From: Massalongia carnosa
Taxonomy: Eukaryota
Assembly: GCA_965645245.1 (NCBI GenBank)
Contig: OZ287067.1
Location: 1,302,001 to 1,366,000 of the forward strand
DNA length: 64,000 bases
Reading direction: 5' to 3'
Translations under genes and position numbers: made by a program
Shown: piece by piece, positions 1 through 64,000 of the stretch
Layout of the letters: every line of letters starts with the position of its first letter
How positions within the stretch are numbered: the first letter of the stretch is position 1
The notes under the pieces: generated by a model
Database searches by the model: none
Told to the model about the DNA's origin: nothing
The model's input: only the letters and a program-made list of their open reading frames with translations

Positions 1-535
1 TTTGAGGGGTTCTGAGAATTATTTGCTGAGAACCATATAAGGCCATATAAGGCCAGTGCCGCTCACGGCTGCTGTTTTATTTTTAAATATGATGATTGAT
101 CAAAACTCTGCTTAGTAAGCAGATCTAAAAATCTTTTCCCACAAAACTAAATTTCCCATTTTATTGGTGAGTAAAATCCCTACGAGAAGACAATTAGGCG
201 AGAAATAGCCGGTCAGGACGCAAGTTCTTTTTTACGAACGAATAGAAAAGTATCGTGCAAGTGATTCAAAAGCTGGAATTGATAACTAAACTAGGTAAAC
301 TACAGAAAAGAGGCTTCGCTTAAGCGTAACAATTTGACTAAAAAATAAATCCATCGCTCAAACGCCTTTGCTGAGACGCGTTTTTCGGACTGAAAGACAC
401 GATACGGAATGGTGTTGAAATGGAAACTCAGATATAGATCAAAATGTTCGCCTTTCTCAAATGCTCGAGGACAGGGGTATCAAAACCTCATGTTGGAGAA
501 CACTCCGAACCCAGCTCAACTAAACATGGCGCCTA

Positions 536-2409
536 CTACTTCTTCAGGAGCATGTTAACTGCACGCTCAACAACAGCAGCAGCATGTTCAGCTCCTGTGC
601 CTGTATCGGTTCCAGCGGGTTGATCTGTATTATGCGCGCCCGGTGGCGGATTTGGGTAATACCAGGCAGCAACAGCTGCCAAATCGTTAATAACCTGAGC
701 ATAGACGCAAGGCCTCTGGAAAGACTTACCGATAATGAGATAGACTAAAATGCAGAGAGCGCCCTCGAGGTAATTTGACTTTCCGTCTCGTAGGAAATTT
801 CCAACAACAATGATAGAAAGGAGCAAGAGTACGACATTGAAAATTTCAAAATCGAGGCCCTGTCAAGGTCAATCGTGATTCAGAAATAACCAAGGCAAAG
901 TAGTACGTACCATGGCCTTGCCCAAGCCCCAACCAACAATGACAACCAAGGAAGAATTGAATAGCGCCGTCTGAATGGTAGCACCAAGCACATGAGCAAG
1001 AGCAAAATTCATCTTTTATTTGTTAGTACGGAACCATAATACGCAAAGAATCATCTGGACCAGGTACCTGGTTGTCATGGGCTTCGTCGACAGCAGTTAA
1101 GTGTTCCGCCACCTTCTCAACAAGTGGAACAAGGATCTTTAACAACAAATTAGCAATCCGGCTGCAAGTCATAATCAAGGTTTGCTCACAAGACCCATAA
1201 AGCTATCGCTCACATGCTTCTCTGTTACTATGAACTCGATCTCGTCGACTGTTTTGTCGCTTGTCAGTGAAAATTTACTTCGCTCATGTACGATTGAAAT
1301 GGAAAGATTCACCTAGAAATACGGCATGAAGTGACACACACGTTAGCGCAATAACAAGAGCTAGGAAACACTCCGTGAGGGTGAGCTTGGCCTTTTTCAA
1401 GTCCTTGTGCCGGTCATTGTCCCTCGCTTCATCTTTTTCAAGGACGGCGTCGTATATACTGTGGTGCGTGCGCATTTGAAACCAGACATATCTGAGATGT
1501 CGAATTAGATGGAGAAGATGAACTGACGGGGTTAAACAGTTTACAATAGAAATGCTACCAAAAGTATGATTGAGGTAATGCGGCTGATCATCAAGACATT
1601 ATTATCTAGATCCTCGGTAGTAAAAGTGGTCCCAAGCGTGGATGACCGTAAAGATGTAGAGAATGCGCTTGGAATTAGAAGGCCAAAGCCAGCTACCAAT
1701 AGTAACCCGCTGCCGACTTCGCTGATAGCTTCATCAAAATCTTGTTCATCCCTGTTCATGCCTCCAACGAAGAAGCAAAATCCCAAGCAGAGTAACAGGT
1801 TTGCTAATATGGAGCCAAGTATCGCAGCTTGAATAACTGGTATAAGGCTCTTCCCGTCTTTTTGGTCATTGTGAAGGAGCACCATAAAAAGCACAATCTC
1901 TACGATGCCACCGAGGAACGTTTCTAGAAGAACACCTGGTGGGGGTTAGCAATGCACGAAACGCACCTTAAGGGGGTTGTGGGGTGGATACCAAATACTT
2001 TTGGCATCTTCCTTGCGAGTTCTTGACCGGCAAAACCTACTAAGTTCGCAGTCGGTATCATGGCAATGTAGTTGAGAACGAAGATCCACAAGTGAAGGTT
2101 TGGTCGAGCAAAATGTATGGCGATGGCCACAGGTACAAACGGCCAGAGCACGTTGACCGCCAAGGAGGCTTTGCTAGTGCTGCGGAAGCATATCCGTAGA
2201 AAATGCCATGGATGGATCCCTTTCCGTCCACTCTCACCGTCGGGATGAATTCCTTTAGTGACCCTGTGTCCATTATGGTTCACCCTATGGCCTTCGTGAT
2301 TATAGGTGTGTTTTTGATGGGCGGGTTGTTGCTGCATGTTATTAAGCTCGATATCTCGTTCTGTTACACCCACCCCTCCTTCGTTCTTACGACGATGCGT
2401 ACCCAACAT
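536..2409 (-). CDS. Vacuolar Ca2+/H+ exchanger (CAX/VCX1-like, CaCA family), multi-exon
   Basis: Exon ORFs carry CaCA motifs IQAAILGSILANLLLCLG, LVPLVEKVAEHLTAVDEA and RDGKSNYLEGAL; GT-AG introns join the ORF fragments. Confidence 0.9.
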
Positions 2410-2933
2410 CGTGAGCTCACAGTTTCAGGTGCTTTTAGTAAGCTGACCGAAGTCTTGACTGGTTTGGTGATGGTCCGCGAGAGAAGGTAGAGTTGTTGTA
2501 GGTGTCTCACTTGAGCGAAGAGAATCGGACGACCAGATGGTTTGTTATGTCGAGGATCAAGGTAGGAAGTTATCCTCTAAAGGTAGGAGAGGGGTCGATT
2601 CGTACGTAGTCAATGGCCGTGAATTTAAAGATTTAGACAGTAGCACAGGAGGCTTGAAGTGATGCAGGCGATGTCAGATCGCGAGCTAAGAGAGAAGGAA
2701 TCAAAGGAGAGGATTGGGACTGGAGGGGAATGAAGTGGTGAATGGATGGATGTTGTTTGAGTGGTGAAAGTATTAATTAGGTCAAAGTCCAGTTTATTTG
2801 CCAAGAGCCAAAAACCTGCATCAAGAGAAGAGAAAGGAGATCCTGTATTTTCTCAAATCAAAGGGTTATTTAAGAAAGCTTCAAGCCTTCGAGTCGGAGA
2901 CTCTGTGTTGGTTCAATTGAAAAAGACGTACTG

Positions 2934-3058
2934 GGAGTGAGAGAGAAAATGGAAGTCAAACCAAGGATTAACGAAGAAAGGAGTGAGAGAGAAAATGGAA
3001 GTCAAACCAAGGATTAACGAAAGGAGTCCAGCTGAAAAGACCAGCTGAAAAGACCAGC
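2934..3058. repeat. Short direct repeats upstream of the CAX gene
   Basis: GGAGTGAGAGAGAAAATGGAAGTCAAACCAAGGATTAACGAA occurs twice in tandem, followed by repeated CCAGCTGAAAAGA. Confidence 0.8.
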
Positions 3059-3807
3059 TTGAAGGAAACTAGTTATTGACGGTGGCTGTGCGTGTGAAGC
3101 GCTGAGCTGTCAACTAACTTAACGCAATTTGGTCTAGCGGGCCTCAGGAGTCGATGTTTGATTTGTGAAACGAAAGCCTCTTCGCGCTTACGTTGATGCG
3201 CCAATCATCACGTCAAAAACACGGTTCTATTTCGATCCGACTTCTACTGCTCAACTTGTCCTTAATTAATACGAGAACTACAGAATATGTCGGACTCTTT
3301 ACAGCCAGAGTACAGAGTACAGAGTACACAACACAGATAAGGCAGCTAGTCAACCGAGTACAGACATACTCCCTACTTTGTGGATGGATGGAGATGACGG
3401 TTCTTGTCATTACTCTTCCCCGCAATCCTTAAACCGCATGATGCAGCTTTCTGATGAGTTGATTGGAGAAAGCATGGCAATGTGCATGGCTGTGTGCATG
3501 GCAACGATTTTCTTGAGCTGTTTGTGTTTTAGTCACGGTGCTGGCTGTTCAGTTCAAGATGAGCAGGAAAGCAGCACGTTTCTGCAGCAGGAAAGGTCCT
3601 CGTTCAAACTCTAAATATCCCTTTCTTGAGGATGCTTAGGTCCTTATCTGTTGATACAGGTTTGCCCTAGTTTACGGATGCTTTCGCTTGACTGTGTTAT
3701 CTGCTTCATTCGTTAAGCGAGGATTCTACATTCTGATCTCCTATGCTCCGTAGACTGTCCAAAACCATCACCAACCCAGGCCTATTTTTCATTCAGGCAT
3801 CTTGAGC

Positions 3808-6049
3808 ATGGCTTCAGATCATTTCTCGTCGTGTGATCTTCTCATTATAGGAGCCGGCCCCTCTGGGTATGTCCACATCACGGCGCAATGGACCCTTAAC
3901 TAATAACCTGGAAAGTTTGATGGCCGCTGCATGGGCTGCACAATTTGGGATCCATGCCCGGATCGTTGATAAGCGGGAATCTAAAGTTCTCAGAGGACAG
4001 GCAGATGGCTTGCAATGCCGAACTATGGAGATATTCGATAGTTTCGGGTTTGCAGAAAGGATTTTAGAAGAATCAAATCCTTTGTAAGACCTTGGAAGGT
4101 AGAATGCTAAAAATATACTGATGCGTTTCAAAAGGGTCGAAGTGTGCTTTTGGGTTCGTTGCATAGAACCTACGGCTTTCGAATAACAGTTAACCAGTCT
4201 TTTAGAACCCCGATGAAGCGGGAGCAATTCATAGAACCGATCGATTCTCCAACACAATCCCCGGCATCTCAAGATTTCAAGAAGTCGTCCTCCATCAGGG
4301 CCGCATCGAGCAGTATTTTCTGGATTTTCTGAATCAAAATTCGAAAATTGAGGTAGAGAGAAGCGTTCTTCCGCTAGAACTAGAACTGGACTCCTCCAAG
4401 TCCGAGAATCAAGATTCTTATCCTATCAAAGTCAAGGTCCAGCATTTAGGTGACAACGTAACAGGCTCAGATCAGAAGCATACGGATATGACTATGCTCC
4501 CCAATGTGCTCAAAATTGATCCGAGAAAATATAATACAAATGACGCAGCTCTTGGGAGCGAACCGAAGAAGTCTATGGAGATAATCAGAGCAAAGTACAT
4601 GATAGGTTGTGACGGAGCCCATAGCTGGACTCGACAGCAACTTGGATTCACCATGGATGGCGAACAGACGGATTCCATTTGGGGAGTTTTGGATATTATC
4701 CCCATAACTGATTTTCGTGCGCTCTAGGGAATTCGATGGGTTGAAATTTGTCGCTGACGAAGGAACAGCTGACATACGATCGAAAACTGCCATACATAGC
4801 GCCAGCGCTGGGACAGTCATGGTTATTCCGAGGGAGAAGATGCTCGTTCGGCTGTACATACAGTTAAACGATCTGAGAAGTGCCAAGCAGGTCGACAGGT
4901 CCACAATCTCCCCAGAAATAATTCTGAAAGCTGCGCAGAAGATCTTGAGACCATATAGTATTACTTACAATTATTGTGACTGGTGGACCGCCTATCAAGT
5001 GGGTATCTAAAAGATATATTAATAAGTAATGCTGATGTATACCACCTTAGATTGGACAACGCATTGGGAACTTATTCAGTGCTGATGACAGAATATTTCT
5101 CGCTGGAGACGCCGTTCACACCCATTCTCCGAAGGCCGGACAAGGCATGAACGTTTCTATTCAGGATACATATAATCTTGGATGGAAAATCGGTGCTGTT
5201 ATCAGCGGGTTTGCCAGGCGCTCCATCCTTCGGACCTATCAATTAGAACGTAGAACCGTTGCCCAAGACCTTATTGAGTTCGACCGGAAACTGTCTTACC
5301 TATTCACAGGGAAACCCGCAAGAGATGCGGCTGATGAAACAGGCATATCCATGCAAGAATTCAAGGAGCTTTATCGCAAAAAGGGACTGTTTACTGCAGG
5401 GCTGGCAGTAGATTACGGAGCGAGCGTGCTCGTTGCCAAACCTGGAGGCCTTGCTGGTAACGGGCTAAACGATGAACCAAACGGTCCTTGCAAAGCCATT
5501 GGAAAGCAAGAGCTTGCAATGAATATTCCGCTAGGCAAAAGATTCCCCAGCCACCAAGTGTTGGGCCAGAGTGATGCCCGCCCTTGGCAGTTTGCACAAC
5601 GTCTTCCAAGCGACGGCCGATTTCGGATAATTCTTTTCGCAGGAAACCTCAACAAACTACAATGGCAAAGAGTACAAAAATTCGGCGCTGACATATCCGC
5701 TCCAAATTCCATCCTCCGTCGATATACGCCTTCAAATAGACTAAATGATGCAATCATAGACGTACTCATGATCCATTCGGCACCACGAAAGGAGATTGAA
5801 CTTTTGGCTCTACATGAAGTGTTCCATCCTTTCGATGCTAAACGCGGCTGGAATTATGAAAAGGTGTTTGTGGATGATGAATCCTATCACCAAGGTCACG
5901 GTGAGGCATATCGGAATTACGGCGTGGATCGTGAACGAGGCTGCGTGGTCATTACACGTCCTGATCAATATGTGGGATGGATTGGGGAATTGGAGGACGT
6001 TCGTGAAATTGAATGCTATTTCTCCGGATTTCTTATCCCGCAGGCATGA
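3808..6049 (+). CDS. FAD-dependent phenol 2-monooxygenase (phenol hydroxylase family), multi-exon
   Basis: N-terminal DLLIIGAGPSG Rossmann motif, GQADGLQCRT, IGCDGAHSWTR, FLAGDAVHTHSPKAGQGMNVS and C-terminal RPDQYV dimerisation domain. Confidence 0.93.
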
Positions 6050-7008
6050 TCTTGGGCTTTTTTCACAAAATAAAAAACAAACCTTGTTACAGGATGAATA
6101 TAAATTCTGAATTCTAATTTAGGAAAGAAGATATCATGACATATGGACAACAGTCGTTTACCTGTGCGAAAAAACTTGATAGTGGTACTCTCTAACAAGT
6201 GACAGTTGGGAGAAGATGCTACTTTATGACCATTCATTAAGAATGAATCTTATTGTATTCATGACTTAACAGTGTTGGTTGGATACTAGGGTATAAAGAT
6301 CCCTAGTAGCTAAGATGCTGCTTCTTGGGCCCATTTTGACGCAACCAATGATCTGGAGAAACTGCTTGTGTTTGTGTCGGCACACAATTTGGCGTCAAGG
6401 GCAGAATTGTTCATTTCAAGAAAAACGCTTCTAGCAGTTTGTGCCTGCATTGTGTGGTGAGCTCAAGCAGCCTCGATCTTTATGTCTATGCAGGATACCC
6501 AGACATTATCTTGTGTACGAGGCGGATGATAGAATTCCCCAACATTACCCGCCAAAATAGCCGATTATCCTTGATGGTTGGGCCGAGTGGGCCGTTCACG
6601 CTGGGCCAAAGAAAGTTCCCACACCAAATCGAGCGAGACCGTCAAATTGTCCAGAACCAGAAATGCAAAGGTTTTAGAGATTTTTCAAAAAATAACACTT
6701 CAATTATTACTACTTCAAAACTTTTATATAAACTGCTCAATGTTAAAAGAACAATTCTATATTGTTCAATTTTAAATTTTACAATTGATAAATTTAGTGA
6801 TTTTATTATCTTACTCAGTTCTTTGGTGGGAACCTTTTTTGGCCCGTTATACCATGTATAGTTAGACTATGATATGATAAGATAATATAAGATAACCCTT
6901 CCATTGATTAAACTAGAATATGATTAGAGACCCGGACTCATCAAAATAATCATCATACATAACTCACACTTCAGCTGCTAACGCCAACAAGAGCGAGAAC
7001 CCTCCAAC

Positions 7009-8872
7009 ATGTCGACAGTTACAAAATCAAAATTTCCGCCGGTGGTTATGAATGTGGTCACTGAGCAAATAGGTAATACGCCAATGGTGAAGCTTAATAG
7101 AATACCTCAGAGCCTGGGGATAGAAGCTACCATCTACGCTAAGCTTGAGTTCTTCAATGCCGGGGGAAGTGTCAAGGATCGAATCGCCCTGCGTATGATT
7201 GAAGAGGCAGAGCGATCCGGGAGGATAAAACCCGGAGATACTCTGATAGAACCAACAAGTGGCAACACGTGAGGCCTCCATAGCCTCGCTAAGGCTGAAA
7301 ACAGCTTACCTAACTCTTTCAACAGTGGTATTGGCCTTGCATTGGTCGCAGCTGTAAAAGGTACGAAAGCTCTAGTATTGACGGGTGAAGAACATCGCTA
7401 ATATGCAAAGGCTATAAGACAATCATCACCCTCCCTGAAAAGATGTCGCCTGAGAAAGTTGCCGTTCTTCGCTCACTAAACGCAACAATCATCCGGACAT
7501 CGACTCAAGCAGCCTGGGACTCGCCGGAATCTCATATCGGGGTAGCCCGGAGGCTTCAGAAAGAAATCCCCAACGCACATATCCTCGACCAATACGGAAA
7601 CCCTGATAATCCACTTGCGCATGAGTACGGGACCGCAGAGGAGATATGGAAACAGACGGATGGGAGGATCACAGCTGTCGTTGCGGGCGCTGGGACAGGC
7701 GGAACAATTACAGGACTGGCAAAGGGCCTTCGGAAACATAATCCAGACGTAAAGATCATTGCGGCGGATCCTTATGGATCTATATTGGCACTACCCGAGT
7801 CCTTGAACCATCAGCATGCCAATGAATCGTATAAAATCGAAGGCATAGGGTATGACTTCGTTCCCGACGTCTTGGACCGAAAAACCGTCGACCACTGGTA
7901 TAAAACCGACGATAGGGAGTCATTTGCCTACGCACGGAGGCTAATCGCAGAAGAAGGTCTTCTTGTTGGCGGAAGTAGCGGAAGCGCCATGGCAGCAATG
8001 GTGCAAGGGGTGAAAGAGTTGAAACTAGGCAAGGACAGCGTAGTAGTCGTGATCCTTCCGGACAGCATCCGAAGCTATCTCAGCAAAGTAAGCCCACCTT
8101 CTTCCCTTGCCCGACCCTACTCTTTTCTCTTTACCCTTCCACACCCAAAATTCCAAATCTAATGAAACCCCCCACGCAACAAAAGTTCGTCGACGACGAC
8201 TGGCTCGCAGCTAACGACCTCCTCCCCCCCAGCCCTCCCCCAACCGCTCCTCCTTCCCCCTCCTCTTCTTTACCAAAAGATCCCTTCGCCGGCGCCACGA
8301 TTCGCACCCTCCGCCTCAAACCCGTTACTACTATCACCTCTACCGAGCCCCTCTCCACCGCTACGGAAACAATGCGTGAAAAGGGCTTCGACCAGCTCCC
8401 TGTGCTCGCGGCCACCCCTAGCCGCAGCGGCAGCCGCAAATTAGTCGGGCTAGTCACGTTAGGGAACTGTCTTAGCTGGATCAGTAGCGGGCGCGCGACA
8501 CCTGAGACGGAAGTGAAGGAGGTCATGTTTCGCTTCGCCAAAGTCGCTGAAGTTGTGACCGGCTTTGGGGCGGCCGCAGGGGGCGGGGAGGAGGACCAGG
8601 TAAGTCGCGATGCGAAGAAGGGCCGAAGATTTGTGGAAATCACGTTAGACACGCCATTAAGGGCGCTCAGCCGGTTCTTCGAATGGAACAGCGCCGCTAT
8701 AGTCACGGAGCGAGAGGAAGAGGACGACAGGGGAGCAAAAAAGCAGACGGAGGGCCTGGGCGAGGGGAAGAAAGTGAGCGGCAGCAGCGCGATGAAGCCT
8801 GTTGCTGTAGTGACAAAGGTGGATCTATTAACGTGGCTGATGCGGCAGAGCAAACTTGTGGATAAAAGTTGA
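7009..8872 (+). CDS. CYS4: Cystathionine beta-synthase
   Basis: [12 protein letters not shown] lysine motif, EPTSGNTG, GAGTGGT, C-terminal CBS domain (GFDQLPV...VVTKVDLL). Confidence 0.95.
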
Positions 8873-9297
8873 AGAGAGGGAGATATTTTCGTAGACGAGC
8901 TGTGCTATAATGTACATTATCAGGGAGGCACGGAGCGTCAAGGGAGGGAGCTTCACGCAGGTAGGCTACTCGTAGAACTATTAGCAAGCTATCCAAGAAT
9001 CAAGAAAACTCTCTCTAATCTCCATGGGTAGTTGGTTCTGGTGCATTCATCCCTCCTTCTTCCCCCATCCCGCTTCCGAATCTCCATAGAAGTGGGCGAA
9101 TGGGAACTGTGGGGAGAGAGAAGTCGGTTATAGGCAGGTTTGTTGAGTCGAGGAATTGACTTATCCAGTGAGTGGAGGTTGCCGAAAAAGGAATTGGCGA
9201 AGTGGTTTGTGTGGTTCACTATACGGTTTCTGACTCCGCGAGTCCTCCGACTGGCTTGACATTGTATGTAAATAACCCAATGTATGTATGCCCTGCC

Positions 9298-10303
9298 TCA
9301 TAGCGCCTCTCCAATCCATGCCCACCAACCACCCACGTCCGGCCCCTCAGCCCCCAGCACATTCCCCCCTACCACGCTCACCGACACGCCCACCTCCTCC
9401 ATCTGCTCAAATTTGAACGGACCCTCTCCCCCATCACCCAACCAGTCCTTCTCCTCCCCTCCCCCATCCAGATCGTTCATGCTGACGCCAGAGTCTAGCA
9501 AGCCCGCGCCGCGCGATCCGCGCACACGTGTGATTTCTGCCTCGAGGGTGGATTTCACTAGCAGAGGGGGCAGCGCGGTGAAGAGGTCGAGTTTGTTGGC
9601 TGCGACGAGGAGGGGAATGGCGTGCGCGGCCTTGGAGGATTTGGAGCCGGCGTGGCGTTTCTGTAGCGCGAGGAACAGGTCGTGCAGGTACTCTGCTGCT
9701 TGCCGAAGACCGTCGACTGCATCATTACCGCTGGTGTCACTGCTGGTGGTGGTAAAGGAAAGATCGGCGGCGTCGACCACGAAGATGAGTCCTCGGAGAT
9801 TCTGGGGCCTGGCGAGAGTGTCGAAGGCGTGATAGCGTAGCTTACCGTGGCCGGGGGTATCGATGAGGAGTAGACACTTTTGACTTTGCAGAGAGGGATC
9901 ATTGAGGGAGCGGTATTTGGCGGAGGCGGTCGTGGTGCTGGTAGGGAGGGAGATCTCGACAGTAAGGGGCACTTGGGAGGTTCGGGTTTCGGCATGATGA
10001 CCTCGTTCGAACTGTTTTATGCGGCGGCGCGGCAGTACAGTGTCAGATTGATTGAGATTTTCGCAGATGGAGCGAGAAAATTGACGATCTTACTAGCGTT
10101 AAAAGAGAGGTTTTCCCAGAGCCGCTGGGACCAACGAGGAGGAAGGAGGGTAGCCCGGTGGAGGAGGTGGTGCTATATATTAGTAGATGGAGGAAGAGTG
10201 GAATGGAAAGCACTACAAGGACAGTGATCACGACTGCTGCCGGCGTCGGCTCAAGCAGCGTCGTAAGCCAGCTCTGAACATTTGTCCAAGACATAATTGA
10301 CAA
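9298..10303 (-). CDS. SRP102: Signal recognition particle receptor beta subunit
   Basis: N-terminal TM helix, GPSGSGKT P-loop, DTPGHGKLR, ANKLD; one intron near 10023-10092. Confidence 0.9.
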
Positions 10304-10855
10304 TGATCCTACCCAGAGGCCAGGATTACATCAAGCGCGAGTATGGAAGTATCTAAGATAAGATAAGATAAACTTGCAGCACTTAATCAGATTAGATTCC
10401 GTGAGTACCCCACTTGCCCTAATCCTATTGATCTGGAGATTTCGTCATCAACGTTGCAGGCATGTCTTCCGCGCATTTAAGGGTCATGACTTTCTAAATA
10501 GGAACTTGTGTGTTAGGTGGTTAAGTCTTTAGGAGGTTCAACTGATACACAAAATAGGTATCTTAGGAACCGGTTCTTCTTATAGGCCCAATCAGGCCTC
10601 TTTCAGCTTTGGAAATGATCGTTATCACAGACTGCATGATTATGCCGATTAATATTGGTTAATGCAGATTACAGGACGAAATCAGCAGGTTCAACTATAG
10701 CAGTTGGTGATGAAGCTGATCATCTTTTGAGAAGGTGAAACACCCTTATAAGCAGTGCGGAAGCTGTGAAAAGAAATACTGGTCAAGAAACATATTTTGG
10801 TCGTGTTTTACGTGTAAGACAGCTAGCGAATAGAAATTTAAAGCGCTTTTGCCCA

Positions 10856-12175
10856 TTACCGATAAGCCCGTTCCGGCAGCTCAGATGGATAGTTCCTAGA
10901 CCCTGCTAGTTCACTTATCTGTGAGTTCCTTAGCTCACTCATCTGCGAGCTTCTTGGCTCACGGTGCAAAGTAGGACTACCCGATAACTCGCTATGGGAA
11001 GGTGAATCTGGAAGCTCGAGTGACACGGGATGCAGCCCCAACCCCCCCGTCGATACTCCACGATACTCGGCTATCCCGGCTCCGTTACCCATATTAGAAA
11101 ATCGACTCGAGTCTCGTTGGTCGACTTCCGGCGACACCGACGTTGCCGTATACGGACTGCCTAGGTCTCCGTTATTATTGTACATATAGTCCATTGGCTT
11201 AATATCGGTAGGTTCCGTATGATCTGCCACCGAAGAAGCCAAAAATCGCTTCTTGTTCTTCAGACGTCGCCAGAGTAAGAAAAAGAGCGCAGCAAGTGCT
11301 ACAATAACAACCGGTATGCCTACACCCAGCCCAACTTTGGTACCAATTTTTTTAGACGAGGCTGCCTTTGAAGTCGATGGTGAAGCATTCGTCGTCGTAC
11401 TTTTGGGGGCCACAACGCCCTCTGTGATGATGCTCGAGCTAGAACCCGCAGAGTTAACAATTATGGATGTTATGAGCACAACACTGGTACTGGCTTGAAT
11501 AGAACCGACGATTCCGGGAGAGCCACTCGTAAAGGATGGAGGAGAGTTGAACCGAGAGCTCGCTGTGGAAGGCGAGGGTGCTGGCTCAATAACAGCGGAT
11601 GATGATGGAGGAGCTACAAGGCTCGTGGGGATCTCGGTGGTCGACAGCGCCGGAGGACCTTGGGTGCTGAACTTAGAAGCAGTTGCAGCTATAGGAGTAT
11701 TTCCAATGAAGGCGATTGATTTGCCGTCTGGTAAGGAAAAGAAATCCTTGGATGTGTCACAACACCCAACTTGAGGACGATTGGCGTCGCAACAATAGTT
11801 GCCCGGACTACATTGAAGAATCGCCTCCGCCCCAGACGCAGTGTTATCTACACGATCCTCAGCTTAGTGATATTTAAATCTCGTTGTTTACGCGCACAAC
11901 GTACCGTGGGTGCAGATATTTGGACAGTTGGCAGATTTCCAAGTCTGGTCGCTACAGGTGTAACGCCCAAGGTATCCTGCATTTTCCAAATGGCAAAGGC
12001 CATTGGACAGGCACTCCCAGTTCAGAGGACAACAGGCACTATCCGAATCAGAGGAGCATGGCTGATCGCCCGTCGATAATTCACCATTAGGATAATAGCA
12101 GTTGCAATTGATTACTCCTAACAGAGAGAGTAATGCTACTAAGTAGACGAGCCCAAGTGAATTGGCAAGTGCCAT
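10856..12175 (-). CDS. Single-pass membrane protein: signal peptide, Cys-rich ectodomain, Ser/Thr stalk, TM helix (Mid2/Wsc-like sensor architecture)
   Basis: Hydrophobic N-terminus, CYYPNG...CCP...CLSNGLC, S/T-rich linker, GLGVGIPVVIVALAALFFLLWRR TM, cytoplasmic ELP repeats; intron near 11849-11903. Confidence 0.8.
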
Positions 12176-14375
12176 AACGCCATGTGACCCACTAACAGAC
12201 GATGCGAGCTTCATCGGTACTCTGCTCCTAGCTTTGCTACCTACATACTCTATGAACATTATTCTCGCAGTAATTAATGTTGAATTTCAACATAACCGGG
12301 ATTTAACATTAGCTCCGTATGCTCCAGCTAAATAACAGTATTTAACCTCAAGCGGGTGTGTTACAGAGTAGAGGAGTCCCAACGTATCTAGAGATAAAAT
12401 ACGGAGTACAGAAAGTGAAATTTGTTGGTGTCTTTTTTCTGTCACATCGACCTTCCAATGACATCATTCTGAGAAACTAAAACTCAAAAATTTGCTAGAA
12501 TTGAGGGCGCAATAACCTATCCGTTCATGTTCCTGGCTTCTCGAGATGATGAGTTAACTCACTCGGAAACAAACCAGCGAACGTACAGAGCACTCCAGAT
12601 CTCCCCTCGACTCTTGCGTCTTTGAGGAACGCAAACTCGCATTATGTGCATGTTTCGATTCGAAACGCCACGTCTATCTACCTCGAACCTGAGAGCCTTT
12701 TTTAAGAAAAAATATATAATAATGCCAGTGGTCCTCATCAAAGGCTTCTCTAATAATCTTATACGATTGCTGCGCTTTCTAAAATTAGAAACTAGCATAA
12801 GAATGAGCTTGTATGTATATATATTATAGAGTTTCTCTAATTTGCAAGATCAATACTTTCCCGGGATTTTGTCTGTATTTGCGGGGTCCTGTCCCTTGGA
12901 ATATGAACGGAGAAAAAGACTTGACTCATGATGATCGCATCTTTCTTTTTTATTAATTCATTAAGCGTATGCATCCTAAGGATATGACGCTGTGAATGCT
13001 ATTTAGGTACATAAACAACAGTCAGGAAATGGAAACCTGACCCTCAGGGTAAAACCACTCCCTAAATCCATATTGAACATTTCGAAAACGTTCTTCTACC
13101 ACGCGGTGCATACACACAGATCTTCAAGCGCTAGGAATCCTATAGACTTGATGAACTAGACAGTGTATCTCCACACGTTCGACGAACGTTCTCTGTTTTT
13201 AACCGTTTGATTCAACGGAGGAAAGACGGGCTGTGATCGAGGGCAGATCATGGTGTCGTTATAAATGGAATTGTGCAAGTGTGGCTATTCCGAATGAATG
13301 GGCTTTCTCGATGTGGTGAAAGGCTTCCGCCTGAAGGGTGTGGCCATTCCGAGTGAATGGGCTTTGTATGCCTTCGAAGTGGTGGATGATCAGTAGAGAC
13401 GTTGATCATTCAAACGGCCACCGAGGTGATTATCCAAAGTCCACAGACCAGTTAGCACGAGCTAATGGCAGGGCACGAAAATACCTGATGGCACCTATTA
13501 AACCTCAAATCTGAGTTTCCATTGCCCTCGAATGTTGTTTATGCGTGCGATCTTAAATTAGGGGCTCCAAGGAGTACCAATTGCGAAGGGGTTCGGTGGG
13601 AACTTAATGAAGTAGCAGACGTAACTTTTGATCCTCATAACTGAGTCCCCGTCAGCATTGTTGATGCGGCATGTAGACTAGATATACATAGGATTATACT
13701 AACGTTATGATAGGTAATTGCGCAATAGCTATCGGCTACACTCAGAAAGTCACAACAACATGGGATGTATTAAGAGGCGTAGTCGACAATATTCTCGCAT
13801 AGCGTATCACGAACACTTTCCTGGTTCATTCTGGTGGTACAGCCATCTCTCAAGCTGCAAAGGGTTGAAAGAGGGGTGTTGGGCGTAACAGCATGCTGCA
13901 GGCACCTCAGCTCCTTTTCGATATTGAGGTCGTAATCTACAAACAAGATACTTTTTCAGGTCCGCCCACCTCAACCTCTACCTGGGCTATAATCTCAAGC
14001 AATACCGGGGGCATCAGGCAATGCCCAGCTCCACATAGCGGGCGCGGTTTAAAAAAAGCATTGATCTCTTGAGACGCCCTCTTGCCGGCTAGCTGGGAAG
14101 AAAGTGCCATGTAGGCCTGAGTAGGCATAAACAAGATATATCATTTTTGTATATCATATAAAAGTTTTTAGGGTAATAGAACATGGGCAAACATCATATC
14201 TATGAAATAAGTTCAAGGAAATTAAGAGCCTGAGGTGTAGTTACTTAAATCCAGTCTTACGTAATGTGTCCACCTTCTGCTACCATCATCCTACTCTTAC
14301 TCTAAGTCTCCCTCTCTATGCACATAACGATGAGATGATCAAATCAAACGAATATCTGACGCCAGGATCAACGAA

Positions 14376-16839
14376 ATGGCTTCGGGCTCAGTGCCATCCG
14401 AGATCGCAACAGGTGCTCCGATGGCGCCCGTTCCTCCATCACTGGCAAATAGCAAAACTTCTGTAGCATCACCAAAAGTAAGCGCAATGGACGGTAGCCT
14501 AGAACTCCACAATATGGAATCGGTGGAAGACAAGTTGCCATTACACGAAGACATCATGCAGCTTGCCCGTTTGGGAGAAATCGAGCCGATCAAGAGATTG
14601 CTCGAGGATAGGAAGTTCGATGCGCAGTACCAGGACGAAGAAGGCATTACCCCTTTACATGTATGCAACAAAGTACCCACGCCAGTCTTAAAGCCCGTTA
14701 CTGATGCTATTGGAAATTAGTGGGCAGCAATCAACAATCACTATGCGCTCTGCAAATACTTGATTGAATCTGGCGCTGATGTCAACGTCAAGGGAGGAGA
14801 TTCTGTCGCCCCACCAGCCATGTGGGCTGCGCAAAGATGTCATTACTATATTGTCAATCTGCTTCTGAAGAATGGAGCCAATCCTTTGATCACTGATGTA
14901 CAGGGCTATAATATACTCCATCTTGCCACTATCGACGGAAACGTTTTCCTCCTCGTTCTCCTCCTCCATCAGAATATTCCCATAGACGAGCCAGATCTGC
15001 AAGGACACACATCACTGATGTGGGCTGCATACAAAGGGTATTCTGCATGTGTGGATCTTTTTCTGCAGTGGGGAGCTAGCGTCAGCGTTACAGACAGACA
15101 AGGCTTTACCGCTTTACATTGGGCTTTAGTTAAGGGCTCTCCAGTGTGTATACAAAAACTACTTGAGCATGGCTCTGATCGCTTTGTGGAGACAACTACC
15201 GGCAGGTCTCCGGCATTGGTGGCAGAAGATATGGGTTCGGTCGGTGCTTGGCACCGGGCCCTTAGAGAATCTGGCTTTCGCACTGATGGCACCGTAAAAG
15301 CATCTCCTTTGCCATATACATCATTTATCAAATCTCCGCGTTTTCTGAACAAATTCTTCTTTCTCTGTCCATTTGCCGTGTTGCTTCTGGTTTTCTCCAT
15401 CTTAAGCAGTATGGTCGTCTACGCTGCGGTGCCTCTTACTATCTTTTGTGCTTATTCTTTACAATGGGTCGCTCAGCAAGTGCTGCTATGGGCACCTTCA
15501 GATATGAAGCATCTTCACCGGACAGTGAGTTTATCCTAAATATCGTAGATTTATTATGACTAACACAGCCATAGACATACCTAGCAGGTATTTTTGCGGC
15601 TTCATTATTTTGGCTCGGTTTGCGTTGGTTTTCAGATATTCTTCCCAGTACGTTTAGGGTACAGTTTTTGAGCCCTGCTTGGCTAACGCACCCCAGCAAC
15701 TTTCTCCTCCAATCTCATTTTGAATATTATATTTGTGGTTTCTTACGGTCTGTGCACATATTTTTATGCCATCAGCATGATAGAAGATCCAGGCTTCATA
15801 CCGAAGCTTGGAAGCCGAACCCAGCAAAAAGAAATCGTCGAAGAGCTGCTCAGTTTGTGGAAATTTGATGAACAGAACTTTTGTGTCCATTGCTCAGTCA
15901 GGATGCCTATTCGCAGCAAGCATTGCAAGAGATGCAAGCGTTGTGTGGCAAAGGAAGATCAGTGGGTTCCACAACATTCCAAACCAATTTTACGCTCACC
16001 GAGATTAGTCATTGTCCATGGATTCACAATTGCGTTGGTGCAAATAACCACCGACATTTCTTTCTGTACATAGCGTTTCTGGAAATAGGTATATTATCGT
16101 TTCTAGCCCTCGTGTTTAAGTGTGGGTATTCCTTGGATACGACTTCATATACAGTTACCCCCCTCCGCTAATTTAAGTAGATCTCCAGAACATACCAGCT
16201 CCTACACAAACTCGGTGTAACATTGTTTCTGAGGCAATTTGCCAAGTAATCTTGCGAGATACTTTTACGGTGGTACTCGCGATATGGGCGGCCTTGCAAC
16301 TAATTTGGGTGACTATGCTCTTGCTTGTGCAGCTATTACAGATAGCTAGGGCCCAGACCACGTTTGAAAGTATGCGAGGTCGTGTGCACCACGGGTCGCA
16401 AGCTTCGGAGGCAATCACTTCAGCTCTGATAGCGGGAACCACGTCCATGACCGGCGCACAGCTGACCCACACCGGCATGGGTCCCGATCCAGCGTTGCTA
16501 CCTGCATCTCGTCGTGTCCGTGCAAAAAAGGAAGGATGCTTCTCTCAATGGAAAAAGCTTTTAGGTCTAGATATGTTTGTGGCCACGGCTCAGGGAGGCG
16601 TTGGAATCCGAAAGAGAGGCAATCTATTCTCAAGAGGAATCATCACTAATTGCAAGGATTTCTGGTGTGATCCTGCGCCCTATTTTGGCAGGCGGGAGAA
16701 TGGGGATGCTATGCTTGATGGCGAGGTCATCAATTATACCAGAATGTACGAGACACCGCCGAGGATGAAAGCTCGAAGGTCGCCGGCGGGTGGTGGAAGC
16801 AGCTTGTATCATAGCGTTGGCAGCGAAGATGCCGTGTAA
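14376..16839 (+). CDS. AKR1: Palmitoyltransferase Akr1 (ankyrin repeats + DHHC domain)
   Basis: Ankyrin repeats ([19 protein letters not shown]); splicing restores [27 protein letters not shown]. Confidence 0.93.
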
Positions 16840-17142
16840 CTTATATCGATGGTTTTTATTTTCGAACCTGCGATTGTAGTCTGATTCATATAACCGTCCG
16901 CTGAGCACTCGTTACCGATGTTTTTGTGGTAGCGAAGACCTTGATTAAGTCTACCATCTTAAAGTTTTGATGGTAAACAATAGAACTGTCACACCAATCC
17001 ATCACATATTATTCTCTTTGCCACATATGCTCGAGTCTAGGATAGCATATTCTAGCAAGACAGTTTAAAAACTTGAGATATAATCAGATCGAAATATTTA
17101 CGTCATGGCTTTTCAAGCAAAAAGTAGTCAGCTATAGTATTC

Positions 17143-20100
17143 ATGGATGAGGCACGCGTCAAAGCCTTTCGCTCAGTAAGACAGATTTCAATCATGGCAA
17201 CCAGAATTTGACACGTCGTGTAGCTCAAACCTCCATGCGTGGAACTTAGTCAGCTTGCTCAACGGTTCAAATCTAAGAATGCCACGAGTAAACAAGTAAT
17301 CAAAGCGGCCGAGAGTCTTCACGGTGTTCTTGAACATGTTAGTCGACAAGCCAATACACTAGACGAAAAGCTGGCCGAGTATGCCTTTTTTCCTCTGTTT
17401 CATATCTTCCGTGAAAGCCAGCAGTTACCCATACGAGTCATCGAGTTGGCGCTTCAGTGTTTAGATATCCTCATTTCCTATGGTTGGCGGGACAAGATCT
17501 CGTCTGAACTCGGAAAGCAACTTCTCATTCTGCTCAGCCGCTTGGCTGGAGGCAACAGCAACGAAGGTAAGGCAGAAGATGTGAATGAAGACCTTGGTAG
17601 CGCGGCCTTCCAGTGTCTTACAGGCTTGTTCAAAGCTACTGGCGATGGTGGTCTGGGGGAAAATGGGGCTATTCAGTTGGCAAATCTACCCGTTCTTGGT
17701 CATGCCATTACAGTCGTACTTGATGGATTGAACAATGCTCCTTCGGTCAGAGTACGTCTTGCGGCGTCGAACGCCTTGAGCGCTATGATAGATGGCATCT
17801 CAGATGAACAAGCCTTGAGGAGCTTCTTTCCTGGCATCGTTTCATCCTTGACCAAGATGGTCCGTCCTGGCAGCCAGTTAAAAACGTCTTACAAACTCCT
17901 TCAAACAAGCTTGCAAACACTTGAGAAAATCCTAAATAAGGTCATCAGCGATAGAGCATCATCGGTTTCTGCCCATGAATCAAATTCAGAAGCACTCATA
18001 ACCGCTGAGCAGAACACGATTGATTCGTGGGCAAAAGCAACTGCTGGTCAGGTTAAATTGGCTTTGGCGAATTTGATTCCTCTTCAGTATCACGAAAGAT
18101 CCGAAGTTCGAATATCCCTTTTTCGATTGTGTATGTCTATCTTACAGAACTGTAAAAATTCGCTGCAGCAGTCAATTTCTATGATAGCAGAAACTCTGAT
18201 AGTCCTCTACAGTCAGAGCGATCCGGAAGACAACTTCAAATGGTCAGAAACCGTAAGGAAGATAATGATTGATGATTATGAGTTGATGGACATTTTCAAA
18301 AACTCTTTGCATGGCTGGATACTCACATTACCACGGATAATGCAATCAAGTGACAATGCCTCGAAGAGAAAAGGCATCGATCGAATTTCCGCGGCTTTTC
18401 AATTGGTCACAGATCATAATGTAAACCCTGATATATTGAACGACGCAATAGCTTTGAATCTCCGGGCTAGTGTTTCTGCAGCCATTCATGCATCACCATC
18501 TCAAAAAGTGCGACCAGTTTCAGCTGGAGGACTTGAAATCAACACATTACTACAATCTTCAGCCTTTTCAAGGGACATGCTCACTTTTCGTCCACTATTA
18601 TTAAACGAGACAAGCCAAAAGGACACATTGGCTGGACTGCAGACGCTGGCACAACAACTTAAGGTCTTGCCTACATCAAAAAAACTGCAAAGATCAATCA
18701 TCGAGACTTTGAGACAAACATCTGGAGATGAACAGTTAGCAAGCCTATGGCTTTCTCTGCAACTTCTCAACAACACTCAAAAGCACGACCACGATGAGCT
18801 AGACCAATATCTCAACCTCCCAGACAACCCAGATGAAGTAACTAACGAGTTCCTCGATGAAGCCTACTCCTTTTCCCTTGACCTCCTTTCGAAACCTGCC
18901 TTCGAAAACCCAACCACATGGGAACTCCAAGCTCTAGCCCTGGAAACCCTCGCCCTTCAAGCATCCTACCAAAAACAAGAATTCCGCTCAGAGCTCGTCG
19001 ACGCCCTCTACCCCATCCTGGAACGTATGGCTTCTCACCAAAACCCCGCCTTACAACATCACGCTATCACAGCCCTGGCTATCATCTCCCACGCTTGCGC
19101 CTACCCCAACCCAGTAGCCCTCATCGTGGATAATTCCGACTACCTCGTCAACGCTGTGGCTCTGAAACTCAACACCTTTGAGTCGCTCAGCCCACAGGCG
19201 CCGCAGGTGCTTGTGATGATGGTTAAGCTATGCGGCGCGCCGCTGGTCCCGTACCTGGATGACGTGGTCGAGTCCGTGTTCGCCGTGCTGGCCTGCTACC
19301 ACGGTTACCCGCGTCTAGTTGAGTCACTCTTCGCCGTCCTCCACGCCATCGTTGAGGAAAGCGCGAAATCGCCAGTCTTGGCCATCACCCCCGCTTCCGA
19401 GCTCGTTCACCGCCAACCCATCTATCGCCCCACCAACATCGACGCTCTAGCCGCCCGTCTCAAAGCCCTCAACATCCCTCGAAAAGATGACGACGACGGC
19501 TTTCTCTCCTCCACATCTACCAAACAACCCCTATCCACCGAAGAAGACCCCCCTCCCCCGGCACCAACAACGCTCCTCCTTAAAATCTCTACTCTGACCC
19601 AACACCACCTAACCAACCCCTCCATTCCCCTATCCCTCTCCCTTCTCTCCCTCCTAACCTACGCCTTCTCTCCCCTTACCCTTTACCCCAACCTCCTCCT
19701 CCCCCTCCTCGCAACCCTATTCCCTGCCCTGTTCTCCCGCCTGCATTCGCCCCTCCCGCAGATATGCATCGCAGCCGCCACCGCCCTTTGCGCCGCTTGT
19801 CGCTCCGGCGGCGATTTCCTCGCCAGCCGCTTCGAGGACTGCTGGGACGAGCTGCAGATGCTCTATCAGCAACACGAAAAGGACGCCATTGCCGAGGGAA
19901 AGGCTTTCGGGCGAGGAGAAGGGGCTGGAGGGATGAAGAAGAGAGCGTGGGTCGCGATGCGCGACCTGCTGATTTGTGTGGTGGAGTTCGTGGGCGTGAG
20001 GCCGTGGATGGAAGACGGGGTGTTTGCCATGTTGGGTGCTCAGCTGGGGGCCCTGGGCGTTCGCGAGGTGCTCGAAGGCTTGAATGCGGATGCGCTTTGG

Positions 20101-20193
20101 CTGTTGGAGGAAAGGGAAAGGTACCGGAGGGGGGAGGTGGGGGCTAGGGTCAGGATGGTGGAGGGGTTGGGGCTGAGGGAGATGGAGCTTTGA
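17143..20193 (+). CDS. TTI1: TEL2-interacting protein 1 (TTT complex HEAT/ARM protein)
   Basis: Short first exon MDEARVKAFRS spliced to LKPPCVEL; LAEYAFFPL, FFPGIVSSL, NSDYLVNAVALKLN and GGDFLASRF motifs typical of Tti1. Confidence 0.88.
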
Positions 20194-21034
20194 AGAAATG
20201 GTGGTGCTGCGTCGATGATGGCATTTTTTTCCCTTCGTGTTCCTCTTTTTCGAGTATGAATAGCGGGTAAGTATGGATGGATGGATGGTTGCGGAACTGG
20301 GCGGACTGGCTGGATTTTCCGCTGGGATGTGTACCCAGTTCCTAAAGAATGCTAGGGAATGAATAATAAATTAATCTTACCTACTTATACGACCAGCAAA
20401 ACTTAAACCATGCGATCGATTGATAGACGCGACTCATAAATAGGCATCGTGGGTTGAATAATCAGAAGTGATTTCATTGCCTACCTATCCAGCCACTTGG
20501 ATCCATTCCCTGATCAACACGGAAGCAAGGCTACCTCTCGTTATCATTTTGCAATACTTTGAACGAATCGAGTATCAACTAATCAGCAAGATCTCGCCAT
20601 CCTCTCGTCCCTAAGCCCAAAGTCCCCAAAACTCTATAAGTGTATAATATCTGTAGTAATTTGATTTACGATAGCAAATGAATGAACCAACTCGAATGTG
20701 GGTTTGAATTACACTAACAAGAGCAGCGATTTATCTACCTAACTTTATAAAACGGGTTTGAAGGCAGATTGAATGATTGGGATTATCATGTATACTGTAC
20801 AAAGAAAAGAGCAGCGAACTCGAAGAATTTCTAAAACTCGCAAAATGAGTAGAGAGGACCCCCAACGGTTTGCAGATAGGGAGAACAAAAACATGCATAG
20901 GGCAAAGCCTGAAAGAGTAGGCCATTAATGGACGGATAAGCCGATCTTGAAGCCAAAGAAACCCTTCCCAAGGTTTGCGTTTCCATCTCAGACATTTGTG
21001 CAGGCCAGATTATCTGTTAGTGGAGCAAAATGCC

Positions 21035-22481
21035 TCAGTCCTCCTCCTCAGACCCATCTTCGTCATCATCGCTCTCAGCGTTTTGGAGCCACTCAAGGAA
21101 CGGCTCAGCGGCCTTGCGGACTTTTTTGCTGGTGGCTAGATCGACGTACTTCTTACTGGCTTTAGTGCCCCAGTTCTTGAGCACAGATTCGGAAATCAGA
21201 TCTTCTTGGTAATAGGCAAGGAGGATCTTGGGCATCTGGGGAACAAGCTTAGGGTGTTCGTTGCCAACAAAACGTTCAGTGCCGCCAAGAAAAGCCTTTT
21301 CATGGCGTTCGGAGGTAATCATCTACATACTGTTAGTTGAGAAAGATGATATGTTATGAAGGGACCTTGTACCTTTTTGAGCATGCCTGCACGTTTGGGA
21401 ATCTGTGTAACGATTGTGTCATCAAAGATAGTCTGAGCGAGTACCGTCAAGGTCTTGTGTTTTGTCTCGATACCTAGATCCTTGGCTTTGACATAAATTT
21501 CTACGTCGTCCAGTTGGCCGACACCACCGGCTTTGGATTCAGCGGTGCTGATGACCCAGCTACCAAGCTGTTCGTAGGCGCTGTTACCGCTGGTCTCCCC
21601 TTCACCGTCTTCATCCCCGTCCTCAAAAACGAGTTTCTGCTTCAAATCATCTGGTAGTTCTTTGGCCCTTGCTTTGACAGCTTCCTCGGAAACATCAACA
21701 GCCCATACATCATCTTTAGTCTCGGAATGCTGGTCCAACTCCTTTGCTTCAGCGTTGATACGACGGGTCAGCTCGTCATCGCTACCAGCTTCGAGAGCTA
21801 GGTCTCCCTCATCGTTTTCTGCGTTTTCCGAGTTACTCTCCCCAGAGCCGGCGTGGCCGTTACCATTCTGTTCCGCATCTCCGTTCTCCTTGGCCCTGGC
21901 TCTACGCGCCTTCTTGTCAGACTTGTCCTTCTTGCCTTTCTTTGGCTGATTCTTGAGAATAAAGGAGCTGAGCTTAAGGCGAAGGTCCACGTCGGAGCGT
22001 TGGCCGCATGCTTTGCAGTCCAGCACAATGTGTCCATCCTTGATGACAACGTCAGTCTCTGGGTTCTTGCATTTCTTGCAAAGAACGAATTTGCTAATAA
22101 ACCCATCAAGGTAGTCCTGGAGCTTCGAGGCTTCGTGGGCACCGTTGATAATCCAACGGTCATCCGCAGGATTTGTATTGGTCTGTGCTCCAAGCTCAAA
22201 GCCGAAGTACTTGATGACATCTATTAGGATGTTAGCATCCTGAACCTTGGATGATTAGGAACTTCCTTACAAGACGATGGTCGGCTAAGGGATTGAGCAA
22301 CGCTGCTAAGGTTGACAATGACAGTTTTGATACCATTCCCCTTTCCTTCAATTTTGGATTGGAGACGTTCCATCTTATAGCGATAGAATGGATCGGAAAC
22401 ATCCTGTAAATGATATCAGAAGAAGTTAGAGTGAGACGAAAGATACATGATACTCACTCGGCGAATGTTGAGAGTAGCCAT
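21035..22481 (-). CDS. TIF5: Eukaryotic translation initiation factor 5
   Basis: [35 protein letters not shown], zinc finger CKKCKNPET...CKACG, C-terminal W2 domain ending [12 protein letters not shown]. Confidence 0.96.
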
Positions 22482-22504
22482 GATGACGGTGTTGGTGAGG
22501 ATAC

Positions 22505-22743
22505 TTAGAATATATGCAAATTGAGAATTGTCCGAAACCAAAGAATAAGACCGCCGACCGATACCGACAGAGACATGCGGGGATCCAGCGTGCTCCTGAA
22601 AATGCTGCGAAGCTGCGAAATTTGTAGAGGACTAGTTATCCGTTGGACCTTGAGTAACGACTACAAGGTTTCCGCGGTATGCGAAATGATTGCAGCTTAA
22701 GCGGCGGATGGTGTCTGAAGGGGTTGACGCGGGGCGAATACAT
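22505..22743 (-). promoter_or_regulatory. Two upstream ORFs with poor-context AUGs in the eIF5 leader
   Basis: TTT-ATG-T at 22743 (35 codons to TAA 22636) and CGC-ATG-T at 22576 (23 codons to TAA 22505). Confidence 0.55.
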
Positions 22744-23793
22744 AAACAGCAAGTCTGTCGATCCTGCTCCTCTACAAAAATGTAATGTATGGAGAGGTTG
22801 TAATGCGGACCAAAGGACTTGGGACGAGGCTGAAAAGTTGCAGGGGTTTTGTTCAAGCACTGATTTCTTTATGCAGTTGAGAGTACTCTGTAGATGAAGT
22901 TGGGCAAGACGTTTGATCAAGCCCGTTGAACTGCCTGGGTTGATGGTGATAAGTTGGGTGATGCAAATGAGGATGAAGAAGGGAGAAAGAGGTTTCTTAT
23001 GCGGAAAAAAGTTGGGAGTCAAAGCCGTTTAGTAAGCATTACAGTACGCTAGTCCGTATGTAGGAAAGATTACTGCATACGGATGCGAGACTGTTTTCCA
23101 CGCTTTCCTCAAGCGAGCAAGTTCCGCTTTTTGCTGCCTGTTTGATCCATACTCTGTACTCTGTAACTACACAGTAGAGATGCATGTGGGAACGGAACCC
23201 AGTCTACCACCTTTGCGAGAGTTGCTCCACCTGAAGTCACCTGACTTCTTGATGCATGTGTGCTCTGTGCTGGGTGCCGAGTACCGAACACTGTACCTAT
23301 ACCTCACGCTTTTCGACCGCAACTCCGTCTTCAGCTCATCAGATGCCGCGCTTAGCCATCGGAACATACACCCTCGTCAAGTATGTTGCTTCTTCCATCA
23401 TTACAGGAGTTTGAGTGATTTCCCCGTACTCTGGCGCCGCGTGTTCGAGGTCGTCCCCTTGTTAGATTTGGAAACGGTCGTGTGATACACGAGATGTGGA
23501 AAAAACCAAATCACAAGGATTCAAGAAACCCGTGCAAAACATTCACTCCTTGTAACATCAGATAGCCGATACTTCTTCCGGGGCTTGATCATCCAAACAG
23601 TATTGAGGGCATTGTGGTTTTGTTGTCGTATCCGCAGTAATAATATATTTAGCACGTCAACTTGATGCCTCGTGCCTGCTGCTCCCGGTGATGCTCATTT
23701 GTATACCAACTGATGCTTCTCTTGCCCAATTTCGAGCAAGCTAACTTGCCCTGTAGCCATCTCCGTCTGAGCTTCGTCTCTCCTTCTCCAAAA

Positions 23794-26762
23794 ATGCCTC
23801 GTTCAGTATCTTCCCTTCAGGCCTCCCAAGCGGCTGATGAAGAAGGCGAGGAAGATGACGATTTCTCGACACACACGAGTAGCTTGACCCCCAGCTCGCC
23901 AGTTGCGACCCGTCGACTCTATTCTGCCAGGACATCGGAGCTTGATCTACGGCACCGATTACCATCACGACTCCAACTAGATGAGCAATCAAGCCTTCTG
24001 GCCTTTCCGGATGGCCTTCAGCGAAGCTACACCAGCGAGCCGAATACCTCGAGACCACAGTTTTCCGAACGACAGAGCATATCAGGCAGCATACGACTCC
24101 GAAGGAACCACAGCCGTGCCAGCTCGTGGGGTGTCCGACTAGCGACCGCGCTGGGTTCAGAGAGAAGACCAGGGGAAGCTGGTCTTACTGAGTCCAAGGC
24201 GTCGCTTTTCATAGACGAACGGGTGTGGTATGATCAGTTTACGTCCACAGACTGGGTTCATGACAGCATTGCTGATTCTTTTCGCTTGCGCGATCTGAGG
24301 GCACGCAAAGACATACGAGGGCGCGTCTACGCATGGTTTGATGGGGCGCAAGGGTGGGTTCTTGTAGCGATTATTGGATGTATCACGGCCTTGATAGCTT
24401 ACTTCGTCAACGTCACGGAAACATTTATTTTCGACATCAAGGAAGGACATTGTAAAGAAGGCTGGTACTTCAGCAAAAGGAAATGCTGCTATGGGGAGGA
24501 GCACTGCCCGTCATGGAAAACATGGGGAGATCAATTAAGCGTAGCTGGGGTAGAGAAAGAACGGATAGACTTTGTAGCATATGTCTTCTTCGTGGTGTTG
24601 CTCTCCATTGGAGCTTGCTTACTTACCTTAATCACCAAGACTGTTATACCTTCGGCATTCTCGCTGTCTACACTGGACGAGAACCTCGGTGCAGAGAATC
24701 GGAAACGTCTTAGCGAGGGCGAAGAACTGATTAGGAGCGGCGGAGTGAGCCCAGCCCAAGAAACGGATGCCACCCCAATATCAACCACTATGGTATATTA
24801 TCCTGCAGCAGGGAGCGGAGTAGCGGAGGTCAAGGTCATTCTCAGCGGTTTTGTCGTCCATGGATATCTTGGGCTTCGGACCCTGGTTGTGAAAACACTA
24901 GCGCTCATCTTGAGCGTGTCATCCGGATTGAGTCTTGGGAAAGAAGGCCCATACGTGCATATTGCAACTTGCGTTGGCAACATCGCATGCAGGCTGTTTC
25001 CCAAGTACAATCACAATGACGGTAAGCGACGGGAAGTGCTCAGCGCCAGTGCTGCCAGTGGTGTCGGAGTCGCCTTTGGTGCTCCTATTGGAGGAGTTTT
25101 ATTCAGTCTGGAAGAAGTCAGGTATTTACAGCGGCCATATTGTTCCAGAAGAGAGTGTTGACTGGCTCAAGTTATTACTTTCCACCCAAGACTCTCTTCA
25201 GAACCTTCTTCTGTTGTATAGTAAGTCCTTCACCTGAATCTTGTAGATTATTCTAATTTGCCCTCAGGTTGCAGCCATGTCCCTCAAATTCTTAAATCCA
25301 TATGGAACAGGTAAGATAGTCATCTTTGAGGTCCGCTACCTAACGGATTGGAGGTTCTTTGAGATGTTTGTGTTCATACTTCTTGGTGTCCTTGGTGGAG
25401 CGACTGGCGCTTTGTTCATCAAAGCATCTAGGATCTGGGCACAGACATTCAGGCGAGTTCCGGTCATCAAAAGATGGCCACTTCTTGAGGTGGTCCTTGT
25501 GGCCTTGATCACAGGGCTGATGAGCTTCTGGAACCGATTTACCAAACTTGCCGTTACTGAGTTGCTGTTTGAATTGGCAAGTCCTTGCGGCATCAACGTT
25601 GAATCGAGCCTATGTCCTGCATCTAGAGAGGAGATTCTAGCCATTGCTCGTTACTTGTGTATCGCGTTTGTCATCAAAAGTCTTCTAACTACAATAACGT
25701 TTGGGATCAAGGTCCCAGCGGGGATCTATGTACCTTCCATGGTGGTCGGCGGATTGTTGGGAAGGATTATAGGTCATCTTGTTCAATATCTTGTCTTGAC
25801 TTATCCAGATCATGCAATCTTTGATAATTGCCCCGCAGATGGAGGTCTTGAGAGTTGTGTTACTCCAGGTGTATATGCGTTAGTCGCTGCTGGTGCCACC
25901 ATGTGCGGAGTAACGCGCCTATCCGTTACATTGGCTGTTATTCTTTTCGAGTTAACTGGGAGTTTGGATCACGTATTGCCCTTTTCGCTCTCAGTACTAG
26001 TGGCGAAATGGACCGCCGACGCTCTAGAGCCGCTTAGTATTTACGTATGTAATTTGTATCATGCCTTGTATAATTTCACAGAGCTGACCTCAACGCACAG
26101 GACCTCCTTACGGATATGAACTCCTATCCCCTCCTCGATAACAAAATCCGACCCATTTTCACCTCGGACCTTGGTGACATTACCCCCAAGATGCGATCCC
26201 ATCGTGAAATCGATATCTCTAACTCGCCGCTCGTTCCCGCCCAGGGACTGCGCCGAAAGCTCGAGCGCCTTCATAACGCGGGCGAGCTAGACGGCGGCCT
26301 CCCAGTTGTCCGCCATGGAGTGCTGGTTGGCTTGATCCCTGCGCCCGACCTCGAATTCGCGCTCGACAACCTCGAGGATGAGGAACATGCGCAATGTTTG
26401 ATGACGACGAATATCTCATGGCAGGACGGAGAGGAAGATGACGCGGAGCAGGAGCACGATCCTACAGATTTTACGCCGTATATTGATCCGGTAAGCTGCG
26501 TCTGGTTTCCCTCCCTCTTCCATTCGGTAATCAAAGAGGAAGCAGTAGGAAGTATGAAGCTAGAAGCTGTTGACGCTGAAATCAAATATAGGCACCAGTC
26601 GCTTTAGATATTCACTCCCCTATGGATTTAGTGTTCCAATGCTTCGTCAAGCTGGGCCTCCGTTATATTTGCGTCCTGCGAGATGGGCAGTATGCGGGGC
26701 TAATTCATAAGAAAACTTTTGTCAAGTACGTCAACGAGATCGAAAGTACAAAGGAGACTTAA
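23794..26762 (+). CDS. CLC voltage-gated chloride channel / Cl-/H+ antiporter with CBS domains
   Basis: GSGVAE, GKEGP, FGAPIGGVLFSLEE, GIYVP signature motifs; C-terminal CBS pair; multi-exon. Confidence 0.93.
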
Positions 26763-27312
26763 TGTAACCACCTTCCCTCTGGGGGCCTCCGAGGGGAAGA
26801 TAGCCATCACGTTTTATGTTTGTATGTCTATGTGTATGGGAAGATATTTAGTCCTTGATTTTTGAGTCAGGGGATTTATTGCATACGGCGATAGAGAGTT
26901 TTCAAGTCATTTTGTTATATGCAACTATTCGGCTTTGTTTTAGCGAGGCTCACGGTGGAGGCTTTTCATGATTGGATATCTAGGCATTCATCTTTGCGAT
27001 TCTGTAGAGCATGGTCCCTATAGCGGTTTGGAACTCCAAAGTCTTTAAGCTTTTAATTCCAAGCGGCGGCGTTTTTGAGCGAGAACCTGAGGGAGATAAA
27101 GCCCGTCAGCATAGAGAATCCAAGGTCAGCGGAGCAGACGTAATACATCCTTTAAACTGCTGTGTCTCGTATGAGGTGGTCACTCACCTCCGTCACCCAG
27201 AACGCAACTTTGAGTTTCGTATGTTGCCGCTTATTGCTTCGCAGCCCCAATTACCTATCCAACTTTGAGAAAACGCCATGCCCCCCAAAAAGGTCTTCGA
27301 CGGACCATTTTT

Positions 27313-27368
27313 ATTGTTGATGTTGTTGTTGTTTTTGTTGTTGTTGTTGTTGTTGTTTTTGTTGTCGT
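27313..27368. repeat. (GTT)n microsatellite just downstream of RRP45
   Basis: Imperfect GTT run of about 18 units. Confidence 0.85.
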
Positions 27369-27370
27369 GA

Positions 27371-28506
27371 TTAGCGCTCATTCGTCGCCTGAAGCTCCGC
27401 TTCCATTCCGCCCGGATCCCTCCTCTGCGCGTCCCGCTCCAGCGCCCCCTTGATTGTTTTACCCAGCTCCGCCACCTTCTGCACGGCGACATCCACGCAT
27501 TGAAGCAGCATTAACGCATCGGCGGGGGCGCCGCCGGATTTGTGCACCAAACACACCTCCCCTTGCTCGTTAGCCGCGACGACCACCTCCCCGCTACACA
27601 CGCGCTCTTCACTCAAGGTCGCATCGAGCAGTAGCGTCGCCACCCTTTCTTCCCCATCCCCATCATCTCCGTTCAAATTCCTTTCCTCCCCTGCCCCTAC
27701 TCCCCACACACTAACACAAAGCGGCCAATGTAGCAAACTCAAGGGCGCCGGCTCCCTCTCCCTCGCCTTAAAAACTGTGACCTCCTCTCCTCTGACGCTC
27801 GTGGCCGGTAGCCGAAAGTGTGCGAGAGCGGCAAGCGCGGCGATGCTGGCGGCGGTGAGGAGGGAACCGTCGTGTGCGAGGACGTGCATGGTTAGGAGGA
27901 GGGACCAGACGGCGCGGGAGGCGAGTAGACAAAGGGACTCAGTAGGGATGGCGGAGGAGCGGCGGAGGGTGAGGTCGAGGAGGTGGGTTAGTGTGGATTC
28001 AAGGAAGCTGGATCTATTGAGTGTCTAGGGGGTTGGTAGGTTACTTTCATTTGGGGTTTTGGGCGGAGGACGAATTGTGAGAGGGAAGGGTGGAGGGTGT
28101 TGCCTTTACCTGCCGACTTCGAAGGCGGGGGACGCGAGCGGGGATAACTCAGTTGAGATTGTGAAAATGCCATCGAATTTCCGGTCTGGATGAGGCGCTG
28201 TAACGCTGGCGGAGATACGGGCGAGGACTCTACAGCCGGGTTCAAAGCGGAGAAAGTTTAGCTATCTGGCAACCTTGAAAAGGGCAATCTCCTTTCCTCT
28301 AAAATGAGTGTGAGAGAGAGGGATAATTTATCAGTGGTTTACCTCGTTTTCCCTAGCTGGACATCCGCGACCCCAAATTCGTCGCCGAAAGATATTTCGA
28401 TGGGGCGGTAGGCATCGAGCGCTCGGCCGTCTAAGCGCACATTCTCTTGGAGAGCTTGGAGAACGAACGCTCGCTCGTTGAGGGATGGTTCTGCTTCTCC
28501 AGGCAT
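27371..28506 (-). CDS. RRP45: Exosome complex component Rrp45 (RNase PH fold)
   Basis: MPGEAEPSLNERAFVLQALQENVRLDGR, HDGSLLTAASIAALAALAHFRLP, C-terminal ELQATNER. Confidence 0.9.
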
Positions 28507-28709
28507 GTTCGGAGGCTATTGAAGCTTGGAGCGGTAAAGCTATCGGATATATTGGTGGTGGGCACGGCGGGGCGGAGGTTGGTGCATCGTACAAGGATCA
28601 ATATTTTACCGGCTTGGCAGATTGATCAAGCACTAGCGAGTCTCGTGAGCATTAAATTACTCCAGGTTGATAAATAATCTCCTTCACTAAGCAATAACTC
28701 GAAATCATC

Positions 28710-29841
28710 ATGACGACTGGTGAGTAGGCGTAAAATATCTCTATGGTACATTGGCTAATATTCACAGCTCATAGACCAACTTTCGACCCGGTAAGTCTTA
28801 GAGAAAGAAAGATATCGCAGAGAGCTACCGGTCAGTCTAATCTTCCCAGGCTCGCGGAAAAGATGCCCAACGAGGAGTCGCATATCATCAACGCCTTCTT
28901 CCAGCATACACTCAGCTAAAAACCAGGTGCGTTGATGAAAGCTTCTATTTCGGGCTTGTGGCTGATAAATAAATAGAAAGTCCGGTCAAGGTGGGGCCGC
29001 AGACCCTCCGGTCCGGGACTTGAGAGCACAACTGCTTGAAGCGGAAGCTGCGCATTACTCTAGAACAAGTGGATTATCCTCCGGAAAAGAAACAGCACCT
29101 ACGATAGAGTCGGCTTCAATCAAGCGTCAACTCGAAGCAAGCCCAGGGCAAGATGGTGAGGCTGAAAAGGAATTCGAGGCAAAGCGACGCAGGGTCTTAG
29201 AAGAGACTAGAGATATTGATGCAGACTCAGATGGCTCAAAAAGCGAGAGCAGCGATGAGGATAGGTGGGCCATGCAAAAGCCCAAGACTGTTCTCAGCTG
29301 ACTGATCGGTTCTCAGTGGTGAGGAAGACGAAACAGCGGAGCTCTTGAGAGAGCTTGAAAAAATAAAACGAGAGAGAGCTGAGCAGAAAGCACAAGAGGT
29401 AGGCCGTAACCCTCGGACACATGGGCATTCACCGAGAGGATCATATAGGAACGCGAGAAAGCCGAGGTGGAACAAGAAAAGCGAGAACACGATATCGCTC
29501 TTGGCAACCCATTGCTCAATCCAACCAAAGACGTTGAGTCTAAGCGGAGGCATGTCTTGTGGCATCATAACCTAGTATTACTCTGCTAACATTTCGATTA
29601 GGTGGGACGATGATGTTGTGTTCAGAAATCAGGCACGAGGCACAGAGAACAAAGGCAAAAAGGAATTTGTTAATGTACAGTTTCAAGCTCGTCCTACTTG
29701 CACTCCATCAGTCCTAATAGTCTGGTATAGGATCTTCTACGCTCAGACTTCCATAAGCGGTTTATGGTCAGTATTCACATTGCGCCGAAGATCGAAGGTA
29801 TATCACCGCTAATCAAGATCTAGAGCAAATATGTCCGCTGA
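28710..29841 (+). CDS. CWC15: Pre-mRNA splicing factor Cwc15 (8 introns)
   Basis: MTTAHRPTFDPARGK, ELLRELEKIKRER, KRRWDDDVVFRNQARG, FVNDLLRSDFHKRFMSKYVR after splicing. Confidence 0.93.
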
Positions 29842-30674
29842 TCCTTGCCTCGCGGTCAATTCACCCCGTTTTGGTGCCTCATAGTCTCGGACACCAGGGG
29901 CGGTGGCTTTGTGGGAAGTATGCTACTCTTGCGCTGGCAGTTGAATTTTGCCTGCAAGCACGCAACGCTGAAGTCGCGCACATGATCTTGCAGATGCGAC
30001 TTGCCTATCCTGCAAAAGGCCTCATTCAGCCAGTATACACCCCACCACTGTTGAGGCACGATCATACCACATGCAGGGCTTGTGTCTTGATTTCCTGATG
30101 TTGAGCCCTTCGGTTCAGCTGGGCACGACGCATTTAGAGTGCATTGGGTCAAAAGCTTGGCAGCCAATTAGCTTGGATACGAGAACGCTTGTTTACACGC
30201 GGCTTCGGAGACCTTTTACTCGACAGGTTTCAAGGAAAGTGAGGGGAGCTAAAGTTACCAGATAACAGCAGCTGATGTGTGCATGTATTTACTCAACCAG
30301 GGCAAGCCACCAAAGGTACACGTTTTGGAAGCCTGTGCGATTGTCGTGTCTCTAGTGCGGGGTACCAACCATGTCGCGATTGTGGAGGGGTAAGTCCAGA
30401 TCGTTGCCTGGTGCTTTGTACTCCGTTCTCGTACATGGCAAGAGCGAGCGGAGTTGCAAAGCATAACCCTTGATCCCTTGATCCCTTGTACTCGTAACCC
30501 TAAGTATCTTAATTTCTCGCTTCCTCCAAACTCTCGGTATATAACCTTCTTCTCCTGCTTTTCTTCTCATTGTCATTCAATCCACCTCATCTTCTTGTTC
30601 TTCTCACAGCAATTCAAAAAAATCTTATTTCGTCTACCCCTGACCTCTCCGAATCACCTGTCAACACAAGAACC

Positions 30675-31884
30675 ATGTCTAATTACGACGACAACAACAC
30701 CGTAAGTTCTGCCTTACTCATTACTCTACGAAGCTTACCTATATTTTCCGTAGAGCCGTGGCTCTGGAGGCTACGGTGATGATAATACCTCTGGAGGAGG
30801 ATATGGTAACGACAAATCCTCGAGTGGAGGCTACGGTGTAAGCTGTTGAAACCTACACTGCCATGTGTTTGTTAGCTTGAGCTTACACGTTGAAAAGGGA
30901 AACACTGGCTCAGGACCTGCTGGCGGGGGTTACAATGTATGAGTCTAATGCTTCTTGATTGATGGACCAATTCCTAATAGGTTACTTTTTCTACCGGATA
31001 GAGCAAGAGAGGTGATGATGATAACCTGGGGGTGTGTGCTACGAAGTTTGCAAAGCTCTATACAAATTGACTAATACTATGTACAGTCTTCTGGGCGTGG
31101 CGGTGATGATTACGGAGTAAGTACTGAAATATTCATTCCATTATTTGCAACTGGACTTTTAACAGGCCGTAGTCTTCTGGACGTGGGGGTCTAGGCTCTG
31201 GTAGCTCGGATAACTATGGCGTATGTCGTTGCTAAGCAGCCTTTTATTTGGGTTCCCCTTAACGACTTCTAGTCTGGAACCAAAACTCGCGGCAGCGGCG
31301 ACGACAGTTACGGCTCTGGTAATACTGGCAGTGACAGCTATGGCTCCAAAAACACGGTCAGTGATAGCTACGGTTCTGGAAATACCGGCAGTGGTAGCTA
31401 TGGATCCAAGAACACCGGCAATGACAGCTACGGCTCAGGCAATACTGGCAGTGATAGCTATGGTTCCAAGAACACCGGCAATGACAGCTACGGCTCAGGC
31501 AATACTGGCAGTGATAGCTATGGTTCCAAGAACACCGGCAATGACAGTTACGGCTCAGGCAATACTGGTAGTGATAGCTATGGTTCCAAGAACACCGGCA
31601 GCGACACCTACGGCTCAGGCAATACCGGCCGTGGTACAGGGGATGACAGCTATGGATCTGGGGGCCAGTCTGGTAGCGGCTATGGCGACAACAACAGTAT
31701 GTGATTACCCGGCTATTACTAGTCCCCAACAAGCAGAAGTGGAAATTACTTTACTGATAATTGTTATTATGCAGCATCTACCAAAGATAAGGTCATGAAT
31801 ACAGTGGGCGGTCTTTTCGGTAAGGATAAGAAAGATCAATCATCTTCAGGAGGCTATGAAGACAACAGCCGTAGCAGTTACTAG
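30675..31884 (+). CDS. Gly/Ser/Asn/Asp/Tyr-rich intrinsically disordered repeat protein (hydrophilin-like), 8 coding exons
   Basis: Seven GT-AG introns join exons into one frame: MSNYDDNNT...(DSYGSGNTGS DSYGSKNTGN)n...STKDKVMNTVGGLFGKDKK...SSY*. Confidence 0.8.
31303..31630 (+). repeat. Coding tandem repeat, 60-bp unit made of two 30-bp halves, about 5 copies
   Basis: GACAGCTACGGCTCAGGCAATACTGGCAGTGATAGCTATGGTTCCAAGAACACCGGCAAT repeated. Confidence 0.92.
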
Positions 31885-33141
31885 GAATTTGGCAACCTAC
31901 GGGTCTCAACGCCTTGGCTCTCAAGAGAGAATACGATGAAGCTTTAGATGATCCTTTTTGTGCTTTTCATTGCAGTGTTCTAGCTCTAATGCAACAACAA
32001 GATGTGCATAAGCAAGAAACAAACCTGATATAAATATGTATTGACGTTTATTTGGTTGTAGAATGAGGGCTTGTACCCTATATATGAAAGGTAGAAGACT
32101 AACCCGCAACGAAGCAGTAACCCTACTGAGGTAAAAACCCTCCTATTGGCCAAGTTGATGAGCTAACTCAATAGAGCGGACTAAGAACTCTTAAATCCAA
32201 ACGCATGTTGTGGCGTTGGAACACCTAACCAGGGTTTCTGCTTCGACATGAACTCTAGCCCTAAATAACCTAACTCGTAATTCTCCGTAAGTGGTGTAGG
32301 GGGCTCAGTTATATATCCCATCTCTCTCGACCTAGCTACCTAAGCAACAACCCCCCCCCCCCTATCTCCTCACCCCTCATAATTTGTATTCCCGTTTCCG
32401 TTTTCATGGCAGCAGTAGCAACAGCAACAGCACCGGCTTAAGGAGGCGGGGAACCCCTCATCGATTGACCTACTCGGATAGCTGGATGATTAAAAGTGGG
32501 TAGGTGGGATGGGTAGGTTGAACCGGAGGGGTTGGGTGGGTTGAACGGGTAGGTTAGTTGGATTGATGGATGGGTAGGTTGGAGGTCGAGTTGGAGGATG
32601 TGGGTTGGAGAGTAAGGAGGAGGATGCCGATACCGAGGAAGAAAAAGGGAGACACGGATAAAGAAGTAGAAGTGTACGATGAAAGGATACATACCGTTCC
32701 GTACACATATCGGGACATAGCATAGTTCTGTATAACATATCAATCTCTATACCCTCCCTTTCGCCCGGGTTCGTTCGTCACTTGTTCAGCCCTCTCTACT
32801 CATCCATCTTCGTCGGGCTTTCTAAACCGACAGACACAGACTAGCTGGCTGGCTGGGCTGAGTATGACCGACCTTCAACACTTACGTCGTAGAACTAGGG
32901 TAGGCTGTGCCGTCCCGCTCACTATTGGCTGCCCTTGATTTTTTCATTCACATTTAAGTGGAAATCCAATAACTACCTTAAGGGCGGTTGGGGGTATTCG
33001 GACATGGCCTTGAGATGGTCTCAAGATATTATTCACTAGAACGTACTTGTCATAGTCTATCTACTAAGTGACTACGTCAGTCAAGAAAGCAAACAGTGTT
33101 CAGATATTTTATTTTAAAGACAATCTCATGACTTTGTCATA

Positions 33142-33783
33142 CCACCACAGAACGCATCAAGGAACGCTGGGACTCCAAATGGAAGACGTACCAGAACCGC
33201 ATTCCCCGCCCGACAGAGGCACAGTTGGGATCTCTCAGTAGGACGAGACTGAAGATTCACAACAACCTGATGAAAGCGGAAAGCGCGCTAACCACGCAAA
33301 TCCGCACCGAAAAAATAGTCTTGGCAAACTTCCTGTTCAATCGTCGGGTACCGGGCGTTATGACCCCGGCCTGCTCGTGCGGATGGCAGAAGCAGACAGC
33401 CAAACACATTATTCTACATTGCAGGCTAATCGACGGCAGATACGAAGTGCTAAAACAAATAGGCACCAACGACTATCGAACGATCATGAGCTCGTCGAAA
33501 ATGTTGAAAAAACTAACCACATGGATAATAAAAGCAAATTTGCTGACCCAATTTTCACTAGCATCGCAACTGTTATACGAGTGATAACTCTCATTTTGTC
33601 AAGGATTTCACAGAACATCGAGCGAAGAATGCAGTCCAGCAACGGAACACGTTTGGGATAATGGCGCAGTCTACATGGTTTTTATCCCTTTAAAAGGTTT
33701 TCCCTGTAAGAATAAGTAGATAGCCTGCATGGGCCGGCCTTCGGCCGGTGTCAGATCGGTACAAGAATCAATCATCATCATCA
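33142..33783 (+). mobile_element. 5'-truncated non-LTR retrotransposon (Tad1-like LINE 3' end) inserted in the large transposon
   Basis: ORF2 C-terminal zinc knuckle QIRTEKI...CSCG...QTAKHIILHC, (ATC)n tail, 16-bp TSD TCATGACTTTGTCATA at 33126-41 and 33784-99. Confidence 0.9.
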
Positions 33784-34107
33784 TCATGACTTTGTCATAA
33801 CTAAAATATCTTATAACGTGGAACGCATGTTTCTAACAACAGAATCTCAAGACGATCATGGTTTGAAGATTTTCATCAGACTAGCTCAAGATTCTTCTGA
33901 GTCAGGAGTGCTTTAAACAGGGTGACAGGGTAATATTTGGTCGACATGATCTCAAGTTTTTATTTGTGTTAGAGCCGAGTGCAAATAAAACATTTTCTGC
34001 GATCAAGCTATCAGCTATCTGGAACAAACCTGAGGCTAAATGTGGCTGCACCAACAACTCTAAGTACAAAAACATCTTTTCTTCATACTAGTACAAAAAG
34101 CAAATAT

Positions 34108-34945
34108 TCAGGAACTAAAACCGTCCTCATCTTCGTCCTCGGCCTCGGTGACCTTCATTTCATCCATGATAGCGCTAAATTCCTCCATCTTTGGATTATT
34201 CGACGATTCCTTTCTTAGGCATTTTGCCCGAGCTGGTTTCAATTTGAAATGATGTGGCTTAATGTTTGATATTTTGCCATTTGAGGAAATGTATCGTAAA
34301 ACTCTAAAAGAGAGGTTCGATATGTGCCTTCGGCTCTGGGTGCGTCTAAGTACACTTTCGGCTTGACAGCGAGATTTAAAGAATATACTTGTTTCATATC
34401 AATATGTAAATTCCATCAGTTCTCGTATGCCTTGTCACTTACCTTTAATCCAATAGGGCCCTCGAGGCATTGCACCCTTCTTTGAAGACTCGTGGAACAT
34501 CAGAGTCATGCTCGGATTCCAGCAGCCCTAGGTTGTCTCTCATGATAGCAGACTGTATGTAGTCCTAAAAACAGTTAGAAGTCGAGTATAAACGCTAATA
34601 GCAAGCTACATACTTTCATACACTCTAGAGAGCGATGTTTCCACGTTGAAACATTGGATTGCGCCTTGGTGATTCCCTTCCTGAAATATATGTCTTCCTC
34701 ATCTACGTCTTCTCTTATTGCATTTCGAACGATGTGCGCTATTTGATCTGCGTCCAGCTTGCCATAACGCAGCGCAAATGGCCGCAAAGAAGCCTCCATT
34801 CGCATGGCTATTACTTTCCATTCGGAGGTAATGGCTTGTCTTCTCCGCGTCTTTTTGGTTGATATTTCTGCCGCTATTGATCTAATTGTGTTTCGGCTTG
34901 CGTTAAAGGTTCAAGGACCTCTTCATTTGACGGTGATACGTTCAT
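34108..34945 (-). pseudogene. Spliced cargo gene of unknown function, divergent from the transposase, disrupted
   Basis: Coding-like exons (MRMEASLRPFALRYG...; C-terminus EEFSAIMDEMKVTEAEDEDEDGFSS*), GT-AG introns near 34553-34612 and 34380-34442, premature stops in the 5' part. Confidence 0.5.
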
Positions 34946-35119
34946 AATTGTATTTGTGATATCAGCATTAATGATAGTGCAATCGGAAGAAAGCGCGAAG
35001 CAGTAAAGACGAATGCTAATGTTCTGAAATAGTGTGCTAAAGCCCTAAGAATTAAAATAGCAACGCACAAGTGATTCTTCATGAGAATAACTCACCTGCG
35101 CACAGAATTAAACTCATTT

Positions 35120-38100
35120 ATGAGACAAGATGCCTCGTTGCGTATATCAGGATGATGCGACGGAGAATATGATGCTCGACGAAGGTCATGTTTTGAGAAA
35201 GAGAAGAAAGCATAAACCATCGACACTGCTTCAACCGTTCCAGCAGTAAGTCTTCTTCATATCAGTCTGAATAAACCCGACCTTGATGATTTCAGTTTTC
35301 AGGGTCCTCGTCTTGAGGAAAAGGCATTGATTGTTCCAGCATCCACTGTTCAGAGCAGTGTCCCACGGGCCAACCCACTGCCTTCCAAAAGTCAACCGAT
35401 AGACTCCCCTGGCCATGGGTCTACGCAAGCCGGTTCTTCATATCAACACAATTCTGTACATATTCATGAGAAGCAAAAGCAGACCCAGAGTTCAGAACGA
35501 ATGACAATGGCGCATAAGAAGCGAACCATAGAGAATCTCAATAAAACCCAACCATCGTCTAACCAAGTTCCTGAACAACACGTTCAAGACAATTTGCCAG
35601 CCGATATAGAGACGGTCTTCGATAAAAATAGTGATTATGAGCGGGAAACTGATGAAGAGTTTCAAAACGTTCATACTCGGCCTGCTTTAATAGCTGATAC
35701 ATCGGCCTTTACTGTCAGCTTAATTTCTTCAAATGCTATCATGAAATTGCCATCCAATCAGCTCGCGGACTTTGATATAGAAAGCACAGACACCGCTGAG
35801 TCTTTCAACGAGTTTGCCCCTTCTGCTCCTGAAAGCACGATTGATGATGAGATCCGGGTGCCCTCCCGCCCAGTACGAGGAGAAATATCGGATTTCTGCC
35901 TGGCTCTCGGTCTCTGGTGTGATAAAGAAGGCATCAAGCGACGCACCTATGATGGCCTGCTCGAAGTTTTGCAATTGCTAGACACTCATGAAGTGCGAAA
36001 TTTGCCAAAGCGACTATCAACTTTGCACTCCTGGTGCCGTAAGCGCCTTCCTCTTCCATCCATTCAGAAGGCAGCGGTATCAGTACGACGAGAAAAACAA
36101 CCCACCGGAACACCAAGACCGGCTCAAGCCAACGTCTATTACTTCGATGCTCGAACTATTATCAGTATCTTACTTTCACCCACAACTCAACGAAACATTC
36201 ATATCGGTATGGCAGAGATCGTTGATAGTCCTTCGGAATACTGGCATTCAAACAGTTGGGGTTCTTCTATTCGTACATGTTCCACTGATTTTGCGAGATT
36301 TCCCGATTCATCTCCTATTTTTCCCTCTGACATTGTGTAGTATCGCTGTGGCAATGAAAAATGTGGGATTATTCATGATAGTCACTGCGGACAGTTCATT
36401 TTTTTTGGACGTGATCGAAGATCGCGATCTTTGACCCTAGGTCAAACTCTTGTCAGGATTCGTCCTTTGATAAGTAGAAAGAACGTCAACGAATATCCAG
36501 TTCCAGTCACGTTTGACTGGCCCGAAGATCAGTTGCTTTTGATAGAAGACGCGGATCAAGATGTCTTATCCGAGCATGTTCTAGCTCGCCGTTTCGATGT
36601 TGCAATTTGTAGGAATGATCAAGTACGGTCTACAACGCCTGTCTTAATTCGTCAGATACTCAACGTCACGCGATGAGATCTTAGATCAATCAATCTTTCA
36701 TCCCCGATTCGAACGGAATTAGAATTAGAAGTCTTTGGTCGAGAGTACCTAATCTCACAGCTAATTAAAGGAGTTCAATCATATCCCCTTGTCATTTTCA
36801 TCGACGATTTCGGGTTATATCGAAACATGTATCGTTCCATCACTGGTGTCCATGCCATGCCAGCAGGCTTGCCCGCCTCGGAACGTCAAAAGAGTTTTAA
36901 TGCTTACACCATTGCTCTTGGCCCGCACGGATCCGAGTTTAACGATGTGATGAACTGTCTTCAAACCAGTTTGGGAAACATGGATCGTGGTTGCATTCTT
37001 GAAATCAATGGACAGAAACAAGCGGCTTGGGCCCCGATTCTAGCATATCTTGATGATATGAAGCAGCAGCAAGCCTCCGGAGGGTTTCTTGGGCCACGTG
37101 CCAACTATTGTTATCGCTTTTGTGATGCGGGCCTCCATAATCGAGGAGATTTGCAGCGGGACATTCTACTTCATAGTCGTTATCATCATGAGGTGTTGGC
37201 TATACGAAAAAAAAGCCTAGCAATAAAAGGAAAGACAAAGAGACTGGCATATCTTACACGAAATGGGCTCAAACCCGAATCTTCTGCGCTTCAGACATTA
37301 ACGCCGGCGCTTGATCTTATCATGAGTTATCCACCGGATCCGGCTCATAGCGAGTATTATGGACTGGTACGAAGATTGTACCCTCTTCTTTACACGAAAA
37401 TACTCACGAAACGGGCTGCTGAAGAGTTTACAGCTGCCTTGCACTGTTTTCCGTTTCCCACCTGGCTGGGGCCGAATACAGTCTCCGGCTATTCATATGG
37501 CCTCGTGGAGTATGAGCGAATGCGCTCGTGCCTCAGTCGTAATACCTCTACTTCTTCGCTGTTGGTTAAGAAACCATCATGTATGACAGCCTTTTCGAAA
37601 TGGATTGAAAGTTCAGTTTCCTAAAGAACGTCGCCATTGCGCTTCAGATGAAGATTTGATAGTGTTTTGCTTTGGGAGACTCGCATGGAGTAACACGTTA
37701 ATCTCGTCTTTCGAATTATCCCTCAAAGATCGTCAAGAATTTCACAGTCAAATCGTCAATGCTCGACAATGTTTTCTAGGTTTGATGAATGCAGCACAAA
37801 ATCCAAAACGACGAGGAAAAAAGAAAGACAACGAGAAAAGTGAGTCTGTCACTGAAGAGTTATCTTCCTGTTGTAGACGAGCATCTATTTCTGAAACATT
37901 CATAAACTCCCTTATTGGTGATACGGAAACTCCATTTGAAGAGACGTCCGTTGATAATCTTGTGTCAGATCCCGACATGAGACTTTCTGCATCAGTGACT
38001 ACTCGGAATGGCGAGGCCGATAAGCTGCCAAACTTTCATATCGGTATGCATTTCGAAAGAGTCATGCAGGAGTATGGTGTTTTCTGGAACGTTAATGTTC

Positions 38101-38951
38101 TCTTGGGAGAAGACAAACATCGCTTTTTAAAGAAAGCCGTATTGTCAACAAATCATCGAAAGCCAGAGCGACAGCTTTTAGTGAAAGCCGCTATCCTCTT
38201 CACTGTCGTCGCTCTATTGAATGGCTCATTTCGTCATACCGATCCGGAGATCACTCTGCAAATGATTCGTTTGAAGCGGAACTGCCCAGCTCTTCTTGAA
38301 AATCTATTATTCCACGGGGATCGCTCACAAACAGACGATCAGGAGTCGACAAATAATTGTCTATTAGAATCTCACTCATATCTAAAAACTACAGTGCGGG
38401 GAAAGCTCAAACTTTCCTATGTACAAAATCAAGTTCTTCCTACCAGAATAACCAACTCCACAGAGCTCCGATTTAGGCAACTGATGCAGACTGCTATGAC
38501 CGGGTATGGCCTTAATGGCGTTCAATGGGGAAACAAGCCTTTGTACTGGTATGAACAATGCCCCTTTACTGTCAGGTCAACCGGCAAACGTTTCTCATTG
38601 CATATTGGCGACTTTCTTCGACTCCGCTCTGGCACATATGCTCAGCTTCGACAAATTTATACTCACTGTCTACCATTTGAGAATATTCAGCGATTATTCC
38701 TTTGGATTCGACCGCTAAAGACCGCTTCCTATAAAGACGAGGTCCTAAATTTGAGCATCTTTCAACTGACAGACACGGATAGAGTGATCCCGTTATTCTT
38801 TGTTGATCCAGATAAGATCTACATTGTTCCTGTTAATCGTACGCTCAATGAGCCAGTATCCTCACATGTCGTGTCGACAATAAGTTCAAACAGTAACAAA
38901 GAATCAGATATGGATTTGTTACACTGTACATGGAGAGTCAACTTTTTGTAA
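35120..38951 (+). pseudogene. Large DDE transposase, CMC (CACTA/Mirage/Chapaev)/Plavaka-like, inactivated
   Basis: Motifs FIDDFGLYRN, YLDDMKQQ followed by CYRFC, PPDPAHSEYYG, KLPNFHIGMHF, NVLLGEDKHR; in-frame stops at 36338, 36674, 37584 and a frameshift near 37459; start approximate. Confidence 0.75.
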
Positions 38952-39253
38952 AAAAAATCGTCATAACGACTGAACTGATATTGTGTGAATTTAGGACAAC
39001 ACTTTCGCTAGCCCCAAAGATCAACGTTGATCTTCATTTCACTTCATCTATCCTCTTTCATCTTTACCTTCCTTCCCATCCGTCATTGATTTGTTCTTTC
39101 AATCCTGTTGCTCATTCCTTCTCCATCTGAGTACTACTATCGATCTCTTCTCGATCATCATTTCTTAAACTGGAATGATCGCCTGACTTGATTTTGAGAT
39201 ACAACCTCATCTCACATTACTATCACAGGTTTCAGCCTCTACTTATCCACATC

Positions 39254-42200
39254 ATGGAAGAAAATGTTTATTTCTTATGATATCTTCATCTAAAGCTTTT
39301 AACTTACCTTTTTTTCAGACGATCCTGATCACGCCTAGAAAAACGAGGAGAGCAGTAAAGAAGGATATAGATAAGAAGATGACGAATGAGAACTTGGACA
39401 CTCATGCCAAGTTTTTCAAGAATGAACCAAAGACAGCCGCTTATTTATGATACAGCGATGTCGCCGAATATAGAAAGTTTCGGTTCAGTAATGTTGTACT
39501 GGAATAGTATATTCCATACCATCAAAACTGTCAACAGAGAAGTGTCAAAACTCCTCTGGCGCTTCTTCGAGATCTTCCTGACCTGTCAGATGCTTTTTCC
39601 AGCTGACTTAGGTCAGCTTCTTTCAAAATATCCCATTACAAATCAGGATGATAGGGCCAACAGGCGTCAAAACAATGATAGCAGAGACTATCTATATGCC
39701 GCCATACTTTTTCGGCTCGCAGAAGCCATTGATGAAGTCTCATCCACTAGATCTTATGATGTTGAAAGACACAGAGCGGCTTCAAACCGATCTGAACAAA
39801 TTCTAAGTTCGAATATACCGAATATCAAGATTCCCGCATACAATGACACTGTCATACAGTATCCCAAACTGGGTCCCTTGCAAAAGTTCAAAGAAGACGA
39901 GTTAGAAAGGTATAGCCGGACCAACTCGATTTTAAAGTCTTTACAATGTGTCCTCGCGCCAACAAAGTGGAGGAAACATTCGTCAAGGCAAAAAGCTCAC
40001 CATACGCATCCACTTTGATCTCTGCTGACATGATACCCTCTTGGATGCGGCCTGAGGAGTCGCAAGATGATCTTTCTATTACTATTGCTTCTGTCGAGCC
40101 AACCGAATTGATACGAAAATCTTTCATATTGTATCTGGATCGTCATCAGAAGACCGAATTCAGTTCAAAGCTTGACAAGCATGTTCAGGAGTTTATCGTG
40201 TTCAATGGTTTACGCCTTCCTGAGAGCAATGTGCAAGTAGAGCGAGATCCACGTGCATATCCAACTGGTGAGATGTGGCAAGATACTCTGCGCCGACAGC
40301 TCCACTTTGAACAACTTTGTGTAGACTTCTTGACAATGAGTCTTAGTGTAAGAAATACAGACATACCGATACGAGAGTTGTTGATCTACGACCTAAATCA
40401 CCTCTCTACTGCAGCTTCCTGGTCGGAGGTCCTGGAATTTCTTGCCAAAAAGGATGTGGACGAGTTCATATTCTCTTATACTCTGCATGTCATTGAGGAG
40501 CATGAAGACTTTGACTATGAGCATGACGGACCACTCTTGGCAATTCTGAAAGACATTTAGGTGACGGAAGACAACGATGTAGCTGTGAGATCTGTGGTCA
40601 ATCTAGTGAGCACGCAATCTATTGATGAAGCTTTCGAGAAGATATCACAAACGTCACAAGCGCTCGAGGACACTATGCCAATGCAAAATGACTCATAAAA
40701 CATGGACTCTAGCTTAATGAAAGAACCCTATTCGCGGTCTTTGCAGGATAAACTGCAGCAATTTTTATCTAGTGATTCCACGATTGCGCGGAAAAAAGCC
40801 ATTCCGCAGTCATATTTTGACTCAAAAGCAACACTCGGAAATGCTTCTATACCATGAAAACTTCGATGTTTTTACCGAAGAAGGTCTGCTACGCTGGCAA
40901 CATCATGTACTGGACAAAGTCTGCGGTCAGATGCGCAAGGCTTTGAAGGATAATAGTATCTTGAAGCTCAGTAGAAAGGTACGAGAAGAGCTACAACAAG
41001 CTCAAACTGATAGCGAGACCGCACTTCTCTCAGCTGAGGTATTTATTCAATCTCATATCAGTTTGAAGTTGACTCTAACATGTCTTGAAAAGCCCGTTTC
41101 CGTTCATGATCTCAAACGATTTTTGACATTCAAAACGCTTTTACAGGCAGCGCATCACAGACCGGTCCACCTATTGCTATCTGCAAGATAATACTCGGCA
41201 TGAAGTTCATTTTCAAGCACGGTCAAGCACAGCTGCTTGACAGAAGCGTTTGTACCCTCATCGGAGATTGCAAAGTCGATCCTTTTCGTCAGAGGTGCAG
41301 AACCTGCTTGTCGACTTATTGAATGAGTCGAATAAATACGTCAAAGAGGCACACGAGAGTCAGAGAGGACACGAGATTCTGAAGGAAACGAATTTTCTTC
41401 CCACAGAGGGCTCAAATAACCCGATGAATGTCGAGTTTGACGAGGAGACCGGCGGTAGATTAGCTATCACGGTGCAAGATTCAATGGACATTGATCTCGA
41501 AATACAGTCACGAATCCTGCACCCCGAAAACGTTAGAGACCTGATAGATTCGCGGATACAATGCTGCAAGATGATTTTTATCAAGAGTATGTTCAAGGTA
41601 AGCGCCGTAAGTTGAAGGGCAAAGCATCCATGGACGAAGATGTGGATGAAGAAATTTCAGATCGGTTTGAGGAAGACTCATCATTTAAGGCCAGTGAGAA
41701 CGAAGAGGAGAACTATGACGAAGAATCCGACGTGACATCGGATGATAGTGATGATGCTTTTCAAAGTGATGAAGACGGAGATGAGATAACTGCCTTGAAA
41801 GATATTGTTTTGGAGACGATAACGACCAAGAAGTTGAGACAAAATTACAGCAAACTAACTTCAATCGAGCAGGAGCAATACAATCAAGATAAAATGAACT
41901 TGCAATACTTGTTGAGCTTGTTATCGACAAGAATCTACACTGTCGAGGATTTAAACGACGTTGAAATACTTGATCGAGCGTTGAGGCTACTCTTTCATGC
42001 TCGGTTTGGTCAAGATCAGCAATATATGAGGATTAGTCCTCACGTCACTTACGATAAATTACCAAGCAAAGTGTCGAATGCTATCAAAGCTAAATTGCAG
42101 GTGGAAGAACAACATGTCAAGCAATGTTTGAGCATACTCAATGCTGCTGGAGTTTTGTGAGAGTTCTTCCCATTCTGCTGGCATTGATGATGCAACTACA

Positions 42201-42366
42201 GCTGACAGACGATAGAGAACCTAAAGTCATGCCAAAGCAGGCTTTCTTGGAGAAGGCCATTTCCGAGAAGGACGTCTCCGAGAAGGCCGTTTCCGAGAAG
42301 GCCGTCTTAGAAATCTCCTCTGGAATATCCTCAGGCGAGAAGGGTTTGTCAGGTCAAAACAGCTGA
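39254..42366 (+). pseudogene. Large (roughly 900-1000 codon) cargo gene of unknown function, disrupted
   Basis: Consecutive same-strand ORF fragments broken by stops (40558, 40696, 41189) and frameshifts; acidic stretch 41630-41790; 15-bp EKAxS repeats at 42250-42310. Confidence 0.6.
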
Positions 42367-44043
42367 GTTTTGCCGACACTCTCCATCATAAATTCGGTGC
42401 TTGATGCTATCCCATTCAAACTTGTATGAAAGAACTGAGACTAATTTATTTGTTGCGTCAGGCTGCCCTTTCTCCTCCATAGTCGCTTGGTACGTTGTGT
42501 TCTCTGCGCATATTGCAATTCAAGCTAACAGTCTTATTCTTCAGGTCCTCAAGGCACGTCTCTTGTCTGCCTTGTTTCATCGGTTTCATACATGTTGTGA
42601 GAGGAGGTACGGGAATGACTCGATGGAGCCATTCAAGACTAGATCGTGCGAGACAGCAACGAGAACAGGAAACATGGCATGAGGATGATAGCATTCATAG
42701 AGCTGTAAATTAGAAGCTGTCACTAAATTAATAACTTGTTTTCCTAATCATCATTTGGGCGAATACAGCATGTGAACTCGAATACAACTCAGCTGTAACG
42801 AGGTTGCATGGACGTGATATCTCTTTTATAGGATTGTTTTCTGATCGTTTTATCCGGAACACGATCTTGAAGGTCTTGAGATCTTTTCAAAACTGAGACG
42901 ATCTTCAAATCATTGTCAGATGCTCTTTAATGCAAAGCACTGTTCATACCAATATGAATGTTCACTAAGATATATCCTTTTCAAGACTATCGTATTTTCC
43001 AAATGATATCAGACTCTATATGATCTGCAGATATTTCTCACCAAATAGAAGCAGAATTTTAAGCTATATTACACGTGCAGGACAATGTTGAATCATCTCA
43101 ATCAGCAAAGCGCTCAAAAAAACATAAAAACCGGGAACCTTCCGGTGTACCTAGTTTAGCGAAGACATGTCCGGGATCTTGAGACCATTCCAAGACCATG
43201 TCCGAAAACTCCCAACCGCCCTTAAGGTAACTTAGAGTTTTCATTCATGGGTCAAGATAGATAGGTATGTCATCTCGCGCTAGATACCCAGGTACATAAA
43301 ACATAGCCCCCCCCTTTTGCCTACGACAGAATGACTGGTTGATTAACATGAGTACCCTGTAGACAAACCTCAACCCCGAAACAGAATACATAATTATAAT
43401 CACTCCGATTGAATGACATTGAATAAGTGATCGAGTGATAGATAAAGCAGATGCTCCGCGATAGATGACTACAAATAGCTAACTTAGGTAGATATCCATT
43501 CCATCATTATCGCATAGTTTTTTTAAAAGAAAAATTTTAAATATAAAAAGGTTAAAGATTTTGAAAGAGTGTTTGACGATCGAATTAGTTATTGTCGAGA
43601 TGTTTTCTCGTTGATTCATTGCTTGCATGATCATAATGATATCGACGACGAAATCTAATTAGATCTTTCTCGTTTTCGAGTTCATTTGTCTTTTGTTTGG
43701 CCGCAAAAATTCACGGAGAGAATAGTGGCTTTTCTTTTTTTGGGGATATTTCGTTGTGTAATAGATAGTAATTGCAGCAGCTCGTATGAGTCTAGCTTTA
43801 GCTCGTATTATATTGAAGAATGAGCAATCATCATTAGCACCATCATCATCATCTATCAGCAATCTCGCATAGAAAGACACAACCGATATAAAATAGTATT
43901 TCGAGAGAGTTTTGCGATGACTCGTCAAGTATTTCCATCTTGGTGACATATGGTTAAGTTTGTGATGAGAATAGAAGACTCGTTAATGCCTTGTCGAGGC
44001 GTCCTTGGGTTTGTAAGAAAAAGTAAGGTTCGTTGATTTTGCA

Positions 44044-45736
44044 TTAAGACATCCTCGGGCAATTTAGTTCCAAGGTCTTTGCCTCCTTATCATCAGTCGC
44101 TGGAACCATTCTCTTGGGCTTCCGAGACGACCTTCTGGGAGAGCGCGCCGCTCCCCCGGAGGAAGAGGAACGGTTTGTCTTGGAAGTCTGTTTCACCACA
44201 GGTCCAAGCAGAGAAATGGGGCATGGGAGACAGACACCACGTAGATCTGCCAGGTAGCAATATTTAAGTTGCCAGCGGGATAATTCTGAAGCGCCTAAGC
44301 TTTTCTCGCCCATCTCGTACGGATTGGTGGACAACATCCATGAGGCCCATTTCGTTACGACTTTTACCGCGTGCTTATGAGGGATCTCAAACCACTCCTT
44401 GTGACTCTTCCAACAGCCCATACATTGCGGTTCTTTTTTGCGGTAGTCATAAAGCTCGGCATGGATCAACTGTTCCACACGATAAACATGCGGCATTGGC
44501 TTTGTTATTGACATTTGTTTCATGAAAATTTTATGCTTGCACTTTCTTTCCCACTCCCTAAACCGTTGACGGGCCGTATGCCCAGTGTATCCGATTTTCA
44601 ACAGACCGAAGTTTCCTCGAACCCAGTAGATGTAAATGGAACCGTATACAAGATCACGTGACCCGAAGCCCTTGGTGATTTCTGTCTCGATCGTTGTTTC
44701 GTGTTGAGCTTGCTGGACTTTGTGGTACGATATGGCACGAGGTCCCGAAGCTTCGCTATATCTGGATTATTGAGCGTCCACTCGTGGTCAACAGGGATCT
44801 CTTGCCAGACCTTGTTATCTGCCATGATTTTTGAATGGCTGCATTGTTGATCATTCATGGGTTTTACCATGTTGCCAATATAGTAGGATGGGATATTTTC
44901 TTTTTCCTTGCGCTGTAATGAATCTGCTTGAGAGACCACTCCTGCTTGGGCGGAAAGCTTGTCGTCTTGAGCTGAACCAGCAAAGACCATGAGCCACATT
45001 TTCCGCTTCTTCTCGAACCCCTTTCTGTGAGATGCTCTACATAAAAGAGACGTTATGAGCAAAGCAAGTTGCAGCAGCCATTGGGCTGGCTCCTGCCCAG
45101 TTGATTCCACAAGGCCACGGAGAAACTTTCGTGCCGTTTGCCTTTCCCCAACTGAGGCTTTTATTGTGTTTTCGCATCGAAGGCCTTTGGCCTTTGTTGA
45201 AGCAATGCAGACAAGGCTGTCACTATCGAGAACAAGCTTGAGTTTAGTAAAGCCCTCAGAAAGGTTTCTTTGTACGATCGACTTCTCATTTTCTTGCTGA
45301 ACCTGCTTTGCTTCAAGTATAGCTCGAACCATGGTAAATTTAGCTAAGGTAGTGCGGATTTCAGATCTGATATTTTCGATCTCAGCTTTTCTAGTTTCGA
45401 TTTGAGCCCTTGTTATTTCAAACGTAGCCTGATAATTATTGATCTTGGTTCCTGGCGCATCGGTCGGAGACAAAAGCATTTTTAATGTAGGCTTCGAGCC
45501 TTCCGAGGCTCCAGGAATTGAAAGGTTTTCTTGGAAGCCTAGCGATTCGAGTTTGGAACATAGGACTTCCAGTTCATGTTTTTTTTTGGACTAGACCTAT
45601 CATCTGCTGTTTGCTTGGTAATGTGGCCCAATCGCCCGCATCTAGACGGGATGGGGTTGATAGGGATATCATGAGCGCTTTCATGTTTGAAAGGTGCTGA
45701 TTCAGCTTCTCCATCTTTCTTGTTCGTGTGTACCAA
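44044..45736 (-). pseudogene. T5orf172/MUG113 (GIY-YIG-like) domain protein with frameshifts
   Basis: GSIYIYW...LLKIGYT...RFREWERKC...RVEQLIHAEL...CMGCWKSHKEWFE; frameshift near 44700; upstream CIASTKAKGLRC...CRASH motif. Confidence 0.75.
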
Positions 45737-47232
45737 GGTAGAACTGTGGGGGTACTTTGATGCAGAGCAGCAGCTTGAGAATTCGGGCGTTAGATCACAA
45801 GCAGTTGACCGCCCGTTAACAGTTTCTTTATCTGGGAGAAATCATTAAAAAATGGTCATTAAAATCTTGGTAACGTGGCAACGCCAATGATCAGGAGAAT
45901 TCTTCGCGTCTAAAGATTCTCGGTGTATCAAGGTGACTCTATTGAATTTTAAGCCATGAGAGGCTTTACCTACCTGCGCCTGTATTCGGATTATTCATAT
46001 TCCTGATCTCTGTATCTGGCGGGACTTGACATGTTAGCTTACATCGTTTTCGAGATATTCATAGAACAGTGTTTGATTTAGGATTGCATACACAACAAAG
46101 AGCGGTTCCAGGGACTATTGTTGGTGTTGAGGTGAGAGGTAAATATAGAGCCGGCCTGGCCCTTCGTGGTTTGCGAATTCCTGGGACCCATGGAGTAGAA
46201 TGCGAAATGCCAGTACCAGCAATGAGAGCGAAAGGGTGAAAACAGATGTAGAACTGAGGAGACCAAGAACAAGATAGGGCGCCTTGCACTTCGTAAAGAG
46301 ATGAGGAATCAGGGGGAACCAAAATAGCCACAAGAGGACCCTGTAAACGAGCAATAATGGCAATAAAGAATTCCTTTCCGATCCAGATCTCGCCGTTCAC
46401 CCAAAAGATTTTGAACGTAGACTGATTTCTTGAGCAAAGAACTTCCCCATGGTCTTTTTTACTCGCACCCGAATTCCAGGGTTGCCGCTGCTTTATGGCT
46501 GTAGCGAACCAGCCAGGCACCCAGAGACGGCAGAGCTTCGTCTCATTTGACTCAAGGATACCTGTTGCTGCGCCTCTCTGTTACCTGTTGCCCCTCATCC
46601 TGGCAAGACGGCCTTTCTTCAAGCTTCCTCTCTCAGCTCAAAGGGTCTTCGTTAGCATGGCTGCATGGAAATTTTTCTTGTGAGAACGGCGCTTTATGGT
46701 ATGTTGCTGTTGGCTACCTCGGCGAATCCGAAGTTGCCTAACTCTCATGCAGATACTGAAACGACAAAAGGCTCGAGGCCCTCACTGCCTCTAGATGATG
46801 CACTGCTGCAACACAGGCCAGCTGATGAGGAAATTTATTATACAGGTTCCCTTCAATACCCATCATCATTTTTCGAATCGAATGAAATCACATGATAGAA
46901 GTGTATAATATAATGTTTTAAAATTTTGAAAGAATGAAACGTGAAATCGTAGAAAATGTCGTTCGGATTAGTTGGAAGATTCAAGTTAGCTTGATCAGGT
47001 GACATAGTTACGGGCTGAGTTCAGAGTATCTATCATACAATGTGTTCCAATACCTCCTCTCCCTATAGCCCCTTGCCTTTATGGAATGTTGAATGTGGCT
47101 CAGACAGGTACGTAGCATTGATTGACGCTCATCAGTATCAATCATATGATGTGACCTCGAAAGCTGCGCCTTGAACTTCTCATTCTCTAATTATCACCAC
47201 ACGGGACGGTTCTTCCTTTCTCGATTTCTGAT

Positions 47233-48096
47233 ATGGATCCTTCCCAACGTACCTCTGGCGCTCTACTGGGTATTTTCCCTTTTTCTAGCCCGTCATCAAA
47301 AGCTTTGGAGGTGCCCCTCCACCTTCTCGTATTGGATCAGCTAAGGATCGTTACAGATCGCGCAGGAGCTGATGTTGCGCAATTGCTCCGTCGGTTTGAA
47401 AATATCATCGCATTTGCGCCGGTAAGACAATTAAATATAAATCTATAATTTTTCTGTTAACTTGACTTCATATGCATGTCATCATTGTATGCTGTAGAGG
47501 CAGGAAGGAGCTGCTGAGAAATTCTTGTTCATGTTTCGACCTTGCGTTGCAAGATATTGAGAAAGAATCCAAAGGAACGCCTTTCAAGGGGCTGTTGTTA
47601 GGAACATTAGTGAGACGAGTATTGATGGAAATCCTCTAGGTTGACGACCAAGAGCGTCATGCCACGGCTGTAGCCGCCTACCAGATGGAGCTTGAGACGG
47701 CGGCATTGGTATGTTGGCATCATCTTCTGTTCCAATCTCTCTGGCCCTAAAATGCTATGAGTGAGGACTCATCATCCCTATCTTGTTTTCTATCTCCTAA
47801 CAGGGAGCTCTTTCTCTCTATCCAAGATCCGCTTACACCACGAAACCCTTCAGATCACCTCTTTAACCACTCCTTTCCCCCCCCACATGAACAGAAACTG
47901 ACCCCAAAACCTATACACTTCCCCCCAGGTCCGAGCAGCCGAAGACATCCTCTCCCTAACGCGCATATTAAAGGAATCATGGTTGTTTGGAAAGCTGCAA
48001 ACGGTGGGAACGAGCGAGGCGGAGAGGAAAACGGAGGCGAGTGCCATCGCGGTTGCGCAGGAATTGAAAAGGTTGGGATTTATTAGGGAGGAATGA
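47233..48096 (+). CDS. MED22: Mediator subunit Med22 (Srb6), 4 exons
   Basis: Spliced product MDPSQRTSGALL-DRAGADVAQLLRRFENIIAFAP-VDDQERHATAVAAYQMELETAAL-VRAAEDILSLTRILKESWLFGKL; not visible as one ORF in the track. Confidence 0.85.
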
Positions 48097-48329
48097 TGGG
48101 AGGGTATTTAACGGTTTAGAATACGAAGGAGACCAGGAAGGATCCTTTTTAGATAAAATAGAACTGGTTTTTCTATAATGTAGTTACATGATAACTGGCT
48201 CTCATTAATCCCCAACCATATATTAGACGAAGGCTGGATACAGAGTACACAATTTTCCAACCCCGCCATCGACGTTGGGCCCCCCCTTTCTAAACTTCCA
48301 ATAACAGAGTCCACCTTCAAGACCCCCAA

Positions 48330-49211
48330 ATGTCTTCATCCTCCCCAAATATCTCACTCCTGTCCCCCCTCCCCCCACTAACCCTCATCCTCGCCACAAC
48401 TCCTACCCTTGGTCTCGGCTTCCGCGGCATCCTTCCCTGGCCGCTTCTAAAACCTGACCTCGCCTTCTTCGCTCGCGTCACCAAGCGCCCTCCCCCTCCC
48501 TCCAGCTTCCATTCCCCACCCTTAACATCCGCCAGCCCGCCAAACTATCAACCCCAAGAATACCCCCCGAAAACCATCAACGCCGTACTTATGGGGCGCA
48601 AAACATGGCTCAGCATTCCACCTTCCAAGCGGCCCCTGCGCGACCGTATCAACGTTGTCCTCTCTCGCCAGCCGGAGTCGTTGGCTGCGGAGGAGCTGCG
48701 AGATGGAGGTAAAGGGAATAGGGTGCTAGTGGCGGGGGGCATTGAGGAGGGGTTGAGGCGGCTGCATCGCGCTTTTCCGCCGCTAGCGGTGGGCGCTGCA
48801 GGCGCTGATGCTAGTACTAGGAGCGCAAATGTTGAAGGGGGAGGCGAAGAGAGGGGGAAAGAAGAGAGTAAAAAACCAGTGCGACTAGGCCGGGTGTTCG
48901 TCATCGGCGGCGCGGAGATCTACGCCACCGCGCTGGAAATGGACTGTTGCGAGCGCGTGCTCTGGACGCGGCTGGAGCGGGAGTGGGAATGTGATGTTTG
49001 GTTTCCGGGTGGGGTTCTAGTGGATGATGGAGGGAAAGGAGGCCGGGGAGAGAGGGGCGGATGGGTGCGGAGGGGAAGGGAGGAGTTGGAGGCGTGGTGT
49101 GGGGAGGCGGGAGCAGGGGAGAGGAGGGAGGATGGGGGCGTGGGGTGGAGGGTCGAGATGTGGGAGCGAGAGCGGAGTGGAGCTAATGATAGAAAGGGGG
49201 AAGGGGGGTGA
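48330..49211 (+). CDS. DFR1: Dihydrofolate reductase
   Basis: LGLGFRGILPWP, DLAFFARVT, NAVLMGRKTW, RPLRDRINVVLSR, VFVIGGAEIY, CDVWFP. Confidence 0.95.
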   Translation: MSSSSPNISLLSPLPPLTLILATTPTLGLGFRGILPWPLLKPDLAFFARVTKRPPPPSSFHSPPLTSASPPNYQPQEYPPKTINAVLMGRKTWLSIPPSKRPLRDRINVVLSRQPESLAAEELRDGGKGNRVLVAGGIEEGLRRLHRAFPPLAVGAAGADASTRSANVEGGGEERGKEESKKPVRLGRVFVIGGAEIYATALEMDCCERVLWTRLEREWECDVWFPGGVLVDDGGKGGRGERGGWVRRGREELEAWCGEAGAGERREDGGVGWRVEMWERERSGANDRKGEGG

Positions 49212-50549
49212 AGAGGATATATGCTTGTTTATATCTCCTGCAGGACGACGCCCTCTTCCCCCTCCCTTACTCATCTCCGAGTCGCATCGTCAATCCACCC
49301 AGTTATCGCCTCTAATATGCAACCTTTCTGTACATACGCGGTCCACGTGCTGGAAAGGCCTAGAGAAAGAGAGACAGAAGGGTGGCGACAAGCACCTACT
49401 CAACTCATTACCCTCTTACACACCAGCTAAAGGGTTCTGTTCATCATAGCAAGCGACAGCGACAGCGACAGCAACTCCTCTCACTCCAAACGCTCTTTTT
49501 CGCCCTCTTACCCCCTGACTAATAACTCACCATCAACGCTATTTACCACCAGTATCTCCACCGCCGCCGTGGCGGCGAACATTGGGGCTGTAGGGCCCGG
49601 GGCGCGCAAGGTGGGGGAGTTGGGGGTTTAGGTAGGATGGGATGGGAGTGAATTCCATACTCCCTTTGCCTTTTTAATGATTATAGGGGGGATATGGGGG
49701 GAATAAACTGTTATATAATGTATCGGGAGATGTGGGGGGGTGGAGAGAAGGAGAAGGAGGAGAAGGTGGAGTGGGAACAGATTTTATGATTGGAGCCGGT
49801 TGGGTTGATTTAATTAAACCAGACAGTCACCATCCAGGTCCATATCAAGCATTTGGTACCAGGTGTTGGATATCGCACCCATACCTAGAGGTATGGATAT
49901 AGACGTAGCATGTTCATATACATAGGTATAGGCACATGCATTGAACACCATAGCATAGCACAACTATCCAGCCCAGCAACCGTACCTTACCAACCTGAGA
50001 ACATACCTCCCTCCCTCTCCGACTTTACTCAGCTTACCAATCCTACCTCCCTTTACCAAATCAATTAACCGCTAGAAAAAAAGAAAAAAAAGCTGCAAGC
50101 GAGGAGAGGAAATGAGAAGGGAAACATAGATTGGATAGGTATATAGCTGGTTCGGTTCGGTTCGATTAGGGAGGGAGGAAGAGGAAGTGGAGGAAGGGAG
50201 GAGAAGGGGAGGAGACAAGAGGAAAGCAAAGGAAAGACAGGCAGGTAGGTAGGTGGCCAAGTACGCAGTGATGGAGATATGGATAGAATGATTGGAAGAG
50301 AAAAATAATCTTGATGCTACGCCACGGTATGCGTTTCGGGCTGGGGGTGGCTTCAAAGGGAGCGGATAGCGGGGAGAAGAAGGAGATACTGAGATGTTTT
50401 CTGACAGGAGCATATACTCGAAAGCGCAGGTAAATAGTTAGATGAACATAACTACCCCATCTCTTAGAATTTTCTTATCTCCCCCCACCTCTACCACATC
50501 CTTCCCCTTCCCCCCCGCATATATGTAGACCACCCCCCCTCATCCTGGA

Positions 50550-53213
50550 TTACTGTTTTCCATCGAAGAGGTCTTTCTCGATCATAGCCCTACAAATCGG
50601 ATGATAGAAGTCGCGATTCTTCGCGAATATCTTCTCTGCGAACTTACGGTCTACGACGATGAGTTCGCAGTACCTGCGTAGTCGTTAGAAAAGAACGGAG
50701 GGTGTGAGGGTTTGGGTCTTCTTTTCTCTTTGGGGGAGGGTTGGAGAAAGGGGGTTGACTCCTTTATTACTAAAGAATGCTAAAAGCAAGACTTACAAAG
50801 GTCTCACAAACTTCATCCTTCCCACCTTCCCGAGCAGTTCCGCAGTTGGCCCATAAAAATCTTCATCCCGGGCCCTAAGCCCAATGGCAAGAAAGCGGCT
50901 TAGAATCTCAACATTCTTGCTAGCTAAAAACCCATATTCAGTGCTCATGGTTCTAGTGTCAGATTTCGTCAGCGGGGAGCGAAACTCTTGTACTCGCTCA
51001 AGGAACACGACGATTTGATTCGCAGTCCAACCGTTGAGGTCTGAAGCTTTGGGTTCGAAATGCTCTGCAGCCTCGATGGAGGAATGAATAGAAGAAGACC
51101 GCGATTCCCATTTTGCGGCCAGGGCATAGCAAATGTTTACGAGGGAGGTGTCGAAATCGGGTTTGGGGGGAAGACCAGGGGCGTTAAACCAGGCGTTCCA
51201 GTCCAGGGACTGAAGAGCTGAGTTAGCGTCCGGGTCGGAAGAAAAGAAGTCTATGGCGGAGGCTTTAAATTCGTAAGAGTCGAGAGATTTTCGGGCAAAA
51301 GTTTTGAAATACTGGGTGATAGGTTAGCTTGAAGAGAGAGAAAGGGTTAAGGAGGGGGGGTGATAAACGTTAAGGGAAGCAAAATGAACTTACATGAGGA
51401 ATAAATTTATCCCATTTCTCCTTGCCAATTATTTTTTCTAAATGATATAGAAATGTGAAGCCCTTCTCATAAGGAACGCTGGAGAAGGCGTCACTAGGAT
51501 CTTTCCCTTCAAGGTTGATGACTAGTTTCGTGAACTCATGCATCTCGCCGAAGTGAGCGACAGAGTCCGAAAGAGCTTTCCAACCAATGATGGCGGAGAA
51601 GTCGCGATAGGGTTCGCCGTGTCTATTGGGACCTGCTTCTCAGATGTGGGGTATTTGTTGTATTTCTAAAAGAGATGACCTACATTACTGCTAGTATCTA
51701 TCACAAGTTTCGTTGATCAGCATTATAAAGATTGGGTCTCTGACTTGAATGGCTTACTCGGCGCTCAAGATACACGGTCCAGCCCTCGTTCAGCCAAAAA
51801 TGCTCCCAGGATGCGTTGCTGACGAGGTTGCCGCTCCAACTATGAGCGAGCTCGTGGGCGATCACGCCCACATTTTCACGGTCCTGTTTTGGAAGTACTA
51901 TAATTAGAACTCGATAGAAAGCTCTCAGAATATAACTATTTAATGAATATAGGAGAACAGGGACTCAATGAGGTCACAATTTTAAATATTAAATAGCAAA
52001 CAAGCGATAAGTTGACGGTTTTTTGAGTGAATTCAACATCAAAAGCTCAAAATTGCGAGTAAAGCTCGTTTCCTCTTTACAAAACTTATGCCGTCCCTAA
52101 AAAAATGGGTTGATATTAACTTACACCGGAGATGATTGTCGGTGTGGCGAACGAGAATACTGGATTCTCCATTCCGCCATATGGGAAGCTTGGTGGTAGT
52201 ATGAGAACGTTGTAGGTTGTCCATGCATAGGGGTAAATTAACTCCTGTTATTGGGAAGGTTAAACTAGCGAGGAATATATTGCCCCTTCGAGAACTAACC
52301 TCTGCAGCTTGAATGAACCGCTCAGTATCTGCTTCGAGTTCCCATTTCGACGCTTGAATCTCATCCGGACTCGCAGCCACTATGCTTCGTGGCCCAATGG
52401 AAGCAGTAGCAATATCCCTATTTTTGTAAATATTTGGAATCCAACGATGAGAAATACCATGCAAAGTCTCACCCACTAGCGATGGCAAACAAGTAGCTTG
52501 GAATAGGGATGTCCTGCTTGAACGTATACAATAAAGATCCAGGTGCACCGGCCTTTCCTGGCTGAAAATCAGTGGTCCCCGCGGATAGACCACTAGCGAT
52601 GACAGGTAGAGGAGATCTAAGGTTTAACTCATAGGTCGACTTAATGTCTGGAGTATCTTGACATGGAAATACTGATCTTGCGTGAATCGCTTCGCATTGG
52701 GAGACTATCAAGATGAGTTCTGGGACTTTATCAAAGGGGGGGGTTCGCCCACAGATGAATGGATGTCTCTTGTTCGACGTCTGAGCTGATGTAAGCCATT
52801 GAAGAGCGGTACATTTTTCTGTAGTCTGCAATTTAATCTGTACCATGGTCAAAAATCCATTTTGGTAATAGATTTTTCGCTCTACTGACATCAATCTCAA
52901 CAAACTCGGTTTCTCTCACTGCCTTGTCAAGACGAATCTTCAAAGCACTACCGAGCGGCTCAGATCTAGGCAGCAAATCCCATTTCAGAGCATGACTGTC
53001 AATTCGCACATCCTGAATGTCGAGATAACTCGTGTCAAGCACAACCTCCTGACATGCCTTGTTGACGGCCTTGAGCTTCAAGAGCACATTTCCAACAAGG
53101 TTTTTCTTTCCAAAATCAATGGAAAAATTGGCTATTGTATGGATTGTAATGAACTCGTGGTAGTTCGATAAGGTATTGGGATCACGAAGATGATTTGGCG
53201 TCGTCGACGTCAT
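50550..53213 (-). CDS. LAP2: Leukotriene A4 hydrolase-like M1 aminopeptidase, multi-exon
   Basis: [41 protein letters not shown]...LNEGW zinc motif, GRMKFVRP. Confidence 0.95.
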
Positions 53214-53599
53214 TCTGCGAGATTTTGCAAAAATGAAACAATTGGGAAACGATTGGGCGAGTCGTGCTTGGGGCAGTCGAGGACGAACGGCAAGATGCAT
53301 CAAGGTACCATACGGTCTGGTATAGGTACAACTCATCAGCAATACTCAAAGTCAAGGATACTGTTCTTAGGATTTTTGAACGGCAGATATGTTTTCTACA
53401 TGTATCTATTTTTCTACACATTTGTAAAAACCATTTTTCATTCACGAATTATCTCCTATACTTCTTCACAGTTTCAATCTTCCTCAAAGTCTTGGGTTAT
53501 ATTCGGACGGTTTCAATTCATGTTGAGCTTGGGAAGCTCGGCGGAAGTTAGAATGCTCTCCTCGACGGACTCAGCATTCATGCGATGAAAATTGGCGTT

Positions 53600-54654
53600 T
53601 CAAAAAGAATCATGCTGCGCTGGTTTGGGCGCTTTACCCCAATTCTGTCTCTGGTCTACTTTTGATGAATTGCCCCCTTTCGCATACGCCACGCGAACCT
53701 TGACACCCCATGCAAGTTTTCCATTCACGGCTTTACGTGCTCGCTCAGTCTCCTCAGCGGTTGGAAAGTCCACGAAAAGATAGCGATTGTTATGCCCAAG
53801 ATCATGTGGGACAATGACCTTGCTCACAGCATCACTTTCAAGCCGTCAGTTTTCTAACACTGCCATGAACTCAAAAGGTTAGCAGCACAACCTACATAGT
53901 AAAGCCGTGGAAAAGATTGCGGACATCTGCATCCACAGAGTAATGATCATCCATTTGTGGCAAGCCACCAATGTAAAGTCGGCGTTTTTGCTCAGCGTAG
54001 CCTCTCAAGTGATCTTCTGCGTCTGTTCTAACCCATCTGTCAAATGTCGGTTGAGCACGCTGTCTGAATGGTCGTTCTGGGCGTCCGCTACGAGCCGCTG
54101 GAGGCTTTCTTCCGGAAGCAACCCCAAGTCCCAGCTTCACCGGACGGCCAAGTATGTTCTTACCATTTAAAAGTCGAATTGCTAATTCTGCCTGCTCTTC
54201 GGTTTCAAGCTCCACGAAACAATATGACGGATTACGTCCGGTAAAAGGGTCGATTGACATATTGATATGTTCGCTTTTAACTTAATGTCAGATCTCCGAC
54301 TTACCCACATGAATTGGTAAGATACCTCAAAGACACTCACATGAGATAATCACCGTTCGCGAATAAGTTTTCCACATCTTCTTTCTTGGCTATATAAGGC
54401 ATATTGCCAACATAGACGCGCCTTCTCTCGTCTATCGCTTGCAACGTACGAGGATCGTCCTCGCCTCTAAGACTCCTTGTGAAGCGCGGGGTATCAACTT
54501 GCCGCGATCCTGCACTTTCTACATTATTTATACAGCCACTCTGCTTTTTGTTACCTGGAACCCGATTTGAACGTTCGGATCCTGGACTACTGGATCTTCG
54601 AGGGTTGACGGACTTCTCTCGCCAGCTGCCTGAGAGATCAGAACGACTAGCCAT
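53600..54654 (-). CDS. RNA-binding protein with multiple RRM domains
   Basis: RVYVGNMP, NPSYCFVEL, RLYIGGLP, YLFVDF RNP motifs; introns at about 54275-54340 and 53837-53895. Confidence 0.85.
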
Positions 54655-55387
54655 TATGCTATCCGTTGGAGCTTAGGTCGAAGAAGTATATCGTGTTAAG
54701 TGTGGTTGTAGGTGGGTATCAAATCTTTAGTTTTACTTTAACTGGTGGCTATCTTGATCACATATGAATCAATGCATGAAGTATATTGGTTGTTTGTCTG
54801 GCGGACTGCAAGCTAAAGCTCATGTTAATGGGCTAACGTAAGACCATCCGTGCCACCCACATCGCTCGGTTCGACTCGCTTAGTGCTAGCCAGCCATACA
54901 ATCCAAAATGCTACTCCTCTACATACATCGGGGTTTTTTTCAACAATTCCTTCAGTACTACCTCCCATTTTTTGATGCTATTCATACTTTTGATCATTTT
55001 CAACTTTCGATGAGCTTTGATTTGTTTAGCCATCTTGTTCAGAGTCAAAGAATATCGCTTTTTTCATGCGATCATTCGATTCTTCTTCCTCTGAACCTCC
55101 TGATACTGTCTATCACGGGACCTTATTGTCTTGGTGGTTGTACGTATCCCACATAGCCACATAGGCCAGTCTTACGTTCAACGAACGCATACTAGGCCTA
55201 CCATATTACACGTTCAGTTTCATTGATACATTTTACTTCGATCAGTTATTTTTTGTTTGATGAATCGTTATTTAGATTTTTCGATTTTTTGATGGATTGA
55301 TTATACAATCATTAAACTTCCATCTACGGTTGCCGTAGGTGGACCATTAAGGTTTAGCTCGGTCGCACAGACTAGCTCGTGTGTTGC

Positions 55388-55630
55388 CACGCGGTGCGAA
55401 AAAAAGTTGACACACCAAAACTCGTCAGTACGCATAAAACTACACAACTATCAAAGCTTCAACATAATATAGAAAATCAACACCAGATGGACCAGTAAAA
55501 CAGACTTGATAGAGTAATAGAGTTATGTTTTCAAATTCACCTTAACTTTTTTGAAATGTATTACTTAACGATGTAGCCTATCATAATTATTTTATATTTT
55601 TGGTGTGTCAACTATTTTTCGCACCGCGTG
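55388..55630. mobile_element. 243-bp MITE with CACGCGG termini
   Basis: 33-bp TIR CACGCGGTGCGAAAAAWAGTTGACACACCAAAA; 5-bp TSD GTTGC at 55383-87 and 55631-35. Confidence 0.92.
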
Positions 55631-55858
55631 GTTGCCTCTTCCGCCCTGCTGCGGTCTAACCGCATTGGGCTTAGTATGCCATTCAGGACGCATCACGCGG
55701 CTGACTGGACACCAAAATTTTCACCCCACCAAAATCTACCCCTTATTTTCACTTTGCTACGTATAGTTACCATGCAATCAAATCAATAATCAATAACTAG
55801 TCATCTTGCCTTCACCTCGAATCACCGCCTCTAGTCGATCGGGCATACTAGCTACTTT

Positions 55859-56059
55859 TGTAAAGGTAATCATCATAAGGGTGTGTAAAAGGATGTTCAT
55901 TGAGATATACGAGCAAGCTCGTCTATATACAGCTAATCTATACTAGTCCCAATCTGGACCTGCTCCTATCATGGAAGGACCACCCGCTTAAGCCGGGCTT
56001 ATCACGGCGATAAGCAAGTGTTAGAGTACGAAAGCATGCTATGTTATATTATCGTGACA
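55859..56059. mobile_element. Solo LTR, 201 bp
   Basis: TGT...ACA termini, 5-bp TSD ACTTT; removal restores host frame FINEKV-ASMPDRLEAVI. Confidence 0.85.
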
Positions 56060-56691
56060 ACTTTCTCATTGATAAAACCCTGAGAAACGTGGCTCCAACC
56101 CTCATAAATCAGCCCTTTTGTGGTCTCATCGTCCCAATGGGGATATTTGTAGAGCTCCTGCTTGACCGGCTGCCAGCAATTTTCAATGGGCGATAAATCA
56201 GGAGATGAAGGGCAGTTAAAATAATGTTCGAGCCCATGCTCCTCCTTCCAAGTGCGTACGATGTTTGATTTGCCTGGCCCATGCCCTGAATCACCATCTT
56301 CCTCCAACACGAAATTATGCCCCTGATCAAGCCACGGTTTGACTATAGGATCTAAAATTTGATCGATATAAACCCGTTGACTCATTTTTCCATTCTTATT
56401 GCCCGAGACGTCGTAAAAATGAATGAAAGACTTGAAATCGTGCCCTGCGGCCACCCAACAATGATGCCTTTTTTTTATTCTTCTCGTCCGGCATGTGCTC
56501 CTCTTGTATGCAATCTTGACAGTATCGTTCGCCCGGCTTGCGAATGATTCGTAGCTTGCCTTGTGAACCCCATCCAAAATGAACTTCATCACTAAATCTG
56601 ACTCGATACCAGTCCTCCTTTTCAGGATATTTATTCAACATGAATGTGGCCCATTCAACTCTTTTAGCTGCTGTTCGCTCATTGACCCAGC

Positions 56692-58030
56692 CACGCGGGT
56701 GAAAAAAAAAGGTCAAGGTGAGCCAAAATTCCCCCACCAAAACTTACCTTTTTCTTCCCCTTTTTCTTCCCCATCTTCTTCCCCATTCAACATCTCAATT
56801 CGTATGACCATTGAAATTCTACATACATTCTATTCAATAGCCAGTCATCGCCCCCTCAGCCCTAATTACCTCTTCCAATCGTTTGGGCATTGATCGAACT
56901 CTTTCATTGATGAATTCCTGCGTCACCCGTTCCCATCCGTCCCTAATCAGCTGCTTCAAGCTGACATCGTCCCAATGAGGATACTTTCGAACATGCTGCT
57001 TCGCTGGCTGCCAGCAATTTTCTATAGGGGACAAACCAGGTGATGAGGCACAATTGAAATAATGCTCTAAATGATGATCTTCCTTCCATTTCTTGACGGC
57101 ATTTCTTGGCTTGCCCGTGCCATGACCAGAGTCTCCATCTTCTTCAAGTACGAAGTCATCCCCACGCTCCAGCCAGGGCTTGACGACGGGGTCAAGAACG
57201 GATTCAATATACACCTGATGAGTCATTTTACCGTTGCCCGGCACGTCATAAAAGATAATATCCGACTTGAAATTGTAGCCAATTGCAGCCCAGCAATGTT
57301 TTCGTTTTCGATCTTTCTCAGGAGGCGGGTCACGATGCTGTATGCAATCCCAACGATATCGTGTTCCGGGCTGACGAATAATTCGTAACTGTCCTTCCGG
57401 CCCATATCCAAAATGAATCTTATCACTAAATCGTACGCGATCCCATTGCTCCGGTTTGGGATATCTGGTCAGCATCATGTGAGCAAATTCGACCCGTCTT
57501 TCCATAGGTGGGTCGGCCAGCCATCCCTTGACGCAGGCCAGACATTTCTCATAGTTTAGAGCAGCCGACATAACATTGTGCATTGTACGATCGACAACGT
57601 CGGCCCCAATCTCCATAGCCAATTTTTCCCATGTGTATCGTTTTCCTTCCAATTGTAGCCCCTCATCTTGTAGAATGTGATCTGCCTCCTGTATTTGTGC
57701 TTCCGTGACTTTTGATTTGCGACCACGTGTCTCAACGAGCGTTGAATGATGTCTTCTTCTAGAAGATGCTCCGTTTCGAATGATCTTATAGCCCTGTCTC
57801 TCGCTTCGAACGCCAAAATGCTGAAAAATCTCTCGAGGATCGATGGAAATGCCTTTTGCAAGAAGAAATTCATAAGCTCCCTGTACCTTGGCCTTTTGAG
57901 GTGTATCGTAGTGGGATGGCATTTGAAATGTTGAATGAGGAAGAAGATGGGGAAGAAAAAGGGGAAGAAAAGGGGTAAGTTTTGGTGGGGGAGTTTCGGC
58001 TCACCTTGCCCTTTTTTTTTCACCCGCGTG
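56692..58030 (-). mobile_element. 1339-bp Tc1-like (DD38E) transposon with CACGCGG termini and 5-bp TSD
   Basis: About 95-bp TIRs starting CACGCGGGTGAAAAAAAA; CCAGC duplicated at 56687-91 and 58031-35. Confidence 0.95.
56834..57922 (-). CDS. IS630/Tc1/mariner-type DDE transposase, 362 aa, uninterrupted ORF
   Basis: N-terminal HTH and GRK motif, RVRFSD, LEEDGDSGHG, SPGLSPIENCW, SMPKRLEEVIRAEGAMTGY. Confidence 0.93.
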   Translation of the reverse strand: MPSHYDTPQKAKVQGAYEFLLAKGISIDPREIFQHFGVRSERQGYKIIRNGASSRRRHHSTLVETRGRKSKVTEAQIQEADHILQDEGLQLEGKRYTWEKLAMEIGADVVDRTMHNVMSAALNYEKCLACVKGWLADPPMERRVEFAHMMLTRYPKPEQWDRVRFSDKIHFGYGPEGQLRIIRQPGTRYRWDCIQHRDPPPEKDRKRKHCWAAIGYNFKSDIIFYDVPGNGKMTHQVYIESVLDPVVKPWLERGDDFVLEEDGDSGHGTGKPRNAVKKWKEDHHLEHYFNCASSPGLSPIENCWQPAKQHVRKYPHWDDVSLKQLIRDGWERVTQEFINERVRSMPKRLEEVIRAEGAMTGY

Positions 58031-59054
58031 CCAGCCCTTCTTACAAGACACGCACTTATGATAATCCATTGTCCCCATTGCTCTTTGTATCGTACGGCCA
58101 CTGCAATCCAGCCCAACTTCGTAGCCTAGCTGCTGCCACGTTAAAGAGCGAGCTTCAATGCCTTCTTCTTCTAAAATTCGTTCCATCTCTCGAATTTTGA
58201 CGGAAGAAATCAGGGATTTTCTTCCTCTAGTCTCCTTGTGATCAGGATTATTGTGTAGTTGGCGAGAGAAGAGTCCTCATTTCGAAGCATTTCATAGCCA
58301 CGTGTGCGACTAACGTTGAATGTTCGAAAAACCTCCTCCTTATAGTACGGTAATTTCATACGATCGGCGAAATGAACCGCTGCCCGAACTGATGCCTTGG
58401 TGGGAGTAGAATAATGAGCTAATAGAGCTCGAGTTTCAATGTTTGAAGTATGTGGGCGTGAGTCATCCATGATTGAGATGTTGAAGATGGGGAGAAAAGG
58501 GTAGATTTTGGTGGGGTGAGAATTTTGGTGTCCCGGTTTTTTTGTCAGCCGGGTGGCATATAGGAAATCTCTGCAAGCAAGCAATGCTTTTCTCTTCGTG
58601 TTCGTCTTGTCTAGCTATCATGTAGCATATTTCATAATAAAGCACTGTTCACCACATGGATAGGACCTCTGCCTACATACCGTGACAATTCGATTTCATC
58701 AAAATTTTACTGATCTTGAGAATTTATGTGTCACGGTCTGTAGGCAGAGGTCCTATCCATGTGGTGAACAGTGCTTTATTATGAAGTATGCTACATGATA
58801 GCTAGACAAGACGAACACGAAGAGAAAAGCATTTGCTTGCTTGCAGAGATTTCCTATATGCCTTCTGAATGGCATCCTAAGCCCAATGCGGTTAGACCGC
58901 AGCAGGGTGGAAGAGGCAGCACACGAGCTGGTCCGTGCGACCGAGCTAAACCTTAATGGTAGATGGAAGTTCAGTGAAACCTTCTGATGTTCAGTTTACA
59001 CCATGACATTATGTCATCTCTTTGTATTTTGTAAAGTGAGTTATTAGCAACTTC

Positions 59055-59112
59055 CATAGGCCGGCCTTTGGCCGGTGTCAGATCGGTACAAGAATCAATC
59101 ATCATCATCATC
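59055..59112 (+). mobile_element. 58-bp LINE 3'-end stub
   Basis: Nearly identical to the last ~58 bp of the LINE at 33142-33783; 12-bp TSD ATTAGCAACTTC at 59043-54 and 59113-24. Confidence 0.9.
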
Positions 59113-59439
59113 ATTAGCAACTTCAAATCATGCGCATTTTTTCGCTCAACAGTTAAAGACTTTTGTCGAACTTCGAATAAATCGAACTGACGATTTAATC
59201 ATTTCTTGATTCAATGCGATTCGATTAAAGAAAACGATTTCGAAACAGGTAGAGTATTGTTTGACGAAGAATAAAATTTGCTGCGATTTTCATGTGCAAT
59301 CGAACAGATATGTTCAAAGAATTCAGTTTCTTGGATATACATATATAGAATCGACTCTTTATCAGGTTTCAGACGTTTAACATGCAGTCCTCGTATTTCT
59401 GATTTAGATGAAATCTCATGATATCGAGAACGAAGTCTT

Positions 59440-60488
59440 TGTAATACGGATGGCGCTAGAGGGATACGTGATCGCCTAGGGCGGTTGCGGGATTAACTAG
59501 CATGAGCCAAGCCGTAGTACTTCGTACGAAGTCGCATAACCGTCGAGGTTGACACAACGCCACCTTGCCACACAACTTCTAATTAGTTGTTATCACGTTC
59601 TAGACTACTTACAGATCAAACACCTGTCGATGCCGCGGTGGTAGATTGCCATGGAGTGTAAGGCGAACTCCTGTGTGGACACTAGCCGGGAACTCTATAT
59701 GGAATCTACTGGCCTACTCGGAGCTACTCGATCTCTTGATGGATCAAGAGTTATAGCAGGAGGCACGGCTAGCTGGACGCAGCTTGAGCTCGGCCTCCCC
59801 GGTGTAAACTTCAGCTTCCACCTTTATTACTACGCTGGTAGTGATGTCGGCTGAATGAACCTACATGACCTCGTTGTCTAGACCTTGTGTCTAGAGGCAG
59901 GTCCACAGTGTAGCGAGGGATTCAGTCAGTCGGTAACCTTCCATCGCTACGTTGGTAGTGGTGACGGCGAAATGAAGCTACATAGCCTCGGCGTCTAGAC
60001 TTTATGTTTAGAGGCAGGCTAGCAAAGTGGCGAGGGATCTAGCCGGAGGTAGAACTGTTCTACCTTGCAAGGGAAGATCTAGATCTAGAAGCCTGCTCGA
60101 GGCTGACCAGATGATCCAGCGAACTTCGGGTTCGTGGATGGATCCTGAGGGATGATTGGATGTAAGGCGATAAGGTCAGATGTGGGTTGCAAGGCTCCTA
60201 AGGTTCCAAGGCTCTCAAGGCTATAGGTTTGGGTTGAGTAGGATAAATATCAGAACGAATCCTGTAGTATTCGTTAGCAATTGTTATTCATTCTATGAAC
60301 AACCTACGTTTGGGTCTCGGAAGAGATCTCTTGATCTAAGCACTTTCACATCCGTTAGTTCTTTGGATCACGTATACTCTCTCGGAGACCAGCACGTAGT
60401 AGCTATCTTTCACCTCTCACGCTGAGCATTTCCCCTTTCGAGATCAGTGTCGCTCGTGATTAGCTTACTGGTCTCGTAGCGCTTTACA
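59440..60488. mobile_element. Solo LTR, about 1.05 kb, inside the Fot1-like transposase
   Basis: TGTAA...TTACA termini, TSD GTCTT/GCCTT (one C/T difference); removal restores VSRER-LRSRYH; internal ~118-bp tandem duplication at about 59820-60045. Confidence 0.8.
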
Positions 60489-61236
60489 GCCTTTCTCTAG
60501 ACACTTCAAATTCTCGTGCAATTGCTCGAAGTTTCGCGTTTTTCCGCGTGTTTAAGGCGTCAATAGCCTTCGTAATGCGACATTCGATTTCGATATATGA
60601 TTCAGACATGGTTATGATGAATGATAAATTGTTGAAAGATGAATGATTGAAATTTGACGATTTAGGTTGTATGACTGAGTTGGGGTTATATGGCTGGCTA
60701 GCACTAGTTAAGCGAGATAACGGGAAGACTCAAAATTTAAGAAATGTTAATTCCTTTGACCATTGGGCTTTAAATTATTATTTTTTGCTAAAGATCATGA
60801 TATAGATCCACAAAGGCAATCACCCGGCTAACGAGAGAGGAAAGATTTGGACAATGCTGTTCTCAAAAGATTTAAGGAACCCAAGATGCCCACAATTGGA
60901 TTTTAACTTTGAAACTATTTAGGCCTAAAAAAAGGAGTAGAACCTAGAAAGACAAAGAACTTGCGAGTTTATGGTGATTGTAATCATAGGAGTCCCTAAT
61001 GAGCAATCAAATCCAATTGATCGACCTTTAACTCAATATACACCAATGGAAAGGATGTAGATACTTGATTGCCTTTCCAGGACTGCCAAAAAGACCTAAT
61101 CTTTTAGCAAGAAATCGAACAAGACAAGACAACGATAAACAAGCTCCGAAGACGAATCAGCTTTTCCCAAACGCCCTCTGCTTTTTCTGGTCATAAACGA
61201 ATTTGGCGCAAAAAGAATTGAAGTACTTCTGGTTTC

Positions 61237-62002
61237 TCATTCAAGCCTGAAATACAGTCAGTTTTCAGTTTCATATACCAAGTTAGGCTCAAAGAGCAGG
61301 AGTTTCGGATTTGAACCTTAGCCACAGGGAAAAACCTACCTTTCAATCAAATGTACACCCGACGGAGTGTCAACCACATGGCTTATTTCTCCAGGCTCTA
61401 ATGCAAACGCTACCTCCTCGAACTCCTTTTGCATTTCTCCAGGCCCAAAAAATCCGCTAATCGGCATATTCAGACCAGCCCCAAGCTGTAGGGTCTGAGA
61501 CTCACAGATCACCCCTTTTCCTAGCACTGCTGCAATCCGACTCACTCGTAGCAAGATCTCCTAGAGAAATCTCCTTCGATCGAATTCGTTTTTCATGACC
61601 TTCAAGAATGCCAATGGCTTCCTCCTTGGTCCGAGTTATGTCCGCTTCTCGCCAGCTGCTTGGTCTTCGACTATCCTTATGCTTCACCAAAAGATGGGCG
61701 GCTCGTATCTTGCCTTCTTTGGCACCTCGCCCATCGGGTCGTACAGCTGCCGTGCCATGATGTTGGCTCATGTATGCTTTCAGCTTCTCTGTATCAGTGT
61801 CCAACGGATACTCCCATCGAGACTCTTTGGTAGATGCATTGAAAAAATAAGGTAGGTTCTTAGAGTTTGAATGACGGACTTCCCACCCGGCTGGTAAGCC
61901 TGGATCGGACTTGTCAATTAGGTTAGCTTTGAAATGGAACTTAGGATAATGAAGTCTTCATATTTGTTTATCTAGTGACATTTTTTTCCTTAAACTCACC
62001 AT
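61237..62002 (-). CDS. ESS1: Peptidyl-prolyl isomerase Pin1/Ess1 (WW + parvulin)
   Basis: ATG-only first exon, GLPAGWEVRHSNSK WW domain, HLLVKHKDSRRPSSW, SDCSSARKRGDLGFFG, SGVHLIER. Confidence 0.95.
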
Positions 62003-62324
62003 CGTAGATATTTTCTGTCCAGTTGGATCGGCCAGTCTACTAGCAATAAATGAACTCGAGTTCTGAGTGGCCTCGAACGTTTCAAGAAGCCGTCAGAGGT
62101 CTCTGGAGAGCGCACCGCGGAGTCTCGGCGAAACGTTTGGTAACTAGGGGTAAAGTGGGGGTCAATGCTTATTAACCAGCCAATCGAATTCACTTTTGAA
62201 TCTCCTTGTTAAAGTTTTCTTTCCCTTACAAACGCCCTAACAGCTGCAATCTAGAACGTACAGTACTTCGTTAATCTTCTCGGGCATCATAGAATAACCG
62301 GTCAAAAAGAGCCAAATCAAAGCC

Positions 62325-63029
62325 ATGTCCGCCTCGCCATTATCCTCAGCTGGTGGTCAGGTTGCAAAAGACCAAGAACAGATTACATTTCGCTTCTGTC
62401 GCGAATGGTGCGTCAACTTTTGCCTCAGTGATGGACGGTCTTACAACGCTAACATTTTGCAGCTCTAACATGCTCTACCCCAAAGAGGACCGAAATAGCA
62501 ACAAACTCATGTTTGCATGCCGGACCTGTCAGTTCAGCGAAGAAGCCAAATCCTCGTGTGTTTTCCGGAACAACCTATATAACATCACCGGTGAGACGGC
62601 TGGTGTGACTCAAGATGTTGGATCAGACCCTACGGTTGGTTTTCTCGATTTGTGTACACTCTGCGGTCTGGAGATTGGATGTCTCTTTTGTGGAGCAGGG
62701 GACAATAGCTCATTGGAAAATGACCTGACAGAGGACGATATTTTGCCAGAGAAAATCAGGTGGAGGCGTCAAGAGCGGAAGGAACCGGTGGAGGACGCCA
62801 GTCATGAATCTTAGCTGACATGGCTTTTGCTACAGCTGCCCCGGTCGAACAAGCGATGTCCAAACTGCAACGAAATGGAAGCGGTGTTTTTTCAGTCGCA
62901 ACAGCGATCGGCGGAGACCGGAATGGTGAGGCGATTTCTTTCTTGGTCCACCTAATGCCCGGATGCTTATTCCCTGGGTTATAGAAACTCTTTTACGTCT
63001 GCTGCAGCTGTGGGAAGATTTTCCAATAG
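62325..63029 (+). CDS. RPB9: RNA polymerase II subunit Rpb9
   Basis: [16 protein letters not shown]...[18 protein letters not shown]...AVFFQSQQR...[10 protein letters not shown] after removing three introns. Confidence 0.95.
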
Positions 63030-63220
63030 AGCACGACATACAGCTTCTCTGGGGTTTGAAACCGGGGAGGGTTGGGCGTTTTGAGGATCTCTTTTAAATT
63101 GATACCAGGCTCGCGAGAGAAATAGGTGAAACAGCGTAGGATAGAATCAATCACTTTGCATGAGGTCCCAGCTTGAAACCTCCATGGCAAAAATGGCTGC
63201 TCTGGGTAGTAACCTATCTA

Positions 63221-63860
63221 TCATACATGCATTGCCGCAAGTGACAAAATCTTTGACCACTGTTTATCTCGAAGCTCGGAACCAACAATGCCTATGATGT
63301 CGTTAGTCCTTGTCTTTCCTCTCAGATATGCGTTGCAGTTCCTTCTCTCGCTTGAAAGATGTACGGGTGACGGCGGAGATGGGTTCGGGCAAGTTCACCA
63401 TTTATTCTAGTGCCCAAGGGCTCTCCGTTCTTGCCAATCAAGGCGCACGCATTATCATCGAATCTTATCACCATGCCATCCTTTCTTTGCAGCTTCTTTT
63501 TCGTTCGAACCACTATCGCATGCCTGATATCCCCTCTCCTGACTTTGTTCCCTGCCGCCGCAGACATTCCACCAATACTACCGAGAGTAGTATCACCAAG
63601 AGACCGCGACTTCTGAACCACGACAATTATTCGATCCCCTTCTAAGCCTTAGCAATTGTGTCTAATCCCAGTATAGAATGATGGTGGAACTGTTTCTACC
63701 GATCTTGGCATGCCGCTTCATGCGTAAATTCGCGACACATTCTACAAGCGTGGCGCCTGAGTTGTCGACACAGTTAAGTATAGTCTGGATTGATAACTCA
63801 TCAGTAAACTCGAAAGCTTACAAGGAGGTCATGTCGCCGATATACCTTGAGTTGTATCAT
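63221..63860 (-). CDS. MRPL38: Mitochondrial ribosomal protein uL14m
   Basis: MIQLKTILNCVDNSGA, RHAIVVRTKK, IRFDDNACALI, GTRING-IVGSELR...KILSLA. Confidence 0.93.
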
Positions 63861-64000
63861 CGCGGTAGCATAAAGCTATGATGGCTGACTGTGGACTCCA
63901 AGTGTTTGTCTCCGAAGCACCCGTTCTGCCAAGTCGAAACAAACCGGAGGCTGGCGACAACACGGGAGATCAACACTGCATGGCTAGTGCATCTCAGCCT

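Follow-up and report, generated by a model that had tools for sequence, protein, structure and literature searches.

The 64,000-nt stretch of Massalongia carnosa DNA analysed here (the window) contains a segment of about 10 kb between inverted repeats, which the original prediction described as a three-gene transposon with a CMC/Plavaka-like transposase. The segment raises the questions of what kind of element it is, where it ends, and whether it can still move. We conclude, with a probability of about 0.8, that it is a decayed and non-autonomous member of a multi-copy family of cut-and-paste (class II) transposons whose transposase belongs to the CMCT clade and is nearest to Plavaka. The host is a lichen-forming ascomycete. 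This copy is unable to move by itself, because three stops, a frameshift and the loss of a zinc ligand disrupt its transposase, and its SNF2-family gene is frameshifted and has lost the ATPase core. The features are listed in Table 1.

Table 1. Features of the element and its flanks, in window positions (TIR, terminal inverted repeat).
Feature	Position	Strand	Remarks
Whole element, CC..GG	32976-43227		10,252 bp
TA, probable left target-site duplication	32974..32975		Alternative: two outermost TIR bases
Left TIR	32976..33027	+	Starts CCTTAAGGGCGG; internal small palindrome with TCTCAAG motif
Target duplications (16 bp) of LINE-like insertion	33126-33141 and 33784-33799		
Nested 5'-truncated LINE-like fragment	33142-33783	+	642 bp; (ATC)n tail
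(T)CTCAAG(A) copies, left subterminal	33845..33956	+	Three; reverse copies on the right at 42865-42881
111-codon ORF, doubtful gene	34578..34910	-	Specific to the element
Transposase pseudogene, RAG1/Transib-like DDE, Plavaka-related	35408..38948	+	Span by homology
Second gene, SNF2-family	39379..42160	+	N-terminal domain of ~600 residues and C-terminal tail; several frameshifts; 3' bound ~42160
Deletion junction, SNF2 ATPase core gone	41276..41277	+	About 1.9 kb by homologue numbering
Right TIR	43176..43227	-	Imperfect complement of left arm; 17-mer and flank-contig starts
TA, probable right target-site duplication	43228..43229		Cross-family comparison

The imperfect TIRs of ~52 bp originally proposed are real. 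With the adjoining TA included (32974-33027 and 43176-43229), the arms are 54 nt long and 91% complementary, and the terminal 17-mer, allowing up to three mismatches, occurs at only two places in the 64 kb, which are the two element ends; two or more matches were obtained in 0 of 100 shuffled controls. The ends are also non-CACTA, as predicted, being CC..GG or, if TA is counted in the TIR, TACC..GGTA. A search of a prokaryote genome collection with the same 17-mer gave 13 matches; all were to bacterial genomes or MAGs, and we read them as chance.

The interior of the element was repeated in four public runs (X1, X4, X5 and X7). Contig depth, which was summed over contigs and is not a copy number, was 250-650 inside the element versus 24-30 in the flanks in X1, 1,300-4,150 versus 155-211 in X5, and likewise higher inside than in the flanks in X4 and X7. 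Contigs of the left flank ended within the TIR at 33001-33002 (X1, X4 and X5), and those of the right flank began within the opposite TIR at 43200 (X1), 43180 (X4) and 43205 (X5). Since these unique flank contigs end inside the TIRs, the TIRs are the borders of a multi-copy family. X1 is a different strain, distinguished by five differences over 1.4 kb of flank, and it too has contigs that end in the TIRs. No empty-site joint across 32974/43229 was found in the four runs, where the flank contigs of X7 are uninformative in that they end short of the TIRs. Fragments of element ORFs were located at 87-95% identity on no fewer than six separate Mb-size contigs.

Starships are mobilized by a tyrosine recombinase, the 'captain', and span tens to hundreds of kb. 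The element resembles them in being a large fungal mobile element with cargo, but it measures 10 kb, is bounded by TIRs and has a DDE enzyme. That a tyrosine recombinase mobilizes it in the manner of a Starship, or that it is an immobile gene cluster surrounded by a chance inverted repeat, is very improbable: the 10-kb size and the extra ORFs are all that favour such a reading, against a multi-copy family bordered by the TIRs, copies on at least six large contigs, a DDE transposase with a RAG1-like fold, and no match to a recombinase family among the 12 inter-TIR ORFs scanned. The separation from Starships drawn in the original prediction thus stands.

The flanks of the window copy are compatible with several target-site duplications. 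AACT is present at 32971-32974 and 43229-43232, bracketing 32975-43228, and the TA and AC registers fit as well. Related elements with the same ends were informative on this point. One (L001) had the same TACC ends and a 53-nt TIR; a second, L026, had a 36-nt TIR and, compared with L003, formed a pair of copies that were 98.8% alike, with homology beginning at TACC. The TIRs of L029 matched at 23 of 30 positions, an outlier among 14,766 pairs, and those of L032 matched tentatively at 19 of 30. In all of them, as in the window, TA lies immediately before CC, such that the 2-bp TA register fits five of five elements and the 4-bp AACT register the window alone; L029 also fits a 3-bp ACT register. 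This comparison, which draws on five elements from different families, suggests that the duplication is probably TA with CC..GG termini; TA is palindromic and could also be the plain end of the TIR. The 4-bp duplication of the original prediction, a length found in some Chapaev/CMC elements and here implying ACC..GGT termini, is rather unlikely. It has in its favour a perfect repeat at both window flanks, to which we assign a chance of ~1 in 256 once TA is given, and duplications of 2-5 bp are attributed to CMCT elements in the available text of PMC12730594. However, the corresponding 4-bp flanks mismatch in the four related elements (TACT/AGAC in L026, GACT/AAGG in L001, TACT/ACTA in L029 and GCCT/ATGT in L032), all of which belong to other families with ~30-43% protein identity to P0002, the closest relative of the window transposase, and could differ from it in duplication length.

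Homologues of the transposase numbered 113 at E<=1e-3, nearly all of them unnamed ascomycete or lichen proteins. An alignment of 35 sequences conserved D495, D579, C598-x2-C601, D673-x2-H676-S-E678, H887-x3-H891 and E911-x2-H914 (P0002 numbering), which matches the D..D..CxxC..DxxH..PxxH..E series that had been listed for CMC transposases. The DDE triad D495/D579/E911 was invariant or almost so, and the window copy retains all three motifs. The CMCT clade unites EnSpm/CACTA, Mirage, Chapaev, Transib/RAG1, Plavaka and ESTA (Kojima 2025); its zinc CC..HH motif corresponds to C598-x2-C601 and H887-x3-H891, conserved in the relatives, while its termini are mostly CA..TG (Kojima 2025) and those here are CC..GG. 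The sole Pfam family matched by the relatives was Plavaka (PF18759), with hits in 6 of 35 sequences at E<=0.01 (best 3.9e-6), in 2 of 12 locus ORFs and, as precomputed, in 4 of the 113 homologues. These matches were weak, scoring at or below the 26.3-bit gathering cut-off (25.0 for L029 and 21.9 for L008) and covering only positions ~199-318 of the 325 in the profile. No Pfam family was matched by ORF pieces of the window itself, and neither Transposase_21 (PF02992, E<=0.01) nor the KDZ domain (PF18758) was detected in these pieces or in the 35 relatives.

The transposase profile had no matches among PDB sequences at E<=1. An AlphaFold model of P0002 (pLDDT 77, pTM 0.77) matched 44 PDB chains in Foldseek at E<=1e-3 (best 1.4e-7), and all among the matches listed were RAG1 or ProtoRAG. 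Using VIA, model residues 185-986 aligned to the RAG1 core with a Z score of 18.4 (467 aligned), compared with 12.8 for BbRAGL and 11.2 for HzTransib. The predicted fold of the catalytic core and the zinc CC..HH motif are like those of RAG1, Transib and ProtoRAG at a sequence identity of about 10%, but the model has an extra beta-rich, BAH-like domain at residues 293-465 (ORC1 BAH, Z 10.8, 137 aligned) and a further C-terminal beta domain. Transib duplications are 5 bp. EnSpm/CACTA elements fall in the same clade, but the element here lacks a Transposase_21 match, CACTA ends and a 3-bp duplication. CACTA elements typically have subterminal repeats and a second gene.

In a FastTree phylogeny of 44 rows, the window transposase grouped with P0002, P0003 and P0005 (support 100) and L029 was placed elsewhere in the ascomycete clade of 42 rows that also holds the window. 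The remaining two rows, loci whose TGT ends are PlavakaA-like, formed a separate long branch; loci of this type, ending TGT..AAAAA, were drawn in by the transposase profile (tblastn E 1e-43 to 3e-50). Motifs, Pfam matches and fold agree on a CMC/CMCT-group DDE enzyme nearest to Plavaka, as had been predicted. We consider it likely that this is an RNase-H-fold DDE transposase of the CMCT clade, with Plavaka as its nearest named lineage and a separate, large ascomycete branch of its own. The termini of that branch are, with good confidence, TA-CC(T/A)T.. and not CACTA, TGT or CATCA. Its description as a poorly characterised ascomycete lineage also held, the relatives being numerous and almost all unnamed, and the literature, as far as it was accessible, mostly basidiomycete.

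Plavaka and ESTA families have been characterised from basidiomycetes, plus one report from Tuber, in the accessible parts of the literature searched (PMC12730594). Like Plavaka, the element is large, may carry extra genes and likely makes a 2-bp duplication. In contrast, the Plavaka termini given in the available text, TGT..ACA for PlavakaA, CATCA..TGATG for PlavakaB (PMC12730594) and CATAC in Tuber, differ from the TA-CC(T/A)T found here, and in place of the TET/JBP gene of Plavaka there is an SNF2 gene. An assignment to ESTA, EnSpm-like elements with TA duplications, instead of kinship with Plavaka would account for the RAG1-like fold and for the duplication being probably TA, both ESTA traits according to the accessible portion of PMC12730594. 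We regard this assignment as improbable, given that the ESTA consensus begins CACCAC in the part of the PMC12730594 supplement that was available and the clade here begins CC(T/A)T, and that the only Pfam family match was Plavaka. The ESTA hosts are rust fungi (Pucciniales) and the host here is a lichen fungus, with the CMCT motifs common to both. Searches of the literature returned no relevant paper, among those listed, for EnSpm in lichens, and only moss papers for 'Lanisha'.

The transposase gene of ~1200 codons that had been predicted is present, but as a pseudogene with three in-frame stops and one frameshift. The stops (TAG at 36338-36340, TGA at 36674-36676 and TGA at 37584-37586) occupy positions that encode Q/E, R and R in homologues of 57-58% identity, and the sister copy P0114 has R at 37584. 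P0114 is also in frame near 37457, the site of the 1-base frameshift, where other element copies lack one base. In the stretch from 37103, the first zinc Cys of C-x2-C, conserved in homologues, is Tyr in the window copy. No intact full-length transposase from M. carnosa was present among the 113 homologues found, so the transposon family may be extinct in this species.

The second gene had 457 representative homologues at E<=1e-3, and 15 of the 20 scanned had an SNF2-rel_dom after the shared N-terminal domain. The window gene aligned to residues 13-604 and then 1230-1427 of P0153, skipping ~605-1229, had indels relative to other element copies, and contained no SNF2-related or Helicase_C domain in a Pfam scan. 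Loose ends were present at 41276/41277 in X1, X5 and X7, and when translated they matched, in homologues, the beginning of the SNF2 domain and the residues that precede the C-terminal tail, from which we infer that other copies in the same runs retain the ATPase core. A complete copy lacking the LINE-like fragment would measure roughly 11.5 kb. The AlphaFold model of the N-terminal domain (pLDDT 76.9, pTM 0.48) had no Foldseek matches at E<=1e-3 and the ESM Atlas gave nothing usable; in a wide VIA search the one resemblance was to a beta-grasp (PB1/ubiquitin-like) piece, over residues 252-387, and its Z<=6.6 is in the noise range stated for the tool.

This gene could be cargo carried passively: one sub-lineage would have captured a host SNF2 gene or part of one, as happens in Pack-type or CACTA gene capture, and the gene would have no part in transposition. 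We hold this to be a substantial possibility, somewhat short of even. In Pseudogymnoascus, Phyllosticta, Diplodia and Elasticomyces, full-length homologues (1,458-1,815 aa) carry the annotation of ordinary hypothetical proteins, and the window copy is without the core. The gene-2 family was absent from all 72 related metagenome loci, including the complete L001, L026 and L029, and is thus not a general partner of the transposase clade. Other families of the clade carry different, unrelated extra ORFs, such as the minus-strand ORFs of L029, which had no Pfam match and no match elsewhere. Against passive carriage are the core apparently kept by other copies in the same runs and the apparent location of P0002, a transposase of 57% identity, and the gene-2 homologue P0122 on a single 12,345-bp contig from another lichen fungus, which would imply long co-inheritance. 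In L018, moreover, another transposase of the clade has a second SNF2 gene immediately upstream; this gene is unrelated, its N-terminus having an hhalign probability of 1% with the gene-2 N-domain profile. The pair P0002/P0122 makes a conserved linkage of transposase and SNF2 gene possible. The pair P0018/P0118 was rejected as an instance of linkage because its 176,331 bp contig is too long to show adjacency and because the sister locus L015 had no homologue of gene 2 within 10 kb.

By analogy to RAG1/Transib, a multimer of the intact transposase would bind both ~52-bp TIRs, nick the DNA and excise the element, and the 3' ends would be joined to target DNA at TA, staggered by 2 bp, producing the TA duplication. 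The TA register predicts the pre-insertion site AACTAACT, with a single TA. In intact members, the SNF2 ATPase with its distinctive N-terminal domain might assist with chromatin, by providing access or by countering silencing. The cutting chemistry, the 2-bp stagger and the role of the SNF2 protein are what we infer in this scheme. We propose only tentatively that the ascomycete branch is a distinct RAG1-like CMCT lineage with TA duplications, CC..GG ends, a BAH-like histone reader built into its transposase and, in at least one sub-lineage, an SNF2 chromatin remodeller supplied by the autonomous element, which if true would be a transposon that both reads and remodels chromatin, to pick targets or to evade silencing. 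Such a lineage, if distinct, would be widespread in Pezizomycotina, above all in lichen fungi.

Among fungal transposases, those of Plavaka and related elements stand closest to Transib/RAG1, and they are still poorly characterised; in the accessible literature, ends and duplications are established for basidiomycete families and one truffle only. The ascomycete branch now has concrete ends, TA-CC.. with TIRs of ~36-54 nt, and more than 100 unannotated proteins can be labelled as transposases. In annotations of lichen fungi, such 'hypothetical proteins', together with SNF2 fragments, raise the number of genes counted. The data also provide evidence for the amplification of one family to many copies in a lichen fungus, and an example of a Plavaka-related element bearing an SNF2 ATPase. 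This fits an emerging pattern of large DNA transposons with chromatin or DNA-modification genes: giant Plavaka elements of red algae (PAG1-3; bioRxiv 10.1101/2025.02.11.637652) and fungal TET/JBP transposons (PMC12730594) combine a CMCT transposase with such a gene in the available texts, although the accessory protein here is an SNF2-family ATPase. No report of an SNF2 ATPase with Plavaka was found in the accessible parts of the literature searched, and the available portion of PMC3627910 has one sentence on 'Inton' and 'Enton' transposons with SNF2 helicases.

Subterminal TCTCAAG(A) motifs had also been predicted in opposite orientation at the two ends. TCTCAAG or CTCAAGA indeed occurs forward at 33019, 33845, 33885 and 33950 and in reverse at 42874 and 43177, but enrichment outside the TIRs was marginal. 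With the TIR counted, the best shared 6-mer scored 7, a value equalled or exceeded in 0.23% of 3000 random pairs of segments; the score fell to 5 when the TIR was left out, with 5.6% of pairs equal or higher. Near the left motifs lies a fragment, not mentioned in the original prediction, that is foreign to the original element and landed in its left arm. A joint from 33125 to 33784 in X1 and X7 skips 658 letters and shares 16, and depth over the fragment in X1 was 8513 versus 28 in the flank. The structure of the fragment and a Cys/His motif suggest a LINE origin; its ORF at 33132-33581 had no Pfam match.

The predicted three-gene content held in part: the transposase gene and the SNF2-family gene are both present but broken, and the third ORF is doubtful. 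This small ORF had no match to Pfam or in the 72 related loci, and its six matches, 87-95% identical, lie on six Mb-size contigs and represent other copies of the element.

The element's placement among CMC/Plavaka-like DDE transposons, apart from the tyrosine-recombinase Starships, was upheld. The original prediction was largely right overall, although its gene content, target duplication, intactness and subterminal repeats are corrected here. Plus-strand open reading frames (ORFs) at 35216-38951 gave no direct match to any Pfam family. With two stops read as X, the first part of the transposase retrieved 113 homologues at E<=1e-3, nearly all from Pezizomycotina, unnamed or 'hypothetical', and many from lichen-forming fungi. 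The best were P0002 (1191 aa, 57% identity), which shares its 90% cluster with a protein of Lasallia pustulata, and P0003 (1153 aa, 58%); in tblastn searches the two covered 35408-38948 without introns. An alignment of 35 sequences revealed conserved D495 (FIDxFGLYRN), D579 (GDMxQQQ), C598-x2-C601, D673-P-x-H676-S-E678, P884-N..H887-x3-H891 and G910-E911-x2-H914, which match the D, D, C(2)C, H(3-4)H, E pattern described for the CMCT clade by Kojima 2025 (PMC12730594). The only Pfam family detected among the 35 members was PF18759 Plavaka (6/35, best E 3.9e-6), and 2 of 12 ORFs at related loci matched it too, with scores under the gathering threshold.

P0002 was modelled with AlphaFold from the same alignment (pLDDT 77, pTM 0.77), and the model matched 44 PDB chains at E<=1e-3 in Foldseek (best 1.4e-7), all of them RAG1 or ProtoRAG among the matches listed. 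In VIA-align the Z score was 18.4 for RAG1 (467 residues aligned, model 185-986), 12.8 for BbRAGL and 11.2 for HzTransib. Residues 293-465 of the model (approximately window 36080-36640) form a beta-rich region placed before the RNase-H fold and, by the model, apparently inserted relative to RAG1. This region aligned with the ORC1 BAH domain (Z 10.8, 137 aligned, rmsd 3.7) and contains several invariant residues, among them G294, W311, S314 and R316; a BAH-like domain of the histone-reader type is the lead that the predicted structure offers. Likeness to the AIPP3, EBS and DNMT1 BAH domains was also observed, with Z 10-10.8.

Coordinates of the element, its features and neighbouring ORFs in the window
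Feature	Position	Strand	Remarks
Left TIR arm	32974-33027		sequence comparison
LINE-like 3' fragment, 642 bp, 5'-truncated	33142-33783 (33126-33799 with duplications)		in left arm of element
Third ORF	34578-34910	-	near-identical matches only, from other element copies
In-frame stop TAG	36338		P0002 Q, P0003 E, P0005 Q
In-frame stop TGA	36674		P0002 R, P0003 R, P0005 Q
In-frame stop TGA	37584		P0002 R, P0003 R, P0005 R
Second gene	39379 to ~42160	+	ORFs spread over several frames
Right TIR arm	43176-43229		sequence comparison
T5orf172/MUG113 (GIY-YIG-like) ORF	44047-44766	-	~0.8 kb right of element
DDE_3 (Tc1/mariner-type) transposase ORF	56837-58000	-	another transposon, right of element

Three genes had been proposed, and two real ones remain, the transposase and an SNF2 ATPase. 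The third ORF was not counted as a gene, since other element copies gave its only matches and it has neither a Pfam family nor relatives elsewhere. Searching with one piece of the second gene brought up two genuine homologues and a mis-joined model of 93% identity, and a profile built from these retrieved 457 representative proteins at E<=1e-3, 240 of them at E<=1e-10. Among 20 scanned homologues, chosen to include the longest, 15 carried an SNF2-related domain directly after a shared N-domain of ~550 residues; several also had Helicase_C, and one an OTT_1508 deaminase domain. In that protein, P0132 (Blastenia crenularia, 2330 aa), an OTT_1508-like domain lies ahead of the N-domain and SNF2 domain, and the gene model may be a fusion. 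Structure prediction and fold searches gave no fold assignment for the N-domain. P0122, a 572-aa homologue of the second gene, and P0002 both list one 12,345-bp contig, which suggests that a second lichen fungus has kept the pairing with the transposase. The second-gene family was found at none of the 72 related metagenome loci. At one of these, L018, an SNF2-related gene (2596-6028) immediately precedes, in the same orientation, an intact 1012-codon ORF for a transposase of the clade (7305-10343); the N-terminus of this SNF2-related gene is unrelated to the N-domain, and no TIRs were found at this locus.

The window copy is dead, a pseudogenised deletion derivative. Its second gene aligned to residues 13-604 of the 1499-residue homologue P0153 and then jumped to 1230-1427, leaving out the ATPase core. 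Exactly there, at 41276/41277, contigs from three of four public sequencing runs (X1, X5, X7) continue into unlike sequence: in translation, one side leads into ..FLDSQING.., with which the SNF2 domain begins in homologues P0120, P0126 and P0153, and the other into AVVDLA.., matching AVPDIAT just before the C-tail of P0153. Other copies therefore retain the core, and the window copy is a derivative with an internal deletion. Further indels relative to other copies lie at 39594, 39971, 41955 and elsewhere in this gene. In the transposase, three in-frame stops replace residues present in P0002, P0003 and P0005. P0114, a sister copy that is 92% identical and apparently from the same species, has R at the 37584 position and stays in frame across 37457, where one base is missing from other copies in all four runs. 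Cys598, conserved in relatives, is Tyr in the window copy. A LINE-like fragment that carries an (ATC)n tail and lies between 16-bp target duplications interrupts the left arm; X1 and X7 contigs contain copies without it (joint 33125->33784, 16 shared letters). The fragment's family is very abundant in the same runs (X1 depth 8513 vs 28 in the flank), and its ORF has a Cys/His motif without a Pfam match.

The predicted inverted arms were borne out, at 54 nt and 91% complementarity. With up to three mismatches, the terminal 17-mer occurred at only two sites in the 64-kb window, both TIR ends; two matches occurred in 0/100 shuffles. The flanks read ..CCAATAAC-TA-CC[element]GG-TA-ACTTAGAG.., and therefore three registers are possible: AACT, the original choice, a 4-bp repeat with ACC..GGT ends; AC with TACC..GGTA ends; or TA with CC..GG ends. 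TCTCAAG/CTCAAGA motifs do occur at the predicted places, but their excess is clear only with the TIR counted (best shared 6-mer score 7, attained in 0.23% of 3000 random window-segment pairs) and weak outside it (score 5, attained in 5.6%).

Metagenome contigs were scanned with the transposase alignment, yielding the 72 loci, and TIRs were then searched for. Within the ascomycete clade, ends were obtained for L001 (6.5 kb, 53-nt TIR starting TACCTTAGTGG), L026 (4.9 kb, 36 nt, TACCATGCC), L029 (7.9 kb, 5989-13844, 23/30 matches, TACCGTAGCG) and, tentatively, L032 (4.9 kb, 19/30 matches, TACCTTAGCGG). L003, a second L026-family copy, is 98.8% identical, with common sequence starting at TACC. The L029 TIR score was an outlier among 14,766 TACC/GGTA pairs tested; that of L032 fell inside the noise of this test, and L032 was retained solely because its ends resemble the others. 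TA is the only register compatible with all five elements, and by this comparison of ends the target duplication is probably TA, at roughly two chances in three. The AACT repeat is present, but this 4-bp register, like AC, fits the window alone; a 3-bp ACT is also compatible in L029. Because TA is palindromic, it may instead be the outermost TIR bases, without a recognisable duplication. In L001, a perfect 40-bp direct repeat (7080-7119 and 13659-13698) surrounds the element with an offset of exactly TA; this would be accounted for if the element had inserted where the two units of an older tandem duplication meet, and an aberrant, unusually long duplication is conceivable.

Upstream of the L029 transposase are three minus-strand ORFs of 168, 225 and 269 codons with no Pfam match and no relatives in other loci, and extra genes seem to vary between families. 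At L049 (8760-21673), inverted repeats of 131-153 nt, 87% identical, 12.9 kb apart and starting CGTGTTGG, enclose a distant transposase homologue; a duplication was not evident, and the locus may represent a large element related to PlavakaA.

Window region 31000-45000 was compared with the four runs, including X4. Summed contig depths, which are not copy numbers and indicate many similar contigs, were 24-30 in the flanks and 236-654 between the TIRs in X1, ~860-1,150 and 28,000-96,000 in X4, 155-211 and 1,290-4,150 in X5, and 1-5 and 32-111 in X7. Unique flank contigs end at 33001-33002 (X1, X4, X5) and resume at 43180-43205, no more than one assembly word from the outer ends of the TIRs, as at a repeat border. 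X1, labelled a lichen metagenome, has five differences from the window in 1.4 kb of left flank yet the same breaks, so the insertion is common to another strain. No empty site was seen, a contig joining across the element being absent from the four runs. In the protein collection, fragments of the element's ORFs (87-95% identity) are spread over at least six separate Mb-size contigs, independently supporting a TIR-bounded repeat family.

In an unrooted FastTree phylogeny of 44 rows with local supports, 42 ascomycete-type rows formed one clade (support 100), within which the window grouped with P0003, P0002 and P0005 (support 100) and L029 lay elsewhere; L041 and L069 formed a separate long branch. 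Together with L038 and L046, these two loci share 26-28% protein identity with P0002, and the TAC-TGTACCAAAAAAGG-like ends of all four resemble published PlavakaA consensus starts. Kojima describes PlavakaA (2-bp duplications, TGT..ACA ends), PlavakaB (2-3 bp, CATCA..TGATG) and ESTA (TA, CACCAC start), all characterised in basidiomycetes (PMC12730594). A truffle genome study describes Plavaka elements whose duplications are 2 bp long and whose TIRs carry a CATAC motif (PMC12581995), and the 2017 Repbase fungal CMC entries are described as coming from Basidiomycota and Mucorales (PMC5751038). Three chromatin/DNA-modification accessory genes are reported for giant red-algal Plavaka elements (bioRxiv 10.1101/2025.02.11.637652), and SNF2 helicases are mentioned, in a single sentence, for 'Inton' and 'Enton' transposons (PMC3627910). 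Two features of the present element merit further study, its SNF2 partner and the BAH-like domain.

The window around the element is gene-rich, with genes for a CLC channel, an RNase PH subunit, TTI1, an eIF2-beta/eIF5-like protein and DHFR.

Follow-up and report, generated by a model that had tools for sequence, protein, structure and literature searches.

Element A, a 1339-bp transposon at positions 56692–58030 of the window (the whole stretch of 64,000 nucleotides of Massalongia carnosa DNA analysed here, contig OZ287067.1), belongs, with a probability that we put at about 0.85, to a Tc1-like (DD37E/DD38E) cut-and-paste family that is widespread in Pezizomycotina and inserts with a 5-bp stagger. 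The duplication at element A itself is 5 bp long and lacks TA. The pentamer CCAGC was found abutting both ends, and TA was read at neither junction, as an earlier note on this DNA had claimed. Element A lies within an older, decayed element (element B). The features of element A are as follows.

56687..56691, no strand: left target-site duplication CCAGC, read from the sequence; present as a single copy, with no element, in contigs from runs X1, X3 and X6
56692..56798, + strand: terminal inverted repeat at the 3' end of the transposase gene, starting CACGCGGGTGAAAAAAAAAG and matching the other end at 93.5% over 108 aligned columns
56834..57922, - strand: transposase open reading frame, 362 aa, uninterrupted; catalytic residues D167, D262 and E301 (DD38E); changes private to this copy are E168K and D296G, with 'NS' missing after G229
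57923..58030, - strand: terminal inverted repeat at the 5' end of the transposase gene; the + strand ends ...CACCCGCGTG
58031..58035, no strand: right target-site duplication CCAGC, supported by the sequence, the contig joints and the in-silico restoration of the host frame

The sequence CACGCGGGTGAAAAAAAA, beginning CACGCGG, was found exactly at both ends of element A and, allowing up to three mismatches, has three matches in the window where 0.08 were expected from 100 shuffles. The earlier description of terminal inverted repeats of about 95 bp with this start was correct as to the start and slightly short as to the length; the ungapped repeat covers 81–97 nt, and with gaps the 108 columns correspond to about 107 nt per end. 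At either end the C of CAC is the last base that the inverted repeat includes. The repeat at 56692..56798 carries a subterminal CACCAAAA motif at nt 44. Further CACGCGG sites in the window (at 13100, 30196, 23437, 44367 and 60544) were taken as chance occurrences, because they have neither a partner end nor an A-run.

The transposase of element A is a Tc1/IS630-like enzyme of the IS630/Tc1/mariner (ITm) superfamily. The frame at 56834–57922 on the - strand contains FSDK, LEEDGDSGH and SPGLSPIEN, the superfamily motifs that had been noticed before in an uninterrupted 362-aa frame. In an alignment, D262 pairs with the second catalytic Asp of Sleeping Beauty, and E301 follows 38 residues on, giving DD38E. 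A Pfam search with the window protein returned DDE_3 (31.6 bits, cut-off 28.6) and no other family at E <= 1, neither a helix-turn-helix match nor a RAG1-type domain. Among the three matches listed in a search of PDB sequences, the only significant one was the catalytic domain of Sleeping Beauty (5cr4, E 8e-9). ESM Atlas again gave 'Tc1-like / DDE_3' for the window protein, with no link to impala.

Relatives were sought in a collection of 5.8 billion proteins, where 254 of the 1521 candidates scored reached E <= 0.001. Those with names came from Dothideomycetes, Leotiomycetes and Orbiliomycetes, and several were titled 'Tc1-like transposase DDE domain-containing protein' in NCBI or UniRef. An alignment (A1) was made of the window protein and 29 of the 120 listed relatives, picked for full length and spread. 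DDE_3 was found in all 30 rows, HTH_Tnp_Tc3_2 in 16 of them, and the NCBIfam IS630 model in 29, the matches spanning nearly all of the model but scoring under its curated cut-off. The structure predicted by AlphaFold from A1 (mean pLDDT 79.2, pTM 0.59) gave 18 Foldseek matches at E <= 0.001, with Mos1, Sleeping Beauty and SETMAR at the top; the Sleeping Beauty match had a TM score of 0.76–0.77 on the target and an rmsd of 3.6–3.7. Placement in the superfamily, as had been proposed, is borne out by the domain, the near-complete IS630 model and the folds together. The DD38E spacing that had been attributed to the element was confirmed for the window copy but does not extend to most relatives; in most of the 30 rows the loop is one residue shorter, giving DD37E.

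When the family is held against the usual description of ITm elements, three of four features agree. Terminal inverted repeats surround a single transposase gene, and the related elements, at 1254–1803 bp, compare with about 1.3–2.4 kb for the superfamily. The catalytic domain is a homologous DDE/D domain, as the DDE_3, Sleeping Beauty and fold matches indicate. An N-terminal bipartite helix-turn-helix is represented by the HTH_Tnp_Tc3_2 matches among the relatives and, in the model of the window copy, by helices at residues 7–49 and 74–122. Insertion at TA with duplication of TA was found in none of the 32 insertions scored below, and for this reason the family is filed as a variant of ITm rather than as an ordinary member.

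Direct evidence on the length of the duplication came from sequences that lack element A. In Logan contigs from three other sequencing runs (X1, labelled as a lichen metagenome, with one contig, X3 with two and X6 with one), position 56686 was joined directly to 58031. These contigs skip 1344 bases, the 1339-bp element plus 5, with six letters at the joint fitting either side. Copies of element B without element A and with a single CCAGC therefore exist. They may be paralogous copies rather than the ancestral allele, which has no bearing on the length of the duplication. As the earlier note had reported, removal in silico of element A and one CCAGC restores a continuous host frame, CKKGW|VNER, and this junction falls inside a single tblastn segment (residues 51–207); with both CCAGC copies kept, the host frame is shifted.

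Two further insertions were examined in the window, a MITE near element A and the element that encloses it.

55388..55630, no strand: non-coding MITE of 243 bp with CACGCGG ends, flanked by GTTGC at 55383–55387 and 55631–55635
55694..58555, - strand: host element B, which belongs to the same family and is older and degenerate, with ends CACGCGGCTGAC and CACCCGGCTGAC and 4-bp GCAT flanks

Element B measures 1312 bp when a solo LTR and element A are left out of the count, and tblastn of the element A protein against it gave 35–67% identity in three frame segments. This nest of insertions occupies an arm of a larger foldback (inverted repeat), and the other arm (58700–58960, reverse complement) aligns across the insertion points of both the MITE and element B and provides an empty site for each. 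At the MITE the alignment gap measures exactly 5, and the empty arm has a single pentamer, GCTGC, and lacks the MITE. At element B the gap measures 4, and GCAT flanks the element on each side; either element B made a 4-bp duplication or it later lost one base. The support that the earlier note drew from three insertions in the window is therefore sound for element A (CCAGC) and the MITE (GTTGC) and ambiguous for element B. Joints near the MITE were also seen in other runs (55361 to 55631 or 55632, with three or four other letters), but they lay off the MITE ends, as did a joint from 55377 to 55631 with unknown letters between, and none of these joints was used as an empty site.

The family was surveyed by scanning JGI metagenome contigs with A1, which gave 589 candidate stretches, of which 356 were confirmed and the best 80 loci kept. 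An inverted repeat was found around the gene in 48 of these. Ends were placed by a rule blind to the flanks, namely a C[AT] start 11–13 nt before the A-run and agreement of the two ends in at least six of the first eight bases; the rule was written after inspection of the data and fixes positions 1–2 and the A-run. It failed at 12 of the 48 loci (L009, L011, L012, L014, L015, L018, L026, L049, L050, L054, L071 and L074). Duplicate loci were dropped (L010, L044 and L059; L011 and L050 are also duplicates), as were L027 and L032, the ends of which differ, and L028 and L046, where the flank was too short. The remaining 29 non-redundant metagenome loci and the three insertions in the window made up a scored set of 32.

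An exact repeat of 5 bp directly flanked 21 of the 32 insertions, against 0.16 expected from non-self pairs of flanks. On the same basis, repeats of 1 bp were found at 14 insertions (11.74 expected), 2 bp at three (3.97), 3 bp at two (0.48) and 4 bp at one (0.13), and repeats of 6 and 7 bp at one each (0.00 expected for both). TA was not found on both flanks of any of the 32. An independent scan for pairs of end motifs recovered 27 pairs, all already known, and of the 26 for which both flanks were available 18 had a 5-bp repeat. A 5-bp duplication without TA is real and family-wide. The earlier note had proposed tabulating ends and flanks over homologues and had named TA duplications at most copies as the contrary outcome; the metagenome loci instead favour 5-bp repeats.

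An exact 5-bp repeat was missing from 11 of the 32. In L001, L024, L036, L038, L040 and L047 the flanking pentamers differ at three or four positions, in L004 the pentamer is one base off, and in L075 there is one mismatch. L023 has a 7-bp repeat, and L030 has 6 bp under the end rule but 4 bp when the inverted repeat sets the end. Element B in the window, with 4 bp, is the last of the 11. Loci outside the scored set were examined by eye. In L032, dropped for its differing ends, CCTCC was present on both sides, and in L071 four of five bases were common to the flanks; a flank repeat was absent from L027, L009/L011 and L074. The ends of L012, L014, L015, L026, L049/L050 and L054 were truncated or unrecognisable, and L018, L028 and L046 run off their contigs. 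Contigs assembled from short metagenome reads may also join flanks of different copies.

Many of the loci derive from a small number of related sample series, and they are counted as separate insertions rather than as independent lineages. Loci with a 5-bp repeat range in identity to the window protein from 55% (L002 and L005) down to 39–40% (L057 and L053). Stop-free matches of at least 300 aa were found in 18 of the 80 loci, and in a tree of these 18 and element A the 5-bp-repeat loci fall on both sides of the midpoint; with five of its 16 inner branches unresolved, the tree shows spread and not the direction of change.

The 21 exact duplications were used to derive a target profile. The first position was C in 13, G in five and A in three; the second was C in 13 and T in five; the third was mixed; the fourth was G in 13; and the fifth was C in 10 and G in 10. 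The pentamers are 73% G+C and read roughly S-C-N-G-S, and outside them A is favoured at -1 and T at +7. The consensus of 72 ends was C-A-[A/C]-G-C-G-G-T-[T/G]-G-A-C-A7-G, in which positions 1–2 and 13–16 are partly fixed by the end rule. A CACCAAAA-like motif is found in many ends, either at nt 26 or at nt 43–54, and this subterminal motif is a candidate binding site for the transposase.

Other readings of the duplications were weighed against these data. One is that the elements are ordinary TA-duplicating Tc1 transposons with misplaced ends, or that the 5-bp repeats arose by chance. Old copies have ends that are difficult to locate, and a 2-bp repeat was indeed found at three of the 32 insertions, but this is no more than the 3.97 expected, and no insertion had TA on both flanks. 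The inverted repeat of element A reaches no further than the C of CAC at either end. The element-free contigs skip exactly 1339 + 5 bases, which refutes this reading for element A; for the family we consider it very improbable. A second possibility is that the stagger is not fixed, with duplications varying over 4–7 bp and 5 just the most frequent length, a pattern known from certain other DDE families. Element B with 4 bp, L023 with 7 bp and L030 with 4 or 6 bp depending on end placement are in its favour, though since element B is old and degenerate its 4 bp is explicable by one lost base. With repeats of 4, 6 and 7 bp seen once each against 21 of 5 bp, we consider a variable stagger improbable, though less so than misplaced ends.

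The combination of CAC termini and 5-bp duplications is otherwise the signature of Transib, whose transposase is RAG1-like, and the possibility that the elements belong to that or another superfamily with such ends, rather than to IS630/Tc1/mariner, was also considered. The comparison with Transib drawn in the earlier note applies to the termini and the duplication length but not to the protein, which is DDE_3/IS630-like. The likeness is superficial because the window protein is not RAG1-like; DDE_3 was its sole Pfam family at E <= 1, and its best matches are the IS630 model, Sleeping Beauty and Mos1. Transib is also reported as absent from fungi in the available part of Muszewska et al. (PMC5751038). 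We give assignment to such a superfamily hardly any credence, and a Tc1-like family with a 5-bp stagger is the preferred reading.

Among known systems, the closest named group appears to be impala/mimp (DD37E). The impala and mimp elements of Fusarium oxysporum, which belong to the Tc1 family, are likewise fungal, with a single transposase open reading frame and derived MITEs. Like the present elements, impala is about 1.3 kb long. Both impala and mimp duplicate TA, whereas the present family duplicates 5 bp without TA. In the part of PMC7325037 available, impala is given as DD37E, the spacing also found in most relatives of the window protein. Intruder, described as a DD38E sibling of DD34E/Tc1 in the accessible part of PMC7731502, shares the spacing of 38 residues with the window copy, but its hosts are animals. 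The prevalence of DD37E among the relatives would point to the fungal impala group more than to Intruder, although spacing alone is no evidence of kinship, because 37 and 38 both occur within the present family.

Tc1/Sleeping Beauty (DD34E) and Mos1 share with the family the catalytic fold, DDE_3, a Tc3-type helix-turn-helix and C-terminal helices, and their ends also begin with CA. They differ in duplicating TA rather than 5 bp, and in Tc1/Sleeping Beauty the Asp-Glu spacing is 34 rather than 37–38. Tc4/Tc5, which duplicate TNA, and Zator, which duplicates 3 bp, are precedents for ITm-type enzymes with a changed stagger. Tc4/Tc5, however, keep T..A, whereas the present family duplicates 5 GC-rich bases that do not have T/A at the outer positions. 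Zator is placed in the ITm superfamily in the available text of PMC7386202, and its 3-bp duplication is not that of the present family, where 3-bp repeats were found at two of the 32 insertions and 5-bp repeats at 21.

The copy in the window is probably weakened or dead, because it carries three private changes at conserved positions. A protein from another assembly (P0001) is 97% identical to the window protein, which differs from it by E168K (FSDE to FSDK), D296G (SPDL to SPGL) and the absence of 'NS' from PGNSNGKM. E168, D296 and the Asn of the missing 'NS' are each conserved in at least 90% of A1; E168K adjoins the catalytic D167, and D296G is near E301. Contigs from X1, X3 and X6 that cover positions 57421 and 57036 nearly always have C and T, where the window has T and C, and these letters restore K168 to E and G296 to D. 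In X1, six extra letters were also found behind 57232. The suspicion voiced earlier that FSDK and SPGL may impair this copy was right; both are private to it, and the relatives keep FSDE and SPDL. The impairment does not concern the family, and sister copies elsewhere keep the consensus residues.

As for mechanism, the transposase would most likely bind the CAMGCGG...ACAAAAAAAG inverted ends via its N-terminal Tc3-type helix-turn-helix region and then excise the element. Both 3' ends would be joined to target strands staggered by 5 bp rather than 2 bp, preferably at S-C-N-G-S pentamers, and repair of the gaps would yield the 5-bp non-TA duplication. By analogy with ITm relatives the chemistry is presumably the same as theirs, and we infer that the 5-bp stagger is an intrinsic property of the enzyme. 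According to the available parts of PMC8934666, an ITm transposase recognises and binds the terminal inverted repeats and cleaves both DNA strands, after which the 3' ends are joined to a TA target at points 2 bp apart. The Mos1 enzyme flips out both adenines of its target and holds them there, and for Mos1 as well as Sleeping Beauty a stagger of 2 bp accompanies sharp bending of the target and flipping of the TA adenines (same source, in part).

The motif that follows the second catalytic Asp may have a role in stagger or target choice. In Sleeping Beauty, P247 and K248 are the third and fourth residues after this Asp and were modelled close to the target DNA; most substitutions of P247/K248 abolish transposition, and at K248 almost all do so (PMC8934666, in the sections available). 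The motif reads D-G-D-S-G-H here versus D-N-D-P-K-H in Sleeping Beauty, and the residues aligned with P247 and K248 are S265, which is invariant in A1, and G266, conserved in at least 90%. The S-G that replaces the P-K of Sleeping Beauty is, by this comparison, a candidate determinant.

No Tc1-like element with a 5-bp duplication was found in full-text searches of the open literature. The portions available of PMC5751038, PMC3864998, PMC10085805, PMC13004909, PMC9977792, PMC11544213 and PMC7325037 describe none, nor do those of PMC13728883, PMC5579170, PMC8934666, PMC2851567, PMC2817418 and PMC7181583. The family may nevertheless have been catalogued already with 5-bp duplications, among the 'Mariner/Tc1' entries of Repbase or Dfam or in a subscription-journal paper, in which case nothing here would be new. 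It is large, with the 254 proteins noted above, and some members are already named Tc1-like, so that curators of fungal repeats have almost certainly met it. Against this, the searches of the open literature returned no such description, and ITm reviews and surveys give TA as the common target (PMC7325037, in the part available). We consider prior cataloguing of the 5-bp duplications a real but rather unlikely possibility.

The balance tips slightly towards the family being an undescribed, Pezizomycotina-wide, impala-like Tc1 clade in which the stagger has changed from 2 to 5 bp and the target from TA to a GC-rich, roughly palindromic S-C-N-G-S pentamer. Tc1/mariner elements are defined, detected and classified by their duplication of TA, which is also a common requirement of annotation pipelines. 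Because classification rests on TA in this way, a large fungal lineage with 5-bp GC-rich duplications would be mis-filed or missed by TA-based annotation. A close structural relative of the TA-duplicating enzymes with a 5-bp stagger also allows one to ask which parts of the enzyme set the spacing of the active sites and the base preference, and as many relatives have intact reading frames (18 of the 80 loci being stop-free) the question can be taken to the bench. If the reading is true, the family would be a natural experiment on how the ITm transpososome sets its stagger and target choice, and it may offer a transposon tool of compact size for insertion at GC-rich sites instead of TA.

The subterminal regions share a conserved CACCAAAA-like motif, positioned either 26 nt or 43-54 nt in from the element ends. 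It was found at the ends of element A (the Tc1-like transposon), of the older, decayed element B that contains it and of the non-coding MITE in the window, as well as at many of the JGI metagenome loci of the family (for example L002, L008, L013, L021, L030 and L041), and it is a candidate transposase-binding site.

Two further features were identified in and around the nested elements:

Window 55859-56059: solo-LTR-like insertion (TG...CA) of 201 bp inside element B, with ACTTT on both sides.
Window 55300-55693 plus 58556-58700, compared as one arm with 58700-58960: long inverted repeat (foldback).

In matching contigs from three other sequencing runs (X1, X3 and X6), position 55853 is joined directly to 56060, with 206 bases (201 + 5) absent and 5 letters that fit both sides. 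Removal of the 201-bp insertion also returns residues 205-362 of element B to a single reading frame. The entire nest (MITE, element B, LTR and element A) is held in one arm of the foldback and the opposite arm is uninterrupted. Relative to the right arm, the left arm includes 17 additional bases at about 55318-55334 that contain a short palindrome (CTACGG..CCGTAG); these bases could represent either a footprint left by excision or a minor insertion.

CAAGGCCTGGCCAAAAAAAG ends mark a sub-family seen at loci L023 (668-2024), L036, L040 and L028. The element in L023 is flanked by a 7 bp repeat, CCCAGGT, no repeat was seen in the flanks of L036 and L040, and in L028 the element extends past the contig edge. 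This sub-family may differ in behaviour, or its short soil contigs may be chimeric.

Element A, compared over window 56785-57981, is also present at approximately 99 % identity in X1, X3 and X6, runs labelled as different organisms and a lichen metagenome; an X1 contig of 1203 nt differs from it by 13 substituted letters and 6 gap letters. Such high identity points to an element that was active recently, to hosts that are closely related or to horizontal spread.
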